Part shown: in pieces, positions 1 through 64,000 of the stretch
Layout: the number at the start of each line of letters is the position of its first letter
Position numbering within the stretch: position 1 is the stretch's first letter
Origin: an uncultured bacterium
GTDB lineage: Bacteria > Verrucomicrobiota > Verrucomicrobiia > Verrucomicrobiales > V1-33
Reading direction: 5' to 3'
Assembly (NCBI GenBank): GCA_903954065.1
Contig: CAJBME010000367.1
Location: 1,302 to 65,301, forward strand
DNA: 64,000 bases
Made by a program: the position numbers and the translations under genes
Notes under the pieces: model-generated
Seen by the model: the letters and a program-made list of their open reading frames with translations, nothing else
What the model was told of the DNA's origin: nothing
Database searches by the model: none

Positions 1-1409
1 TTCTTGTCCGGGTAGGCGCGGGCGGTCCAGTCGGCGATGGTGGCGATGTCTTCGGGGGTATAGCCGAACGTCTGGATAAATTGCTCGTTGAGAAACGAGA
101 GGGAGGGAGTGGGGTCGAGCGTACGGATGGCGATAGCGACGGGCAGGTGGTCGAGGATTTTGCGCAGCCGTGTTTCGCTGGCGGCCAGTTGTTGTTCGGC
201 GAGTGTCTGGGCGGTGATGTCGATGAGCACGCCTTCCCAGACGGTTGATCCATCGGGCAGTGAGCGCGGGATGGATTCGGCGCGGATCCAGCGGATCTCG
301 TTGTTGACGACGACGCGGGCCTCGCCGTGGAATGGGGACTTTTGAGTAAAGACTTCGATGTTTAGGCGCAGCCATTCGTCGTAATCATCGGGGTGGATGC
401 AGGCGAAGGCATTGAGTGGGTCTTGGCGGGCTTGCTCGCGATCGAGGCCGGTCATTTCGAGGAACCGGGTACTGAGGAAGTTAAAGGAGGCGAGGCCGCC
501 ATCGGGTGGCTGGACCATGGTGTAGGTGCCGACCGGGATGTTTTCGGTGAGTTCGTAGGCGGTATGTTCCAGTTCTTGGCGCAGCGACCGGAGTTCATTT
601 TCGGCGCGGTTGCGTTCGGTGATATCGACGAGGGTGATGAGTAGACTGTCGTCGAGTACGACGGCGCTAAAGACGATATCGCGCTGGGTGGTGTCCCGGC
701 AGTGGACTTGGAATTCCATGGATTCGACGTGCCCGTGTGACTGGATGGCGCGGGCGACGGCGGCGTTCCACACTTTAAAGACGGCGGTGCGGTAAGTGGC
801 GTCGGGGTAGGCGTGAATGGCCCAAGCGGCGACGGTGGGAATGTCGTCGAGGGTATAACCGAGAGTGCGTTCGAAGGCGGCGTTGAGAAAGACGATGGCT
901 GCGTCGGGTTCGAGGGTGGTGATGGCCACCGCGATCGGCAAGTTGCCGAGGGCTTTGCGGTAATCGCGTTCACCGGCGATGAGTTGTTCTTCTTTTTCTT
1001 TACGGGTGGTGATGTCGGTCATCACGGATTCCCAGACGGTGCCGCCGTTCGGGTCTGGGCGTGGGGTCGACTCGAGGCTGACCCAGCGGGTGTGGTGATG
1101 GACGAGCAGGCGGCCTTCCCATTGGAACGCGTGGCCGGCGGCCCAGGCGTTGGTTTGGCAGCGGAGGAAGTTGGGGCGGTCGTCGGGGTGGACGGCTTCG
1201 GCGGCGTGGTGGAAGCTGGCGTTAACGGCGTCGAGGGTGAGGCCGAGCAGGGTGAGCCACCGGGTGGTAGCGAAGGTGAGTTGCGGGGGCTGGCCTTCGC
1301 GGACGACGCAGGCGCAGGCGGCGACGGGGGCGGCGTCGGTTAGTCCCGGAGTGGAGGGATGCGGATGGTGAGCAGGCAAGTGGAGTATAGAGTAGCCTCT
1401 TTGAGGCAC
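1..1409 (-). CDS. multi-PAS-domain sensor protein, N-terminal part (gene runs off the left edge)
   Basis: Not in the ORF track because there is no stop in the window. My own minus-strand translation gives one open frame from about 1409 (GTG; TTG at 1379 also possible) to base 1: ...AVHPDDRPNFLRCQTNAWAAGHAFQWEGRLLVHHHTRWVSLESTPRPDPNGGTVWESVMTDITTRKEKEEQL... It is followed by two more PAS-like units with linkers ITERNRAENELRSLRQELE and ITAQTLAEQQLAASETRLRKIL. Track ORFs 88..345, 393..644, 452..973 and 813..1343 are shadow frames of it. Confidence 0.7.
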   Translation of the reverse strand, partial: MPQRGYSILHLPAHHPHPSTPGLTDAAPVAACACVVREGQPPQLTFATTRWLTLLGLTLDAVNASFHHAAEAVHPDDRPNFLRCQTNAWAAGHAFQWEGRLLVHHHTRWVSLESTPRPDPNGGTVWESVMTDITTRKEKEEQLIAGERDYRKALGNLPIAVAITTLEPDAAIVFLNAAFERTLGYTLDDIPTVAAWAIHAYPDATYRTAVFKVWNAAVARAIQSHGHVESMEFQVHCRDTTQRDIVFSAVVLDDSLLITLVDITERNRAENELRSLRQELEHTAYELTENIPVGTYTMVQPPDGGLASFNFLSTRFLEMTGLDREQARQDPLNAFACIHPDDYDEWLRLNIEVFTQKSPFHGEARVVVNNEIRWIRAESIPRSLPDGSTVWEGVLIDITAQTLAEQQLAASETRLRKILDHLPVAIAIRTLDPTPSLSFLNEQFIQTFGYTPEDIATIADWTARAYPDK

Positions 1410-1467
1410 TAAGGACGAAGTGATCCTAGGAAATGCGGCTGCGGATGTCTTCTTTTGTGCGGGCGGG

Positions 1468-2109
1468 TTAGGGGAGCGGGCCGAGGGTGGCGTGGTAGTG
1501 GCGCAAGGCTTCTTGCGTCAAGCCGGGACCGCTGGTGCCGAGTTTGGAGGACATACGTTTGCGGTGGGCCTGCACGGTATGCAGGGAGATGGTGAGGTGG
1601 TCGGCGATTTCTTTACTCATCAATCCTCGGCCGATGAGAGTGAAGATTTCGTATTCTCGCACGCTCAGGGTGTGCCGCGGGTCGGTTTGGCGCACGTTGC
1701 TGCCGCCGAGGCCTTTGGGTACGAGCGCTTTGAGTTCAGCGGCGAGGTCGTCGTAAGCCTGTGTTTTGTCGAGGACCGCGTGGATATGATTATTCAGACT
1801 GGCTGGGCAGACGAAGGTACTCGCTTCACCCGAGAGGATGATGATTTTCGCTCGCGGCTGGAGTTCGACGAGGCGGCGGGCGACTTTTGTCCCGCGGCCG
1901 TCGGCGAGGGCGAGGTCGAGGACGAGCAAGTCAGGGCGATGAAGTTCGCAGGCTTCGATGCCTTCGGCGACCGACTGGGCGGTGGCCACTACTTCGAAGT
2001 AGGGCATGGTTTCCATCATGGCGTACAGCATTTGGAGGAACATCAATTGATCTTCGACGATGACGCACGTGAGATTTTGGGTGGGCATGATTGCATAATA
2101 TACCCACAT
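1468..2109 (-). CDS. NarL/FixJ-family response regulator (REC + LuxR-type HTH)
   Basis: REC signature VIVEDQ...LLVLDLALADG...KIIILSG. C-terminal LuxR HTH LSVREYEIFTLIGRGLMSKEIADHLTISLHTVQAHRKRMSSKLG. The likely true start is the internal MPTQNL at 2088. Confidence 0.9.
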   Translation of the reverse strand: MWVYYAIMPTQNLTCVIVEDQLMFLQMLYAMMETMPYFEVVATAQSVAEGIEACELHRPDLLVLDLALADGRGTKVARRLVELQPRAKIIILSGEASTFVCPASLNNHIHAVLDKTQAYDDLAAELKALVPKGLGGSNVRQTDPRHTLSVREYEIFTLIGRGLMSKEIADHLTISLHTVQAHRKRMSSKLGTSGPGLTQEALRHYHATLGPLP

Positions 2110-2495
2110 TGCGTTTGACTCCAGAGGTTTGCGCGTGCCGTGATCGGCTTATTAGATCATAAAAACTTGATAATGAGGGAATTTCGTAGTTATTTCGCAG
2201 AGAAAGAAAAAGAGAAAAACCCGATGGAAGTGGGTAGTTTGAGGCCCGCCAGCGGCGAGCGAGGGGGGAAGGCGAGAGCCTGGTGAAAAGGTGGAAGAGT
2301 GGCTAAAGTAGCTCTCAGTGGGGAGGTATTTATGAGCCAGCGGTGGGAATACTGGCAAGTACCCAGCGGAGGGTATTTTTGATGGGGGGCGGGGTGAGGA
2401 CGGATGTGAAGTGGATTAAACCGGGGTTGCGTTTCCGGGACCAGACGGCACTTTTCTCATTCGCCGATATTTTTCATTCATTCCCTACACATTTC

Positions 2496-3473
2496 ATGAG
2501 TACTGCCACTGCCGCCCCGAGCCAGCTCGATCAACTCAAAAAATTCACCACGGTCGTTGCGGACACGGGTGATTTCGAGTCGATGAAGCAGTTCCAGCCG
2601 CAGGATGCGACGACGAATCCGTCGTTGATTCTTCAGGCGTCGCAGAAGGCGGAGTATCGACCGCTGGTTGACCGGGCGTTGGCTGAGCACAAGCACAGTG
2701 TGTTGGCGGGTGACGCGTTGGTGGACAGCGTGATCGACCGGATTTTGATTTTGTTTGGGCAGGAGATTTTGAAGATTGTACCGGGGCGGGTTTCGACCGA
2801 AGTGGATGCGCGTTTATCTTTTGATGCGGAGGCGACGGTGGTGAAAGCGCGGAAGTTAATTGCTGACTATGAAGCTGGGGGCACGCCACGGGAGCGGATT
2901 TTGATTAAGATTGCGTCGACGTGGGAAGGGATTGAGGCGGCCAAGGTACTGCAGAAGGACGGCATCAACTGTAATTTGACGTTGTTGTTTTCGTTGGTGC
3001 AGGCGGTGGCGTGTGCGGAAGGCGGCATCAAGTTGATCTCGCCTTTTGTCGGGCGCATTTACGATTGGTATAAGAAGTCGACGGGTCTTGAGTACACGGG
3101 GGCGGCGGATCCTGGGGTGCAGTCGGTGGTCGGCATCTATAATTACTACAAGAAATTTGGCCATACCACGGAAGTGATGGGGGCGAGTTTCCGCAATACC
3201 AGCCAGATCATTGAGTTAGCTGGATGTGATTTGCTGACGATTTCGCCTGGGTTATTGGAGCAATTGGCGGCGAGCACGGAGGTGTTGGTGCCGAAGCTGG
3301 ATGCGGCGCTGGCGCGCGGGCTGGAGCTGGAGCGGGTGCCGTGTGATGAGAAGAGTTTCCGTCGGTTATTGAATGACGATGCGATGGCGACGGAGAAGAC
3401 GGCGGAAGGAATTCGTGCTTTTGCCAAGGATATCAACAAGTTGGAAGCGATGATTCGCGAAGCGATGGCTTGA
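2496..3473 (+). CDS. tal: transaldolase
   Basis: [46 protein letters not shown]...[32 protein letters not shown]...[11 protein letters not shown] is a classical TalB-type sequence. The ATG at 2496 fits homologue length; the track ORF start at 2343 is over-extended. Confidence 0.95.
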
Positions 3474-3499
3474 GTGGGGTTGGTGGCGAGGGTGAACGA

Positions 3500-4114
3500 A
3501 TGACTGCACCGACGATTAGGGTGAAAGATGGCGGGCCGTCGGTGGCGGCGGCTCCGCTGCGGCTGGCGGACGGGACTGGCTGGCCGCGGCAGCGGACGGT
3601 GGTATCGGTGCGGTCGGAGGCGGACGCTTTGACAGTCATGTTCGCGTGTGACGACACCGATGCGTGGGGCACGCTGACGCGGCGGGATGATCCGGTGTAC
3701 AAGGAAGAATGTGTCGAGTTATTTTTGGCGCCTGGGGAGGATGATCCGAAAGATTATTTTGAATTTGAGCTGAGTCCCTTGGGGACGTTTTTTGATGCGC
3801 GGATTCACAATCCGACGGGGCGACGCGAGAGCTTGTCGGCTGACTTGGAGTGGCGGGCGCGCGGGGCGACGTGGCGGGCGGTGGTTGATCGGGCGGCGGC
3901 GCGGTGGACGGCGGAGATGCGATTACCGTGGGCGGGTCTGGGGTTTCCCCCGGGAGTGGTGCGGCCGCGCGTTTGGCGCCTGAATTTTTATCGTATTGAT
4001 CGTCCGCGTGATGGATCAGCGGCGGAATATTCGGCGTGGTCACCGACGGCGGTGACGCCGCCGAATTTTCATGTGCCTTCGCGGTTTGGCTGGCTGCGGC
4101 TGGGGGACGACTGA
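3500..4114 (+). CDS. CBM9-like / DOMON-like carbohydrate-binding domain protein
   Basis: PVYKEECVELFLAPGEDDPKDYFEFELSPLGTFFDA...WTAEMRLPWAGLG...WRLNFYRID resembles carbohydrate-binding family 9-like domains. The ATG at 3500 is preceded by GAGGGTGAA (SD-like). Confidence 0.6.
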   Translation: MTAPTIRVKDGGPSVAAAPLRLADGTGWPRQRTVVSVRSEADALTVMFACDDTDAWGTLTRRDDPVYKEECVELFLAPGEDDPKDYFEFELSPLGTFFDARIHNPTGRRESLSADLEWRARGATWRAVVDRAAARWTAEMRLPWAGLGFPPGVVRPRVWRLNFYRIDRPRDGSAAEYSAWSPTAVTPPNFHVPSRFGWLRLGDD

Positions 4115-4184
4115 TTTCGGCGGCGGGGAGTAGGGGCAAAGGTGTGGAAAAAACGACTTTCGCGGACGGGTGGCTGGGGCATGA

Positions 4185-4394
4185 GTGGAAGGCATGCGTT
4201 CCTTCCTGCGCCGGTTGATTGATTTTTGTGCGGACCGTCTGACGGAACCGGAGCGGTGGCTGGTAGTGATGGCCTTGGCGGTGGTCGTTTTAGGATCACT
4301 GGTGAAATATGCTCGCGCGCGGCCGGAGATGGTTCCACATTCCACCAGGGCGCTGGAAAAGAGTGCCCAGTCATCCTTCGACTCCCTACGATGA
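4185..4394 (+). CDS. small predicted membrane protein
   Basis: MRSFLRRLIDFCADRLTEPERWLVVMALAVVVLGSLVKYA contains one hydrophobic helix. Its TGA (4392-4394) overlaps the ATG (4391) of the next gene as ATGA, suggesting translational coupling. Start is GTG 4185 or ATG 4194. Confidence 0.45.
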   Translation: MEGMRSFLRRLIDFCADRLTEPERWLVVMALAVVVLGSLVKYARARPEMVPHSTRALEKSAQSSFDSLR

Positions 4395-4819
4395 ATCAAC
4401 GACCCAGTTTTGACGACGGTGTCCAGCTTTGTCTGACCCGCGATGCGAGGTATCCGAAAGAAGCGTATCCTTTGATCCGCGATGCGCTGGACCATGCGCA
4501 GAAGCTGGTGTCGGCGCGGGACAAGCGCCGTGGGGTGGGCCATCTCGATGGACCGGAAATCCTCGAAGGATTTCGCGATCTGGCGCTGACCCAGTTTGGT
4601 CCATTGGCTCGCATTGTTTTGGAAACGTGGGGGTTGCGCGCCACGATCGATGTGGGACACATCGTCTTTAACTTGATTGAGGCCGATGTTTTTTCCAAAT
4701 CCGACCGGGATCAGCTGGCGGATTTCGACAATGTGTTTGATTTCACGGAGGCCTTTGATGCTCCGTATCGTCCGTTACCGGCGGCGGCGGCAGTGTCGGA
4801 ACGTGACCCGGTTCGTTAG
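4391..4819 (+). CDS. Minf_1886-family protein (Planctomycete/Verrucomicrobia-restricted conserved hypothetical)
   Basis: RYPKEAYPLIRDALDHAQKLV...GHLDGPEILEGFRDLALTQFGPLARIVLETWGLRATIDVGHIVFNLIEADVFSKSDRDQLADFDNVFDF matches my recollection of this family. Start moved to the ATG at 4391. Confidence 0.65.
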   Translation: MNQRPSFDDGVQLCLTRDARYPKEAYPLIRDALDHAQKLVSARDKRRGVGHLDGPEILEGFRDLALTQFGPLARIVLETWGLRATIDVGHIVFNLIEADVFSKSDRDQLADFDNVFDFTEAFDAPYRPLPAAAAVSERDPVR

Positions 4820-4907
4820 TTTAGAAGGCAACCATGACCGGTCCGTGTGCGATGTCTGGGCGGGTGGTTCGATCTTTGGACCGGCGCGATATGGGCATCG
4901 GTTGATT

Positions 4908-5666
4908 TTAATTCCGCTGATTTTTGATCGGCTGGAAAGTGATTTCGGCGATGACGCCCCCTCCGAATGGGGCGCCGAAGCGTTCGGCGACCTGCACGGT
5001 GGGGAAATACGAGGGGGTAGGGGAGGCTGACTGGCGGGAGCGTTTGATGATCCATCGGACTGAGCTAGCGATGAGGAGGAAGCAGAGGCTGGTGGCGGCC
5101 ATTCCGCTGACGATCCACCAGACCTGCGGGCTGATTTGGTGGCGGGTCAGGGCGCGATGTTGGGCCATGGCGGCGCGGAGGCGGGGGGCTAGGTTTTCGA
5201 TGACGACGAGGATTTTGTCGCTGGTGGTGCCCTCGGTGGCGGCGGCGATGGTACTGGCTTCGGTGAAGATGCGGTGTAATTCAGTGCTGCTTAACCATTC
5301 AGTGTCACTTCCATCAGAAAGGTAAGTGCACTGGTTGGTGCTGGTATCGGCCACTACGAGCAAGCCGTCCTGATCCGGGCACCAAGCGGCCTTGAGGCGT
5401 TCGGCTCGTTGTTCGATGGTTTCACCGAGCATGAACCTGTAGATGGCCACGTGGAGGTTGATGCCAGCGGCCCGGGCCTGTGCGACCGCCCGGACGGCGG
5501 TGGCGCGTTGAGTGGCATCGAATACCGACGAGTCGTCGTACAGGCCGTCGGCGGGGGCGGGCGGCACGGGGGCTAGTTCAGCCGCGGCTGGAGCCACGGC
5601 CATGAATCCGCACAAGGCGAGCAGGGCGAGCGCCATCATCCAACCAGCTGAGCCTGCGCGCGACAT
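4908..5666 (-). CDS. TPM-domain-like membrane-anchored protein
   Basis: Signal/anchor MSRAGSAGWMMALALLALCGFMAVAPAAA. TPM-like core LYDDSSVFDATQR...INLHVAIYRFMLGETIEQRAERL. C-terminal TM VWWIVSGMAATSLCFLLIASS. The track start at 5762 would overlap ridA. Confidence 0.5.
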   Translation of the reverse strand: MSRAGSAGWMMALALLALCGFMAVAPAAAELAPVPPAPADGLYDDSSVFDATQRATAVRAVAQARAAGINLHVAIYRFMLGETIEQRAERLKAAWCPDQDGLLVVADTSTNQCTYLSDGSDTEWLSSTELHRIFTEASTIAAATEGTTSDKILVVIENLAPRLRAAMAQHRALTRHQISPQVWWIVSGMAATSLCFLLIASSVRWIIKRSRQSASPTPSYFPTVQVAERFGAPFGGGVIAEITFQPIKNQRN

Positions 5667-5673
5667 CCCGTGT

Positions 5674-6057
5674 TTAGCGGGTGGTGGCGATGGCTTCGAC
5701 TTCGACCAGCGCGTCTTTGGGCAGACGTGCGACCTCGACGGTGGAGCGGGCGGGCGGGTCATGTGGAAAGAAAGTGGCGTAGACGGCGTTCATGGCGGCG
5801 AAATCGTTCATGTCTTTGAGGAAGACGGTTGTTTTGACGATGTGACCGAGACTGCTGTCGCTGGCGTGGAGGACGGCTTGCAGGTTTTTGAGCGCTTGGG
5901 TGGTTTGTTCGGCGACGCCGCCGGGCACGAAGGCGGAAGTGGCGGGATCGATGGGTAGCTGGCCGCTGGTGAAGACGAGGTGGCTGGTGGGCAGGCTCAC
6001 GGCTTGGGAGTACGGGCCAATGGCGGCGGGGGCGGCGTCGGTGGAGATATGTTTCAT
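5674..6057 (-). CDS. ridA: RidA/YjgF-family reactive-intermediate deaminase
   Basis: AAPAAIGPYSQAV...VFTSGQLPIDP...TTQALKNLQAVL...KTTVFLKDMNDFAAMNAVYATFF...PARSTVEVARLPKDALVEVEAIA. Confidence 0.9.
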   Translation of the reverse strand: MKHISTDAAPAAIGPYSQAVSLPTSHLVFTSGQLPIDPATSAFVPGGVAEQTTQALKNLQAVLHASDSSLGHIVKTTVFLKDMNDFAAMNAVYATFFPHDPPARSTVEVARLPKDALVEVEAIATTR

Positions 6058-6072
6058 GAGAAGCGATGGGCC

Positions 6073-7137
6073 TCAGGGTTGGCTGCTAGGGGCAGCGGGG
6101 GCAGCGGATTTTTTTTCGAGCGAGCGGAGGCGTTGCACTAATTCTGGGAGCTGGTGGACGGCGGCCATGATGCGCAGCATTTTGCGAATCGGTTCGGCCC
6201 GGTCGCCCATGTAGACGCCTGGCTGCATCATGCTTTTGGCGACTCCTGACTGACCGGTAATGATGACGCCGGATCCGATCTCGATGTGGCCGGCGACGCC
6301 GACTTGAGCGGCAATCGTCACGCCATCGTGAAGTCGGGCGCTACCGGCAATCCCTGAAAGTCCAGCCACGACGCAGTTTTTACCGATATCGACGTTATGA
6401 GCGATTTGCACGAGGTTGTCGATTTTTGTTCCGGCGCCGATCCGGGTTTGGCCGAAGCGGGCGCGATCGACGCATGAATTGGCGCCGATTTCGACATCAT
6501 CTTCGAGGACGACGATGCCGACTTGGGGGATTTTCTCACGGCGACCGTCGTTAAGTTGTTCGAATCCGAAGCCATCGGCTCCGATGACGGCTCCTGGGTG
6601 GAGGATGACGCGGTGGCCGAGGCGGCAGTGGCGCAGGACGGTGACGCGGGGGTGGAGCACGCAGTCTTGACCGATGACGACGCCATCGCCGAGCACGCAT
6701 CCGGCGCCGATGCGGGTGCCATTGCCGATGGTGACTCCGGCTTCGATGACGGCGTGTGGGCCGATGCAGACGCACTCGGGATCGAGGACAGCGCTGGGGT
6801 CGACGACAGCTGACGGGTGGATGCCGGGGATGAACGGGGCTGGCGGCGGGGCCAGGCGGGCCATGACCTGGGCAAAGACCAGCGACGGGTTGTCGACCGC
6901 CACGAGGGAGGTGTGAGGAAAGAGACTGGCGAATTCTGCGGGCACAGCATTCGGGACGAGCACGACGGCGGCGCGGGTGGCGCGCAAGGCTGGGAGGTAC
7001 TTCTCGTTGCCGAAAAAGCTGAGATCTTCAGGCCCGGCGGCAGCCAAAGACTGGCACTGGGTGAAAACCGTGTCGCCGCGGCCAGAGAGCAACGTCCCAT
7101 CGAACAAGGCCGTCAGTTCAGAAACCGTCAAAGGCAT
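6073..7137 (-). CDS. lpxD: UDP-3-O-acylglucosamine N-acyltransferase
   Basis: Left-handed beta-helix hexapeptide repeats ([29 protein letters not shown]...) and an LpxD N-terminal domain ([24 protein letters not shown]). It lies downstream of skp and bamA as in many Gram-negatives. Start at MPLTVSEL. Confidence 0.9.
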
Positions 7138-7313
7138 GGTAGGCAGGGCGGGGCTGTAGCCTGCCCGCAAAAGGAATAAAGAACGGGAAAAACGGCTGGC
7201 CGGCGGAGAGCGGCGGCAACTTGGAGGGGCAGCTACGGAGTGGAGGGAAGAGAGACCGACGTACTTAATGGTCGAGTGAACGACGGGCCGCGCCCGCGGT
7301 ACGGGCCGGACTG

Positions 7314-7341
7314 GCGCCCTGATGGTCGATGATCAGGGCGC
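7314..7341. other. perfect 10-bp stem-loop between skp and lpxD
   Basis: GCGCCCTGAT (7314-7323) pairs with ATCAGGGCGC (7332-7341); the loop is GGTCGATG. There is no U-tract on either strand. Confidence 0.6.
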
Positions 7342-7368
7342 GTGGGTGGCGGAGGGGGGTGCGGCGAC

Positions 7369-8019
7369 TTACTTTTTCTTCGCGGGGGCCGGCGCTGGGG
7401 CTGGAGTAGCGGGGGCGGGGGCGGCGGCGGCTTCTTTCGGGGCGTCTTTGTTCAGTTCGCCGACGATTTCCTGACTAAAGTCGACGGCATCCTTCGAGAA
7501 GAGGAGGAATGGTACGCCGTTGACGCCCATGCCGGACTTATCGAACACGAGGTCGTAATTAGCGTCTTTGGCTTTGCGTTCGACGAGCACTTTGATTTCG
7601 TCGAGGATGCCTTTACGGACGCGGGTGACTTGTTCTTGGAGTTGTTGTTCCCGGCGTTGGCGGAATTCGGCCATTTCGCGTTCGAGGCTTTTGGCTTCGG
7701 ACGACAATTCTTCGGCTTCTTTCTTTTTCTGGGCGCGCAATTCCTCGCTGATGGCTGGGTCGTTAATGAGTTTCTGGGACTCCTGCCATTTTCCGATCAG
7801 GTCGCGATATTTGGCATTGCGCTCGTCGAGTTGTTTTTTGGCAGCTTCCTTACCGTCATTGACTGATTTTTCGGCGTCTTTTGTTTTGTAGTATTCGGAA
7901 AAGACGCGCTTCATGTCGATGATTCCGATTTTGAAGGAACCTTGAGCGGCGACGGGGCTGGCCGCGCTCAGGCACAGGGCGGCGGCGATGGCGGCGGAGA
8001 CGAGGGAAACGTTTTTCAT
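7369..8019 (-). CDS. skp: OmpH/Skp-family periplasmic chaperone
   Basis: Signal peptide MKNVSLVSAAIAAALCLSAASPVAAQ. Long coiled-coil KE-rich body (IDMKRVFSEYYKTKDAEKS...) and position between bamA and lpxD. Confidence 0.85.
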   Translation of the reverse strand: MKNVSLVSAAIAAALCLSAASPVAAQGSFKIGIIDMKRVFSEYYKTKDAEKSVNDGKEAAKKQLDERNAKYRDLIGKWQESQKLINDPAISEELRAQKKKEAEELSSEAKSLEREMAEFRQRREQQLQEQVTRVRKGILDEIKVLVERKAKDANYDLVFDKSGMGVNGVPFLLFSKDAVDFSQEIVGELNKDAPKEAAAAPAPATPAPAPAPAKKK

Positions 8020-8111
8020 GGAGTGGAGTGGATCGTCAAATGGTAGAGGAGGATTGCGGACGTGCAACGGCCAGAACCGCCATTCTCAGGCGGTTCTGGC
8101 CGGGTGTGGAA

Positions 8112-10505
8112 TTAGAACTGGTAGCCGATATTGAAGTTAAACCGGGCGCCATTGTCATTGGCTTCATCGGCTTGGACGGGCAAGCCGACCTCGACGCGGA
8201 TCGGGCCTTGGGGCAGCACGTTGTAGAGGTGGAGGCCGACGCCGACATCGGAATTCCATTCACCGCCGAGGTCGGCGAATGATTCTGACACCATACCGAG
8301 ATCGGCGAAGACGATGCCGCGGAAGTTCCAGAACAGGGGGAAGTTGTATTCGGCTGTGACGTAGGTGGAAGTGCCGCCGCCGATTGGCTCATCGATGTCA
8401 TCGCGCGGTCCGACGTCGCGGTAATCAAATCCGCGGAGGTTGTTCTGACCGCCGAGGAATTTCCGCTGGAAGATTGGCACGCGGTCGTCGCCCCAGTTGT
8501 CGATCGACTCGATGGCGCCTTCTACTTTGAAGACGGTATCGAAGGGCAGGCTGAAGTATTTGGCGCCGGAGAGGCCGAGTTCGTAGGTTTGGACATCGCC
8601 GCCGAGGCCGGAAACGGCCGCGTCGAGGGTGAGTTTGTGGCCCTTCCGGGTCAATCCGAGGAGGACGTCGCGGGTGTCGTAGCTGTAGGTACCGCCGACG
8701 GTGCTGGCGATGTAATCGCCTTCTTCCTGACGAATTTGCTGACTGGCATCGGAGGCGATGTTTTCGACAGAGACGTTTTGCAGGCGGTATTCACCGCGGA
8801 GACGGCTGTTTTCGCTGACGGGTTTGGTCAGGCTGAGGGCGGTGCCGACGTTGGTTTGGTCGTAATAGTCCGACAAGTAGAGCATTTCGCGATAGAAGAG
8901 CTCGGTACCGAAGGCGAGGCGTTCGCCCATGAACCATGGCTCTGTGAATTCCACGGCGAAGTCGCGGCGTTTGTCGCCGTATTGAACGCGGGTGCGGAAT
9001 TTCTGACCGGCGCCGGTGAAGTTGGGCCAATTCCAGAGGTCAAAGTTTGTTTGTTGGAGTTCGACGATGCCGATGAGGCTGTCGATGCTGCTGAAGCCGA
9101 CGCCGAACTGGACTTGTCCGGTCGATTTCTCCCGCACGGTGATATTGATGTCTTTATAGCCGGGGGCATCGGTATCGGTGGGGAAGAATTCCACGCCACC
9201 TTGTTCCGGATTTTCGAAGTAGCCGAGGTTTTGCAGGCGTTTTTGGGAGACCTCGAGTTTGGTGGTGCTGAATTCTTCACCTGGGACGACGGCGATTTCG
9301 CGACGGATGACTTCGTCTCGGGTTTTTTGATTCCCGTCGATATTGATGCGGCGAATGTAAGAGCGTGTTCCTTCGACCACGGCGTAGGTGACGCCGAGTT
9401 GACCGGCGCCGCTGCGGGTGATGCGCGGGGTGGTCTGGACATCGGCGTAACCGCGGGCGCCGTAATAATCGCGGATGAGTTTCAGATCGCCTTTGATGGA
9501 GCCGGCGGAATACGGTTCACCGGCGGTGAGAGCCAAGCTGGGGAGTAATTCTTCCTTGGGGTAGGTGCTCATTCCCTCGATGCCGACGCCCGAGATGGTA
9601 TATTTATCGCCTTCTTCGACGCGGAAGATGACATCGACCTTATTACCGACGGGCTGGCGATCGACACCGACGACCCGGGCGTTCATGTAGCCATTGTCTT
9701 GGTATTTCGCCTGGATGGTGGTGACGTCTTTTTCCAGTTTTTCGGAATTGATGCGTTTGGTCAGGTTCCAGACCTTCCACAAGTCGCGGTCACCGACGAC
9801 CACGAGTTTGCGCAATTCTTTCTCACTGAAGACGGTATTTCCTTGGAAGCGGACATCATTCAGGAGGGCGCGTTCGCCTTCGGTGATGTAGAAAGTGGCG
9901 CGGGTGAATCCGGTTTCCGGCGCTTTTTCTTGTTGGTAGCGGATGTCGACGTCGGGAAACCCTTTCTTTTGGTAGGTTTCGCGGATTTTGGTGGCGGCCT
10001 CTTGCAGTTTTACATCATCGACGATGCTGCCGGTCTCGAGTTCGATGGCTTTTTCGAGGTCGGCGCTGGGGACGGCGGTATTTCCGAGGAAGACGATTTC
10101 GCCCAAGCTGGTTTGGGGTTCGACGACGACGGTTAATTTGACGCCATCACCGGACGGTTCGGGGATGATGCTGACGTTGGCGGCGACCCCTGAGGAGATG
10201 AGGTTTTTGATATCGGCGTCACTTTTCTCTTGGGAGTAGGCGCTACCGACTTTCAGGCTCATGTTGGAGAGGACGCGATTTCGATCGACGCTGGCGCCGG
10301 AGGCGGCGCGGACGTCGATAGATTTGACCTCTTGAATTTGAAGGCCTGGGGCCTCTGCCGACGGGTCGGTGGGGTCGGCGAGCTCAGGTTCCTGAGCCAT
10401 GATCGCGGGGGTCAAGAGCAGTGCTGCTGCCGCGATAATGGCCCCGGGGCGCGTGGCGCGTCGGATTGGCTGGTCGGAAGCAGTGGAGAACGGTCGGTGG
10501 ATCAT
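8112..10505 (-). CDS. bamA: outer-membrane protein assembly factor BamA
   Basis: About 800 aa with POTRA-like repeats (IQEVKSIDVRAA...; LNDVRFQGNTVFSEKELRKL; ISGVGIEGMSTYPKEELL; IRRINIDGNQKTRDEVIRREI). C-terminal Omp85 barrel ends ...RFNFNIGYQF. Start taken at MIHRPF (10505); the track start is 10571. Confidence 0.9.
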   Translation of the reverse strand: MIHRPFSTASDQPIRRATRPGAIIAAAALLLTPAIMAQEPELADPTDPSAEAPGLQIQEVKSIDVRAASGASVDRNRVLSNMSLKVGSAYSQEKSDADIKNLISSGVAANVSIIPEPSGDGVKLTVVVEPQTSLGEIVFLGNTAVPSADLEKAIELETGSIVDDVKLQEAATKIRETYQKKGFPDVDIRYQQEKAPETGFTRATFYITEGERALLNDVRFQGNTVFSEKELRKLVVVGDRDLWKVWNLTKRINSEKLEKDVTTIQAKYQDNGYMNARVVGVDRQPVGNKVDVIFRVEEGDKYTISGVGIEGMSTYPKEELLPSLALTAGEPYSAGSIKGDLKLIRDYYGARGYADVQTTPRITRSGAGQLGVTYAVVEGTRSYIRRINIDGNQKTRDEVIRREIAVVPGEEFSTTKLEVSQKRLQNLGYFENPEQGGVEFFPTDTDAPGYKDINITVREKSTGQVQFGVGFSSIDSLIGIVELQQTNFDLWNWPNFTGAGQKFRTRVQYGDKRRDFAVEFTEPWFMGERLAFGTELFYREMLYLSDYYDQTNVGTALSLTKPVSENSRLRGEYRLQNVSVENIASDASQQIRQEEGDYIASTVGGTYSYDTRDVLLGLTRKGHKLTLDAAVSGLGGDVQTYELGLSGAKYFSLPFDTVFKVEGAIESIDNWGDDRVPIFQRKFLGGQNNLRGFDYRDVGPRDDIDEPIGGGTSTYVTAEYNFPLFWNFRGIVFADLGMVSESFADLGGEWNSDVGVGLHLYNVLPQGPIRVEVGLPVQADEANDNGARFNFNIGYQF

Positions 10506-10676
10506 GGGCGAGTCGCGGATATGGTCACTGGATGCGCTGGCGGGTGGAAACCAGCCATAAGACTTCAGCATAAGCTAATTCTTCGTCTGCATACAGTAAA
10601 ATCGTCACAGTGGGTTAAGGACATTTTCTGACTGGGGTGATGGCGGTCTGGCGGGGAGTGTATGGGGAGGATTTTC

Positions 10677-11735
10677 TCATCGGCGGACTGATCCGCCGGT
10701 GGTGCCTTGGGTGAGGGCGACGATTTCGTCGCGGGTGGACAGATTGAAGTCACCTTCGATCGAGTGGGCGAGGCATCCGGCGGCGGTGGCGAAGGCGATA
10801 GCGGATTCGGGGTGGCTGAGTTCTGGGGTAATGAAGGCGAAGATGAGACCGGCGGTGAAGGCATCGCCGGCGCCGAGGCGGTCGACGGTAAAGCTGATGG
10901 GGTGGAAGTGATCTGGGAGCGGGGCGCAGGATATTTGGCCGGTGGCGGCGGAGAAGAGCCATCCGCCGAATCCGCCGGTGGTGGCGGAGGTGGCTTCGCG
11001 TCGGGTGAAGGCGATGTGGTGGAGGTGGGGAAACTCGCGGACGATGAGGCGGGCGGTTTCTTCTGGGGTGGTGTGGGGGTGGGGGTCGGGCAGGATGAGG
11101 TCCCGGGCGTCCTCGTGACCGCCGATGAGGAGATTGACTGATGGCATCAGAGTTCGCAGGGTGCGTGAGGCGAGGGTGCGTGGGGGTGTGGGTGGGTCCC
11201 ACGTCCATAATTTGCTACGGTAATTGAGGTCGAGCGCGACGGACACGCCGCGGCGCGAGGCTTCTTGCACGGCGGTCAGGGCGACCTCAGCGGCGGTGCG
11301 GGAGATGGCAGGGGTGATACCGGAGAGGACGAACCAGCTGGCGTCTTCGAAGATGTCGGCCCATGGATAGGCACTGGCGGGAGTTTCGGCGCAGGACGAG
11401 TGGAGCCGGTCGTAGATGACTTGGGCGGGCCGTTGGTTGACACCGGCTTCGACGAAGAAGAGTCCGAGACGACCCTGCGGGGTGCGCACGATGTGACGGG
11501 TTTCGACGCCATGGGAGCGCAGGGTGGCGATGGCGGCGTCGGCGAGCGGGTGGTGGGACGGCAGCGCGGTGACGAAGCTGGCGGTGGCGCCGAGGTGGGC
11601 GAGCGAGACAGCGACGGAGGCTTCGGCGCCGGCGAAGGTGGTTTCCAGGGTGCCGGGCATGGCTTGCTGGAACCGTTGATATCCTGGGGTGGCGAGGCGG
11701 CCCATGATTTCGCCCAATGTGACAACGCGACTCAT
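10677..11735 (-). CDS. PfkB-family sugar kinase (2-keto-3-deoxygluconate kinase-like)
   Basis: MSRVVTLGEIMGRL...FAGAEASVAVSLAHLG...VALDLNYRSKLW...DRLGAGDAFTAGLIFA. The 86-aa Ser/Pro-rich N-terminal extension in the track ORF overlaps gspF and was rejected. Confidence 0.8.
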   Translation of the reverse strand: MSRVVTLGEIMGRLATPGYQRFQQAMPGTLETTFAGAEASVAVSLAHLGATASFVTALPSHHPLADAAIATLRSHGVETRHIVRTPQGRLGLFFVEAGVNQRPAQVIYDRLHSSCAETPASAYPWADIFEDASWFVLSGITPAISRTAAEVALTAVQEASRRGVSVALDLNYRSKLWTWDPPTPPRTLASRTLRTLMPSVNLLIGGHEDARDLILPDPHPHTTPEETARLIVREFPHLHHIAFTRREATSATTGGFGGWLFSAATGQISCAPLPDHFHPISFTVDRLGAGDAFTAGLIFAFITPELSHPESAIAFATAAGCLAHSIEGDFNLSTRDEIVALTQGTTGGSVRR

Positions 11736-11787
11736 GGGGGCATGGGCATCGCTGATCGGGCGAGTGTCAAATTGAAACGCGGGTGGG

Positions 11788-13014
11788 CTAGCCGCTTTTG
11801 GCGCGGATGCCTGAGATGGCGGAGAAGATGGAGGCGACGATGCAGTAGGCGATGATGGTGACGACGACGGCGAGGAAGACGATGATGACTGGGGAGACGA
11901 GCGAGGTGAGGCGTTGGATGCGGCGGTCGAGTTCTTTGTCGTAGCGCGACGATGCTTTTTGCAGGGAGCGGGCGAGCTGGCCGGTTTGTTCACCGATGGA
12001 GATGATGTCGGTCAGTTGTGATTGGAAGCCTCCGGCGCGGTGGAGTGAGAGCGAGAGTGTTTCGCCGGCGGCGACTGAGTCGATGGCCTGGTGGAGGCGG
12101 CTGCGAAAAAACTGATTGGCGGTGCCGCGGACGAGGAGACGGAGGGCGGAGAGCAGGGGGACGCCGTTGGTGATGAGGTTACCGAGGGCTTGAGTGAAAG
12201 TGGCGTGGAAGCGGGCGTCGACGATTGGGCCGATGAGAGGGATATTTAATTTCGCGCGGTCCCACCAAGCGCGACCGGCGGTGGTGGCGAGCAGGCCGCG
12301 GAAGAGGCCGGCGGCGGCGGTGGTAGTGGCGAGGATGGTCCAGAAATGGGTGGTGGCGAAGTGGCTGACGCTGAGCAGACCGCGGGCCACGGCGGGCAGT
12401 GATTGCCCGGTTTTGGCGAGCAGGCCGGTCAATTGCGGGACCAGCACGAGGGCGAAGACGGCCATGAGCAGAGTGCAGGCGCCGATCATGAAGGCGGGAT
12501 AGACCATGGCCTGAGTGAAGCGTTTTTGCAGTTCATGGAGCTGGGACAGGCTACTGGCCATGCGTTGGAGGACGCCGGCGAGGCTGCCGGACGCTTCGCC
12601 GGCGGCGACGAGGGAAGTGTAGAGGTCATCGAAGCTGGGGGAGGCCTGACGGAAGGAGGCGGAGAGAGTTGCTCCGTCTTGGAGGTAGAGTCGGGTGCGG
12701 GCGCTGACCTGGCGGATGCCTGGGTGTTGTTGTTTTTCCGCCATGACGGTGAGGGCCTGCTGGACGGGCAGGCCGGCCTCCAGTAGGTCGGCCAGTTCGG
12801 AGGTAAAGAAGATGAGGGTGGGGCGATTGAGACGGACGGGACGGGTGGTGGGGGTGGATGATGAGGTGGCGGCGGTGTTGGTTTCCCGCACGTCTAGCGG
12901 CGAGAGACGGAGCGACTGCAATTCTCGGTAGGCTTCGCGTCGAGTGGACGCCTCGAGTGCGCCCTGGACGGTCTGGCCATTGGAGGAGAGAGCCTGGTAA
13001 GTAAAGTGGGGCAT
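11788..13014 (-). CDS. gspF: type II secretion system inner-membrane platform protein GspF
   Basis: Two GspF/PilC repeats (FTSELADLLEAGLPVQQAL...; FTQALGNLITNGVPLLSALRL...) and three TM segments. It follows gspE. Confidence 0.9.
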   Translation of the reverse strand: MPHFTYQALSSNGQTVQGALEASTRREAYRELQSLRLSPLDVRETNTAATSSSTPTTRPVRLNRPTLIFFTSELADLLEAGLPVQQALTVMAEKQQHPGIRQVSARTRLYLQDGATLSASFRQASPSFDDLYTSLVAAGEASGSLAGVLQRMASSLSQLHELQKRFTQAMVYPAFMIGACTLLMAVFALVLVPQLTGLLAKTGQSLPAVARGLLSVSHFATTHFWTILATTTAAAGLFRGLLATTAGRAWWDRAKLNIPLIGPIVDARFHATFTQALGNLITNGVPLLSALRLLVRGTANQFFRSRLHQAIDSVAAGETLSLSLHRAGGFQSQLTDIISIGEQTGQLARSLQKASSRYDKELDRRIQRLTSLVSPVIIVFLAVVVTIIAYCIVASIFSAISGIRAKSG

Positions 13015-13039
13015 GGGGCGGGTGGTTTAGGCGCGGAGG

Positions 13040-14755
13040 TCAGTGGTTTTGATCGGCGGTGGTGACGGCGATGACTTCCTCGATGGTGGTTTCTCCGGAG
13101 ATGACTTTTCTCCATCCGTAGTCGCGCATGGGCACCATGCCTTCGGCGAGGGCCTTGGTTTTGAGGACGGACATGGGGGCGCGGTCGGTGATAAGTTCCT
13201 GCATGTCGGGGGTGATGGTACAGACCTCGATGAGGGCCATGCGACCGCGGTATCCGGTGCCCCGGCATTCACGGCATCCATGGGCGGTTTGAATGGCCTC
13301 TCGGTGTTGGAGCGGGAACCCGATGGACTGGAGATAATGATCATGGAACTGGCCGTCCCCGGCGGGTTGCACACACAGCGGGCATAACCTCCGCACCAGC
13401 CGCTGAGCCAGCAGAGCCCGTACGGATGAGGCAATCAAAAACGGCTCAATTCCCATGTCGAGCAGGCGCGAGATACCGCCGACGGCATCATTGGTATGCA
13501 GTGTGGAAAAGACGAGGTGGCCGGTGAGGGCGCCGCGGATGGCGATCTCGGTGGTTTCCAAGTCGCGCATTTCTCCGACCATGATGACATTGGGATCGCC
13601 GCGCAAGATACTGCGCAAGCCGGCGGCAAAAGTCAGGTTGATCTCGGGTTTGACGGCGATCTGGACGACGCCGTCGAGTTTGTTTTCGACGGGATCCTCG
13701 ATGGTGACGATCCGGCGTTCGCGGGTATTTAATTCGCGAAGGAAAGTGTACAGGGTACTGGACTTGCCGCATCCGGTCGGGCCGGTGACGAGAATGATGC
13801 CATTGGGCAGGGCGAGCAGGGCGCGGATGCGGGACTCGAGGGCATCGTCCATGCCGATGGTGGCCAGCTCGAGCCGTTCGCGTCCGAGCAGGCGCAGGCT
13901 GACGCTTTCGCCATTGACGGACGGGATGGTGGCGATGCGCACGTCGTACCGTTGACCGCCGAGTTCGAGGTTGAGGCGTCCGTCCTGAGGGAGTCGTCGT
14001 TCGGCGATGTCGAGGTGCGCCATGATTTTGAGGCGCGAGACGAGGGAGTTTTGCAGCAGCCGCACATTGGGTGGTACGGCCACTTCCTGCAGTGATCCAT
14101 CCACGCGGTAGCGGATGCGCAGGTCGTTTTCCAGCGGTTCCAGATGAATGTCCGTGGCGCGTTCCCGGATGGCTTCGCTGAAGATTTGATTGACGAAACT
14201 CATCACGGTCGCCTCCTCGTTGTCTTCCAGAACGGTCACTTCCTGACGCAGGGCGTCATGTTCTGTCTGGTCCATTTTGCCCTCGATCAATTCATCAAAG
14301 CGCGACGCTCCCACGCCATACCCGGAGCGCAGCGCCTCGAGGATGGCGGTGCGGGTCGAGAGGACCCAAGTGACATTTTGGTCGAGCGTCTGGCCAGCCA
14401 TCTGCCGGGACTCGAGGTCAAACGGATCATACGCTAGCAGGCGCAGACGGCCGTCCTGCACGCGGCCTGGTAGCACGCGATGGCGCAGAGCGAGCCGCGC
14501 GGGGAGCCGCATGTGAGCCGGACTTTCGGGATCGATTTCTGGCACCGGCATGAAATCGATCCCCAGTTGCGTGGCGAGCGAGCGGGAAAAGGCTTCCTCG
14601 TTGGTGATGAGATCGGAATCGAGCAAGGCATCGACCCACCCCATGCCGGCGGCCCCTGCTTCGGCGAGCGTGCGCGCGGCGGTTTCGTTCTCGGCGCAGC
14701 CGCCATGGCGCGCGGCGAGCAGGAGAATTTTTTCGATGGGCCGTGGGTGGGACAT
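13040..14755 (-). CDS. gspE: type II secretion ATPase GspE
   Basis: Walker A GPTGCGKSST, Asp box, Walker B IMVGEMRD, His box TGHLVFSTLHTN. Tetracysteine CPLC...CRECRGTGYRGR. N-terminal T2SSE_N domain. Confidence 0.95.
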   Translation of the reverse strand: MSHPRPIEKILLLAARHGGCAENETAARTLAEAGAAGMGWVDALLDSDLITNEEAFSRSLATQLGIDFMPVPEIDPESPAHMRLPARLALRHRVLPGRVQDGRLRLLAYDPFDLESRQMAGQTLDQNVTWVLSTRTAILEALRSGYGVGASRFDELIEGKMDQTEHDALRQEVTVLEDNEEATVMSFVNQIFSEAIRERATDIHLEPLENDLRIRYRVDGSLQEVAVPPNVRLLQNSLVSRLKIMAHLDIAERRLPQDGRLNLELGGQRYDVRIATIPSVNGESVSLRLLGRERLELATIGMDDALESRIRALLALPNGIILVTGPTGCGKSSTLYTFLRELNTRERRIVTIEDPVENKLDGVVQIAVKPEINLTFAAGLRSILRGDPNVIMVGEMRDLETTEIAIRGALTGHLVFSTLHTNDAVGGISRLLDMGIEPFLIASSVRALLAQRLVRRLCPLCVQPAGDGQFHDHYLQSIGFPLQHREAIQTAHGCRECRGTGYRGRMALIEVCTITPDMQELITDRAPMSVLKTKALAEGMVPMRDYGWRKVISGETTIEEVIAVTTADQNH

Positions 14756-14756
14756 A

Positions 14757-17051
14757 TCAGCGGCGGGTGGGGGCGGTCGTGCTGGCCGGAGTGGCGGGCA
14801 CGTCTGCGTTGGGCGCGTCCGTGGTGTGGGTGGTGGTTTCGGGCGAGGGGGGTGTTTCCGGTATGAATTCGGGGACGAATTCGGGGAAGGAGGCGGCGGC
14901 GGCGGCGCCGACTTGGGTACGCAAGTCTTCTTGGAGACTGGCGGCGTCTACTTGGGCGCCGTCTTCCACGACGACGGGTTGGATGAAAATGATGAGTTCC
15001 TTGCGGGTTTTGACGGTTTTGGATGATTTAAAGAGATTTCCGACCATCGGGATGCGGCTGAGCACGGGCACGCCGGTATTGGTTTTTTCGTCATTTTCGG
15101 TAATCAGGCCACCGAGCACGATGGTGGCGCGATTGGCGACGGTGACGGTGGTGACGAGCCGTTCGGTACCGATGATGGGCACGGTATTGTCGGCTACGAC
15201 TTGTTGACCGACGACGGTGTCATTGACTTGGGCGATGGTCAGACTGACTTCCTTGTTGCTATTGATGAGCGGGATGACCTCGAGTTTAAGCACGACGTCT
15301 TGGAAGGCGATGTTGGTGCGGATGCTGTTGCTATTGTCGAGGTCGCTGACGCTGCTAGTGGGCACTGGGATGCGTCGGCCGGAAGTGATGACGGCTTTTT
15401 TGTTATTGGCGGCGTAGATGGACGGGCGGCTGAGCACTTTGAAGGCCTGCGTTTTTTCCAAGGCGCGGACGAAGACATTTACGCCATCGGAGATTTCGCC
15501 ATAGATGTTGAGTCCTTGGAGTGGTGGCAGGGCCGCGTCGGTGACCTTGGGATTACGCATGTCTGGAATGGCGCGCAGGAGCGAGTCGCGGGTGACGACG
15601 GCGCCGGCGTAATTGCCTTGGCCATCGGCTTTAAACTCGCGGAGAAAATCGACGCCAAACTCCATGCCATCTTCCAGCGAGAGCTGACCGATGACGGTGG
15701 CGAGGTAGACCTGAGGAGGTTTTTTATCGAGGTGACTGAGCAGGTCATTAATTTTTGCGATGTCTCCTGGTGGGCCGTAGGCGATGAGTTTGTTGGCTTG
15801 GATGTCGGCGACGAGTCTGGTTTTTCCGACGAGTACTGAGAGCGGGGCGGAATTTTCGTTAGGCGGACTGAGCAGGTCTTGATAGCCGACGGGGGCGTTG
15901 GTGACGCCTTCTCGCTGAGCGGGCGCGCGTTGCGGGCGGCCGGTCAGGGTGGACGGGTCGGTGGACGCTTGCGGCGGCCGCCGAGTGCGCACGACTTGGC
16001 CGCTGGCCATGGTGCTGGCTCCACTGCCAGTGTCTTGCAGCACATCCACCAGTACCGGAAGCACTTGATCGACAAATACATATCGCAGACGTTTCTCGAG
16101 GGGGGCTACGCTGGCGATGGGTTGATCGAACTCGGTGATCAGCCGGCGAGCGTACTCTTGGTCGATCGGTTGAGCGACGAGCATGATGCGGTTGAGGCGG
16201 TCATCGGCGACGACTTTGGGTTCGACGCTGTTGGGGACGCGGATGGGGACGCGGGTTTCGTTGTCGCCGACGGTGTCGCGGGTCAGGGTGGGCAAGCTTT
16301 CGCGTTCATCGAATGTGGAGGCGAGGATTTGGCCGATGACGACGGCGTCGGCATATTTCAGGGCGTAAAATTCCGTAGTCAGGCCGGACTGGCCTTGGGG
16401 CACATCGAGGATGACGGCGACGCGGAGGATTTGCCGGATGTTTTCGGAATTCTCGGTGATGAGCAATCCTGGTGGGCTGGTGACTGGGGTGATACGGCCG
16501 AATTTATTCAGGCCGAGGTGGCTCCAGAAAGTGGTGGCGGCTTCTCCGGGGTCGAGGTGCTGGAGTCTGAGGAAGTATGAGGCGACGGAATTTCCAGTGG
16601 GCAGTTCTTCTGGTGACTGGGCGACGTTCAGGCCGCGGGTGAGGCTGGGCTGGGAGGCATTACCCATCGAGACGCGCACGCTTCGTCCATCGCGCGACTG
16701 GCTGAGAACGTAGCCATTGAGTTGCAGGCAGGATTCGATCAACTCGATGGCTTCCGCTTCCGTGACCGGCTGGGCGGTGACCAGACTGAGTGGGTTGCCT
16801 TCGAAAATTTCGGAATCTTTGATGACCGCTTTTCCGGTCAATAATTCGTATATTCCGAGGACGTCATTGATGCCGTTGTTGGGGAATTGCAGCTGGATGG
16901 TGCCCTCCGTGCCTTCCGTGCTTTCGGGGCCTTGGGCGGCGGGGTCCGGAGTGGCGGCCTCCTGAGACATGACCGGGGTCGGGGCCATGACGAGCAGGGA
17001 AGTGAGTAGGATGACGGGCGGGAGGGAGGAAAGTCGTTGAAGTGAGATCAT
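14757..17051 (-). CDS. gspD: type II secretion system secretin GspD
   Basis: Signal peptide, N0/N1-like repeats and C-terminal secretin domain ...VTVANRATIVLGGLITENDEKTNTGVPVLSRIPMVGNLFKSSKTVKTRKELIIFIQP. Confidence 0.9.
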   Translation of the reverse strand: MISLQRLSSLPPVILLTSLLVMAPTPVMSQEAATPDPAAQGPESTEGTEGTIQLQFPNNGINDVLGIYELLTGKAVIKDSEIFEGNPLSLVTAQPVTEAEAIELIESCLQLNGYVLSQSRDGRSVRVSMGNASQPSLTRGLNVAQSPEELPTGNSVASYFLRLQHLDPGEAATTFWSHLGLNKFGRITPVTSPPGLLITENSENIRQILRVAVILDVPQGQSGLTTEFYALKYADAVVIGQILASTFDERESLPTLTRDTVGDNETRVPIRVPNSVEPKVVADDRLNRIMLVAQPIDQEYARRLITEFDQPIASVAPLEKRLRYVFVDQVLPVLVDVLQDTGSGASTMASGQVVRTRRPPQASTDPSTLTGRPQRAPAQREGVTNAPVGYQDLLSPPNENSAPLSVLVGKTRLVADIQANKLIAYGPPGDIAKINDLLSHLDKKPPQVYLATVIGQLSLEDGMEFGVDFLREFKADGQGNYAGAVVTRDSLLRAIPDMRNPKVTDAALPPLQGLNIYGEISDGVNVFVRALEKTQAFKVLSRPSIYAANNKKAVITSGRRIPVPTSSVSDLDNSNSIRTNIAFQDVVLKLEVIPLINSNKEVSLTIAQVNDTVVGQQVVADNTVPIIGTERLVTTVTVANRATIVLGGLITENDEKTNTGVPVLSRIPMVGNLFKSSKTVKTRKELIIFIQPVVVEDGAQVDAASLQEDLRTQVGAAAAASFPEFVPEFIPETPPSPETTTHTTDAPNADVPATPASTTAPTRR

Positions 17052-17098
17052 GGGACAAAAAACCGGGGCGAGGCGTGGAGATGTGGGGTGGCGGAGGG

Positions 17099-17830
17099 TT
17101 ATGGCCCCGGGGCGGCGGGGGGTGTAGGAGCGGGCGTGTCGGACGGGGCGGGCGTGCTGGCGGGAATTTCTTCGGTGGGCGCAGCTTCACCGGCTTCCTC
17201 GAGGGCTTGGCGCACGAAGGCGAGGCGTCGGGAATCGGGCGCGGTGGGGTAGGTCGAGAGGAAGTCGGCCAATGATTTGCGGAATGATTCCTGGGGGGCG
17301 GCGGGCAGGGTTTCGAATTGGCGGGCGGCGGCGGGGTCGAGTGACCGGAGCATGGCTTCGACGACGACGCTTTCCTCGCGGCGTTTGGCTGGTTTCGAGG
17401 TGTTATCGAGTTTGGGTGGGGCGAGGCGTTCGGGGTCGAAGCGCAGGGTGACTTGTTGACTTCCGACCTCGATGGTGGCGGTGACGTGGCGCAGGTCGGT
17501 GCTTTCGACTAATTCGGCGAGGCGCCATCCTTGGGGATTCGGGCTGCTGGTGACGACGAGCGACTCGCTGGTGGCGCGGTTCCAGATGGTGACTAATTTT
17601 TTCGAGCCGAGGGTAGCCACCCCTGAGAGCACGAGTGATTCGGACAGGCTGAGCAGGCGGCGGAACGGCGGGCGTTCGAGCAGGTCGGTGTAGTCGGCGG
17701 CGCTGACGGTTGGGGGGATGGCGGACTGGGTTTGTTCTTGGGCGTTGACGGGGAGGGTGACGACGGTGGCGGCGAGCGACCAGGTGGCGGCTTGACGAAG
17801 GGGTGATCTGAGGAGCGGCCGTGGGATCAT
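17099..17830 (-). CDS. GspC/PilP-like periplasmic T2SS component (hypothetical)
   Basis: Signal peptide MIPRPLLRSPLRQAATWSLAATVVTLPVNAQ. Beta-rich core LVLSGVATLGSKKLVTIWNRATSESLVVTSS..GWRLAELV....VTATIEVGSQQVTLRF resembles PilP/GspC HR domains. The ATGA overlap with the upstream gene (17827-17830) and position just before gspD support the call. Confidence 0.45.
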   Translation of the reverse strand: MIPRPLLRSPLRQAATWSLAATVVTLPVNAQEQTQSAIPPTVSAADYTDLLERPPFRRLLSLSESLVLSGVATLGSKKLVTIWNRATSESLVVTSSPNPQGWRLAELVESTDLRHVTATIEVGSQQVTLRFDPERLAPPKLDNTSKPAKRREESVVVEAMLRSLDPAAARQFETLPAAPQESFRKSLADFLSTYPTAPDSRRLAFVRQALEEAGEAAPTEEIPASTPAPSDTPAPTPPAAPGP

Positions 17831-18354
17831 GGTTGAAAGAGGCGGGAGATGGTGACGGTTCCGGTCATGCGCGGGGTTGGGCCGTTCTGGGTGGTGAGCA
17901 GCAGGTATTTGATGCGGTGGAATTTTTCGGGTGACTGCAACTCGGCGAGCCATCGGTAGACCGACTGGTCGGGACCGGTGATTTGCAGGGTGACGGCGAG
18001 GTCGTGGTAGTGCGGGGTGGATTCCGGTTTAAGGAGGACGGGTCGTCCGACGGTCAGGCCTCGTTCGCGGGCGCTGTCGCGGAGGGATTCGAGGAACTGG
18101 CTATGAGCGGTGCCGGTATCGTCTTTTTTCGGCATGGTTTTTTCCAACCAGGCGAGACGTTCTTCCCAGAACGGGGCATCGGCCAGCGACGCTTGGGTGG
18201 CGAGATTTTCCGGCTGGAGGGCATCGATTCGTTTTCTGGCGGCGCTGGTGCGGAGGCGGTGGTCACGGATAAAAAACGCGAGGGCGAGGGTACTGACGAG
18301 CGTGAGGCAGGCGGTCAGCAGGATTTTCTCGGACGTGGTCAGGGGTCGTTTCAT
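17827..18354 (-). CDS. GspM/PilO-like bitopic T2SS component
   Basis: 175 aa with a single N-terminal TM (ILLTACLTLVSTLALAFFI), coiled region and C-terminal ferredoxin-like part. ATGA overlaps on both sides (18351-18354 and 17827-17830). Confidence 0.5.
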   Translation of the reverse strand: MKRPLTTSEKILLTACLTLVSTLALAFFIRDHRLRTSAARKRIDALQPENLATQASLADAPFWEERLAWLEKTMPKKDDTGTAHSQFLESLRDSARERGLTVGRPVLLKPESTPHYHDLAVTLQITGPDQSVYRWLAELQSPEKFHRIKYLLLTTQNGPTPRMTGTVTISRLFQP

Positions 18355-19595
18355 CGTGGTTTTCCGGTGATTTCGAAGCTGGCGGTGCCGTTATCTGAGA
18401 GGTTAGGCTGGACCATGGACCAGTTGAGCAGTCCGAGTTCGGGTTCGGTACGGATGGAATTGTAGAGGGTATAGGCTTCGCCGGCGGAGCGGGCGGTGCC
18501 GCTGATGGCGACGATATCGGGTTTTGACTCGAATCGTTTAAGGACGGCGGAGGTGGGACCGAGGCAGCGGGCGACGGCATTCAATTGGCTGAGTGGGTAG
18601 CGTCGCGGTTCGAGGGCTGGCCGCAGGGCGGCCCATTGGGCTTGCGCGGTACGCAGACGTGATTGTTCTCCTTCGGCGCGGCCGGTCTGGCTGGCGGCGG
18701 CATTGATTTCGTTTTCCATGCGGACGACGGTGGCTTCGAGGGCGACGAGTTGGGAGTGTTGTTGCCAGGCGGCGGCGCCTCCGAGCAGGGTGACGGCGGC
18801 GGCGGCGATCCATCCCAGCGGGCGTCGGCGTCGGGCGCGGGCGCGGTTGCGGATGGAAGCGGGGAGCAGGCCGGCGCTGGCGCGTAGTTGCTCGCGGCGC
18901 AGCGCCGGGGCTGGGCGTGGGCGCATTTCCACGGGCAGGCCGGCTTGGCGGGCGAGGGCGGCCACCTCGTCGGCCGGGAAATCGCCCCAGAGCTCGACCC
19001 CGGTGACCTCGGTCATGAGACCTTGTTGCTGGAGGGCGAGGCTGGTGACGCGGAGTTCCTGACCGGCGTGGTGGTCGAGGCCGCCGGCGCTTGAGATGAC
19101 CTGACTGTGAACGAGCTGACCGTCGATGCCAGCGCAGAGGACGAGCCGTCCTTGTTCCTCCATGAGAACGAGCCGACTTACGGGCAGGGTAAAGAGACGG
19201 ACGGCTGGCAGCAGCCCGCGGGTGCGTGCGGGCAGGCTGAGGGCAGCGCCTTCGGGCAGGACGACGTCGACGCTCAGGACGGAGTGGCCTGGGCGCGTGT
19301 CATGGACGTGGCAGATGAACGACGTGTCTTCCGGGGTGCTGGCGGCGAGGCCGCGTCGTTCGACTTGGGCGAAGGCTAGTTGGCGAAAAAGGGTGGGGTC
19401 GTTGGTGGGGACGGTGAAGGCAAAAGTTCGGCAGGCCCGTCCGGGCAGGCCGATGACGACGGATCCGCCTTCGAGGGTGGCGCGGGCGGGTGACTCGGCT
19501 GGGCCGCGCCATTCGGCGGTGCCGCTGCGGGTTCCCTTCCAGACTTCCCAGAGGGTTTTGGCGGCGGGCAGGATGAGGGCCGTGGATGGCAGCAT
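18351..19595 (-). CDS. GspL-like protein (PilM-like cytoplasmic domain + TM + PilN-like periplasmic domain)
   Basis: About 250-aa cytoplasmic domain, basic stretch RNRARARRRRP, TM LGWIAAAAVTLLGGAAAW, coiled coil, then PilN-like C-terminus (...VLKRFESKPDIVAISGTARSAGEAYTLYNSI...). Start moved to MLPSTAL (19595) to avoid overlap with the gspK-like gene. Confidence 0.5.
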   Translation of the reverse strand: MLPSTALILPAAKTLWEVWKGTRSGTAEWRGPAESPARATLEGGSVVIGLPGRACRTFAFTVPTNDPTLFRQLAFAQVERRGLAASTPEDTSFICHVHDTRPGHSVLSVDVVLPEGAALSLPARTRGLLPAVRLFTLPVSRLVLMEEQGRLVLCAGIDGQLVHSQVISSAGGLDHHAGQELRVTSLALQQQGLMTEVTGVELWGDFPADEVAALARQAGLPVEMRPRPAPALRREQLRASAGLLPASIRNRARARRRRPLGWIAAAAVTLLGGAAAWQQHSQLVALEATVVRMENEINAAASQTGRAEGEQSRLRTAQAQWAALRPALEPRRYPLSQLNAVARCLGPTSAVLKRFESKPDIVAISGTARSAGEAYTLYNSIRTEPELGLLNWSMVQPNLSDNGTASFEITGKPR

Positions 19596-19615
19596 GGGTG
19601 ACGGTGGCGGGTGGT

Positions 19616-20560
19616 TTATTCGTCGAGAATGGTATTCATTCCCGGCCCGATGAGCAGGGTGAGGCGTCGTTCGTAGCGGCCGGCGCGGGCCCGGCATTCG
19701 GTGCGCCGGATGGGGTGTTTGACGGTGAGCAGGCTGGTGACCGCTTGGTAATTGATTTCCGGGACGTCAAGCAGGGCGCGGACTTCGGCGGTGGTGGTGT
19801 AGGACGGGTCATCCAGCGACTCGGCCAATCCGTCCGGGCCGAGTCGTGTGCGGACGAAGCGGCTGACTTCTGACGGGGTGACGTCGAACAGAGCGGCGAG
19901 CATTTCACTGGAGGCGAGGGGCAGGTCGATGGTGCCATCGCCGTGGAGGGTCATGGATTCGCGCCAGTTGGGTCGTCGGCGATCCATTTCGGAGGCGCCG
20001 TGGACGAGCATGACGTCATTGAGGTTTTGGAACGGGCGGTTGAACGGGAAGTCTGGGCGTTCCATGGCGGTATAGACTTCGCGTTCGGCGCCTTGGCGGC
20101 GCGGGCGGTCGTCGGCGTCGATCCAGTCGGCGATGGAATCGGCTAGGGTACGGGCTTCGGTGCTGGGCAGTCCCCATGATTCGAAGAGTCTTTGGGCGAA
20201 GTTTCGTTGTTCCCAGTTTTCGCCCAGTTGATTGACGGCGAGACGGGTGCCTTCGGTTGATTGCCGCACCTCGTAGGAGCTGGCGGACGTCACTTGACGG
20301 TGCAGTAGCGGGTCGCCGCGTTCGAGGGCTGGGTGTTCGGCTACGACGCGGGCTGACTGCATGAGGAGGCGGGCGCGAAAATCTTGTTCGGCCTCGATGG
20401 ATTCGTCGACGCCGCGGGCGAGGTGTTCGATCAACCCGAGGATAGCAAACGACATGAGCATGATGGCCCAGAGCACGAGCAGCAGGGACGAGCCGTGCTG
20501 GGCCGGGCGCCGGAAGGACGGGCGGTGGAGCGGTGGGAGACGTGGGTGGCGGGATAGCAT
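19616..20560 (-). CDS. GspK-like minor pseudopilin
   Basis: N-terminal GSSLLLVLWAIMLMSFAILGL (hydrophobic helix lacking Glu+5, as in GspK). Size about 310 aa; position after the H/I/J-like genes. Confidence 0.6.
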   Translation of the reverse strand: MLSRHPRLPPLHRPSFRRPAQHGSSLLLVLWAIMLMSFAILGLIEHLARGVDESIEAEQDFRARLLMQSARVVAEHPALERGDPLLHRQVTSASSYEVRQSTEGTRLAVNQLGENWEQRNFAQRLFESWGLPSTEARTLADSIADWIDADDRPRRQGAEREVYTAMERPDFPFNRPFQNLNDVMLVHGASEMDRRRPNWRESMTLHGDGTIDLPLASSEMLAALFDVTPSEVSRFVRTRLGPDGLAESLDDPSYTTTAEVRALLDVPEINYQAVTSLLTVKHPIRRTECRARAGRYERRLTLLIGPGMNTILDE

Positions 20561-20570
20561 GCCGGGGGAT

Positions 20571-21317
20571 TTAGGCGGTGCCGAAGACGGTGCGGAGCGG
20601 GGTTTTGCGACCGGGCAGGGTGAGTTGTAGTTCGATCATGGGTGGGCGGCCGGGGGGCATTTTCTCGAGCCATTGTTTGCGGCTTGGGTCGTAGAACCGC
20701 CATTGGATGCGTTCGATTTCGGGCAGCAATTCCAGCCAGAAGCGGCCCTCGATGTCTGGTCGGAGCAGCTGATGACCTTGGCGTGACTGGACGGGGCTGT
20801 CGGGGAGTGGTTCGCCATTGGCGTCGGTGCGGAAGAAGTCGGGCACGGTGAAGGCCAGGGAGAACCGCCGGGCGGGGATGTCATTCTGGCCGCGGGGGTC
20901 GAGGCGGCTGGAGGGCCTGGCCATTTTGGCGAGGCGTTCTTCGGGCCATGGCTGGGGGGCGAGGGTGACGGTGGCTTGTTCCCAGCGCGACCGTTGGCCC
21001 CAAATGAAGGCGGTGGGTAGCCCCCGGAGGATGAACTCTTGGCGCAGTGGTTCATTCTCGAGCAGGCGCAATTCGATAGTGGCGCCGGCGGGCAGGCTGG
21101 TGAGGGCGAGGCGGGTCTGGTTGAGAAAGGTTTCGACCCGGCGATCCTCGGTCTGGAGGTTTTGCAGGGTGACGGTGGACTCGATGGATCCGGCGACGAT
21201 GGCGTAGATGGCTCCGGCCATGAGGCCGAGGATGGCCAGACCTACCACGACCTCGAGCAAGGTGAGGCCGCGGGACTGCGGGTGCTGTCGCGGCGGATGG
21301 TCAGGGGCGGTAAACAT
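20571..21317 (-). CDS. GspJ-like minor pseudopilin
   Basis: Prepilin-type N-terminus QSRG/LTLLEVVVGLAILGLMAGAIY. Start taken at MFTAPD (21317), which still overlaps the upstream gene by 17 nt, so it is uncertain. Confidence 0.55.
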   Translation of the reverse strand: MFTAPDHPPRQHPQSRGLTLLEVVVGLAILGLMAGAIYAIVAGSIESTVTLQNLQTEDRRVETFLNQTRLALTSLPAGATIELRLLENEPLRQEFILRGLPTAFIWGQRSRWEQATVTLAPQPWPEERLAKMARPSSRLDPRGQNDIPARRFSLAFTVPDFFRTDANGEPLPDSPVQSRQGHQLLRPDIEGRFWLELLPEIERIQWRFYDPSRKQWLEKMPPGRPPMIELQLTLPGRKTPLRTVFGTA

Positions 21318-21738
21318 AGACCTCCGCGGAATCAGTGGGTTCGGTCGAGCCGCCAGCGGCGGGAGCGCGCGTGTTTCGCGCTTCGACGCGGAGGACATAC
21401 AGGCCGCGCACGGGCTGGCCGCGGCGGTTGGTCCATTTCAGTTCTTCGAGGGACGAATGATATTCCATGCCGAGCCCCTCGTCGGTGGCGGTGAGAATCA
21501 TTTCTTCGCGTTTCGGCTGCAGGCGGGCTTCAATGAGGACGGCTTCCATACCGCGCCGGATGGCCGCTGTGCGGCGCAGGGCGTTGGCGGAATCAAGGGA
21601 GCCATGGAGCACCGAAGCGAGGCCGCCGACGACGACAGCAAAGACGGTAAGGGCGACGATGATTTCCAGCAGCACGTAGGCCCGGGCGCCGGGGTGGGGC
21701 GCTGGGCGTGGAGCGTGGTGATGGCCGTAGGAAGTCAT
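21301..21738 (-). CDS. GspI-like minor pseudopilin
   Basis: Prepilin-type N-terminus GARA/YVLLEIIVALTVFAVVVGGL, 145 aa. ATGA overlap with the upstream gene at 21735-21738. Confidence 0.6.
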   Translation of the reverse strand: MTSYGHHHAPRPAPHPGARAYVLLEIIVALTVFAVVVGGLASVLHGSLDSANALRRTAAIRRGMEAVLIEARLQPKREEMILTATDEGLGMEYHSSLEELKWTNRRGQPVRGLYVLRVEARNTRAPAAGGSTEPTDSAEVYVYRP

Positions 21739-22439
21739 GGCTTTTGGTCGAGGAAATCGATCCGTTCCCGCACGATCTCGCCAGTGAGCGCGTCAAAAGT
21801 GGCCTCGATTTCGACGGCGCGGGTGCGCATTCGCACGCTGAGGGGACTGGTCAGACCGGAGGGCTGGAAAACCCAGCGGCGCAGATCCTCTCCTTCCAGG
21901 AGGTCCCATTCGCCATCGCCCCAGAGGAGGACCTCGCATTCGGCCCGGTCCTCGAGGGTGATGCTCACGCTCCAGGGCGGTTCCCACCGGCGCGGGGGTG
22001 GGGCCGTGGTGGTGGCTGCTGGCGGTGGTGTGGTCTGGTTGCCGACGGTGGCTGGAGCGGTGACGACGTCAGCGATTTCTGGGGTTGTCCGTTCGAATTC
22101 CTGACCGGGGGGCGGGGTGCGAGCCGTGTCCAGAGCTTTGAGAAAATCTTCGCGGTTGGCCGTGGGAAATCCATCGGCGAGGCCATGAAGACCGGTTTTT
22201 TCAAAAACGATTTGGTAGGGTTTTCTTTCGCGCAGGGCGCGAGCCCGGACTTCTTGGACGAGTGACGCGAGGGCGGCGACTGGAGCGCGGGCCCGTTCTT
22301 CGCGTCCGATCCCCTTGAGAGTGGGGATGGCGACGGCGGCAATGATAGCGATGATGGTGAGGGCGACCACGATTTCGATAAGGGTGAACGCCCCTTCGCG
22401 GGAGCCGCGAAGCGGATCCATATGCCTGTGCCTGAACAT
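21735..22439 (-). CDS. GspH-like minor pseudopilin
   Basis: Prepilin-type N-terminus REGA/FTLIEIVVALTIIAIIAAVAIPTL. Start moved to MFRHRHM (22439) so it no longer overlaps gspG. Confidence 0.6.
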   Translation of the reverse strand: MFRHRHMDPLRGSREGAFTLIEIVVALTIIAIIAAVAIPTLKGIGREERARAPVAALASLVQEVRARALRERKPYQIVFEKTGLHGLADGFPTANREDFLKALDTARTPPPGQEFERTTPEIADVVTAPATVGNQTTPPPAATTTAPPPRRWEPPWSVSITLEDRAECEVLLWGDGEWDLLEGEDLRRWVFQPSGLTSPLSVRMRTRAVEIEATFDALTGEIVRERIDFLDQKP

Positions 22440-22455
22440 GAAAGGGATGCCAGTG

Positions 22456-22914
22456 CTACTCGGCACGAGCGGTTTTCCAATTGCCGATGTCATCGGCACT
22501 TTCCACACCATCGCGTCCGAGAGAAAATACGTCGTAATCGGCTTTGCTGCGTTTCGCTGGGTATTGGTACTGGAACTCGCGATTCCAGGCGTCTTTGGGC
22601 ACTTCTTCCAGCAGTTGGGTCCAGCGTTCGGGGACGGGCTCGATGGACGGTTTGGTGACGAGGGCGGTCAGTCCTTGTTCGTGGGTCGGCGGCTGCAGAT
22701 TACGCGCTTCGTAGACTTTGAGCTGAGTGGTGATGTTTTTGATATCTGATTCGACGCGTGTTTCTTTGGCAACATCGACATTTCCCTTAATCAGATAGAT
22801 AGTAGCGGCTCCGAGGACGGCGATGATGGTGATGACGAGTACGATCTCGATGAGTGTGAAAGCGGCTCGCGATGGGCGGCGGGAGGGTCGTCGTGCGGGG
22901 CTGAACTGATGCAT
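22456..22914 (-). CDS. gspG: type II secretion major pseudopilin GspG
   Basis: AAFTLIEIVLVITIIAVLGAATIYLIKGNVDVAKETRVESDIKNITTQLKVYE...GLTALVTKP...NREFQYQYPAKRSKADYDVFSLGRDGVESADDIGNW is a typical GspG. Confidence 0.9.
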   Translation of the reverse strand: MHQFSPARRPSRRPSRAAFTLIEIVLVITIIAVLGAATIYLIKGNVDVAKETRVESDIKNITTQLKVYEARNLQPPTHEQGLTALVTKPSIEPVPERWTQLLEEVPKDAWNREFQYQYPAKRSKADYDVFSLGRDGVESADDIGNWKTARAE

Positions 22915-23161
22915 GAGGAAACAAGCCCGCCGCGCGATGGTACGGCAATCTTAAACTCCTCAGGGATTGCCTGAGAGAGGCGGTGGGCAGGTGTCCGACC
23001 CGGCGTAGGTATGAGCCGCTGTGGGTAGAGGGGCGGGCTCGAGGGTCTTCTTGATGGCGGACGGTCTCAATTTGGGCTTTTCAGCGAATTTGGTGAGAGT
23101 GAGCGAGAGCCTTCATTTCAAGGCACTTGCTGGAGTTTGGCCATTGACTCCGGATGAATCT

Positions 23162-23211
23162 GGGACACCCACATTTTTCATCGGATTGGAAGTCGAATGA
23201 GTGGGTGTCTC
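23162..23211. repeat. hairpin repeat element, copy A (diverged loop)
   Basis: GACACCCAC (23164-23172) pairs with GTGGGTGTC (23201-23209) across a 28-nt loop. Its reverse complement aligns with copy B at 45447-45495 in both arms and in the GAAAAATG block. Confidence 0.8.
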
Positions 23212-23264
23212 ACAGGTGCCATTACCATCCAATTCCCTCTATTTACCTCCAATTCTCCGAAACC

Positions 23265-23546
23265 ATGACTAAGAGGATACTCCCACGGATCATTTCTGAA
23301 AAGACCTTGGCGCATCAAGGGGCTGAAGAAGCTCTCCTCTCCATCGCAAAGGAAAGGAACCAAAAAAATAATCCATGTGTTGGGCGTGCGTTTTTTCGAC
23401 TCAATGCGTTCCGGGGTAAGCGCGTGGACGCAGCCGAGTCGCTCGGTCGGGAAATCACCCGCTTCAACGAGGAGCTTCTCAACAGGCAACCCGGACGTCC
23501 GATGTCGGCTGCGAAGTTTTTTTCTTTTCCCCGGTGGTTTTTTTGA
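23265..23546 (+). CDS. hypothetical small basic protein (very uncertain)
   Basis: MTKRILPRIISEKTLAHQGAEEALLSIAKERNQKNNPCVGRAFFRLNAFRGKRVDAAESLGREITRFNEELLNRQPGRP... Third-position GC in 23398-23490 favours this frame over the antisense ORF 23178..23552. There is no SD and no recognisable family. Confidence 0.2.
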   Translation: MTKRILPRIISEKTLAHQGAEEALLSIAKERNQKNNPCVGRAFFRLNAFRGKRVDAAESLGREITRFNEELLNRQPGRPMSAAKFFSFPRWFF

Positions 23547-23601
23547 GTACACTCAGCTCATTCTGAGAGTATGGGCATGGGCCTGACTTTTCATTTATCT
23601 C

Positions 23602-24366
23602 ATGATGACGCGTGTTTATTTTCTTCTGTTGCTGTTGGCGGCGGCCCCGCTGAGCTGGGCTCAGGGAACGCCGGCGAAACCGTTGTCGGACAAGAAGCTC
23701 GCGGATTTTACGATTGGCGAGATTATTTCGGGTGATGCGGCCGGGGAGGAAGCGTTGCGAGGGAAGGTGGTGGCTTTGGAATTTTGGGGACGTTTGTGAG
23801 GCCCCTGCCTCGCCGGCATGCCGCAGTTGGCGGCAATGGATAAGCGCTATAAATCGAAGGGGTTGCGGTTAATCGGAGTTCACTCTCAGGGAGGTACGGA
23901 CGAGGAGATTTTGGTTCCGGTGAAAAAGAACAAGGCGAAGTATTCGATTGCGCGCAGCGGTCAAAGCCCTGTTCCGTTTAACGGGATCCCGCACATGTTT
24001 GTTTTTAATCCCAAAGGGGAGCTCGTGTATGACGGGCGAACCGGTGCGGATGCGGAAAAAGTCATCAAGCGGGAATTGCGTGGGGTGACGGCCTCGGGAG
24101 ACGATGACGATGAAGATAGTCCATTTGGGCCGAAGGAGCCGGCGGCCGCCGGTCCGTTGGTCCCCGAGCGCGCATGGACCAGCGCTGACGGCCGCACGAT
24201 GAAGGCGTCATTGATCTCGCTGAAAGATCAGACAGGCAGCTTTAAACGCACGGACGGACGGACCTTTGAGCTCGCTTTGGACAAACTTTCCCCAGCCGAT
24301 CAGGCCGTGGTCGCGGAGGCCGTCAAAAAAGCCGCGGCGACTTCTCCGCCTAAACCCGAGGATTGA
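23602..24366 (+). CDS. TlpA/ResA-like periplasmic thiol:disulfide oxidoreductase, candidate selenoprotein (Sec at codon 66, TGA 23797-23799), with C-terminal SHD1-like domain
   Basis: Track ORFs 23602..23799 and 23818..24366 are in the same frame (offset 216) with only a TGA between them. Read-through gives signal peptide + ...GKVVALEFWGRL-U-GPCLAGMPQLAAMDKRYKSKGLRLIGVHSQ...IPHMFVFNPKGELVY, the thioredoxin-fold W-C-G-P-C/..MP.L signature with UGA at the first Cys. The C-terminus AWTSADGRTMKASLISLKDQTGSFKRTDGRTFELALDKLSPADQ is SHD1-like. Confidence 0.7.
23817..23838 (+). promoter_or_regulatory. candidate bacterial SECIS-like stem-loop
   Basis: CATGCCGC (23817-23824) pairs with GCGGCA(A)TG (23830-23838): 8 bp with one bulged A. 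The apical loop is AGUUG, with G at loop position 2. The loop starts 26 nt after the UGA. Confidence 0.4.
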
Positions 24367-24422
24367 TGAATCCGACGAGTGGCGTCTGGGGAAGCCCGAC
24401 GCGTGGCGAAAAGCCCGACGGT

Positions 24423-25451
24423 TCAGGCCCGCGGGTGGGCTTTATCGTAGGCTTTTTTCATTCGTTCGATGGTGACGTGGGTGTAGATCTGGGTGGTGCT
24501 GAGGCTGGCATGACCGAGCAGTGACTGCACGGAGCGGAGGTCAGCGCCATTATCGAGCAGGTGGGTGGCGAAGCTGTGGCGCAGTTTGTGGGGGGTAGCG
24601 GGGATGGGTACGCCGCTGTGGAGCAGGTGTTTTTTCAGCAAGTCATTGACGGCGCGGGAGCTGAGGCGGCTGCGGCGTTTGCTGATGAAGAGTGGGCCGG
24701 TATGGACCCCGGCTTGCTGTCGGTATTCTTGAATGGCTTTGACGGCTGGGGGGCCGATGGGGCAGAGACGTTCTTTGCGACCCTTGCCGAGGACGCGGAC
24801 TGTGTCGCTGTAGGGATCGATGTGTTCGACGTGGAGGGCGACCAATTCGGAAAGTCGCAGGCCGGCGGAGTAGAAGAGTTCGAGGATGGCGGTATCGCGG
24901 GCGGCGGCCCAGGCGGGTGCTTGTTTGGATTTGGTGGTGGTGGCGGCTGGGGTGTCGAGCAGTGCACCCATTTGGTTGACGGTGAGGACGACGGGCAGTT
25001 TTTTCTCCAGTTTCGGGAGTTGCACGGCGAGCAGTGGGTTGACTGGCCATTTTTTCCGTCGGGACAGGAATGAATAGAAGCTGCGCAGGGCGGCGAAGTG
25101 GAGGCGGATGGTGGCGCGGCCGAGCTGTTGTTTCATTTGGGCGAACAGGTAGGCGCGAAAGTCATCGGCGGTGGCGTTTTCCCAGGAGGTGAAGCGCGGG
25201 GCGCGAGTGCGGCACGTCATCAATGCGTGTTGATAATTGATGAGCGTGCGGGGGGAGACATTGCGTTCGACCGAGAGGAACTCCATGAATTCCTCGACGA
25301 GCGGGTCCGGTTCGGGGGCGGATTCGACGGCGGAAGGGGCCGTTTCCGCGGTGGGGTCCGCGGTGGTGGCGGTGACGTCAGTTGGGGGCGGCGTTGGTGG
25401 CGGCGTCGGCACGGATGAAGGAATCGTGAGTGGTGGTGGAACGGGAGGCAA
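24423..25451 (-). CDS. XerC/XerD-family tyrosine recombinase
   Basis: SAM-like N-domain (FLSVERNVSPRTLINYQHAL...FYSFL). Catalytic domain ARDTAILELFYSAGLRLSELVAL...VLGKGRKER...HKLRHSFATHLLDNGADLRSVQSLLGHASLSTTQIYTHV contains the R..HxxR..Y residues. The ~60-aa Pro/Thr-rich N-terminal extension makes the start uncertain. Confidence 0.85.
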   Translation of the reverse strand: MPPVPPPLTIPSSVPTPPPTPPPTDVTATTADPTAETAPSAVESAPEPDPLVEEFMEFLSVERNVSPRTLINYQHALMTCRTRAPRFTSWENATADDFRAYLFAQMKQQLGRATIRLHFAALRSFYSFLSRRKKWPVNPLLAVQLPKLEKKLPVVLTVNQMGALLDTPAATTTKSKQAPAWAAARDTAILELFYSAGLRLSELVALHVEHIDPYSDTVRVLGKGRKERLCPIGPPAVKAIQEYRQQAGVHTGPLFISKRRSRLSSRAVNDLLKKHLLHSGVPIPATPHKLRHSFATHLLDNGADLRSVQSLLGHASLSTTQIYTHVTIERMKKAYDKAHPRA

Positions 25452-25568
25452 GCGAGAATCCGGTAGGGTGCGGGTGGCGTGGGATGGCGGCGAGCGGGAT
25501 GCGAGCGATTGCTACGGGTGGGACCCTTGGCTTGCGGGATGGGGGGATGTGTTGTTCATTGATGGGCC

Positions 25569-26141
25569 ATGGAGTACATTACCACTGCCAACGTTCTTGT
25601 CTGGTTTCTGATGGCGTTGGGCGTATTTTTGATGTTTGTGAGTTACTGGTTGGCGGCGGCGGCGTTGGTGCCGGCTCATGTGGCGCGGTGTGCGGAGAAA
25701 TTTGGGCGACCGGTGGTGACGACGGGGCTTGGGTTATTGGTGGTGGCGATTCCGATTGGGCTGGGTGTGGTTGTCTTGAATGCGGCGCCCGCGGCGTTGA
25801 AGTGGACGGGGGTATTTTTGATTGGGGTGCCACTTTTTGGTGGGCTGGTGGGCAGTGCGGGGTTGGCGTACCGGATTGGGCTGGGGTTGCCGGTGCCGGG
25901 GGACGATGAGCGGCCGTGGCGGGCGGTGGGGCGTGGTGGTGTGGTTTTGGCGTTGACGTTTTTGTTGCCGGTGTTGGGGCAATTGCTGGTGATTCCGTTG
26001 GTTTTGGCGGCGGGGGCGGGAGCGGGTTTTTGGGCGTGGCTGAGCGCGCGTCGGCGGAAGCCAGCGGAGGTTCTGCCGGAGGCGGCCGTTGTGGTGGCGG
26101 CCCCGGCGGAGGTTGTTTCGGCGGGGGTTTCTGAATCTTAA
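25569..26141 (+). CDS. hypothetical polytopic membrane protein
   Basis: 190 aa with four to five hydrophobic segments (VLVWFLMALGVFLMFVSYWLAAAAL; GLGLLVVAIPIGLGVVVL; VFLIGVPLFGGLVGSAGLA; VVLALTFLLPVLGQLLVIPLVLAAGAGAGFW). No family recognised. Confidence 0.55.
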   Translation: MEYITTANVLVWFLMALGVFLMFVSYWLAAAALVPAHVARCAEKFGRPVVTTGLGLLVVAIPIGLGVVVLNAAPAALKWTGVFLIGVPLFGGLVGSAGLAYRIGLGLPVPGDDERPWRAVGRGGVVLALTFLLPVLGQLLVIPLVLAAGAGAGFWAWLSARRRKPAEVLPEAAVVVAAPAEVVSAGVSES

Positions 26142-26156
26142 GTTATTGAGAATTAT

Positions 26157-27659
26157 TTGAGTATGGATGGCACCTCTACATTCTCTTCATCGACGCGCCG
26201 GCATTTCCTCCATGGGGCGGCGGCGGGTGGTGTAGTGGTGGGGGTGGGAGGATTTTCGGCGGTTTCGCAGTGGTTTTTTCGGGGTCGAGAGGATGGAGGA
26301 GCGGGAGGGTTGGGGGTTTTTCAGCCGTCGCAGGCGGCGGAGGTGGATGAGGCGGCGCATGTGATTAACCGGCTGACCTTTGGGCCGGCCCCGGGTCAGC
26401 ATGCGATGGTGACGGCGATGGGGGCGCGGAATTTTGTCGAGGAGCAATTGGCTCCGGCGTTGATTGACGACGGGGCGGCTGAGCGGCGCAGTCGGCAATT
26501 TGAAGCCTTGGGGGCGTGGCCGGCCGGGGAATTATTGGAGCATGACCCGCGCGCGCTGCTGGATCAGTTGACGCGGGACAAGATTCATCGGGCGCATCAT
26601 TCCCGGCGCCAGCTTTTTGAGGTGATGGTCGATTTTTGGTCTGATCATTTTAATATTGATCCGTCGAAGGGGGACTCGAGGTGGTTGAAGCCGGTGGACG
26701 ATCGGCGGGTGATTCGCGCGCATGCCATGGGCAACTTTGCTGATTTGGTGCGGGCCTCGGCGTTGAGTCCGGCGATGCTTTGGTATCTGGACGGGCGCGA
26801 CAATCGGCTGGGGACGTCGCGGGAGCTACCCAACGAGAATTATGCCCGTGAATTGTTGGAGTTGCATACGCTGGGGGTGCATGGCGGTTACACGCAGCGC
26901 GATGTGATGGAGGTGGCGCGGTGTTTGAGTGGCTGGACGGTGCGGGCTCGCAGCGGGTCACGGATAGCGGTGGGGCGGGTTGAGTTTGAGGCGGCGCGGC
27001 ATGATGACGGATCGAAGGAGGTGTTGGGGACGGTGATCCCGGCGGGTTTGGGGCGCGGGGATTTGGACCGGGTGGTTGAGTTAGTGGCGCATCATCCGGC
27101 GACGGCGCGGCATGTGGCGTTCAAGTTGTGCCGTCGTTTTGTGGCGGACGACCCACCGGAGGCGGTGGTGGCGGCGGTGGCGCACGTTTTTTCTGAAAGC
27201 CGGGGTGACCTGCGGCGGACGTTGGCCGCGGTTTTCGGGCATGAGGCATTTTGGGCCTCTCGCGGTGGCAAGATCAAGCGGCCCTTTCATTTTGTGATTT
27301 CGGCCTTGCGGGCGACGGCGGCCCGCACGGATGCCGGGCGGGCGGTGCAGGATTATCTTTTGCGGATGGGGCATGCTCCTTTTCAGTATCCGGCGCCGGA
27401 CGGGTATCCTGAGGAGGCCCAGCCGTGGATGGCGACCTTGCTGTGGCGGTGGCGGTTTGCGGCGGAACTGGCGGCCAACGGCATCAAAGGCACGTCGCTT
27501 GATCCGGTGGGGTTGCGTGTGGCCGCTGGCGGTACGGAGGTGGCTTTGGCGGCGCATCTACTTGGCCGCCAACCGACTCCTGCGGAATTGGCGGCCGCGC
27601 AGAACTGCCCTTCACCCTTGGCCTTGCTACTGGCCAGCCCCGCTTTTCAAACGTGTTGA
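26157..27659 (+). CDS. DUF1800-family protein (Tat-type signal)
   Basis: RRHFLHGAAAGGVVVG Tat-like N-terminus. DUF1800 blocks FWSDHFNID...MLWYLDG..N.......PNENYARELLELHTLGVHGGYTQRDVMEVARCLSGWT. Typically paired with DUF1501. Confidence 0.85.
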   Translation: MSMDGTSTFSSSTRRHFLHGAAAGGVVVGVGGFSAVSQWFFRGREDGGAGGLGVFQPSQAAEVDEAAHVINRLTFGPAPGQHAMVTAMGARNFVEEQLAPALIDDGAAERRSRQFEALGAWPAGELLEHDPRALLDQLTRDKIHRAHHSRRQLFEVMVDFWSDHFNIDPSKGDSRWLKPVDDRRVIRAHAMGNFADLVRASALSPAMLWYLDGRDNRLGTSRELPNENYARELLELHTLGVHGGYTQRDVMEVARCLSGWTVRARSGSRIAVGRVEFEAARHDDGSKEVLGTVIPAGLGRGDLDRVVELVAHHPATARHVAFKLCRRFVADDPPEAVVAAVAHVFSESRGDLRRTLAAVFGHEAFWASRGGKIKRPFHFVISALRATAARTDAGRAVQDYLLRMGHAPFQYPAPDGYPEEAQPWMATLLWRWRFAAELAANGIKGTSLDPVGLRVAAGGTEVALAAHLLGRQPTPAELAAAQNCPSPLALLLASPAFQTC

Positions 27660-28807
27660 AACCAACGACTTCCTCTTCGGTGACTACCACCGCTCTTGTC
27701 TCTGCCGAGCGCGATCACGATCCGGCCTTGATTGTGGTTTTTTTGCGTGGCGGGGCGGATGGCCTTCATTTGGTGGTGCCGCATGGGGATGACGGTTATT
27801 ACCGGGCGCGGCCGTCGATCGGGCTGCGTCGGCGCGAGCTGGTGGATTTGGATGGTTTTTTTGGATTCAATGCGGGACTGGCTCCACTGCTGCCGTTGTG
27901 GAAGGAGGGGGTTTTGAGTATGGTGCACGGAGCGGGCAGCGAGGATGAAACGAGGTCGCATTTTGAGGCGCAGGATTTTATGGAGCATGGCGGGCTGGCG
28001 GCGGGCGGGTGGCTGGGCCGGTTTTTGCGGGTCCGTCCGGATATCGGTCATTCGCCGCTGACGGCGGTGGCGATTGGATCACAGCTACCGGAATGCCTGC
28101 GGGGAGCGCCGTCGTGTGCGGCTATGGAATCGATTTCCGACTTTGGACTGGGCCAGCATGTTCCGGAGAATTTTGCGGCGCAGTTGGCTTCGTTGTATGC
28201 GGAGGCGCCTGGGGCGCTGGGGCCAGCGGGGGCGAATGCGCTGGCGGCGCTGGGGCGGATAGAGTCGCTGCATGATGATGCGTACTCTCCGGAGCACGGG
28301 GCGGAGTATGGTGATGACGCCTTCAGTGGCGGGATGCGGCAGATCGCTCAGTTGGTCAAGGCGAAGGTCGGGCTGCAGGCAGCGGCGATCAGTCTGGGCG
28401 GGTGGGATTCGCATGTGACGCAGGCGGCGATCATGGACGGACCGATAAAACGGCTGGGGGTCGGGCTGGCGGCCTTGGTGCGTGATCTGGGGCCGGCTCG
28501 GCTGGCGCGGACGGCGGTGGTGGTCATGACGGAGTTTGGCCGGCGGGTAGGGGAGAATAGCGCCGGGGGAACGGACCATGGTTTAGGTGGGACCCTATTT
28601 TTCCTCGGTGGCGGGGTGACGGGCGGGCGCCTGCACGGCGAGTGGGAAGGGCTGGGATCGGAACTTTTGCAGGGCCCGGGCGATCTGCCGGTGCGTTATA
28701 ATTATCGCGATCTGCTGGCGCCGGTTTTGCGGCGGCAGGCCCCCGGGGTGGCGATGGATCAGGTATTTCCAGGGTATGTTTTCCGGCCGCTGGCTTCCCT
28801 TGGCTGA
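27653..28807 (+). CDS. DUF1501-family protein
   Basis: LIVVFLRGGADGLHLVVP...GGWDSH...VVVMTEFGRRVGENSAGGTDHGLGG. The GTG start at 27653 overlaps the DUF1800 stop (27657-27659) by 7 nt. Confidence 0.85.
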   Translation: MLKPTTSSSVTTTALVSAERDHDPALIVVFLRGGADGLHLVVPHGDDGYYRARPSIGLRRRELVDLDGFFGFNAGLAPLLPLWKEGVLSMVHGAGSEDETRSHFEAQDFMEHGGLAAGGWLGRFLRVRPDIGHSPLTAVAIGSQLPECLRGAPSCAAMESISDFGLGQHVPENFAAQLASLYAEAPGALGPAGANALAALGRIESLHDDAYSPEHGAEYGDDAFSGGMRQIAQLVKAKVGLQAAAISLGGWDSHVTQAAIMDGPIKRLGVGLAALVRDLGPARLARTAVVVMTEFGRRVGENSAGGTDHGLGGTLFFLGGGVTGGRLHGEWEGLGSELLQGPGDLPVRYNYRDLLAPVLRRQAPGVAMDQVFPGYVFRPLASLG

Positions 28808-28868
28808 CGCGGAGGCTCGAGTTGATGGCGGGATGACGTGGCGGCGGTGACGCTGATGAGGAGATGCA

Positions 28869-28892
28869 GGCGTGGGCGTGGGCGTGGGCGTG
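28869..28892. repeat. (GGCGTG)x4 hexanucleotide tandem repeat in a G-run-rich spacer
   Basis: Read directly: caGGCGTGGGCGTGGGCGTGGGCGTGgag, followed by further GGG runs (gcggaGGGcgtGGGaGGGcc) up to about 28920. It lies between convergent genes. Confidence 0.9.
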
Positions 28893-28943
28893 GAGATGCG
28901 AGCGGAGGGCGTGGGAGGGCCCTAGACCCGGCTGGCCTTGGGA

Positions 28944-29876
28944 TCAGCCGATCAGAGCGCGGGCCCAAGCGCCGAGGGCGATGCTACGGACGCGGCGGCG
29001 CGGCACTTTGACGGGAACGGTCATGCCGGCGGGGCCGGCGGCGACGATGAGGGTGAGAGTTTCTTCGGCGAGCCGGAGGGGGAGCCATTTGACGAAGCGG
29101 CTGCGCACGCCGCGGACGCCTTTGGTGTAGGCGCGGCCTTCGGCGAGGTGATCGCGGCATCGGGCGATCCAGGGCTGGGCTGCGGCCCATTTTTCATCGG
29201 CGGAGGCGGTGGCGTCGACGCCTGGCAAGTAGCTACGGCCGATGGCGGCGTCTTTGGAGACATCGCGGAGGACGTTGATGAGTTGGAGGCCTTTGCCGAA
29301 GCGGATGCCGCGTTCGATTAATTCATCGAGCGGGGCTTTGGCGAACGCGGGCATTTTGAGAGCGCTGAGCCGGGTCCAGAACTCGCCGACGCAGCCGGCG
29401 ACTTGGTAGGTGTAGAGGTCCAGTTCCTCGGCGGTGGTGATGCGGGTGCGGGTCACGTCGTCGCGCTGGCCGCTGATGATGGTTTCGAGGGCTTGGCGGA
29501 TCAGGGCGCGCTCAACTTCTGGCACGGCCCAGTACCAAGCCAGGATTTCGCCAAGTCGGTGCATGAGGGTGGCTTCACCGGGGGAAAGCCCGTGTTCAGC
29601 ATCCTCGACGACAGCCAGACCGCAGTCGATCATGCGCAAGCCCGCGCCCTCGCCGGTGAGGGCGGCTCGGGTCGCTTCGAGGGCGGCCAAACGGTCGACG
29701 ACCTCGAGGCGGCCGCTGTCGGCGAAGGTGTCGGCGGCGCGGGCCAGCAGATAGGCAAGCGACAGCGGTCCGCGTACCGGGGGGGGTAGAGCGCGAAGGC
29801 TGAGGTAAAATGATCGTGAGACGTCGCGCAGCAGGCCGCGCGCGTGTTGCTCCATCCATGGCAGGTCGACCGGCAC
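28944..29876 (-). CDS. squalene/phytoene synthase-family protein (HpnC/HpnD-like)
   Basis: SRSFYLSLRALPPPVRGPLSLAYLLARAADTFADS...YTYQVAGCVGEFWTRL...GLQLINVLRDVSKDAAIGRSYLP carries both Asp-rich-region contexts of trans-isoprenyl diphosphate synthase head-to-head enzymes. Confidence 0.8.
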   Translation of the reverse strand: MPVDLPWMEQHARGLLRDVSRSFYLSLRALPPPVRGPLSLAYLLARAADTFADSGRLEVVDRLAALEATRAALTGEGAGLRMIDCGLAVVEDAEHGLSPGEATLMHRLGEILAWYWAVPEVERALIRQALETIISGQRDDVTRTRITTAEELDLYTYQVAGCVGEFWTRLSALKMPAFAKAPLDELIERGIRFGKGLQLINVLRDVSKDAAIGRSYLPGVDATASADEKWAAAQPWIARCRDHLAEGRAYTKGVRGVRSRFVKWLPLRLAEETLTLIVAAGPAGMTVPVKVPRRRVRSIALGAWARALIG

Positions 29877-29993
29877 GGGCTCAGTGTGCTCGGATTAGGC
29901 GCAGGCCCAATGGCAAATTCAGGGGGAGGCGAGGATTCCTGCTTGGGCGGTTCCGGCGGTGGGCGGCGGTGATAACAGCATCATTCTTTTTAT

Positions 29994-31145
29994 TTGGCTG
30001 TATGGTGGGGCCTGCGGCGGCGGGTGCGGTCGTATTTTTATTCAGTGCATCTTTACCTTCATATTCCTTTCTGTCATCGCATCTGCCCTTATTGCAGCTT
30101 TCACAAGCACACGCCGGGGGGGCATGATTTGCGGGCATTTTTCCGGGCGGTAGCGGCCGAGGCACGCCGGGCGGTTGACGTCCATGGTTGCGGCTCACCG
30201 CGGACGATTTATTTTGGTGGCGGGACGCCGACGCTGCCCAGCCGCGCGGTGCTGGCGGAATTTCTTGATGAATTCCGGGGGATTTTCGATTTTTCTCAGG
30301 TGGAGGAATGGACGGTGGAGGCGAATCCACGGACCTTTGATGCGGAGAAGATTGCGTTGTTGCGGGACCATGGCATGACGCGAGTCAGTCTGGGAGTGCA
30401 GGCGTGGGACGAGGCCACGCTGGCCACCTTGGGCCGTGATCATTCGCCGGACGAGGCGCGGGCGGCTTACCAGATTCTGCGCGAGGTGGGCGTCTCCTCG
30501 GTCAATGTGGATTTGATGTTTTCCATTCCGGGCCAGCGATTGGCGACGTGGGAGGCGACGGTGGACGAAATGATCGCGCTGAAGCCGGATCATATATCTG
30601 CTTACAATCTTAATTATGAAGAAGATACGGAGTTTTTTGATCGTTTGACGCGCGGTGAATTTCGGACGGACGACGAGAATGACGCGTCGTTTTTTCTGTT
30701 GGCGGACGAGCGGCTGACGGCGGCGGGATTTGATCACTATGAAGTTTCCAACTATGCGAAGCCGGGGCATCATTCGCGGCATAACCGGTCGTATTGGGAA
30801 GGTGCTGATTATGTAGGGCTTGGGCCTGGGGCATTTTCCACGGTGGCGGGGCGTCGTTGGAAGAATGTGGCTGACACTGGGGCGTACACGGTTTTGGCGG
30901 CGGCGGGGCAGTTATTGGAGCGGGAAGTCGAGCATTTGACGGCGGATGATTTGCGTCGTGAGCGGATTGCGTTGTTGGTGCGCACGGCGGAGGGGGTGCC
31001 GTTGGAGGTGGTGGGGGAGGCTGGGATGGAGGCGGTGGGCAAGCTGGTCGAGGCGGGGTTGGCGCATCCGCCGGCGGGCGGTCGGTTGGCGTTGACGGCG
31101 CAAGGGCGGCTGGTGGCAGACAGTGTGGCGGTGGAGTTGTGGTGA
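29994..31145 (+). CDS. hemW: HemN-like radical SAM protein (HemW-type haem chaperone / coproporphyrinogen dehydrogenase-like)
   Basis: LYLHIPFCHRICPYCSF (CxxxCxxC), GGGTP, RVSLGVQAW, HISAYNL, and the C-terminal HemN_C-like part. The GTG at 30045 immediately before HLYLHIPFC is an alternative start. Confidence 0.85.
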   Translation: MAVWWGLRRRVRSYFYSVHLYLHIPFCHRICPYCSFHKHTPGGHDLRAFFRAVAAEARRAVDVHGCGSPRTIYFGGGTPTLPSRAVLAEFLDEFRGIFDFSQVEEWTVEANPRTFDAEKIALLRDHGMTRVSLGVQAWDEATLATLGRDHSPDEARAAYQILREVGVSSVNVDLMFSIPGQRLATWEATVDEMIALKPDHISAYNLNYEEDTEFFDRLTRGEFRTDDENDASFFLLADERLTAAGFDHYEVSNYAKPGHHSRHNRSYWEGADYVGLGPGAFSTVAGRRWKNVADTGAYTVLAAAGQLLEREVEHLTADDLRRERIALLVRTAEGVPLEVVGEAGMEAVGKLVEAGLAHPPAGGRLALTAQGRLVADSVAVELW

Positions 31146-31197
31146 GGCCGGGTGTGTTGGTGCTGGCGGGATGGCGGCTCCGGGGTAGGGATGGGAG

Positions 31198-33495
31198 GTG
31201 GCGTGGGCGGCGGCATTGGTGATTCGACCGGTCTGCGGCTTTCTTTTTTTATTTCCCGCCTTTATTCCCGTTTTTTTCACCTGTTATTTCCTCTTTCTGA
31301 TGCAGCCGTTTCTTTTCGCCATTTTTCTGTGTGGGTATGTACTTTTGGCGACGTTGGGGGCGTGGACGCGGCTGGCGTTTCAGTGGCCGGCGTATGTGGT
31401 GTTGGCGGTTGGGGGGATTTTGGCCTTGGGGCGGATTCGGAAGGGGTCTCGATTTGTTCCGGGCAATTTTTGTTTACTGACGGCGTTATTATTTGCGGGT
31501 TATTGTGGGTTGCGGGCGTGGTTTTCGCCGGTCGAGTATTTAGCGCGGCAGGATTTGTTACCTTTGGCGGCGTGTCTTGTTGGCTACACGGTTTTTGCGT
31601 TACATGTGGAGCATCCGAAGTATCGCCGGTGGTTTGCGGTGACGTTGACGGTGTTGATTTTGCTTAATTTTGGGATTGGGGTGTATCAGGCGCAGTACGA
31701 TCGGACGTGGTCACCGTATCATTGGTTGGGTTATGCGCGGACGGCGGGGCCGGCCAATGCTGGTGGATTTTTTCACAGTGAGAATCATTTGGCGGGTTTT
31801 CTGGAGGGGAGCGCGTTTTTTCTGGCGGCCTTTGCCCTTTTTGCGCGCATTCATTTGGTGTGGCGGATGGCGGCCTTGTTTAGTTTGATGTTGGCGATGG
31901 TGGTGTTGGTGTTGACCTATTCGCGAGCGGGGCTGGCTAGTTTTGGGGTGGGCATGGGGGCATTTGGCGTCTTGAGCCTCTGGCTTTTCGGCAAGTTTTT
32001 GGGACCACAATTTTGGAAATATCTGGCGGCCTTTGGGGCCTTATTTGCGGTACTCGGGGCATTTTTGGTTTTCCTGTGTTATGATTTTCTGCAGGAGTCT
32101 TACGGCGGGGCGGGCGGGCTATTGAGTGACAGCCAGTTCCGGCTGGCGTACACTCAGATGGCGGTTGAGCAATGGCAGACGTCGCCGTGGTGGGGAACGG
32201 GGGCCCGCACGTTTGAACTGTTTGCGCGCGAGTTCACGACCAAACCAGAAGATTGGAATGGGGCGCAGGCGGTGGACCCGGACATTGCTCACAATGATTA
32301 TGCGCAGCTGCTGGGCGATTACGGGGCGGTGGGCTTGGGGCTTGGGTTGCTGTTGCTGGCGGCGCATTTGGGTCATGGGCTGCGTTTTCTGGCTTGGTAT
32401 CGCAATGTTCGTTTTGAGCGCACGGGGGATCTTTTCAGCAACAGTTTGGCGTTGGGGCTGGGCGCGGTGGCGGCGACGTGTGCGTATGTGGCGCATACGG
32501 CGATTGATTTTAACCTGCATATTCCGGCCAACGCCTTGCTGGTGGCGGCCTTGTTTGGGTTGCTGGCCAACCCTGGATTTGAGACGCAAGCGCGGCGATA
32601 CGTGCGGCTGCCTGGCATTAAGCCAGCTCTGACTTTGATGACGGCGGTGGGGGCGGTCTGGACGCTCTGGCTCGGCTGGCGGGCCGCTCCGGCGGAGGTG
32701 GCCTACCAACAGGGGTTGGTCCGCAGCTCGGTCCGCGATTACTTGGGCGCGCTGACACCGCATCGTCGAGCGGCGGAGCTGGATCCGGCGCATCAGCCGA
32801 ATCTCGTCGGTTTCGGTCGTGCGTACGTCGGGCTGGCCGGAGAGGAAGAAATTCCCGCGCTGTCGGTGGCCTGGCGGGAGAAAGCGATCGAACAATTTCG
32901 CGCGGCATTGCTCTTGAGTCCGCGTGATGCGTGGGTCCATATCAATCTGGCCGAGCAATTGAGCCAATCCGGGCGGGAGCGGGCGGCGGAGGCGGAGGAG
33001 TATTATCTGGAGGCTATTCGTCGGGCGCCGGCGCTGGCCGTCTTCCGCGGCCGGTATGGATTCCATCTTTTCCGCCATGGGCAGATTGAGAAGGCGGCTT
33101 CGGTTTGGGACGACACGTTCACGCGCCAGTGGTATGACGCTGATGCTTTGGTGGCGCGTAGCCTGCTCAACAAAATTCGTGAATCGGAAAAAATGCCGGA
33201 GGCCGCGGAGACGGCCGCGGGCGCCGGTGCTGATGCTGACGGGACGTCCGCTCCGGCGGTTGTCCAGCCGCTTCCGGCGTTGGAAGACCCGGTGCCGACC
33301 CCAGTTCCGGAGAGCGAGGAGAAAACGGCGCCGGAAATCCCTTCGCGCCGGGCGGCGGCGCCGCGCGGGACAGGCTCGAAAGCGGGTAACCCTGCGGCGG
33401 GGAGTGACAAGCCGGTGGTGCCCGCGGAGGTGCCTCCGGCGGCACCGGCCGGGTCGCCGCGCGGGTTGTTGTCACTTCCGGACCCCAAAGAGTGA
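31198..33495 (+). CDS. O-antigen ligase (Wzy_C)-family polytopic membrane protein with C-terminal TPR region
   Basis: Ten or more TM segments. Wzy_C-like YSRAGLASFGVGM...TGARTFELF...HNDYAQLLGDYGAVGL. TPR-like C-terminus and Pro/Ala-rich tail. The ATG at 31300 (MQPFLFAIF) is an alternative start. Confidence 0.7.
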   Translation: MAWAAALVIRPVCGFLFLFPAFIPVFFTCYFLFLMQPFLFAIFLCGYVLLATLGAWTRLAFQWPAYVVLAVGGILALGRIRKGSRFVPGNFCLLTALLFAGYCGLRAWFSPVEYLARQDLLPLAACLVGYTVFALHVEHPKYRRWFAVTLTVLILLNFGIGVYQAQYDRTWSPYHWLGYARTAGPANAGGFFHSENHLAGFLEGSAFFLAAFALFARIHLVWRMAALFSLMLAMVVLVLTYSRAGLASFGVGMGAFGVLSLWLFGKFLGPQFWKYLAAFGALFAVLGAFLVFLCYDFLQESYGGAGGLLSDSQFRLAYTQMAVEQWQTSPWWGTGARTFELFAREFTTKPEDWNGAQAVDPDIAHNDYAQLLGDYGAVGLGLGLLLLAAHLGHGLRFLAWYRNVRFERTGDLFSNSLALGLGAVAATCAYVAHTAIDFNLHIPANALLVAALFGLLANPGFETQARRYVRLPGIKPALTLMTAVGAVWTLWLGWRAAPAEVAYQQGLVRSSVRDYLGALTPHRRAAELDPAHQPNLVGFGRAYVGLAGEEEIPALSVAWREKAIEQFRAALLLSPRDAWVHINLAEQLSQSGRERAAEAEEYYLEAIRRAPALAVFRGRYGFHLFRHGQIEKAASVWDDTFTRQWYDADALVARSLLNKIRESEKMPEAAETAAGAGADADGTSAPAVVQPLPALEDPVPTPVPESEEKTAPEIPSRRAAAPRGTGSKAGNPAAGSDKPVVPAEVPPAAPAGSPRGLLSLPDPKE

Positions 33496-33623
33496 GGCGG
33501 GTGAGGGCTGGTGGGGCGGCGCTTGCGTTCGGGGAGCGCTGGCGCTGGGGGGAGTGAAGGTGGGGCTGCGGCTAGATGTGTTCCGGCGGTGGACGGCGGC
33601 GGCGGGTGCGCTAGCATGGGCTA

Positions 33624-36600
33624 ATGATTGCGCTGATGTTTCGACGTTCGGCTGCTGCTTTGGTGGCGGCGGTGGTGGTGGTCTCGTCTGGAGGGGCGAA
33701 GGAACTGGAGGGGGTGTATCAACCGACGCCTGGGCCTTGTCCGACGGTGGCGGAGCAGATGGCCAAAGTGACGTTACCTCCGGGATATGCGCTGCGTTGT
33801 TTTGCCAGCGAGCCGATGGTGGTCAACCCGGTGGCGATGAGTTGGGATCACCGGGGCCGGCTGTGGGTGGTCGAGTTGTATGAGTATCCCTCGGGGGCGT
33901 CGAACCCGAACGATTATGCGAAGACGGCCACTGATGAGATGTTTCGACCCGTGATTAAGACGGGGGCTGGTTCTCCGCGCGACCGGGTTATTATTTTGGA
34001 AGATAGCGACAACGATGGGGTGGCTGACAAGCGCACGGTTTTTGTGGAGGGGTTGAGTTTGGCGACGGCGATTGTGTGTGGGCACGGCGGAGTTTTTGTG
34101 GGGCAGGCGCCCAACATGTTTTTTTTCCGTGATGTGGACGGCGACGATGTGGCTGACGAGTATAAGGCGGTATTGACGGGGTTTGGTTTAGAAGACCGGC
34201 ATGAATTATTAAACAGTTTCACGTGGGGGCCGGATGGACTGATGTATTTCACGCATGGCGTCTTCACGCACAGCCGGGTGCGTCGTCCCACTGACCCTGA
34301 GGGTGAAGGATTTACGTTGAATGCGGGGATTTACCGGGCCGCTTTCGGCCCGGCCCGGCCCGGTCGGCCGGCTCCCACGGTGGAGCGACATGAAGTCTTT
34401 TCTGATGGGACGAGCAATCCGTGGGGGTGTGACTATGATGCGGCTGGAAACTGGTTTGTGGAGGCGTGTGTGATTGATCATCTTTTTCACATGGCCCCGG
34501 GTGGATTGTATGCCCGGCAGGGCGGGGCCCCGGAGAATCCGTATGCCTATGATTTGCTACCGAGCATAGTGCCGGAGGATCATCCTCGGCATTTTCGGGC
34601 GGCCTATGCGGGGATCCAAGTTTATCAGGGAGGGGTGTATCCTGATGATACCCGCGGGCAGCTTTTTTTTGGCAACATTCATGACAATGCCATTCATGAA
34701 GAGCGGGTGGAGCCGGAGGGAGCGACCTTTAAAGCGCATGTCGTGCGCGATTTCTTGAGAGCCAACGATGGATGGTTTCGGCCGGTCAGCATTCAGACAG
34801 GTCCGGATGGATTTCTCTGGGTCATGGACTGGTGTGACAAATACCCCTGTTATCAAAATGCCCAAGCGAACCCTGAAGGAGTGGACCGCGAAAAAGGACG
34901 GATTTGGCGCGTGTGTTACGAGCCGGAGAGCCGTCCGGTGCCGGCCCACTGGCCGTCACGACCCGGAGCGGATATGGATTTGACGACGGTTCCGCCGGCG
35001 GTGCTGCTGGAGAACCTCGGGTCATCGAACAGCTGGTTGGTCCGGAATAGCCGCCAAACGATGATCGAGCAGCTGATGACCGGGAGTGGGGGCGATGAGC
35101 CAGCGGCCCGAGACGAGCTGCGCACCGGACTGTTGCGATTGGCGCGGGCGTCGGGCGACGGGTCATCGGCGCTGGAAGCGTTGCGGATATTGGGATCGAC
35201 GGAGTTTTGTGGTGGCGGGCTGGTGGCGGCGCGTGGGTTTTTCGGGGAAGTGCTGGAGGAGAGGCTGGGGCGAGCGGACGGGGACGGGGCGTTTGAGGTC
35301 GAGTGTCTACGGGCGTTGGCAGCGGTGGCGGCGGCTGACGGAGCGGCTGGCGGTTCCGGGGCGTTTTTGGCTGGGCTGGCGGCGGACGGGCCGTTCGGGC
35401 GGCTAGCGGACGATAGGCGAGCGAGCGTCCGGGCGGCGGTGGCCACTTGGATTCGGCAGGCGGGGGCGAAGAATCTGACGGTGAATCATGATGAAGAGGC
35501 TCATGATTTCACGCCGTGGCAGGAGCGTTTGATCAAGGCGAGCGCGGGGGCCGACCGCACGCTTGGTTTTCTTATTTGGCAGGGCATTGAGCCGGAGCTG
35601 GCGCTGGCGCCTGAGCGTTATGTGCCATGGTTGGCGGCATTGGCGCCGCAGACCAAGCCGCTTTCGGTGGGCTTGACGTACAAGATGATGCGTCGGCTTT
35701 GTGACACGCGGAAGCCAGAGGCGATTGATTTGGCGCTGAAGTTTCTGGATACGGTGGCGGGGGACGGCGACTTGGTGGCGACGGCGCTGGACGGGCTGGT
35801 CAAAGGCCAGGAGGCGGCAGCCATCAAGCCGACGATGGCGACCGAGGCGTATTTTGCCCGCTGGGCGGCGCACGAACGCGAGGATGTGCGCAACTTTTCG
35901 CAAAAGCTGGCGACCTTCTGGGGTGATGCCAATGCCATTGCCTCCCTGATGGCCAAGGCGCTTTCGGAAACAACGAGCCTGGAGGAACGCATCTCCGCCA
36001 TTCAGACGGTGCGAAAGTTGCGTGAGGAACGGGCCCGGGCCGGTATGGCTGCGTTACTCGAAATCAAGACACCGGATGCTTTGACCATCGAGGTTCTGCG
36101 CGCGGCGGCCGAGCTGGGCGGGCGCCATTTTCCCACTTTGATATTGAGGGCATGGCGGTTGTATCCGCCCGCCCTTCGGGCGACGGCGGCTGAAGTGTTG
36201 ACCTCACGGCCTGAGTGGGCGAGCCGCCTCTTGGACGCGGTGGAAGGCAAAGGGGTGACCTTTGGCGGATTTGATCCCGCCACTCTGCCGGTCACGGTGC
36301 GCCGGTATTTTGCCACGGCGGCGCCAGACGAAATCAAAGCCCGGGCTCAATCCCTGCTGGGCACATGGAACGAGACCGGGGGAGATGTGAAGGCGCTAAT
36401 CACCCGCAAACGCGCGGCGGCACTGACCGGGGAACCGGACCTCGAGAACGGAAAAGCTGTCTTCACGGCGACTTGCGCTACCTGCCATGTGTTTCATGGC
36501 GGCGGGCAGGCCGTCGGTCCGGAATTGATCGGCTCGGGCCGGTCGAGCCTCGACGCACTACTCAATAACATCATCAATCCCAACCAGATCATTGGCAACG

Positions 36601-37382
36601 GATACCAAAATATCGTCATTACCACCAAGGACGGTCGCACTTTGAGTGGAAGGATGACCGAAGACACGCCGACGCGCGTGCGCGTGCTGGGTATTGGCGC
36701 CCGCGAGGAAGTCGTGGCCCGGGATCAGATCGAGACCCTGCAGGACACCGGCGTCAGCCTGATGCCGGCGGGATTCGGGGAACTGCCGGATGAGATGATG
36801 CGTGACCTCGTCTGGTACTTGCTGGCGCCGCCCGAAGAAGGGCCGTTGACCTCGGAAAAGAAAGCCGCACTGGCTGCCCCGGTGACCGAACTCGCCGCGA
36901 CGGCGGCCGCCGTTCCTTCTGAAGAGGGCAACGACTTTCCGGAAGATGCTGCCCGCATCGACTGGGAAAGCGTCAGCCTCTGGCAACCCGATTGGAAAGT
37001 GGTGGCCCCCGAATTCGAGGGCACCCCGCGCAAACATATCGATTTCGAAGGCCGCAAAAACGTCCTGCAATTGCATCCGTTTCCGCCGCAGCCGGAGCGT
37101 CGTCCCGCCCGCCTGATTCGCACTCTCACCGTGCCCGCCGACGGGGAGCCGACCCTCACCTTCGAATGCGCCAGTCATGCGCTCGGCGACTGGGACCTCG
37201 TCGTCCAGATCAACGGAGAAATCGTGCAAAAAACTGTCATCGCCCCGGCTGATCAGCGATGGCATCAGCAGTCAGTCCCGCTGTCCCGCTGGCGCGGCCA
37301 GACCATCGAAATCAGCCTCGAAAATCATGCGAGCGCTTGGCTGTACGAGTTTTCTTATTGGGCAGAATTAACCCTTCGCTAG
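33624..37382 (+). CDS. PVC-type haem-binding CxxCH protein (membrane-bound dehydrogenase-like N-domain, HEAT-like repeats, cytochrome c domain)
   Basis: N-terminus LPPGYALRCFASEPMVVNPVAMSWDHRGRLWVVE...DSDNDGVADK, a long helical-repeat middle, and c-type haem motif GKAVFTATCATCHVFHGGGQAVGPELIG. Confidence 0.85.
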   Translation: MIALMFRRSAAALVAAVVVVSSGGAKELEGVYQPTPGPCPTVAEQMAKVTLPPGYALRCFASEPMVVNPVAMSWDHRGRLWVVELYEYPSGASNPNDYAKTATDEMFRPVIKTGAGSPRDRVIILEDSDNDGVADKRTVFVEGLSLATAIVCGHGGVFVGQAPNMFFFRDVDGDDVADEYKAVLTGFGLEDRHELLNSFTWGPDGLMYFTHGVFTHSRVRRPTDPEGEGFTLNAGIYRAAFGPARPGRPAPTVERHEVFSDGTSNPWGCDYDAAGNWFVEACVIDHLFHMAPGGLYARQGGAPENPYAYDLLPSIVPEDHPRHFRAAYAGIQVYQGGVYPDDTRGQLFFGNIHDNAIHEERVEPEGATFKAHVVRDFLRANDGWFRPVSIQTGPDGFLWVMDWCDKYPCYQNAQANPEGVDREKGRIWRVCYEPESRPVPAHWPSRPGADMDLTTVPPAVLLENLGSSNSWLVRNSRQTMIEQLMTGSGGDEPAARDELRTGLLRLARASGDGSSALEALRILGSTEFCGGGLVAARGFFGEVLEERLGRADGDGAFEVECLRALAAVAAADGAAGGSGAFLAGLAADGPFGRLADDRRASVRAAVATWIRQAGAKNLTVNHDEEAHDFTPWQERLIKASAGADRTLGFLIWQGIEPELALAPERYVPWLAALAPQTKPLSVGLTYKMMRRLCDTRKPEAIDLALKFLDTVAGDGDLVATALDGLVKGQEAAAIKPTMATEAYFARWAAHEREDVRNFSQKLATFWGDANAIASLMAKALSETTSLEERISAIQTVRKLREERARAGMAALLEIKTPDALTIEVLRAAAELGGRHFPTLILRAWRLYPPALRATAAEVLTSRPEWASRLLDAVEGKGVTFGGFDPATLPVTVRRYFATAAPDEIKARAQSLLGTWNETGGDVKALITRKRAAALTGEPDLENGKAVFTATCATCHVFHGGGQAVGPELIGSGRSSLDALLNNIINPNQIIGNGYQNIVITTKDGRTLSGRMTEDTPTRVRVLGIGAREEVVARDQIETLQDTGVSLMPAGFGELPDEMMRDLVWYLLAPPEEGPLTSEKKAALAAPVTELAATAAAVPSEEGNDFPEDAARIDWESVSLWQPDWKVVAPEFEGTPRKHIDFEGRKNVLQLHPFPPQPERRPARLIRTLTVPADGEPTLTFECASHALGDWDLVVQINGEIVQKTVIAPADQRWHQQSVPLSRWRGQTIEISLENHASAWLYEFSYWAELTLR

Positions 37383-37390
37383 CCGCCGGA

Positions 37391-37436
37391 CCACGCGGGA
37401 AAAACGAGCGTGGGGGCAAAGGGAAAAATAATGCCC
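37391..37436 (+). other. twin stem-loops, each displaying GGGAAAAA in the loop
   Basis: CCACGC (37391-96) pairs with GCGTGG (37408-13); loop GGGAAAAACGA. GGGCA (37414-18) pairs with TGCCC (37432-36); loop AAGGGAAAAATAA. It starts 9 nt after the stop of the haem-protein gene. Confidence 0.5.
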
Positions 37437-37550
37437 ACGTGGACATGTGCCATAATGACGCGTTTCCGATTGAAGTATAAGAAAATCTTATGCAAAAACA
37501 CCTAAATCGTGGCGGTTTCGACAAATTGCGGGGCTGGCGACGTTTTTTTC

Positions 37551-37578
37551 GTGACAGGTGGGGGGAATTTTTTTAAAT
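37551..37578 (+). promoter_or_regulatory. possible sigma70-like promoter of the LamG gene
   Basis: GTGACA (37551-56), 16-nt spacer, TTAAAT (37573-78), inside the AT-rich 250-nt spacer and about 55 nt upstream of the ATG at 37633. This is a pattern match only. Confidence 0.25.
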
Positions 37579-37632
37579 AAGAAGATTGTGGGTCGAAATG
37601 TTTTCGGCCCTGAGTCCCTCAACTATTGGCAT

Positions 37633-40600
37633 ATGAAAAAGCAATTTCTGGGTGTTTTAACACCTTTAATTCTTGGTCTATCCCCCGGCGTTTCGGCGGG
37701 GGATCTGATCGCATTTTGGAACTTTGATACTGTGAGCGATGGCATGGCGATTGACGCGCAAGCGGGCAATGTCGGCGTGCTTTTGAACGGTGCTCAATTC
37801 ACCAGTGCGGGCACGGGGCGGACCGGTACGGGGACGGACCGGGCGATGTTGTTTGGCAACGATCGTCACCGGATGCATGTCACGGACGCGTCGTTTTTGA
37901 ATGCGGCTGGCGAGGCCAATGCGCTTTCGATTTCGTTCTGGCAGAATTTGGCTGAGCTGCGCAACCAGACGACCTTTTTCGCGAATTCGGCGACAGTGCA
38001 GCGGGCGTTCAGCGCGCACACGCCGTGGAGCAACGGTACAATTTATTGGGACACGGCCGGCTGTTGTGATGAGGGCACGCAGCGGGTTTTTGTTGATCCG
38101 GGAGCGACTTGGCTTTCGACGTGGAATCACATTGTTTTGGTCAAGAGTGGCGATGCCAAAATCATCTATGTCAATGGTGTAGAGGTGCTTAACGGCGTCA
38201 ATACGGGCCCATTGCCAACCGACTTCACTGAGCTTTTCATTGGCAACTCGTCGAATCAAGCTGAAGCGGTGAGCGGTTCGTTGGATGATGTCGCTTTCTT
38301 CAAGCGCGAGCTGACGCCGGCGGAAGTGGCTAGTTTGGCAGGCGGCGCCAGTCCGGCGTCGATTGACCCACCGAATGACACCGACAGCGACGGATTGCCG
38401 GACGCGTGGGAGCTTCGTTTTGCGGCGGACCTGAATGTGTTGACGGCGACTGGCGATGCGGACAGCGACGGATTGGCCAATGCGGCTGAGTTTTCCGGAG
38501 CCACCAAACCGACCAGCAACGACACCGATGCTGACGGCTTCCTGGACGGGGTGGAAACCAAGACGGGGACTTGGGTGAGTGCCACGAATACAGGGACGAG
38601 CCCGGTTATCGCGGACACGGACGGCGACGGTCTCAAAGACGGCGCTGAGAATAATTCCGGTGTGTTTGTGAGTGTGACAGCTGCTGGCACCAACCCGTTG
38701 GTGATGGACACCGATGGTGACGGATTTGGCGACGGGGCAGAAGCCTTGTATAGCAGCGCGAATCCGACCAATGAGGCCTCGCGTCCGCTGCGTCCGGGTC
38801 TGCTCGACTTGTTGGCCTACTGGGATTTCAACAACGATGGCAATCCGACCGAAACGTTGGACAAAGTCCGGAATTTCCCGGGCACGTTGAAGGACGGCAC
38901 TCTTTATAGTGCGGATGCGGGCGGTCGCACGGGCCAGCCTGGCGACAAGGCGGTGGACATGGGTGCTGCCGGCAACAGCGGCACCGGGGTCATTGTGGAA
39001 GGCGGTGGCTTCTTGAATATTGCGGGTGCGCAAAACCAAGTGGCGATCTCGTTCTGGCAAAACCTCTCGGGTACGCCGGATTCGTCCTCGATGTATGCGC
39101 AGTCGGCGACGGTGGAGCGCGGCATCAATGTGCATTCTCCATGGTCGAATGGTAATATCTATTTTGACACGAGCGGCTGTTGCGATGGTGGCACACAGCG
39201 GATTGATGTTGCTGGTGGTCTGACGCCAGGGGTGTGGGAGCACGTGGTGTTGAACAAAAACGGCAACACCAAGGCCATCTGGGTCAATGGGGTGAAAATC
39301 AAAGAGGGTACCAATACTTCTCCTCTGGCGACGAATTTCACACGGTTCTTCATGGGTACCGATGGCGGTGCTTTGAATATGGCGGGCCTGATTGACGACG
39401 TCGCGGTCTATGCGGATGCGCTGACCGATGCGCAGATTGCTCAGCTTTTTGCCGGCACCAAGCCGAACGATCCGGCTTTGGTTCCGCCGAACACCGACTC
39501 TGACGGTGACGGTATGCAGGACGCTTACGAATTGGCCAACGGACTCAATCCGAATGTGGATGACCGTGCGGGCGACCTCGACACTGACGGATTGACGAAC
39601 CTCACCGAATTCAACCTCGGCACGCTTCCGAACAATGCGGACAGCGACAGTGACACCCTCAAAGATGGTGTGGAAACGAAGACCGGCACTTGGGTCAGTG
39701 CGACCAATACCGGAACGGATCCATTGAAAGCAGACACCGATGGCGATGCCTTGGCCGACGCCGTGGAAACGAATACCGGCGCTTTTGTCAGCCTGACCAA
39801 TACCGGCACCGATCCGAATAAGGGCGACACTGACGGCGACAAATGGCCTGATTTGACCGAAATCCAGTGGCCTTCGAATCCTGCACTCAAGTCATCCGTG
39901 CCAGCTCTGGACTCGGCTAAGCTTGATCTCCTTGCTTATTGGGATTTCAACGACAACTCCAGCCCTAAAACGGCTCGGGATCTTCAGCACGGTTTTGAAG
40001 CCAATTTCTTTGGTGATGCGACCGCGTTCTCTGATGGTGGACTGGGAGCTAGCGGTGCTGCGACCGATCGCGCGCTGGACCTCGGTGTGGCGGGTGGCAA
40101 CAATGGTGCGCATGTCAGCGGAGCCAAGTGGTTTGGTCTGGGCGTGCCGAAGGGCAAGGTGATGAGCAACCTTGGTTCTTTGGGTGAAGATGGCGATATG
40201 CGTCCGGGTGCGGGTGTGTTCGGGGTGCCAGGTGCACTCACGGGCAGCACGGACACGGCGATCAACTTGCCATCCGTCCTCAATACCGCGGTGCCCTACA
40301 ATAGTGCCTTAAATCCGTCAGGTGCTTGGACGGCGGAAGCGTGGGTCAACCCAGCCGCAGCCAATCCAGCTGGTACACTGACCTGCGTCCTGTCCTCCGG
40401 CGACTTTGCGGCTCCACGTAAGGGGTGGCTGATCTATCAAAGCGACACCGGTTGGAACCTGCGGACATATTACAGCGATGGTCTGGCCACCGCGGTTAAC
40501 ATCACGGGTGATAACGGGGCGGCTCCGACGCCCGGAGCTTGGACCCATCTCGTCGCTTCATGGGACGGCACGGTGGCTCGGCTTTATGTCGACGGTGTGC

Positions 40601-41586
40601 TGCGTGTGACCAGCGATCCGAAGCCTTATGTGGCGGGTGTAGCTGGCGGATTTGCGGTCGGCTCACGTGCGGATGCTGGCTTTGCCTGGAACGGTGATGC
40701 GGACGAAGTGGCCTTCTACAACACGGCTCTTTCTGACGCGGTCATCCTTGATCACTACAACAACGCCAAAGCGGCCGCGCCCGCTCAGCCGTACAACGCC
40801 CTCGTGCTTGCTTCTAATCCAGTGGGTTACTGGCGCATGACGGACTCGACTCCTGGCGATGTGCCGCCTGATCAGGTGGCCGTCTCTTTCTGGCAGAAGC
40901 TGGATGCGACCAGTGATAGCAGCGCCTTCTGGGCTTCTTCCCCGAGCAGCAGCTCCAATGAGCGCGGTTTCCAGGCGCACGCGCCATGGTCCAACGGCAA
41001 CATCTACTTCGACACGGCCGGGTGTTGCGCTTCACCGGCGCAGCGTTTGGAAGGTCCGGGTGAAGCGGTGGTCGGCGAGTGGCAGCACTTCGTCTTCCAA
41101 AAGAATGGTGGCAGCAAACAAGTCTGGCGCGATGGCACCATGATTCTCTCCGGAGAAGATGCCGCCACCCTGCCGAACGACTTCACTCGTCTGACCATCG
41201 GCGCTGAACCCGCCGGATCCGGCGGTGTCAATGCCACTCGCGGTTTGATCGATGAATTCGCCGTCTTCGGCGAAGCCCTCACTGAAGCGCAGATTCAGCG
41301 GCTGGCCGCTGGCGAAAGCGCCAAGTCCTTGGTGGGTGGTGGTGGCACCCCGATTGAGTTCACCTCGGTGAGCTACGATCCAGCCACCAATCAGTTGACG
41401 CTGACTTGGAAATCCCAGCCCGGCAGCACCTACACGCTGCAAGCGTCTCAGACGCTTCGCACTTGGCCACTCGAGTTGAACGATAACATCGCCTCCGGCG
41501 GCGCTACGACAACCTTCACGCACACTGTGACCAACTTGCCTGGTGCTGCGCCCGCTCTCTTCTACCGCGTAAAGCAGAATCCATAA
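37633..41586 (+). CDS. secreted multi-LamG (concanavalin-like lectin) protein with thrombospondin type-3-like Ca-binding repeats
   Basis: Signal peptide MKKQFLGVLTPLILGLSPGVSAG. Three paralogous LamG-like modules share ..SFWQ.L...(R/S)..F.AH.PWSNG.IY.DT.GCC...QR. One canonical Laminin_G_3 domain (WTAEAWVNP...WTHLVASWDGTVARLYVDGV...DEVAFYNTALS) is present. DxDxDG repeats (DTDSDGLPDAWE, DTDGDGLKDGAE, DTDGDALADAVE) occur throughout. C-terminal ~80-aa beta domain ...FYRVKQNP. Confidence 0.8.
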   Translation: MKKQFLGVLTPLILGLSPGVSAGDLIAFWNFDTVSDGMAIDAQAGNVGVLLNGAQFTSAGTGRTGTGTDRAMLFGNDRHRMHVTDASFLNAAGEANALSISFWQNLAELRNQTTFFANSATVQRAFSAHTPWSNGTIYWDTAGCCDEGTQRVFVDPGATWLSTWNHIVLVKSGDAKIIYVNGVEVLNGVNTGPLPTDFTELFIGNSSNQAEAVSGSLDDVAFFKRELTPAEVASLAGGASPASIDPPNDTDSDGLPDAWELRFAADLNVLTATGDADSDGLANAAEFSGATKPTSNDTDADGFLDGVETKTGTWVSATNTGTSPVIADTDGDGLKDGAENNSGVFVSVTAAGTNPLVMDTDGDGFGDGAEALYSSANPTNEASRPLRPGLLDLLAYWDFNNDGNPTETLDKVRNFPGTLKDGTLYSADAGGRTGQPGDKAVDMGAAGNSGTGVIVEGGGFLNIAGAQNQVAISFWQNLSGTPDSSSMYAQSATVERGINVHSPWSNGNIYFDTSGCCDGGTQRIDVAGGLTPGVWEHVVLNKNGNTKAIWVNGVKIKEGTNTSPLATNFTRFFMGTDGGALNMAGLIDDVAVYADALTDAQIAQLFAGTKPNDPALVPPNTDSDGDGMQDAYELANGLNPNVDDRAGDLDTDGLTNLTEFNLGTLPNNADSDSDTLKDGVETKTGTWVSATNTGTDPLKADTDGDALADAVETNTGAFVSLTNTGTDPNKGDTDGDKWPDLTEIQWPSNPALKSSVPALDSAKLDLLAYWDFNDNSSPKTARDLQHGFEANFFGDATAFSDGGLGASGAATDRALDLGVAGGNNGAHVSGAKWFGLGVPKGKVMSNLGSLGEDGDMRPGAGVFGVPGALTGSTDTAINLPSVLNTAVPYNSALNPSGAWTAEAWVNPAAANPAGTLTCVLSSGDFAAPRKGWLIYQSDTGWNLRTYYSDGLATAVNITGDNGAAPTPGAWTHLVASWDGTVARLYVDGVLRVTSDPKPYVAGVAGGFAVGSRADAGFAWNGDADEVAFYNTALSDAVILDHYNNAKAAAPAQPYNALVLASNPVGYWRMTDSTPGDVPPDQVAVSFWQKLDATSDSSAFWASSPSSSSNERGFQAHAPWSNGNIYFDTAGCCASPAQRLEGPGEAVVGEWQHFVFQKNGGSKQVWRDGTMILSGEDAATLPNDFTRLTIGAEPAGSGGVNATRGLIDEFAVFGEALTEAQIQRLAAGESAKSLVGGGGTPIEFTSVSYDPATNQLTLTWKSQPGSTYTLQASQTLRTWPLELNDNIASGGATTTFTHTVTNLPGAAPALFYRVKQNP

Positions 41587-41645
41587 TGTATCATAGCCCA
41601 TGGCTCCATGTTCTCATGGGGCCATGAAGCGATGAACTCTTCCGG

Positions 41646-41683
41646 CCCGCCGCCACCCTTCAGGGAGGCGGCGGGTTTTTTTT
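41646..41683 (+). terminator. rho-independent terminator of the LamG gene
   Basis: CCCGCCGCC-A-CCCT-TC-AGGG-A-GGCGGCGGG followed by TTTTTTTT, about 60 nt after the stop. Confidence 0.85.
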
Positions 41684-41755
41684 GCGGTATGGGATAGAAG
41701 CCCCGATTTACCCTCTGCGGTGTTCCTTCAGAACTCACCTTTTCTCCTTTCTTGT

Positions 41756-43969
41756 ATGACCCGCGCAGCCGCTTCCAACGCGCCTCTCCAAAGCACTTCC
41801 TCTCAGAAACAATGCACTCATAAGACATTATTGTCTTTCTTATTGAGCAGCCTGTTTTGGGCTCCCGCGGGCTCGGTCTTTGCGGATGTGGTCGCGTTGT
41901 CCTACAACAAAGACATTCGTCCGATTCTTTCCGACAAGTGTTTCTCTTGTCACGGGCCGGATGTGAAGCAGCGCAAGGCGGGGCTGCGTCTGGATACGGC
42001 CGAGGGTGCCTATGGAAAGTCCGAGAGCGAAACGGTGGCGGTGGTGCCGGGGGATTTGAATCAGAGCGAGGTCTGGGCGCGGATTACCACATCGGAGAAA
42101 GACGAAGCAATGCCTCCGTCAAAGAGCAATAAAGTGCTCACGGCGGCGCAGCGGGAATTGTTGGGGCGCTGGATCGCGGAGGGCGCTCGCTACGAGCCAC
42201 ATTGGGCGTTTGTTCCGCCGCAAAAGCCTGCGCTGCCGGAAATCGGCAACCCACACTCTACGATTCGCAACCCCATCGATCACTTCGTCCTCGCACGACT
42301 GGAGCAGAGGGGACTTTCACCATCGCCAGAGGCGGAACGCACGACGCTCATCCGCCGCGTCACGCTTGATCTCACGGGATTGCCTCCGACGGTCGCTGAG
42401 CTGGACGCTTTCCTGGCGGATTCCTCGCCACAGGCCTACGAAAGTGTGGTGGACCGGCTGATGGCCACGCGGGATTACGCGGAGCGTCGTGCTCAGGACT
42501 GGCTGGATCTGGCGCGTTATGCGGACACGCGGGGCTTTGCCGACGACAAGCCGCGCGATATCTGGCCTTTTCGCGAGTGGGTGATTACGGCGCTGCAGCG
42601 CAACCAACCGTTCGATCAATTCACCATCGAGCAGCTAGCTGGCGACATGCTGCCGGAAGCGACGACCGAACAACGCATCGCGTCTGCTTTTCACCGCAAC
42701 GCACCACAGGCCAAAGGGAACACATATCCTGTGGAGGAGTACCGCCTCAAAGGCGTCGTGGACCGGGTGAATACCACCGGGACCGTCTGGCTAGGCCTCA
42801 CGGTGGGCTGCGCGGAGTGCCACGATCACAAGTTCGATCCGTTTTCGCAGGCGGATTACTATCGGCTTTTTGCTTTGTTTAATAACATCGAGCACTCGGG
42901 CGAGGGATTCGAGCAGGGCGGGCCGCATTTGGAAATCGAACTGGCCGATCAATCGAAGGTCTCGGTGCCGGTGATGAAAGAACGTGAGCAGCCGCGCGAG
43001 ACCTCCATCCACGTCCGGGGAGATTTCCTGACCCTGGGAGAGAAAGTATTGCCGGGAGTTCCCGCGTTTCTCCTTGGCCAAACGGTACAACCGGGCAACC
43101 GGCTGGAGTTCGCTCGTTGGCTGGTGAATGGGAAAAACCCGCTTGTCCCCCGAGTCGTGGTGAATCGTTTCTGGCAGGGTTATTTTGGCCATGGCCTCGT
43201 GCGCACACCGGCGGACTTTGGCCTGCAAGGGGAGTCACCCACGCATCCTGAATTGCTCGACTGGCTCGCCAGTGAGTTCGTCGCCTCCGGCTGGGACATG
43301 AGAGCAATCCACCGACTGATTGTGACCTCGTCGGTGTATCGTCAATCAGCGCGCCTTGCTCCGCAACGCGCTGCGCCAGATCCGCAGAATCGCTTTCTCT
43401 CGTGGATGCCTCGGGGGCGTCTGCCTGCTGAGCAACTTCGCGATCAAGCGCTCGCCGTGAGTGGCCTGCTCAAGCCTGCTGGCCACGGCCGCAGCATCTT
43501 CCCGCCGCAGCCGGACAACTATTGGGAAGATCGGGACCTCCCGGGGACATGGACCGCGAGCACCGGCGATAACCTCCACCGCAAGAGCCTCTATATTTTC
43601 TGGCGACGCTCGGCATTGCACCCAACGATGGAATTGCTCGACGCTCCGGCTCGGGCCGTCTGCACTGCCCTTCGCAGCACCGCAAATCTTCCGACGCAGG
43701 CACTTGTGACGCTCAACGATCCTCTCTTTGTTGAAGCCGCCAGCGCCTTCGCAAAGCGCATCCTTTCCGAAGCGCCTGAAGACAACGGGGCACGTCTGGA
43801 TGTCGCCTTTCGGCTTTGTCTTTGCCGAAAGCCTGACAACGAAGAACGTCGACAGTTTCTCGCTTTCATTGACGGGCAAACCAAGCGCTACGCGGACGAC
43901 CTCCCCGCTGTATGGACGAGCGTTGCAAGCGTGCTCCTGAATCTCGACGAAACTCTCAACAGGCCATGA
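41756..43969 (+). CDS. PSCyt1 + DUF1549 + DUF1553 (PSD1) domain protein
   Basis: Planctomycete cytochrome c motif [30 protein letters not shown]1549 block HWAFVPP...[12 protein letters not shown]...[16 protein letters not shown]1553 block [14 protein letters not shown]...[12 protein letters not shown]. Confidence 0.85.
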
Positions 43970-51637: not shown

Positions 51638-53400
51638 GTGGCGGCTGGAGCGGCGGGGGTGCGCCATACGGTGTAGGTGAATTGCGGCTCCAAGCCGTCA
51701 TGAGTCCAGACGCGGGACCATTGGGCGGCGTCATCGAGCATGGCAAAGCCGGCGGGCAGGCGGAGTCGATTGAGTTCTTCGTAACCGGCGGCGATGTAGA
51801 GTGGCTGTTGGCGGTCGTGCGCTTCCTGTGTGGCGCGGGCCAGTTGCTCTGGGGCGTCGTCATCGCGGGCGTAGTCGAGGCCGGGCAGGTAATATTGAAG
51901 GGCTTCGGCTCCGAAGCCGAAGCCCATGATGCGGGCGCCGTTCGCCTGCGCCTGCTGCAAGACGGCGGCTGTTTCGCGGAGTGGTGAGAAACTACCCTTG
52001 GTGGTGGCGGTCAGGCCACCGGCCAGACTGAGGCCGATGGCGGCGATGATGAGGCCGGCGAGGGCGAGCGGGGCCGGCCCGCGGGGACGGGCCAGGCCGG
52101 CCGCGGCGGCGACGCCGAGGCCGGTGGCGGCGGCCAATGGCACCAGCAGGGCCAGCATAAAACGAGGGTAAAAATAGAAACCGGCGAGATGAATGGCGAC
52201 GAGGAAGAAGCCGGCGGCGGCGGTGAGTAGACCGAGACTGGCCGCGCCCGGGAGACGCTGGCGGATGGCCGTGGTGAGACCCGCGGCAGCGGTGAGCAGC
52301 ACGATACAGGCTCCCCAAGTCTGGGGCTGGCCAGTCATGGCCTGCTGGAAGAAATCGAGCAGTACCACTTCATCGAGTAGGCGCCCGTCTTGGTTTTTGT
52401 CACCCCACTGCATCGCCTGCAGCAGGTTGGGTAGGAAGAGCTGGAGCAAGAGCATGGCGCCGACGACTTGTACGGCCAGCAGGCGGGCCAGACGGTGCCA
52501 GCGCGCCGGTCCGCGATACTGCTGCCAAATCCAGAGGCCGCCGGTGGCGCACAATCCTAGGCAGACCCAGACGCTGAGCAGATGGCACCAGAGGATGAGG
52601 GCTTGGGTGAATCCAAAAAGCCACCACGCCCAAGAGGCTTGGTTGTTGGCCGGGTCGGCGGCGGTGACCGCGTTTGCGCTGCGGTCGCGGTTGGGCGCGG
52701 CGGTGCAGGCCCGCCAGAGGGACCACACTCCCAGAGTCGTCAGAGGAATCAGGAACGTGTAGCCGCGACCGTCGATTCCGTAGCGGATGTGCCACGGATG
52801 CAGGGCGAGAAAGGCTGCCGCGATGAGGCCAGCAGCCGGGGTGCCCCATGCCCGCAGCAGCAGGGCGATCATGGCGATGCCGAGCAGCGAGGCGGCGAGC
52901 CCTGGCAGCCGGAGGACGAATTCGTTGAAGTGGCCGGGCGGCGCGCCGGTGACCCGCTGCCACACCGTATGGCAGGCTTTGCTGGCCAGCGCCATGGGCG
53001 GGTGGTTGGTGGGTTTGCGGTAATTCCAGAGCGCTTGGGCGACGGTTGTTTCCCGGAACTTCAGGTTTCCGGACTTTTTGTCAGGCCGCCATTCGCCGAT
53101 GGAGGCGTGGCGGGCCTGCCAGACTTCATCCCACCACAGCGATGATCCAGCCAGCGGGAGGCGCAGGCTGGTGGCGATGAGAAGAATGGTGGCCAGCACG
53201 GGCCAGAACCATCGCGGCCGGCGGATGGGCGGGCGGGTCGCGGCGGGCGGGGCCGTCGGCTGACCGGAGCCGTCCGCCGGTTGGAAGCCGGGGCTGCGGG
53301 TCGACCACCAGCGGTGCGTCAGCCACAAAACGCCGGCTAGCACAGTGTTGACCCCGGCCGCGATCAGGGATCCCTGCTTTGCTGCAGCTAACCAGTCCAT
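51619..53400 (-). CDS. GT-C-fold glycosyltransferase (family 39 / ArnT-PMT-like) membrane protein
   Basis: Twelve or more TM segments. First-loop motif LPLAGSSLWWDEVWQARH (DE motif). About 130-aa C-terminal periplasmic domain. Confidence 0.6.
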   Translation of the reverse strand: MDWLAAAKQGSLIAAGVNTVLAGVLWLTHRWWSTRSPGFQPADGSGQPTAPPAATRPPIRRPRWFWPVLATILLIATSLRLPLAGSSLWWDEVWQARHASIGEWRPDKKSGNLKFRETTVAQALWNYRKPTNHPPMALASKACHTVWQRVTGAPPGHFNEFVLRLPGLAASLLGIAMIALLLRAWGTPAAGLIAAAFLALHPWHIRYGIDGRGYTFLIPLTTLGVWSLWRACTAAPNRDRSANAVTAADPANNQASWAWWLFGFTQALILWCHLLSVWVCLGLCATGGLWIWQQYRGPARWHRLARLLAVQVVGAMLLLQLFLPNLLQAMQWGDKNQDGRLLDEVVLLDFFQQAMTGQPQTWGACIVLLTAAAGLTTAIRQRLPGAASLGLLTAAAGFFLVAIHLAGFYFYPRFMLALLVPLAAATGLGVAAAAGLARPRGPAPLALAGLIIAAIGLSLAGGLTATTKGSFSPLRETAAVLQQAQANGARIMGFGFGAEALQYYLPGLDYARDDDAPEQLARATQEAHDRQQPLYIAAGYEELNRLRLPAGFAMLDDAAQWSRVWTHDGLEPQFTYTVWRTPAAPAATQGSEK

Positions 53401-53413
53401 ATACGAGAAATTG

Positions 53414-54874
53414 TTATAATATAACCCAGTCGGCTAGCCCTTGCCGGCCGCCATCGCGACCGAAACCGCTTTCCCTGAGGCCGCCAAACGGGCTGGCCGG
53501 ATCAAAAGCGTGGCACGAGTTTGCCCACACGACGCCGGCGCGCAGGGCCGATGCCATTTTCAGCATGCGGCTTCCTTTTTCGGTCCAGATGCCGGCGCCC
53601 AGTCCTTGGGGTGAATTGTTGGCGAGTTGCAGGGCTTCTTCGGGGGTGCGGAAAGTCATGACCGGCAGCACGGGTCCGGCGATTTCTTCGCGGGCGATGT
53701 GATGGCTGGTGGTCACGCCGTCGAGAAGGGTGGGGGCGAACCAGAACCCGCGGTTGGGAAGCGGGCCGGGCGTCTGGATCATGCGGGCACCGTCAGCCAC
53801 GGCCGCGTCCACGAGCGCGCGAATTTTTTCGAGGCGCGCCTGCGAATGAACCGCTCCGACATCTGTATTTTTATCGAGCGGGTCGCCGACGCGGAGGTGG
53901 AGCAGGCGTCGTTCGAGTTTGCGGATCACGGTGGCGGCCACGCCCTCTTGCACGAGCAGGCGGGAGCCAGCGGAGTTGGCATGCCCGTGGGTGGTCAACA
54001 CGCCGGCGATGATGCCGTCCACGGCTTGATCGAGCGGGGCGTCATCCATGATGATGTGCACGGTGCTGCCGCGGAGGGCGAGAGACAGTCGTTTTTCTGT
54101 CGAGGCGGTGGTAGTGGCGATGAGTTTGCCGGTGGCGTTTGACCCGGTGAAGGCTATGGCATCGATGTCGGGGTGGCGGACGAGTGCTTGTCCGGTGGCG
54201 GCTGGGCCGGTGACGATGTTGACCACGCCGGCTGGCAGTCCGGCTTCGGCGCAGAGGCGGGCGAGAGCGAGGGCTGTGAGCGGTGCGGTGGCGTCGGGTT
54301 TAAGGACGACGGTATTGCCGCAGGCCAGCGCCGGGGCGAGTTTCCAGGCGGCCATCAGCAGCGAGAAATTCCATGGGATGATCTGACCGCAGACGCCTAT
54401 CGGCTGTGGCTGGCGTCCGGGAAAGGCGAAGTCGAGTTTGTCGGCCCATCCGGCGTGGTGGAAAAAGTGGGCGGCGACGAGTGGCAGATGGAAGTCGCGA
54501 GATTCTCGGATCGGGTGGCCACTCTGCAGCGACTCGAGCACAGCGAGGGCTCGCGATTTTTCCTGAATGAGGCGTGAGAGGCGAAAGAGGTATTTTCCGC
54601 GTTCAGCGCCGGGCAGGGCTGACCACGAGGCCATGGCTGTGCGCGCGGCCTGAACCGCGCGGTCGACATCGCCGGCGCTGCCGACGGCTACTTCCGCCAG
54701 CGTTTCGCCGGTGGCGGGATTGATCACCGGGAGGACGCGTCCCGTTTTGGGGGCGGGCCATTTTCCGCCGATGAAGTGTCCCTGGCGCGGAGCGATCTCC
54801 GGTCTCATGGACTCGGGCGCGGGCGCGTATTCCCAGAGGCCGGGGCGGAGCGGGGCGGGGGCGGGCGAGGACAC
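53414..54874 (-). CDS. NAD(P)-dependent aldehyde dehydrogenase
   Basis: IIPWNFSLLMAAWKLAPALACGNTVVLKP...FTGSNATGK...LALRGSTVHIIMDDA...EEIAGPV. The catalytic Cys region is ANSAGSRLLV (atypical; see finding). Confidence 0.85.
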   Translation of the reverse strand: MSSPAPAPLRPGLWEYAPAPESMRPEIAPRQGHFIGGKWPAPKTGRVLPVINPATGETLAEVAVGSAGDVDRAVQAARTAMASWSALPGAERGKYLFRLSRLIQEKSRALAVLESLQSGHPIRESRDFHLPLVAAHFFHHAGWADKLDFAFPGRQPQPIGVCGQIIPWNFSLLMAAWKLAPALACGNTVVLKPDATAPLTALALARLCAEAGLPAGVVNIVTGPAATGQALVRHPDIDAIAFTGSNATGKLIATTTASTEKRLSLALRGSTVHIIMDDAPLDQAVDGIIAGVLTTHGHANSAGSRLLVQEGVAATVIRKLERRLLHLRVGDPLDKNTDVGAVHSQARLEKIRALVDAAVADGARMIQTPGPLPNRGFWFAPTLLDGVTTSHHIAREEIAGPVLPVMTFRTPEEALQLANNSPQGLGAGIWTEKGSRMLKMASALRAGVVWANSCHAFDPASPFGGLRESGFGRDGGRQGLADWVIL

Positions 54875-54922
54875 GGTGGCAGGGGCAGGATGGGACGGGC
54901 GGGACGGGCGGGACGAGAGCGC

Positions 54923-55465
54923 TTACCAATCGACGGCTACTTCTTGGGGGCGGCTGAAGCGGTCGAGGTATTTGACATGACCGTGGGTGCGTCCGAATTC
55001 ATGAACGGCTTTGGTGACCTTGACATCGTAGGCGCAGTATTTCGCGATTTCCATGATTCGGCCTTCGCGCCACCACTTGATGGCTTCGAGACCGTCGGCG
55101 GTTTTGCCGACGCCGAGGCTGGCGGTGGCGATGGACTCGAGTTTGAGGCGGTGGCCCAGGCGGTTTTCCAGATCGACCAGCAGATCGAGATTCACGGTCT
55201 GGCTGGGCAGGTCCCACATGGTGTACGGCTGAAGTACGGCCAGATCGAATCCGACGTGGTTGAAGCCGATGACGAGGTCAGCGGCGCGCAATTCATCGGC
55301 CAGCGCTGGTGCGGCGGCCTCGTCATAGATTTTGTAGGCTCCGGCGGCCGTGCTGTAGGTTACGCCGATGGATAGTCCCATTTTGTCTTTGTGCCCCCAG
55401 CCGCCCACGTCGCTGGCGAGGCGCTGGGTTTCGAGGTCGAAGTAGACGATGTTTTTATCGGACAT
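54923..55465 (-). CDS. RNase H-fold DEDD 3'-5' exonuclease-like protein
   Basis: IVYFDLETQ (ExoI), VIGFNHVGFDLAVL (ExoII), and AKYCAYDVKVT (ExoIII, Y-x3-D). 180 aa. Confidence 0.6.
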   Translation of the reverse strand: MSDKNIVYFDLETQRLASDVGGWGHKDKMGLSIGVTYSTAAGAYKIYDEAAAPALADELRAADLVIGFNHVGFDLAVLQPYTMWDLPSQTVNLDLLVDLENRLGHRLKLESIATASLGVGKTADGLEAIKWWREGRIMEIAKYCAYDVKVTKAVHEFGRTHGHVKYLDRFSRPQEVAVDW

Positions 55466-55494
55466 GGCGGGCGTGGTGGCGGGTGGAGTGAGGA

Positions 55495-56439
55495 TTAGTT
55501 ATTTTCGGGCGGGCGGCTGCTGCGATAGGCTTCGCGGAGGGCGGCGCGTTGTTCTTGGAATTGGGCGCGGACCGCTGGCGGCAGCGAATCTGGCAGCGGC
55601 TGGGTCAGCATCATCAGAGTTTTCACGGCCCAGTAGACGCCGAGGGAGATGGCGAAGACGAACCATGCTGCGGCGCGGGGGCGGGCGTGGACCATTTCGG
55701 TACTGACGAGGTAGTCCCAGACCATTCGGCCATTTTGCAAATACAGCATGAGGGAAATCAGCGAGCCGAAGAGTGCCCATTGTGGATGTCCGAGGCCCCA
55801 AGCGAAGACCCAGATAAAGAACCCGCGTTTCAGCGCGCGCATCAGGCTGGGCAGGCTGCCATCCAGACTGCGGACGTGCAGGTTGAATAGCCATTTTCCC
55901 GGAGTGGTGCCGAAGTGGGACAGTAGCCAGGCTTCGACCCCGACCCACGCGAGCGCCTGCAGCGGGACAAACCAGAACCCATAGAGCGTGGGAAACGTGA
56001 AAGCGCCTGCGGGCAGCAGACCGGTGGTCGCGCCCGCGCCGCACACTAGCGAGAACCACAGCATGGAATCAAACGAGCGGGCGAGAAACCGGGGTAACGC
56101 CCGGCGGCTGAACGCGTGCCATTTTCCTTTTTCCAATGGGGATGGTTGAGCCGTCCCCTTCTGATCGTGATGGCTGCCCCATGGGGTGGCAGCGGTGGCT
56201 GGGGCCTCATCGATTTTTTCCGTGGGGGAGGGTTCCGTTGATTCTTCCTCGGCCGGCGGCGTGGCCCCTGGTAGGTACGGCGCAATGGCGTCGATTTCGC
56301 TCAGCGGCAGCCAGCCGGTCAGGCCGCTGTGCCAGCCGAGGTCGCTGGGCGCAAGTTCGCCGCGGTCGAGCATCTCTTTGACTTGAAAGACGCGAAGGGG
56401 ACCGCGGCGGACGCTGTTTTGGGTGATGTAAAAATCCAT
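55495..56439 (-). CDS. GYF_2 (DUF4339) domain + RDD-family membrane protein
   Basis: MDFYITQNSVRRGPLRVFQVKEMLDRGELAPSDLGWHSGLTGWLPLSEI is a GYF_2-type N-domain. The C-terminal half has an RDD-like 3-TM region (LPRFLARSFDSMLWFSLV...). Confidence 0.65.
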   Translation of the reverse strand: MDFYITQNSVRRGPLRVFQVKEMLDRGELAPSDLGWHSGLTGWLPLSEIDAIAPYLPGATPPAEEESTEPSPTEKIDEAPATAATPWGSHHDQKGTAQPSPLEKGKWHAFSRRALPRFLARSFDSMLWFSLVCGAGATTGLLPAGAFTFPTLYGFWFVPLQALAWVGVEAWLLSHFGTTPGKWLFNLHVRSLDGSLPSLMRALKRGFFIWVFAWGLGHPQWALFGSLISLMLYLQNGRMVWDYLVSTEMVHARPRAAAWFVFAISLGVYWAVKTLMMLTQPLPDSLPPAVRAQFQEQRAALREAYRSSRPPENN

Positions 56440-56485
56440 GATGAAGATCGGAGAGGTGGCGGGCGGCGGGGGTGCGTGGCTCTGG

Positions 56486-57808
56486 CTATTCGGAGCGCAG
56501 CGCTTTGGCGGGGTCCTGACCGGCGGCGATGAAGGCGGGGATCACTCCAGCCAGTGTACTGACGATCATCGAGATGCCGCAAATAACCATCAGATCATCG
56601 GCCTGCACCTCACTGGGGATTTCACTGACGCCATAGATGGCCGGATCCAGGATTTCCACGCCAAAAAGCACCTGCACGAGCGTTTTGACCTGCATTCGAT
56701 AGTGAAGAAAGACCAGTCCTCCCAGTATTCCGCAGAGGGTGCCGAGGAACCCGACAATGATGCCCTGCTGCACAAAGACCGCGACAATTTGTGAGAGTCT
56801 GGCTCCGAGCGACCGGATGACGCCGATCTCTTTGCGTTTGTGAATGGCCACGGTGGCCAGGGTGACAATGATGCAGAAGGCGGCCACAATCATGATCAGC
56901 AACAGCAGGACATAGAGCATGCCACGCTCGCTTTCGACGGCATCGAAATACGTGCGATTGCGTTCGCGCCAGGTGTCGCACGTCCAATTTTCCGGCAGGG
57001 CGCGCTCGACCTGCTCGCGGTAGCGGCCGACGTCGAGGGCATCGGGAGTGGTGATGCCGAGGTAGTCGATTTGTCCGCCTTTGACCATCATTTCGGCTCC
57101 GATGTGAAGGGGGATGAAGATGGGGACCATTCGTTGCGGAGTGCGGAAAATGCCGGTGATGACGAGTTCGGCCGGCTGCACGACTTGTTTCATTTTTTCG
57201 AACCAGGCGTCTGGCTCGCCGCGTTCTTCCTTGGGAGTTTTTTCCCATTGATCGATCATCTGGTACGCTTCCTCCGCGTTGCGGAATGACTGGACGGTAA
57301 TGGTGTCTCCGACGGTCACGCCTAGGCGCATGGACATGTCTTCAGAGATAAGGGCATGATCACCATCCAGATCGGCGGAACCTTCGATAAACCGCAGTTT
57401 TGTCTCGAGGCCGGCGGTTCGGGGGTCGATGGCACTCAGCTGCACAGGTACGAGGCTTTTGCGGCCGTCTTGGCGCGGCATTTCCACGGTGCCCGGTACC
57501 TCGATGGCGGCGGTGACTGCGGTCACGGCGGTGGTCAGGGTGCGCAGGTTTTCGGCGACGGCTCGCCAGTTGGGCGGGGATTCGGAGGACGTCCCCTCTG
57601 GCCATGAATGTTCGATGGCGACAATGTGCGGCTCGAACGACAGCAATTCCTCGCGGACTTTTTTCTGAATGCCGTTGATGACGCTCATGACGACGATCAA
57701 GGCGCCCACCCCCAGCATCACCCCCATGACGCAAAAAAGGGTGATGACCGAGATGGCCGATCGCTTGGGCTTCAAATAGCGCAGCGCGAGGAACAAGGAA
57801 AACGGCAT
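56486..57808 (-). CDS. LolC/LolE-family lipoprotein-release ABC permease (FtsX-like)
   Basis: MPFSLFLALRYLKPKRSAISVITLFCVMGVMLGVGALIVVMSV, a MacB-like periplasmic domain, and C-terminal FtsX helices ...IGVIRSLGA... The track start at 57946 was rejected. Confidence 0.85.
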   Translation of the reverse strand: MPFSLFLALRYLKPKRSAISVITLFCVMGVMLGVGALIVVMSVINGIQKKVREELLSFEPHIVAIEHSWPEGTSSESPPNWRAVAENLRTLTTAVTAVTAAIEVPGTVEMPRQDGRKSLVPVQLSAIDPRTAGLETKLRFIEGSADLDGDHALISEDMSMRLGVTVGDTITVQSFRNAEEAYQMIDQWEKTPKEERGEPDAWFEKMKQVVQPAELVITGIFRTPQRMVPIFIPLHIGAEMMVKGGQIDYLGITTPDALDVGRYREQVERALPENWTCDTWRERNRTYFDAVESERGMLYVLLLLIMIVAAFCIIVTLATVAIHKRKEIGVIRSLGARLSQIVAVFVQQGIIVGFLGTLCGILGGLVFLHYRMQVKTLVQVLFGVEILDPAIYGVSEIPSEVQADDLMVICGISMIVSTLAGVIPAFIAAGQDPAKALRSE

Positions 57809-57965
57809 GATCAGTGACGGGACGGGTGAATGATGGAGATGAAGAAGGCGTGGCCAGCAGGAGGAACGGGCCGCTCCGGTTGGGTCACCTTGGCGGTCGT
57901 CCGGCGGTGTGTCAAAAGTCCTCCAGAGGACGCGACAGGATGGCATTGATGGTTAAAATGGCCCG

Positions 57966-60062
57966 ATGATTCGCATGGTATCTGGTCTGGTCCTGATTCT
58001 CATCGGGTGGAGTGACGCGCAGGTGGCCTGCGGGGCGGAGGCGTCAGCGGTGGAGATGGTCGCAGCGGCGGCCCGGCGATCGGTGGTGACGTTGCGGCAG
58101 GCTGACCGTGCGGACGGTGACGGCGGAGTCGGCACCGGTTTTGTGGTGGGTGACGGGATGATTGCTACGAATTTTCATGTGATTGGCGAGGGGAGGGCGG
58201 TGAAGATCGAGTGGCCGGACGGAGCGGTGACGGAGGCGACGACGGTCCATGCTTGGGATCGGACCATGGATTTGGCTTTGCTTGAGGGGCCGCCTCCGGA
58301 GGGAAAGACGTGGGCTGATTTTCCGCCGCTGGAGCTGGCTCCGGCCGATGGTTTGCCGCTTCCTGATGGCAGCGAGGTGATGGCGCTGGGAGCGCCGCAG
58401 GGATTAACGTCGAGTGTGGCGCAGGGCGTGCTTTCGGCTCGGCGCGAGGTCGAGGATTTTCCTGGGGTGAAGATGCTGCAGGTGGCGATGCCTATTGAGC
58501 CGGGCAACAGTGGCGGTCCGCTGCTGGACTTGGAGGGACGGGTGCATGGGGTGATCACGTTGCGCAGTCAACGCACGGCGAATCTGGGTTTTGCCCTGCC
58601 GGTTTCGGCGGTGCAGGTGTTGCTGGCCCGTCCGAATCCGGTCCCTATGGCTCGTTGGCAAACGATTGGCGCGCTGGATCCGGCGGTCTGGCAGCCGGGG
58701 CCGGGCGCCGGGGTTCGCTGGTCCCAGCGGGCGGGCGAGTTGCGGGCCGGCGGTCGGGGTGCAGGGTTTGGCGGGCGGGCGCTGTTGCTCTCGTCGGCGC
58801 CCGTGCCGTCGCTGCCGTATGAGCTTGGCGTACAAGTGCGGCTGGGCGACGAATCCGGTGCGGCGGGGCTCGTCTTTGCCGCCGATGGGGCGGACCGGCA
58901 CTACGGATTTTACCCGAGCAATGGCTCGTTGCGACTCGTCCGCTTCGACGGCCCCGATGTCTTTTCATGGACCATCCTCGCCGAAGTCCGTTCCGAACAT
59001 TACCTCCCAGGCGATTGGAATGACCTCCGAGTGCGGGTCGAGGCCGGGACTATCACCTGCTTCCTCAATGGCGAAATGGTCGTGCAATCGTCGGATACTA
59101 CTTGGCGCGAAGGACGGGCCGGACTGGCACAGTTCCGCGAAACAAACCCCGCTTTCCGGAAATTTCGCCTCGGGGTCGATCTCACCCCCTCCGCGGCCGA
59201 AGTCGAAACCGAACGATACCTGCGCGAAGCCCGACGCATGGAGGAAAGTGCCGCGCGGTTTCGCCGCTTGGCGGCTCGCACCCATCAAGCCACCATCGAG
59301 CTGGCTGTGCAGGACGCCTTGAAGGAATCGGGGGGTGGATTGATCCACGCCGCTTTGTTGCTGGCCCGACTGGATCGGCCCGACGTGGAGGTGGAGGCGT
59401 ATCGGTCGCGCATCGCGCGGCTGGGAGAAGAACTGGCCGGGCGTATCGGTGCGGAGGCGGCGAACGCCTCGCCCGAAAGTGCGCTAGCGCGGCTGAATGA
59501 GTTTTTTTTCCGGGAGAATGGATTTCACGCGGCACGCTTTGATTATGGCAATCGCGCCAATAGTCGACTGCCGGAGGTTTTGGACGACCGTGAGGGTATT
59601 CCAATCATGTTGTGTGCTTTGTATATGGAGATTGGGCGCGGGGCGGGGCTGGATCTGGTTGGGCTGCCGCGGGCGGGGCATTTTGTGGTTGGTTTGCGGG
59701 TTGCTCCGGACAAGCCGTTGATGGTCATCGATGTCTATGATGGAGGGACGATCCTCAATGAGCCCGAAACCGCGGCTCTGACGCCGGCCACGGTCCCGGA
59801 AATGGTGCTGCGGATGCTCAACAATCTCCAGTCTTTCGCGCTTGATGAGGACGATCGCCCCGCGGCCTTGCGCTACGCCAGTACGGCCGTGGCGCTCGAT
59901 CCGTTGGCGGCGCGGCTGCGTCTCGCTCGGGCCGCGCTGGCTCTCGATCAGGGTGAAGTTGCTCTGGCCAGAGATGATTTGGCCCGTCTGGAAACCACCC
60001 CGCTGGAGGTGCGTGAACAACTGCTTTTGGAACGGCTGCGGGCCGCCGTGCCGCCGCTCTGA
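57966..60062 (+). CDS. multidomain exported protein: S1C trypsin-like serine protease + DUF1080/concanavalin-like domain + SirB1-like transglutaminase-fold/TPR domain
   Basis: GTGFVVGDGMIATNFHVI...MDLALLE...PIEPGNSGGPLLDLEGRVHGV (His/Asp/Ser triad). ...YELGVQVRL...GLVFAADGADRHYGFYPSNGSLRLVRFDG...WNDLRVRVEAGTITCFLNGEMV. ...FFRENGFHAA...LPEVLDDREGIPIMLCALYMEIGRGAGLDLVGLPRAGHFVV plus a TPR-like tail. Confidence 0.7.
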   Translation: MIRMVSGLVLILIGWSDAQVACGAEASAVEMVAAAARRSVVTLRQADRADGDGGVGTGFVVGDGMIATNFHVIGEGRAVKIEWPDGAVTEATTVHAWDRTMDLALLEGPPPEGKTWADFPPLELAPADGLPLPDGSEVMALGAPQGLTSSVAQGVLSARREVEDFPGVKMLQVAMPIEPGNSGGPLLDLEGRVHGVITLRSQRTANLGFALPVSAVQVLLARPNPVPMARWQTIGALDPAVWQPGPGAGVRWSQRAGELRAGGRGAGFGGRALLLSSAPVPSLPYELGVQVRLGDESGAAGLVFAADGADRHYGFYPSNGSLRLVRFDGPDVFSWTILAEVRSEHYLPGDWNDLRVRVEAGTITCFLNGEMVVQSSDTTWREGRAGLAQFRETNPAFRKFRLGVDLTPSAAEVETERYLREARRMEESAARFRRLAARTHQATIELAVQDALKESGGGLIHAALLLARLDRPDVEVEAYRSRIARLGEELAGRIGAEAANASPESALARLNEFFFRENGFHAARFDYGNRANSRLPEVLDDREGIPIMLCALYMEIGRGAGLDLVGLPRAGHFVVGLRVAPDKPLMVIDVYDGGTILNEPETAALTPATVPEMVLRMLNNLQSFALDEDDRPAALRYASTAVALDPLAARLRLARAALALDQGEVALARDDLARLETTPLEVREQLLLERLRAAVPPL

Positions 60063-60232
60063 TGGAAGTGCTGGCCCGGCGCGTTGTTTCTGTGCGTCCG
60101 GTGATCGGGTCGTCGCGGCGTCAGGCTTTCCGCTGGCGGCCTGCGTCGTTGTCACCGAGCTGGGGGTGCGGATCTTCTTGTTGATCCGCCGCCGGGTACT
60201 GACTTGGGGCGACTGGGGAAGACGGCCGGTCT

Positions 60233-61690
60233 TTAGCTGCCGACCTGGTAGTTGACTGGTTCTTCGGTGATGACGATGTCATGGGCATGGCTTTCGCGCA
60301 GGCCACCGGCGGTGATGCGGGTGAAGCGGGCTTTGGCGCGCAGTTCGGCGAGGGTGCCGGCCCCCACATATCCCATGCCGGAGCGCAGGCCTCCGAGAAG
60401 CTGAAAAATGGTATCGCGGAGCGGTCCGCGATAAGGCACGCGTCCTTCTACGCCTTCGGGGACGAGTTTGCCGGATGAATTTTGTCCGTACCGGTCGCCG
60501 GATCCTTTGCGCATCGCTTTCAGGCTGCCCATGCCGCGGTATTCTTTGAAGGTGCGTCCTTGATGTTGGATCAGGTTGCCCGGGCTTTCGGCGGTGCCGG
60601 CGAGTAGTGACCCAAGCATGACCAGATCCGCCCCGGCTGCCATGGCTTTGACCACGTCACCAGAATAACGAATGCCGCCGTCAGCAATGACCCGTACTCC
60701 GTTTTCGCGGGCCCACGAGGCCACCGCCTGAATCGCGGAAAATTGCGGCACCCCCACTCCCGCAATGACCCGGGTCGTGCAAATACTCCCCGGACCAACG
60801 CCCACTTTGACCGCCCCGGCCCCCGCCGCATGCAGGTCGCGAGCACCTTCCGCCGTCACGACATTGCCCGCCACGACGTCAATCCCGAGCGAAGCAATTT
60901 GTTCGACCACCTGCATGACACGGGAAGTATGACCCGTCGCCGCATCAATGAACAACGCATCCGCTCCGGCTGCCTGCAGCGCGCGCGCGCGATCCAGCGC
61001 ATCTTCGCCTACCCCGACCGCCCCGCCCACCCGTAGCTGTCCATTGGTGTCAAGACACGCATTGGTATAGCGCTGGCGCTTTTCAATGTCCTGACTGGTG
61101 ATGAGACCGGCTAGATGGCCGGTGGCATCGATCAACGGCAATTTTTCAATGCGATGCTTGTAAAGGATGCGCCGAGCTTCTTCCAAACTGGTTCCTTCCG
61201 GAGCGGTAATGAGCCGGCCGAGCGGCGTCATGACGTCCTCCACTCGTTGATCAGGGTTTTCGACAAACCAGATGTCACGGTTGGTGACCATGCCTTCGAG
61301 ACGGCCTTCGGCATCAATCACCGGAAATCCCGCCACTCCTTTGTCACTCATGAAACGGACCATTTCAGCCAACGTCATGGTGCGAGACACCGTAAAAGGA
61401 TCCGGAATCACGGTGTTCTCAGAACGTTTCACCCGGGCAATCTGGGCGGCCTGCTCGTCGATGGGCATGTTGCGGTGCACGACCCCGAGACCTCCTTCGC
61501 GAGCCAGAGCAATAGCCAGCTCAGCTTCCGTCACCGTGTCCATCGCCGCTGAAACCACAGGAATACGCAACGGGATGCGCCCGGTTAAAGTAGTGGACAC
61601 ATCAGCATCCCCAGGGAGTACCTCACTCCGTGCCGGAATCAGCAAAACATCGTCAAAAGACAGGCCCAATGGTATCGCGTGGTCGCTCAT
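60233..61690 (-). CDS. guaB: IMP dehydrogenase
   Basis: [10 protein letters not shown]...SAAMDTVTE, a CBS pair, [14 protein letters not shown] (catalytic Cys loop), and GGIRYSGD...GSLLAG. Confidence 0.95.
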
Positions 61691-61894
61691 GGATAAAACT
61701 CGGTGGCGTCACCGGATACCTCTAGTCCTCTAGGCGGCTTCCCCTCCCTGTCAAAGCCGAGTTGCCCCGACCTCAGGACAAACACGAATTCTGGCTGCTT
61801 CGTTGGTCAGTCAGTCCGGTCGCTGCTTTGATGCAAGTCGCACTTCTGCATCTCATTCTTGACACCACGCGAAAAGTCCGAACTTTTAAACCTT

Positions 61895-62719
61895 ATGAAA
61901 GCTACAGTGATTCTCCTTCTTGCGGCCCTCATTGGATTCCACGCCTCAGGAGCTGAGGAGACGGGGTCTCCGTTGACGACGTTGACGACGCTTGGAGGGC
62001 GGACCTTCGATGGGGTGAAGGTGTTAAAGCACGATCCGGACGGCTTGGTCTTTCGTCATTCCCTCGGGCTGGCGAAGATTTCATTTAGTGATTTGCCGAC
62101 GTCGGTGCACGAACGCTTTGGGTATCGGGCCGAGGCGGCGGCGGCGTTTGTGAAGGAGCATGTGGAGGCTGGGCGCGTGGCACGGGAGAAGGCGGTGGCG
62201 GCGCGCCATCAGGCGCGGGTGCGCAAGGCCGAGCAAAAGGCGATGCGGTCGCAGCTTGAGTTGATGCGGTGGCAGATGGCGGCGTCCATGGCGGGCGGTG
62301 AATGGCCGGGTTTTGGGGGCGGGGGGGTGCCGTTTTGGGGTGGTGGGTATGGCGGGGGTGATGGCCTGCCAGGATTGGGACGGCCCTTTTTTGGATCTGA
62401 CCGTGATCGGCTTTTTCATGATTACCCTGTGACCCGGTACGTGGGGCCTGATGCGCCTCTTTACAACGGGGCGGTCACGACGTCCTCCGTGCGTCCGTTT
62501 TTGACGTTTGGAGGATACGATTATCCCGTCGATCTCGCCGTGCCCCGTGGCCCATGGCCGAACAGTCAGGGATTTGGAGTGAGACCTCCTCTTTCAGGAA
62601 GCGGGCCGGCTCGCCCCTTTCCGCTCTCACCTCTGGTTCCGGCCAACAGCGGGGGCAACCGCATCGGCGGCACCGGCACTTTGATGCAGACCAGCAGCAA
62701 CCGGATCACGCATCAGTGA
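61895..62719 (+). CDS. hypothetical secreted protein (SHD1-like N-domain, coiled coil, Gly-rich C-terminus)
   Basis: Signal peptide MKATVILLLAALIGFHASGAEE; LTTLGGRTFDGVKVLKHDPDGLVFRHSLGLAKISFSDLP..VHERFGY; a basic coiled coil; GGEWPGFGGGGVPFWGGGYGGGDG. Confidence 0.5.
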   Translation: MKATVILLLAALIGFHASGAEETGSPLTTLTTLGGRTFDGVKVLKHDPDGLVFRHSLGLAKISFSDLPTSVHERFGYRAEAAAAFVKEHVEAGRVAREKAVAARHQARVRKAEQKAMRSQLELMRWQMAASMAGGEWPGFGGGGVPFWGGGYGGGDGLPGLGRPFFGSDRDRLFHDYPVTRYVGPDAPLYNGAVTTSSVRPFLTFGGYDYPVDLAVPRGPWPNSQGFGVRPPLSGSGPARPFPLSPLVPANSGGNRIGGTGTLMQTSSNRITHQ

Positions 62720-62744
62720 GCCCATAAGTCCGGCTGCCGGGGCC

Positions 62745-63320
62745 TCAGCGTGCGCTCAGCGGTGCCGCTGTGCTCAGCGGGTACCAGACATCCTGCCAGA
62801 CGGCGGCTTCGCCTTCCAGGCCAAGTTGTTGCAGGCGCTTCCGGATTTCGTCAGGGTGTGGTTCAGTGATGCCTTCGTTGGCCAGCTGAGCCTCATCAGC
62901 AGGCATTTCGGGAAAGATGAGACAGGCCAGCGCCCAGCAGGCCCATGCTCGCCATGTTCGCAGTTCCTGCCGGGGGCCGACCATGCGGGTGGCGAGATGC
63001 TGGTAGTGGCGGCGGGGGTTGCCTATAAAGTGGTCGGCGTGTCGGTGCTGCATGATCCAAGCCGCTGCGGCATAGGGGAGCGGCCAACGGCCGGGCGCCG
63101 GCTCTCCGCCCGCCAGATCAGCAGACAGGGCGCGGTTGACTAACAACAACGCCTGGGCCGGTCGGCCAGCGAGCCAGAGAGCTTGAGCACATTCGAGAGC
63201 CAGTCCGTAAAACCCAGGTCCCCGGTCAGCTCCCATCTCTTGAATCGACGCCGCAGTCAGGGGACGCGAGGGGATGGGAAGGTGAGGGCAGGCTTCAGGA
63301 GTGGAAGATGAAAGGGTCAC
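62745..63320 (-). CDS. hypothetical protein
   Basis: 191-aa ORF with protein-like composition, downstream of and co-directional with pyrC (32-nt gap). No family recognised. Confidence 0.45.
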   Translation of the reverse strand: MTLSSSTPEACPHLPIPSRPLTAASIQEMGADRGPGFYGLALECAQALWLAGRPAQALLLVNRALSADLAGGEPAPGRWPLPYAAAAWIMQHRHADHFIGNPRRHYQHLATRMVGPRQELRTWRAWACWALACLIFPEMPADEAQLANEGITEPHPDEIRKRLQQLGLEGEAAVWQDVWYPLSTAAPLSAR

Positions 63321-63352
63321 GCCAGAAATGAGATGAGGCGGCAGGTTCTGAA

Positions 63353-64000
63353 TCAGCCTTTGAGAACAGCCTCACCCAGTACCACCATTTCCACCGACCC
63401 CTGCCTCGTCTTGTCCAAAAACGGGGTGTTGACACTTTTCGACTTCATAAAAGCGCGGGTGAAGGTGGTTGTGGCTTGGGGGTCGAACAGCACCATTTCA
63501 GCCCTGGCTCCTGCGGTGATGGTGGCTGGCGGCAGGCCGATCAGTCGTCGCGGCTCGGCAGAATAGCGTCTGACCAGTAGGTCCCACCCGAAGTGGCCGG
63601 GCAGGATGAAATGATGAAAGAGCGAGACGACGGCCGTTTCGAGGCCGGTGATCCCGTTGGGGGCGGCCACGAATTCACGTTTTTTCTCGAAATCGGTGTG
63701 CGGTGCGTGATCGGTGGCGATGCAGTCGAAGAGGCCGGACTTCAACCCCTCTAAGAGACCGGCTCGGTCCTCCGGTGTCCGGAGGGGCGGATTCATTTTG
63801 TAATTGGTGTCGAAGTCGCCGATGTCCTCATCGATAAAAAGCAGGTGGTGGGGGGCTACCTCGCCGGTGACGCGCACACCTTCGTTTTTGTAGCGCTCGA
63901 TCGTCCTCATGCCGCGCACAGTGGTGACATGCTGGATGTGCAGGCGGGCGCCGGTGAATTGGGCCAGCCGGCAGTCGCGGGCCAGACACAATTCCTCGCT
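63353..64000 (-). CDS. pyrC: dihydroorotase, C-terminal part (5' end beyond the right edge)
   Basis: ...ARLHIQHVTT..G...I...K..GVRVTGEVAPHHL...MNPPLR...DR..L..GL..G..DCIATDHAPH...PNGITGLET... The frame stays open to base 64000. Confidence 0.85.
   Translation of the reverse strand, partial: SEELCLARDCRLAQFTGARLHIQHVTTVRGMRTIERYKNEGVRVTGEVAPHHLLFIDEDIGDFDTNYKMNPPLRTPEDRAGLLEGLKSGLFDCIATDHAPHTDFEKKREFVAAPNGITGLETAVVSLFHHFILPGHFGWDLLVRRYSAEPRRLIGLPPATITAGARAEMVLFDPQATTTFTRAFMKSKSVNTPFLDKTRQGSVEMVVLGEAVLKG

What the first reader, a model, noticed from the sequence alone, without database searches (positions are those of the whole stretch)
23602..24366. In-frame UGA at the first Cys of the CxxC motif of a TlpA-like oxidoreductase: candidate selenoprotein that the ORF track splits in two
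ORF 23602..23799 encodes a signal peptide then ...LRGKVVALEFWGRL and stops at TGA 23797-23799. The same frame continues with no other stop (GPCLAG) into ORF 23818..24366; 23818-23602 = 216 = 72 codons. The joined product reads ...VVALEFWGRL-U-GPCLAGMPQLAAMDKRYKSKGLRLIGVHSQ...IPHMFVFNPKGELVY. This is the F-W-x-x-W-C-G-P-C / ..MP.L / ..GV.. / P..F..D..G layout of periplasmic TlpA/ResA/AhpC-TSA thioredoxin-fold proteins, with the UGA exactly at the nucleophilic Cys. Neither half is a credible protein alone: the first has no redox motif, and the second lacks both the signal peptide and the first strand-helix of the fold. UGA replacing the attacking Cys of a UxxC/CxxC redox motif is the established hallmark of thioredoxin-fold selenoproteins. 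The protein also carries a C-terminal SHD1-like module (AWTSADGRTMKASL...DGRTFELALDKLSPADQ), an unusual fusion for this family. Standard gene callers would annotate two fragments or a pseudogene.
Basis: partly seen in the sequence, partly recalled or inferred. Interest (0 to 1): 0.85.

Follow-up and report, generated by a model that had tools for sequence, protein, structure and literature searches.

The report
Split selenoprotein gene, TlpA-like oxidoreductase
One 254-residue gene for an exported thioredoxin-fold (TlpA/ResA-like) redox enzyme has been read as two fragments because its catalytic residue is almost certainly selenocysteine encoded by an in-frame UGA; this is a well-supported but fairly ordinary new member of a known class of bacterial selenoproteins.

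Summary
A single TGA (23797-23799) joins ORFs 23602..23799 and 23818..24366 in one frame. It sits at the first Cys of a WxxxCGPC thioredoxin-fold motif.

Evidence that it is a selenocysteine codon:
- It is not a pseudogene or a sequencing error. The same TGA is present in 15 distinct homologous genes (39-98% protein identity) from Verrucomicrobiales and Planctomycetes assemblies.
- The exact 65-aa N-terminal half of the window gene occurs on 192 public contigs.
- Five related genes carry TGC (Cys) at that codon.
- dN/dS is 0.03-0.19 on both sides of the TGA, with dS at or above 1.
- TGA is otherwise the commonest true stop in the window (18 of 33 genes), and it ends this gene too.
- A hairpin 20 nt downstream (UGCCGC-AGUUG-GCGGCA) meets the published bacterial SECIS constraints. 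Synonymous recodings do so only 3-13% of the time.
- Synonymous sites are unusually conserved in codons +1 to +13 (p=0.0055).

The C-terminal module is SHD1-like: its best PDB fold match is Sla1 SHD1.

Not shown: selA, selB, selC and selD.

The gene belongs to the known "Prx-like/TlpA-like UxxC" selenoprotein class, so its novelty is modest. Public databases annotate it as two hypothetical proteins.

The parts
23602..24366 (+). Complete selenoprotein gene: 254 codons including one Sec codon, plus the stop
   Evidence: single frame, with one internal TGA; full-length Cys homologues of 250-258 aa align end to end.
23602..23661 (+). Predicted Sec-type signal peptide (MMTRVYFLLLLLAAAPLSWA | QG); inferred
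   Evidence: Read directly from the sequence. Equivalent hydrophobic N-termini are present in all homologues. There was no signal-peptide predictor, so this is inference.
23689..24096 (+). Thioredoxin-fold (TlpA/ResA/DsbE-like) domain, about residues 30-165
   Evidence: Pfam. PDB sequence hits 28db, 3gl3 and ResA. The AF2 model of the 65%-identical Cys orthologue P0009 has pLDDT above 94 here and matches ResA/DsbE with TM 0.68-0.76.
23794..23796 (+). Leu codon UUG immediately 5' of the UGA. It is invariant in the 10 close Sec-form genes and is replaced by Asn AAC/AAT in every Cys form.
23797..23799 (+). In-frame UGA, proposed selenocysteine codon (U66)
   Evidence: Conserved in 15 distinct genes. 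TGC in 5 related genes.
23797..23808 (+). U-G-P-C redox motif (UxxC); the resolving Cys69 is at 23806-23808
   Evidence: In the AF2 model of the Cys orthologue the motif sits at the N-terminus of helix 67-86.
23819..23835 (+). Candidate bacterial SECIS upper hairpin: stem TGCCGC / GCGGCA (23819-23824 and 23830-23835), loop AGTTG (23825-23829). A possible lower stem extends it to 23813-23839.
   Evidence: It meets the published bSECIS constraints (spacing 25 nt, loop 5 nt with G then U, 6-bp stem, -9.8 to -13 kcal/mol); the synonymous null passes 3.3% of the time. Synonymous-site conservation covers codons +1 to +13. The identical hairpin is kept in L016, at 42% protein identity.
24097..24159 (+). 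Acidic, probably disordered linker (…GVTASGDDDDEDSPFGPKEPAAAGPL)
   Evidence: pLDDT is below 50 for the equivalent residues 168-186 of P0009. It is length-variable among homologues.
24160..24339 (+). SHD1-like small beta-barrel plus C-terminal helix
   Evidence: Pfam SHD1 is sub-threshold: 15.8 bits for the window and 22.0 for P0009, against a cut-off of 23.7. The AF2 model of window residues 180-254 has pLDDT 81.6. The best PDB fold match is 2hbp, Sla1 SHD1: TM 0.74, rmsd 1.2 A over 55 columns.
24364..24369 (+). True terminator: TGA followed directly by a second in-frame TGA
   Evidence: It shows that TGA is read as stop at the end of this same mRNA.

Best explanation
Window 23602-24366 is one gene for an exported, TlpA/ResA-like thioredoxin-fold thiol:disulfide oxidoreductase. 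Its N-terminal active-site residue is selenocysteine (U-G-P-C), encoded by UGA 23797-23799.

Inferred mechanism of decoding: during translation, SelB carrying Sec-tRNA(Sec) is recruited by a SECIS hairpin inside the coding sequence (23819-23835, loop AGUUG). This hairpin starts 20 nt after the UGA, so the ribosome inserts Sec instead of terminating. The UGA UGA at 24364-24369 has no such hairpin and terminates normally.

Inferred function: the signal peptide sends the protein across the inner membrane. There the selenolate of U66 attacks substrate disulfides and Cys69 resolves the selenenyl-sulfide. The enzyme would be re-reduced by a DsbD/CcdA-type membrane reductase, as for TlpA, ResA and CcmG.

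An acidic flexible linker ties the catalytic domain to a C-terminal SHD1-like beta-barrel, which probably binds a partner or substrate peptide.

Shown here: the conserved UGA at the Cys column, selection on both halves, the fold, the SECIS-like hairpin with its synonymous constraint, and the SHD1 fold. Inferred: actual Sec insertion, export, substrate, and the role of SHD1.
For: 1. The TGA is in frame and at the first Cys of CGPC.
2. The TGA sits at the identical column in 15 distinct genes (39-98% identity). Ten are Verrucomicrobiales-type EFWGRL*GPCL, three are E[FY]WGTR*GPCL, L016 is DYWGRS*GPCI, and Planctomycetes L017/L018 are ENWGKS*GPCM with a different C-terminal domain.
3. Five related genes have TGC. 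They nest inside Sec clades at three or more places. One Sec/Cys pair is 91.4% identical in DNA.
4. dN/dS is 0.03-0.19 for the 40 codons upstream of the TGA and 0.06-0.18 downstream, with dS at or above 1 and no other stops or frameshifts.
5. The exact 65-aa half is on 192 contigs from NCBI, JGI, ENA and Logan, which excludes a read error.
6. TGA ends 18 of 33 Pfam-supported genes in the window and ends this gene too, which excludes a reassigned code.
7. The hairpin fulfils the published bSECIS rules (PMC13188914, Fig. 2 legend). 13 of 15 Sec genes pass and 1 of 5 Cys genes pass; synonymous recodings pass 3-13% of the time.
8. Three sequence-unrelated hairpins, all with GUU in the loop, occur at +25 to +33 nt in three divergent clades. 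In Planctomycetes the AGUUG loop lies in a different codon phase.
9. Codon entropy at amino-acid-invariant sites is 0.39 in codons +1 to +13 against 0.96 elsewhere, p=0.0055.
10. The thioredoxin fold is confirmed by sequence and structure.
Against: - No selA, selB, selD or tRNA-Sec was found. Only the 64-kb window and about 190 kb of related loci could be searched, so the Sec-decoding trait of this organism is unproven.
- Hairpin stability alone is not better than synonymous recodings of the same peptide (fraction at least as stable 0.07-0.39).
- There are no compensatory base-pair changes within the close clade.
- Two Sec genes (L004, L007) fail the strict SECIS rules because of a bulged-U variant.
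- RNAalifold prefers an alternative stem in the close clade.
- One Cys-form gene (L026) keeps the hairpin. That is expected for a recent switch, but it also shows that the hairpin is partly imposed by the peptide MPQLAA.
- No Rfam SECIS family matches.
Confidence: 0.88

Rival explanations
1. Pseudogene: a nonsense mutation inactivated an ordinary Cys-type TlpA-like gene, and the two ORFs are decaying remnants.
For: Gene callers split the gene, and databases list both halves as hypothetical proteins.
Against: The same TGA at the same codon occurs in 15 distinct genes down to 39% identity and in two phyla. dN/dS is 0.03-0.19 on both sides while synonymous sites are saturated. There is no second stop or frameshift in any copy.
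Confidence: 0.01
2. The UGA is read through or recoded, but not as selenocysteine. Possible routes are near-cognate Trp, Cys or Arg insertion, or a tRNA(Cys)-like UCA suppressor. The product would be a sulfur or otherwise substituted enzyme, made in an organism without canonical Sec machinery.
For: Sec machinery was not found in the DNA available. The energy of the SECIS-like hairpin is not exceptional.
Against: The position is the catalytic Cys of a redox motif, the classic Sec/Cys exchange site. Repeated TGA<->TGC switches occur in the tree. The hairpin meets the bSECIS rules, with GU in the apical loop at the right distance, and is under synonymous constraint. Sec machinery and selenoproteins are documented in Planctomycetes, the phylum of homologues L017/L018 (PMC4807772).
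Confidence: 0.07
3. Genome-wide reassignment of UGA to a sense codon (Trp or Gly), as reported for a few reduced bacterial genomes, including a verrucomicrobial lineage (PMC13462651 abstract).
For: UGA-to-Trp recoding is reported within the phylum Verrucomicrobiota (PMC13462651).
Against: TGA terminates 18 of 33 Pfam-supported genes in this window, against TAA 11 and TAG 4. Read-through of those TGAs gives no conserved extensions. This gene itself ends in TGA TGA. The aligned residue in homologues is Cys, not Trp or Gly. The window is about 60% G+C and has the gene content of a free-living organism.
Confidence: 0.01
4. Two genuine separate genes: a 65-residue secreted peptide, and a 182-residue cytoplasmic protein starting at Met73.
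For: An ATG (23818) lies 18 nt after the TGA in every close homologue, so callers always find a second start.
Against: Pfam and PDB alignments span the junction. The 18-nt 'spacer' encodes GPCLAG, conserved at the amino-acid level with synonymous variation in P and L codons. The downstream piece would lack the CxxC motif's first residue, strand beta-1 and the signal peptide. The Met is part of the conserved MP motif also present in Cys forms.
Confidence: 0.03

Closest known systems
'Prx-like thiol:disulfide oxidoreductase' selenoprotein family (pfam00578, UxxC/UxxU; e.g. Geobacter sulfurreducens WP_010940744.1) and GOS 'Prx-like 1 / Prx-like 3' (PMC1794560, PMC2398784, PMC9312934, PMC13188914)
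   Same: Thioredoxin-fold AhpC-TSA/Redoxin domain. Sec is at the first position of a UxxC motif. Cys homologues are far more numerous. The family was predicted by the same Sec/Cys-pair plus SECIS logic. GOS already reported fusions of Prx-like 3 with unknown domains.
   Different: Direct sequence relatedness to the published exemplars was not tested here. This clade has the motif WGR(L)-U-GPC, a signal peptide and a C-terminal SHD1-like domain, and it comes from Verrucomicrobiales and Planctomycetes. No NCBIfam selenoprotein model recognises it, and databases list it as two hypothetical proteins.
ResA (Bacillus subtilis), TlpA (Bradyrhizobium), CcmG/DsbE: extracytoplasmic thiol-disulfide reductases
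   Same: The fold matches (Foldseek TM 0.68-0.76 to 1st9, 1su9, 4nmu and 3gl3). It also has a CxxC-type motif at the N-terminus of helix 1, a conserved cis-Pro loop (GIP, P130 invariant), and export.
   Different: It is not an orthologue. NCBIfam ResA scores 42.5 bits against a cut-off of 170, and TlpA 23.9 against 230. It has Sec instead of Cys, an extra SHD1-like domain, and no linkage to cytochrome c maturation or Sco/Cox genes in the window.
PDB 28db 'Redoxin domain protein'
   Same: It is the best solved-structure relative by sequence (E=7.6e-14, residues 36-148). It shares WG-x-x-C-x-PC, MP-L, the GxHSQ motif and GxPH.
   Different: It has Cys (WGINCPPC), is 161 residues long, and the match covers no SHD1 domain.
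UGC-containing TlpA family / ResA-like WAxxUGC selenoproteins (NF041054; cd02966)
   Same: These are TlpA-like fold selenoproteins.
   Different: They have a different motif (UGC rather than UGPC). NF041054 scores only 14.5 bits against a cut-off of 300.
Escherichia coli fdhF-type bacterial SECIS (consensus model of Zhang & Gladyshev as summarised in PMC13188914)
   Same: A stem-loop inside the coding region downstream of UGA, with a small apical loop carrying G then U, spacing within 16-37 nt, and MFE at or below -7.5.
   Different: There is no primary-sequence similarity. The GU lies at +30/31 from the U of the UGA, against +23/24 in fdhF (the fdhF figure is from my own knowledge). Binding to SelB is untested.
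Sla1 homology domain 1 (SHD1, PF03983; PDB 2hbp)
   Same: It is the best structural match of the C-terminal 75 residues: TM 0.74, rmsd 1.2 A, 25% identity. The Pfam alignment covers positions 11-64 of the 67-position model.
   Different: It is below the Pfam gathering score (15.8 bits against 23.7). It is a bacterial periplasmic context rather than yeast endocytic NPFxD binding, and its ligand is unknown.

Membership tests
Bacterial selenoprotein (UGA decoded as Sec) | In-frame UGA that aligns with Cys in homologues | tested here: met
   U66 aligns with the first Cys of CGPC in P0009, P0010, P0011, P0013, P0018 and P0026.
Bacterial selenoprotein (UGA decoded as Sec) | UGA conserved among orthologues, with coding selection on both sides | tested here: met
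   15 distinct genes carry the TGA. dN/dS is 0.03-0.19 upstream and 0.06-0.18 downstream.
Bacterial selenoprotein (UGA decoded as Sec) | [quoted passage not shown] | tested here: met
   The window hairpin 23819-23835 passes. 13 of 15 Sec genes pass. The synonymous null passes 3-13% of the time. Synonymous constraint is present. Energy alone is not significant.
Bacterial selenoprotein (UGA decoded as Sec) | selA, selB, selD and tRNA-Sec present in the same genome | not testable with these tools
   None were found in the window or in 251 kb of held DNA.
Bacterial selenoprotein (UGA decoded as Sec) | Selenium physically present in the protein | not testable with these tools
   This needs 75Se labelling or mass spectrometry.
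Prx-like / TlpA-like thioredoxin-fold thiol:disulfide oxidoreductase (pfam00578 / pfam08534, UxxC) | Pfam AhpC-TSA / Redoxin / Thioredoxin_8 at or above the gathering score | tested here: met
   26.4 bits (cut-off 26), 28.2 (cut-off 26.6) and 31.1 (cut-off 27), with U replaced by C.
Prx-like / TlpA-like thioredoxin-fold thiol:disulfide oxidoreductase (pfam00578 / pfam08534, UxxC) | Thioredoxin fold with the CxxC/UxxC motif at the N-terminus of helix 1 and a conserved cis-Pro loop | tested here: met
   The AF2 model of the Cys orthologue P0009 has pLDDT above 94, and a helix starts at residue 67, right after C66. Foldseek gives ResA/DsbE at TM 0.68-0.76. P130 in GIP is invariant.
ResA / TlpA equivalogs (NCBIfam NF002854, NF047696) | Score above the curated cut-off | tested here: not met
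   42.5 bits against 170, and 23.9 against 230. The relationship is at superfamily level only.
ResA-like WAxxUGC selenoprotein (NF041054) | Score above the cut-off and a UGC motif | tested here: not met
   14.5 bits against 300. The motif here is UGPC.
SHD1 domain (PF03983) | Pfam gathering score | tested here: inconclusive
   15.8 bits for the window and 22.0 for P0009, against a cut-off of 23.7. The alignment covers nearly the whole model.
SHD1 domain (PF03983) | SHD1 fold | tested here: met
   the top PDB hit is 2hbp (Sla1 SHD1), TM 0.74, rmsd 1.2 A. The Foldseek E-value is only 1.5e-3.

The most novel reading that the evidence does not exclude
The codon immediately 5' of the redox residue is obligatorily coupled to the Sec/Cys state. 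Every Sec gene has UUG(Leu), CGG/AGG(Arg) or AGC/UCC(Ser) before UGA, and every close Cys gene has AAC/AAU(Asn) before UGC. A 91%-identical Sec/Cys pair differs by 4 of 6 nt exactly there.

If this reflects a 5'-context rule for UGA-Sec decoding in PVC bacteria, or a chemical requirement (Asn needed to activate the thiol but not the selenol), it would be a new and testable determinant of Sec/Cys interconversion. The SHD1 module would in addition define a previously undescribed targeting mode for a periplasmic selenoenzyme.
Probability: 0.2. Interest if true: 0.55.

Novelty: new member of a known kind. Interest (0 to 1): 0.4.

Why it matters
- **Annotation.** A widespread gene is split into two 'hypothetical proteins' in NCBI, JGI, ENA and Logan. 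The exact halves occur on 32-192 contigs, and at least 21 clusters at 90% identity are truncated the same way. Recognising it as one selenoprotein corrects the annotation.
- **Selenium biology.** It marks these freshwater and environmental Verrucomicrobiales, and some Planctomycetes, as probable selenium users. It also adds an exported UxxC enzyme to their redox toolkit.
- **A system for studying Sec/Cys exchange.** The family offers closely matched natural Sec/Cys pairs (91% DNA identity). These could be used to study why Sec is retained and how SECIS elements embedded in coding sequence constrain protein evolution.
- **Limits.** It does not open a new category. TlpA/Prx-like UxxC selenoproteins have been known since 2005-2008.

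Tried and rejected
- **Hairpin free energy against synonymous recodings of the same peptide.** Not significant: the fraction at least as stable was 0.07-0.39. Stability alone is therefore no argument, and I replaced it with the published rule-based test and a synonymous-site conservation test.
- **Whole-segment fold against dinucleotide shuffles.** z = -0.53, uninformative.
- **Rfam.** No hit at gathering level over the window. A permissive search around the site gave only chance-level hits, none of them a SECIS family.
- **RNAalifold on 11 close genes.** It found no compensatory pairs and preferred an alternative 10-bp stem with loop AUGCCSCA. That stem tolerates the C/T polymorphism but is broken in L016 and does not fit the bSECIS loop rule. 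I kept it as an unresolved alternative.
- **tRNA-Sec.** ARAGORN found nothing in the window or in 21 loci.
- **Sec machinery genes.** tblastn with E. coli SelA, SelB and SelD against all 251 kb of held DNA gave no hits. Pfam annotation of about 40 window ORFs found no sel genes. All of this is uninformative about the genome as a whole.
- **Other in-frame TGA candidates in the window.** The scan returned 219 candidates and my redox filter was too loose. Nothing convincing turned up besides 23797.
- **Literature on Sec machinery in Verrucomicrobia.** Nothing specific was found. Planctomycetes are documented Sec users.
- **Structure prediction of the window protein with U replaced by C.** I used the 65%-identical Cys orthologue P0009 as a proxy and the exact window C-terminus.
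- **A SelA/SelB search of the 5.8-billion-protein collection.** I did not run it. An E. coli query would retrieve proteobacterial sequences and say nothing about this genome.
Full report
**1. Observation.**
ORF 23602..23799 (65 aa) ends at TGA 23797-23799. ORF 23818..24366 (182 aa) is in the same frame. The 18 intervening bases encode GPCLAG with no further stop. The joined product reads MMTRVYFLLLLLAAAPLSWAQG…KVVALEFWGRL-U-GPCLAGMPQLAAMDKRY….

With U written as C, the product passes the Pfam gathering thresholds for Thioredoxin_8, Redoxin and AhpC-TSA. The matched stretches run across the TGA. The gene's real terminator is also TGA, followed directly by a second TGA (24364-24369).

**2. Relatives.**
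A search of the 5.8-billion-protein collection gave 34 homologues. About 21 clusters are fragments of roughly 183 aa that all begin at MPQL. This is the signature of a gene caller restarting after a stop. Six full-length proteins (250-291 aa) read EFWGRNCGPCL, with Cys at the column of the window's TGA.

I fetched the DNA behind these proteins and scanned genome and metagenome collections. In-frame TGA at exactly this codon is present in 15 distinct genes:
- ten Verrucomicrobiales-type genes (EFWGRL*GPCL), including MAG LJ.21 at 98% identity;
- three genes with E[FY]WGTR*GPCL (about 40-45% identity);
- L016 with DYWGRS*GPCI (42%);
- two Planctomycetes MAGs, L017 and L018, which share one sequence around the site: ENWGKS*GPCM (39-40%), with a different C-terminal domain.

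Five related genes carry TGC.

The exact 65-aa and 182-aa halves of the window gene are in public databases as separate 'hypothetical proteins', on 192 and 32 contigs respectively. The TGA is therefore not a read error.

**3. Excluding the trivial explanations.**
- *Pseudogene.* Nei-Gojobori dN/dS among TGA-bearing genes is 0.03-0.19 for the 40 codons upstream and 0.06-0.18 for the thioredoxin core downstream. dS is at or above 1, and no copy has a second stop or a frameshift.
- *Reassigned genetic code.* TGA terminates 18 of 33 Pfam-supported genes in the window (TAA 11, TAG 4), and it terminates this gene too.
- *Two separate genes.* Domain and PDB alignments span the junction. The 'spacer' GPCLAG is conserved as protein while its Pro and Leu codons vary synonymously.

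**4. RNA signal.**
Twenty nucleotides after the UGA lies the hairpin UGCCGC-AGUUG-GCGGCA (23819-23835).

Its stability alone is unremarkable. Synonymous recodings of the same peptide fold as well 7-39% of the time, and the segment's z-score against shuffles is -0.53.

It does satisfy all four published constraints of the bacterial SECIS model, quoted from the Fig. 2 legend of PMC13188914:
- loop of 3-9 nt;
- upper stem of at least 4 bp;
- G in the first two loop positions, followed by G or U;
- 16-37 nt spacing from the UGA;
- MFE at or below -7.5 kcal/mol.

Only 3.3% of synonymous recodings of the window peptide satisfy them, and 3-13% for the other clades. By contrast 13 of 15 Sec genes pass and 1 of 5 Cys genes passes.

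Three divergent clades use three unrelated stems, each presenting GUU in the loop, 25-33 nt after the UGA:
- UGCCGC/GCGGCA (the window and L016);
- CCAUCUG/CAGAUGG (L014, L015, L023);
- CCUGGCC/GGUCAGG (the Planctomycetes genes).

In the Planctomycetes genes the AGUUG loop is read in a different codon phase (AGU UGG rather than CAG UUG).

Independently, among the ten close Sec genes the synonymous sites of codons +1 to +13 are abnormally conserved. Mean codon entropy is 0.39 against 0.96 elsewhere. Five of nine columns are invariant, against 7% elsewhere (Mann-Whitney p=0.0055).

Caveats:
- there are no compensatory pairs within the close clade;
- RNAalifold prefers an alternative stem there;
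- L004 and L007 carry a bulged-U variant that fails the strict rules;
- the closest Cys gene, L026, still has the hairpin;
- Rfam has no matching family.

**5. Sec/Cys dynamics.**
I built a neighbour-joining tree with the U/C column and the -1 column masked. It places Cys genes inside Sec clades at three or more points.

L020 (Sec) and L026 (Cys) are 91.4% identical in DNA. In this region they differ only by TTG TGA against AAC TGC, which is 4 of 6 nucleotides inside an otherwise identical stretch of about 70 nt.

Across all genes examined, Asn precedes Cys, while Leu, Arg or Ser precedes Sec, without exception. Within the close clade the Leu codon is always UUG, while the neighbouring Arg uses all four CGN codons. 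I did not explain this coupling.

**6. The protein.**
It folds with pLDDT above 94 into a thioredoxin-fold domain. The CGPC motif sits at the N-terminus of a long helix.

Its best structural matches are ResA, DsbE-like and other extracytoplasmic thiol-disulfide oxidoreductases, at TM 0.68-0.76. By sequence, the closest solved chain is 28db, 'Redoxin domain protein' (E=7.6e-14), followed by DsbE and ResA.

It is not an orthologue of ResA or TlpA: the NCBIfam scores are far below the cut-offs. No NCBIfam selenoprotein model fits it.

After an acidic, low-confidence linker comes a compact domain of four strands plus a helix. The window's own residues 180-254 model at pLDDT 81.6. Their best PDB match is Sla1 SHD1 (2hbp): TM 0.74, rmsd 1.2 A, 25% identity. 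This agrees with a sub-threshold, near full-length Pfam SHD1 hit.

The N-terminus reads as a Sec-type signal peptide. This is inferred from the sequence only.

**7. Context.**
The window looks like a free-living PVC-group bacterium. It carries type II secretion genes, BamA, LpxD, PSCyt/PSD1, DUF1501 and DUF1800.

The gene stands alone. A XerC-like recombinase converges on it (24423-25451, minus strand). The order pseudopilin, this gene, XerC-like recombinase, squalene synthase is shared with L006 and L007.

No cytochrome-maturation, Sco or DsbD genes are nearby, so the substrate is unknown.

**8. What is missing.**
Sec machinery could not be assessed. There is no tRNA-Sec and no SelA, SelB or SelD in 251 kb of held DNA. 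The collection scans were exhausted. The literature documents full Sec machinery in several Planctomycetes (PMC4807772), but I found nothing specific for Verrucomicrobiales.

**9. Comparison with what is known, and verdict.**
UxxC selenoproteins with AhpC-TSA/Redoxin thioredoxin folds are established families that were predicted by exactly this kind of evidence. Examples are 'Prx-like thiol:disulfide oxidoreductase', GOS 'Prx-like 1/3', 'thiol:disulfide interchange protein' and UGC-type TlpA proteins (PMC1794560, PMC2398784, PMC9312934, PMC13188914).

The present gene is best described as a new, unannotated member, or sub-clade, of that class. Its distinguishing features are the SHD1-like tail and its PVC-group distribution.

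I put 0.88 on genuine Sec decoding. The interest is moderate, at 0.4. The most interesting loose end is the strict coupling of the -1 codon to the Sec/Cys state.

Noticed in passing
window 23794-23799, and the equivalent sites in L001-L029: The codon before the redox residue covaries perfectly with Sec or Cys. It is Asn (AAC/AAT) before TGC in all 5 Cys genes, and Leu UUG, Arg or Ser before TGA in all Sec genes. A Sec/Cys pair that is 91.4% identical in DNA (L020 and L026) differs by TTGTGA against AACTGC within an otherwise identical stretch of about 70 nt. The cause is unknown: decoding context, active-site chemistry, or short-patch recombination.
   Followed up: partly
window 1-64000: There is a very strong positive GC skew on the + strand: 0.17-0.33 in most 2-kb bins, irrespective of gene orientation. 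It falls to about 0 at roughly 36-46 kb and 60-62 kb. Overall G+C is about 0.60. This is unusually large for a bacterium.
   Followed up: no
L017 324-674 and L018 2079-2429 (Planctomycetes MAGs): The same UxxC thioredoxin-fold selenoprotein core (ENWGKS*GPCM) is fused to a different C-terminal region of about 190 residues, Ala/Lys-rich and apparently helical, instead of SHD1. The whole ORF is 339 aa. The core is therefore combined with different C-terminal modules.
   Followed up: no
window 26157-28807, compared with L006 and L007: A DUF1800/DUF1501 gene pair lies between the XerC-like recombinase (24423-25451) and squalene synthase (28944-29876). In L006 and L007 those two genes are adjacent. 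This may be a local insertion next to a tyrosine recombinase gene.
   Followed up: no
window 33624-45381: There is a block of large PVC-typical genes on the + strand: DUF7133 with cytochrome c (1252 aa), a 1342-aa Laminin_G_3 protein, PSCyt1/PSCyt2/PSD1, and DUF1501. It coincides with the region where the GC skew collapses to about 0.
   Followed up: no
window 23813-23850 (alignment A4, columns 22-51): RNAalifold proposes an alternative 10-bp stem, UGCC..GCCGGC / GUUGGY GGCA, with an 8-nt loop AUGCCSCA. It accommodates the C/T polymorphism as G-C or G-U, but it is disrupted in L016. Which structure forms in vivo is unresolved.
   Followed up: partly

Follow-up and report, generated by a model that had tools for sequence, protein, structure and literature searches.

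The analysed stretch of DNA (64,000 nucleotides, referred to below as the window) originates from an uncultured bacterium whose genome is represented by 377 contigs and is 96.6% complete. On its plus strand lies a reading frame that starts with an ATG at 23602, continues through an in-frame TGA (23797-23799) and ends at a TGA at 24364-24366. When the internal TGA is translated as selenocysteine (Sec, U), the 254-residue product aligns from end to end with full-length orthologues. The following features were distinguished at this locus:

23602..24366, plus strand: complete predicted selenoprotein gene of 254 codons (translation with TGA=U, end-to-end alignment with full-length orthologues)
23797..23799, plus strand: in-frame UGA, codon 66, read as selenocysteine (the aligned codon is TGC or TGT in 27 orthologues, TGA in 38)
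23817..23819, plus strand: 5' side (CAU) of an optional lower stem
23818..23820, plus strand: internal AUG (Met73) in the 5' flank of the hairpin, wrongly taken as a start by gene callers
23820..23824, plus strand: 5' arm (GCCGC) of the putative SECIS upper stem
23825..23829, plus strand: apical loop AGUUG, with G-U at loop positions 2-3 as the presumed SelB contact, in agreement with the G[G|U] loop rule of bacterial SECIS (bSECIS) elements
23830..23834, plus strand: 3' arm (GCGGC) of the putative SECIS upper stem, placed by pairing probability and covariation
23835..23838, plus strand: 3' side of the optional lower stem (a bulged A plus AUG), placed from the RNAfold structure and pair probabilities

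Two consecutive stop codons close the gene (GAT TGA TGA, with the TGAs at 24364-24369), and on a single mRNA UGA would thus serve both for Sec and, doubled, for termination.

The predicted product is composed of (i) a typical signal peptide (MMTRVYFLLLLLAAAPLSWA), (ii) a thioredoxin fold of the TlpA/ResA type and (iii) a conserved C-terminal domain of approximately 65 aa. Three Pfam families are matched above their gathering cut-offs, i.e., Thioredoxin_8 (31.1 bits, cut-off 27), Redoxin (28.1, cut-off 26.6) and AhpC-TSA (26.4, cut-off 26), and among the NCBIfam models the best match is the ResA subfamily (E = 6e-11), with TlpA models matching as well; these profile scores place the protein in the TlpA/ResA-type fold found in UxxC selenoproteins. 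Its active-site motif is W-G-R-L-U-G-P-C (surrounding peptide EFWGRL-U-GPCLAGMPQLAAMDK), in which the UGA replaces the codon of the first Cys, the nucleophile, of the CxxC redox motif, and the Cys homologues carry WG..-C-GPC at the same place. Judging by the predicted signal peptide and fold, the product is very probably an exported TlpA/ResA-like thiol:disulfide oxidoreductase. The C-terminal module (24166-24351; ER-x-WT-x-x-DG-x-x-x-x-A...F-x-R-x-DG...LS-x-x-DQ) follows a low-complexity linker, is present in Sec and Cys orthologues throughout the order, and gave no match to Pfam or NCBIfam models at E <= 0.1.

TGA is the commonest stop codon: of the 36 open frames with 300 or more codons in the window, 20 terminate with it, as does the gene described here, which rules out a genome-wide reassignment of this codon. 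Therefore, a local signal must separate the two meanings of UGA. The components required of a host for Sec decoding (tRNA-Sec, SelA, SelB and SelD) are all encoded in the genome. The tRNA-Sec gene (contig C320, 5780-5874; locus L001) was detected by Infernal with model RF01852 (59 bits; gathering score 47); its anticodon loop is CUUCAAA and the anticodon is thus UCA. ARAGORN found nothing at this locus, a miss that we disregarded. The same contig (6.8 kb) also holds one of the FG-GAP/ASPIC selenoprotein paralogues described below. Profile searches of the genome identified selA (482 bits), selD (261 bits; C314:3482-4429, locus L018) and selB (249-272 bits; contig C179). The SelB product (644 aa) comprises an EF-Tu GTPase domain (GTP_EFTU), the SelB beta-barrel and a C-terminal winged helix (SelB-wing_3). 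In solved SelB-RNA complexes it is the C-terminal winged helix that contacts the SECIS loop. The selD match lies within an open frame of 768 codons without an internal stop; this SelD seems to carry a large additional domain as a fusion and to contain no Sec of its own.

The region 23797-23840 (UGAGGCCCCUGCCUCGCCGGCAUGCCGCAGUUGGCGGCAAUGGA) reads, in codons on the plus strand from 23797, UGA GGC CCC UGC CUC GCC GGC AUG CCG CAG UUG GCG GCA AUG GAU. A preliminary description of the locus had drawn an 8-bp pairing of CAUGCCGC (23817-24) with GCGGCA(A)UG (23830-38), with one bulged A and the loop AGUUG (23825-29); this is exactly the RNAfold minimum of 23815-23840, ((((((((.....))))).))), i.e., 8 bp and one bulge at -11.1 kcal/mol. 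The five G-C pairs between 23820-24 and 23830-34 form with a probability of 0.97-1.0 in sequence contexts of 60, 140 and 260 nt, and an alternative sixth stacked pair, U23819-A23835, with a probability of 0.63-0.75; the plain 6-bp hairpin has an energy of -9.8 kcal/mol. Of the stem as originally drawn, the upper 5-6 bp are thus robust and conserved, whereas the lower extension (the CAU/AUG pairs with the bulged A) is weak (0.16-0.50) and is not kept in relatives. The G at loop position 2 is indeed seen in AGUUG, and the hairpin does lie within coding sequence, the frame 23602-24366 spanning 23820-23834. The distance of 26 nt from UGA to loop, given previously, is correct if it denotes the 26th base; counted from the A of UGA, the loop begins after 25 nt.

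Taken alone, the hairpin is only mildly unusual, because hairpins of -9.8 kcal/mol or lower that obey the SECIS positional and G rules follow 2.5% of the positions of the window (both strands, 61% G+C). Within 23815-23840 the fold was matched by 5 of 200 dinucleotide shuffles (z = -2.14). For the 64-nt stretch 23797-23860 the minimum free energy was no better than that of dinucleotide shuffles (z = 0.18), formally the outcome that the preliminary description had set against a SECIS element, in a test of little power at such G+C. A search of 23000-25000 with the 4227 models of Rfam release 15 (E <= 10) returned no SECIS family and chance matches only (SNORA38, M23 and others). Rfam is not known to have a general bacterial SECIS model, and the missing match was therefore not counted against a SECIS element. 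It is the comparative evidence, and not the hairpin alone, that is the source of strength.

Dozens of full-length orthologues were recovered when 301 genomes from the same order were searched in six frames, and a separate search of genome contigs for related loci gave one close relative only. The comparison set comprised 65 orthologues with a W-G-x-x-[U/C]-x-x-C site, among which 38 (35 distinct sequences) have TGA and 27 (26 distinct) have TGC or TGT at the first position of the redox motif. In each of the 38 UGA orthologues a hairpin occupies a constant position and takes one of two forms; three of these orthologues fold only with a bulge. A hairpin finder that applies the published bSECIS criteria and is blind to register gave a median of -7.7 kcal/mol for the 35 distinct UGA forms and chose the conserved place in 33 of them (the exceptions, L021 and L028, gave -3.8 and -1.3 kcal/mol at other places); for the 27 Cys forms the median was 0, with no qualifying hairpin in 20. 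The two sets of energies differ with p = 4e-10 (Mann-Whitney), a value that overstates the independence of these related sequences.

The same division is seen in the pairing of individual alignment cells. Among the UGA sequences, 96.9% of cells are paired in the first structure (A) for those of the first form (13 distinct sequences) and 93.5% in the second structure (B) for those of the second form, as compared with 34.6 and 46.7%, respectively, among the 26 distinct Cys sequences, none of which has a fully paired stem of either kind; the preliminary expectation that Cys homologues would not conserve the hairpin is thereby borne out. G-U is retained in the loop of 34 of the 35 distinct UGA orthologues. 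The minimum free energy of 36-nt segments compared with synonymous shuffles gave a mean z of -1.03 for UGA and -0.05 for Cys forms; this test, like that on the 64-nt stretch, has low power in G+C-rich sequence, and a statistic specific for the position and shape of the hairpin was used instead. A maximum-likelihood tree of the thioredoxin domain requires seven Sec/Cys changes, at least five of them forced by well-supported branches, so the association between UGA and hairpin does not stem from a single split. Since the sequences are phylogenetically related, all p-values given here overstate independence, and more weight attaches to the independent switches and to the compensatory pairs than to these values.

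Form A of the hairpin occurs in 16 genes, that of the window included (13 distinct sequences), and form B in 22. With the U of UGA counted as 0, form A extends from the pair G23-C37 to C27-G33 around the loop, which is AGUUG in 12 of the 13 distinct sequences and AGUUA in one. Two of its five pairs covary: at one of them G-C is replaced by U-A in three sequences, and at the other A-U (six sequences) alternates with G-C (five). None of the 500 shuffled alignments attained the covariation score, and pairing collapses in every slid register. These compensations alter the protein, changing Pro CCG/Ala GCG to Pro CCA/Val GUG and Met AUG/Ala GCA to Ile AUU/Glu GAA, as expected if the RNA and not the peptide is the conserved object. 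In L021, L028 and L029, which are close relatives, the stem contains a C.U mismatch; they fail the simple hairpin criterion and keep a bulged alternative fold.

Form B (CCAUCUG-GUU-CAGAUGG) lies 4 nt downstream of the position of form A, and the spacing from UGA to loop is 25 nt in form A and 29-30 nt in form B. No compensatory change was observed in the 22 UGA sequences of form B, in which certain synonymous positions are nearly invariant: the His codon is CAU in all 22 (Cys forms with His at this place have CAC and CAU in a ratio of 6:2) and the Leu codon is CUG in 20, with the loop codon varying among GUU, GUC, GUG and AUU. A single structure for all UGA orthologues was considered and rejected, because the two forms occupy different columns; sequences of form B pair in 28% of cells on the form-A pairs, and those of form A in 47% on the form-B pairs. 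In form A the hairpin (GCCRC-AGUUG-GYGGC) is encoded by M-P-Q-L-A/V-A and in form B by P-H-L-V-Q-M.

In the published bSECIS model (Zhang and Gladyshev, 2005; summarized in PMC13188914, Fig. 2A), an apical loop of 3-9 nt tops an upper stem of 4-16 bp, one of the first two loop positions is a G, mostly followed by G or U, the distance from UGA to loop is 16-37 nt and the energy is -7.5 kcal/mol or lower. The features that the preliminary description had given (16-37 nt, a G within the first two loop positions, a short upper stem) agree with this model (PMC13188914). The hairpin of the window fits it in each respect, having a loop of 5 nt that begins A-G-U, a stem of 5-6 bp, a distance of 25 nt and an energy of -9.8 to -11.1 kcal/mol. 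The sole departure is that the first and last bases of its loop (A and G) form no N1-N2 pair, which most of the loops modelled in that scheme possess (PMC13188914, Fig. 2A). The stem-loop is located in the open reading frame directly 3' of a UGA aligned with Cys in homologues, and it is kept in Sec orthologues and dispensable in Cys orthologues.

The SelB-dependent SECIS element of E. coli fdhF has a minimal upper stem-loop of 17 nt, with the loop GGUC, a bulged U and a loop approximately 18 nt after the UGA. Like this element, the hairpin of the window is short, G+C-rich and situated in the reading frame, and exposes G-U in its loop, and the SelB of the genome has the winged helix. Unlike it, the hairpin has the loop AGUUG, no bulged U in the stem, and a loop 25 nt after the UGA.

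As regards the protein, in 2005 a UxxC "thiol-disulfide isomerase-like protein" from the Sargasso Sea was reported as a family of selenoproteins (PMC1088965, Table 1), and a UxxC thiol-disulfide isomerase-like family is listed under cd02966 in a 2026 review (PMC13188914; example MGB1650493.1). The product of 23602-24366 shares with the latter a TlpA-like thioredoxin fold, Sec in place of the first Cys of CxxC, common Cys homologues and a downstream SECIS-like hairpin; it differs in its verrucomicrobial origin, its signal peptide and the extra C-terminal domain of approximately 65 aa (ER-x-WT-x-x-DG...). This kinship was judged by fold and motif and implies no identity of subfamily. The NCBIfam family NF041054 (WAxxUGC_long; ResA-like, "UGC-containing TlpA family") has the ResA/TlpA-like fold and Sec in the active-site region in common with the product. 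Membership of this family was rejected, the score being 14.5 bits against a cut-off of 300 and the motif WGxxUGPC (UxxC) instead of WAxxUGC.

From the comparison of orthologues we consider it highly probable that the hairpin GCCGC-AGUUG-GCGGC (23820-23834) serves a selenoprotein gene as its bacterial SECIS element, as the preliminary description had proposed; the hairpin is kept in every UGA orthologue, agrees with four published criteria and occurs in a genome with the full Sec machinery. By analogy with E. coli and Moorella, SelB would be expected to bind it and Sec to be inserted at 23797-23799. With a ribosome at this UGA, the hairpin, about 20 nt downstream, would still be folded at the mRNA entrance, and the C-terminal winged helix of SelB could bind the apical loop containing G-U. 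The bound SelB.GTP.Sec-tRNA(Sec) complex (anticodon UCA) would then be tethered at the A site, where it would outcompete release factor 2, and Sec would be inserted as the attacking residue of the U-G-P-C motif. Because translation of this mRNA stops at an ordinary UGA UGA, the hairpin would be what separates the two meanings of UGA. Since the element lies within the coding sequence, codon choice and peptide would both be constrained (P-Q-L-A/V-A here and P-H-L-V-Q-M in the sister form).

The SECIS reading is favoured by every discriminating computational test. A different origin of the hairpin, as a by-product of the conserved peptide M-P-Q-L-A-A in G+C-rich DNA, with UGA decoded, if at all, by near-cognate read-through or with the aid of a different or remoter signal, would accord with the ordinary folding energy of the whole segment, with the background frequency of comparable hairpins, and with the overlap between stem nucleotides and conserved codons. 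We nevertheless consider it very unlikely, because recoding the same peptide seldom yields such a hairpin: 1.7% of the synonymous recodings of the window's own peptide reach one as good (p = 0.017), and values below 0.05 were obtained for 15 of 35 UGA but only 1 of 27 Cys sequences. Furthermore, the peptide itself shifts in step with the pairing (CCG/GCG to CCA/GUG and AUG/GCA to AUU/GAA), the His codon CAU is fixed in UGA forms only, and the hairpin is gone from every one of the independent Cys lineages (at least 5-7), in which the domain is otherwise conserved.

Some other role of the hairpin in the mRNA, such as masking of the AUG at 23818 against internal initiation, an export-linked ribosome pause or protection of the mRNA, might be suggested by the position of this AUG in the 5' flank of the stem and its treatment as a start by gene callers. 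Such a role is highly improbable in view of the product that would begin at 23818, which would have neither signal peptide nor redox nucleophile, and of the upstream sequence, in which no Shine-Dalgarno-like context was seen. The sister hairpin, 4 nt downstream, excludes the AUG altogether, and none of these roles accounts for a hairpin confined to UGA forms when the Met codon is kept in 16 of 26 Cys forms. That the TGA is a true stop, the locus being a pseudogene or two separate ORFs to which the hairpin is irrelevant, is how public gene calls, which split or truncate the gene, would have it. This is scarcely credible for a TGA that recurs in frame in 38 genomes of several families and aligns exactly with the catalytic Cys, with both flanks under purifying selection in one frame, no other stops, and the Sec machinery present in the genome.

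Returning to the SECIS element, we consider it slightly more likely than not that, within a single orthologous family, it was re-formed in another register, each register dictating a different local peptide in the helix that follows the active site, and that it decays whenever Cys replaces Sec (5-7 times or more in one order). If true, this would provide a clean natural dataset on the co-evolution of a coding-region RNA signal with protein sequence, and would show the minimal needs of this SelB, i.e., a stem of 5-7 bp and a loop with G-U at a distance of 25-30 nt from the UGA.

A second group of predicted selenoprotein genes was found in the same genome. It consists of six paralogues of 1,200-1,400 codons, encoding FG-GAP repeats, UnbV_ASPIC, AhpC-redoxin and TPR domains, each with one in-frame TGA:

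G000:C19:9688-13929 (UGA at 11755-57) and C94:19397-23578 (UGA at 21476-78), plus strand: FG-GAP/ASPIC genes with an in-frame TGA
C44:7744-8394, C214:4566-5228, C311:11717-12394 and C320:1867-2517: further FG-GAP/ASPIC paralogues with an in-frame TGA

Within this family (loci L093-L114) the context of the UGA was read in three of the six genes and in 14 relatives, and in all of them it is GD-L-U-SF-x-WRQVV, followed 17 nt after the UGA by the hairpin GCGNCR-GGUCG-YGNCGC. The loop is invariant and the stem covaries, one pair being C-G, G.U, A-U or G-C and another either A-U or G-C. Across 23 genomes of the order, each of the more than 120 matches has TGA at this position, and no Cys form was found among them. 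The loop GGUCG at 17 nt is much nearer to the E. coli fdhF form than is the hairpin of the window. These genes show that Sec decoding is in apparent active use in the lineage and that its SelB putatively uses short, G+C-rich hairpins with a G-U loop. The 2026 selenoproteome review (PMC13188914) lists no family by these names. The paralogues were the only solid yield of a de novo scan of the genome for selenoprotein genes, which relied on an open frame on both sides of a TGA, the GC3 pattern and a hairpin, and which otherwise gave mostly noise; its strict GC3 filter excluded the 23602-24366 gene itself (GC3 0.64-0.66).

Public protein entries for the UGA forms are 176-186 aa long, start at an internal AUG (23818 in the window) and have no Pfam hit on record; clusters P0002-P0009 and others, for example, contain proteins of 182-186 aa covering 71% of the query. 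The fragments of clusters P0002-P0009 and P0013-P0026 (approximately 183 aa, corresponding to 23818-24366 of the window) are without the signal peptide and the catalytic residue. The Cys forms are full-length (250-291 aa) and named "thiol-disulfide isomerase/thioredoxin", and one truncated relative of 181 aa bears the NCBI name "TlpA disulfide reductase family protein". The misannotation of UGA forms is systematic across verrucomicrobial MAGs.

For annotation, the SECIS reading means one selenoprotein gene of 254 codons instead of a fragment of 183 aa, with dozens of verrucomicrobial orthologues equally shortened, and the verrucomicrobial selenoproteome would gain a predicted exported, Sec-dependent thiol:disulfide oxidoreductase. 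Both the mechanism and the protein family are known, and the understanding of Sec insertion is unchanged. The 65 genes form a comparative test set for the needs of SECIS elements, in which two registers are represented along with covarying pairs, synonymous sites that are frozen, and recurrent switches between Sec and Cys. What remains of most interest is the apparent rebuilding of the SECIS element in a second register within one family, together with its apparent repeated decay on the change from Sec to Cys. One Cys form, L085 (G240:C4:171678-172513), has a weakened form-B hairpin (CCAUUUGGCCAAGAUGG, -4.2 kcal/mol) and the His codon CAU, and may represent a recent Sec-to-Cys replacement with a decaying SECIS element.
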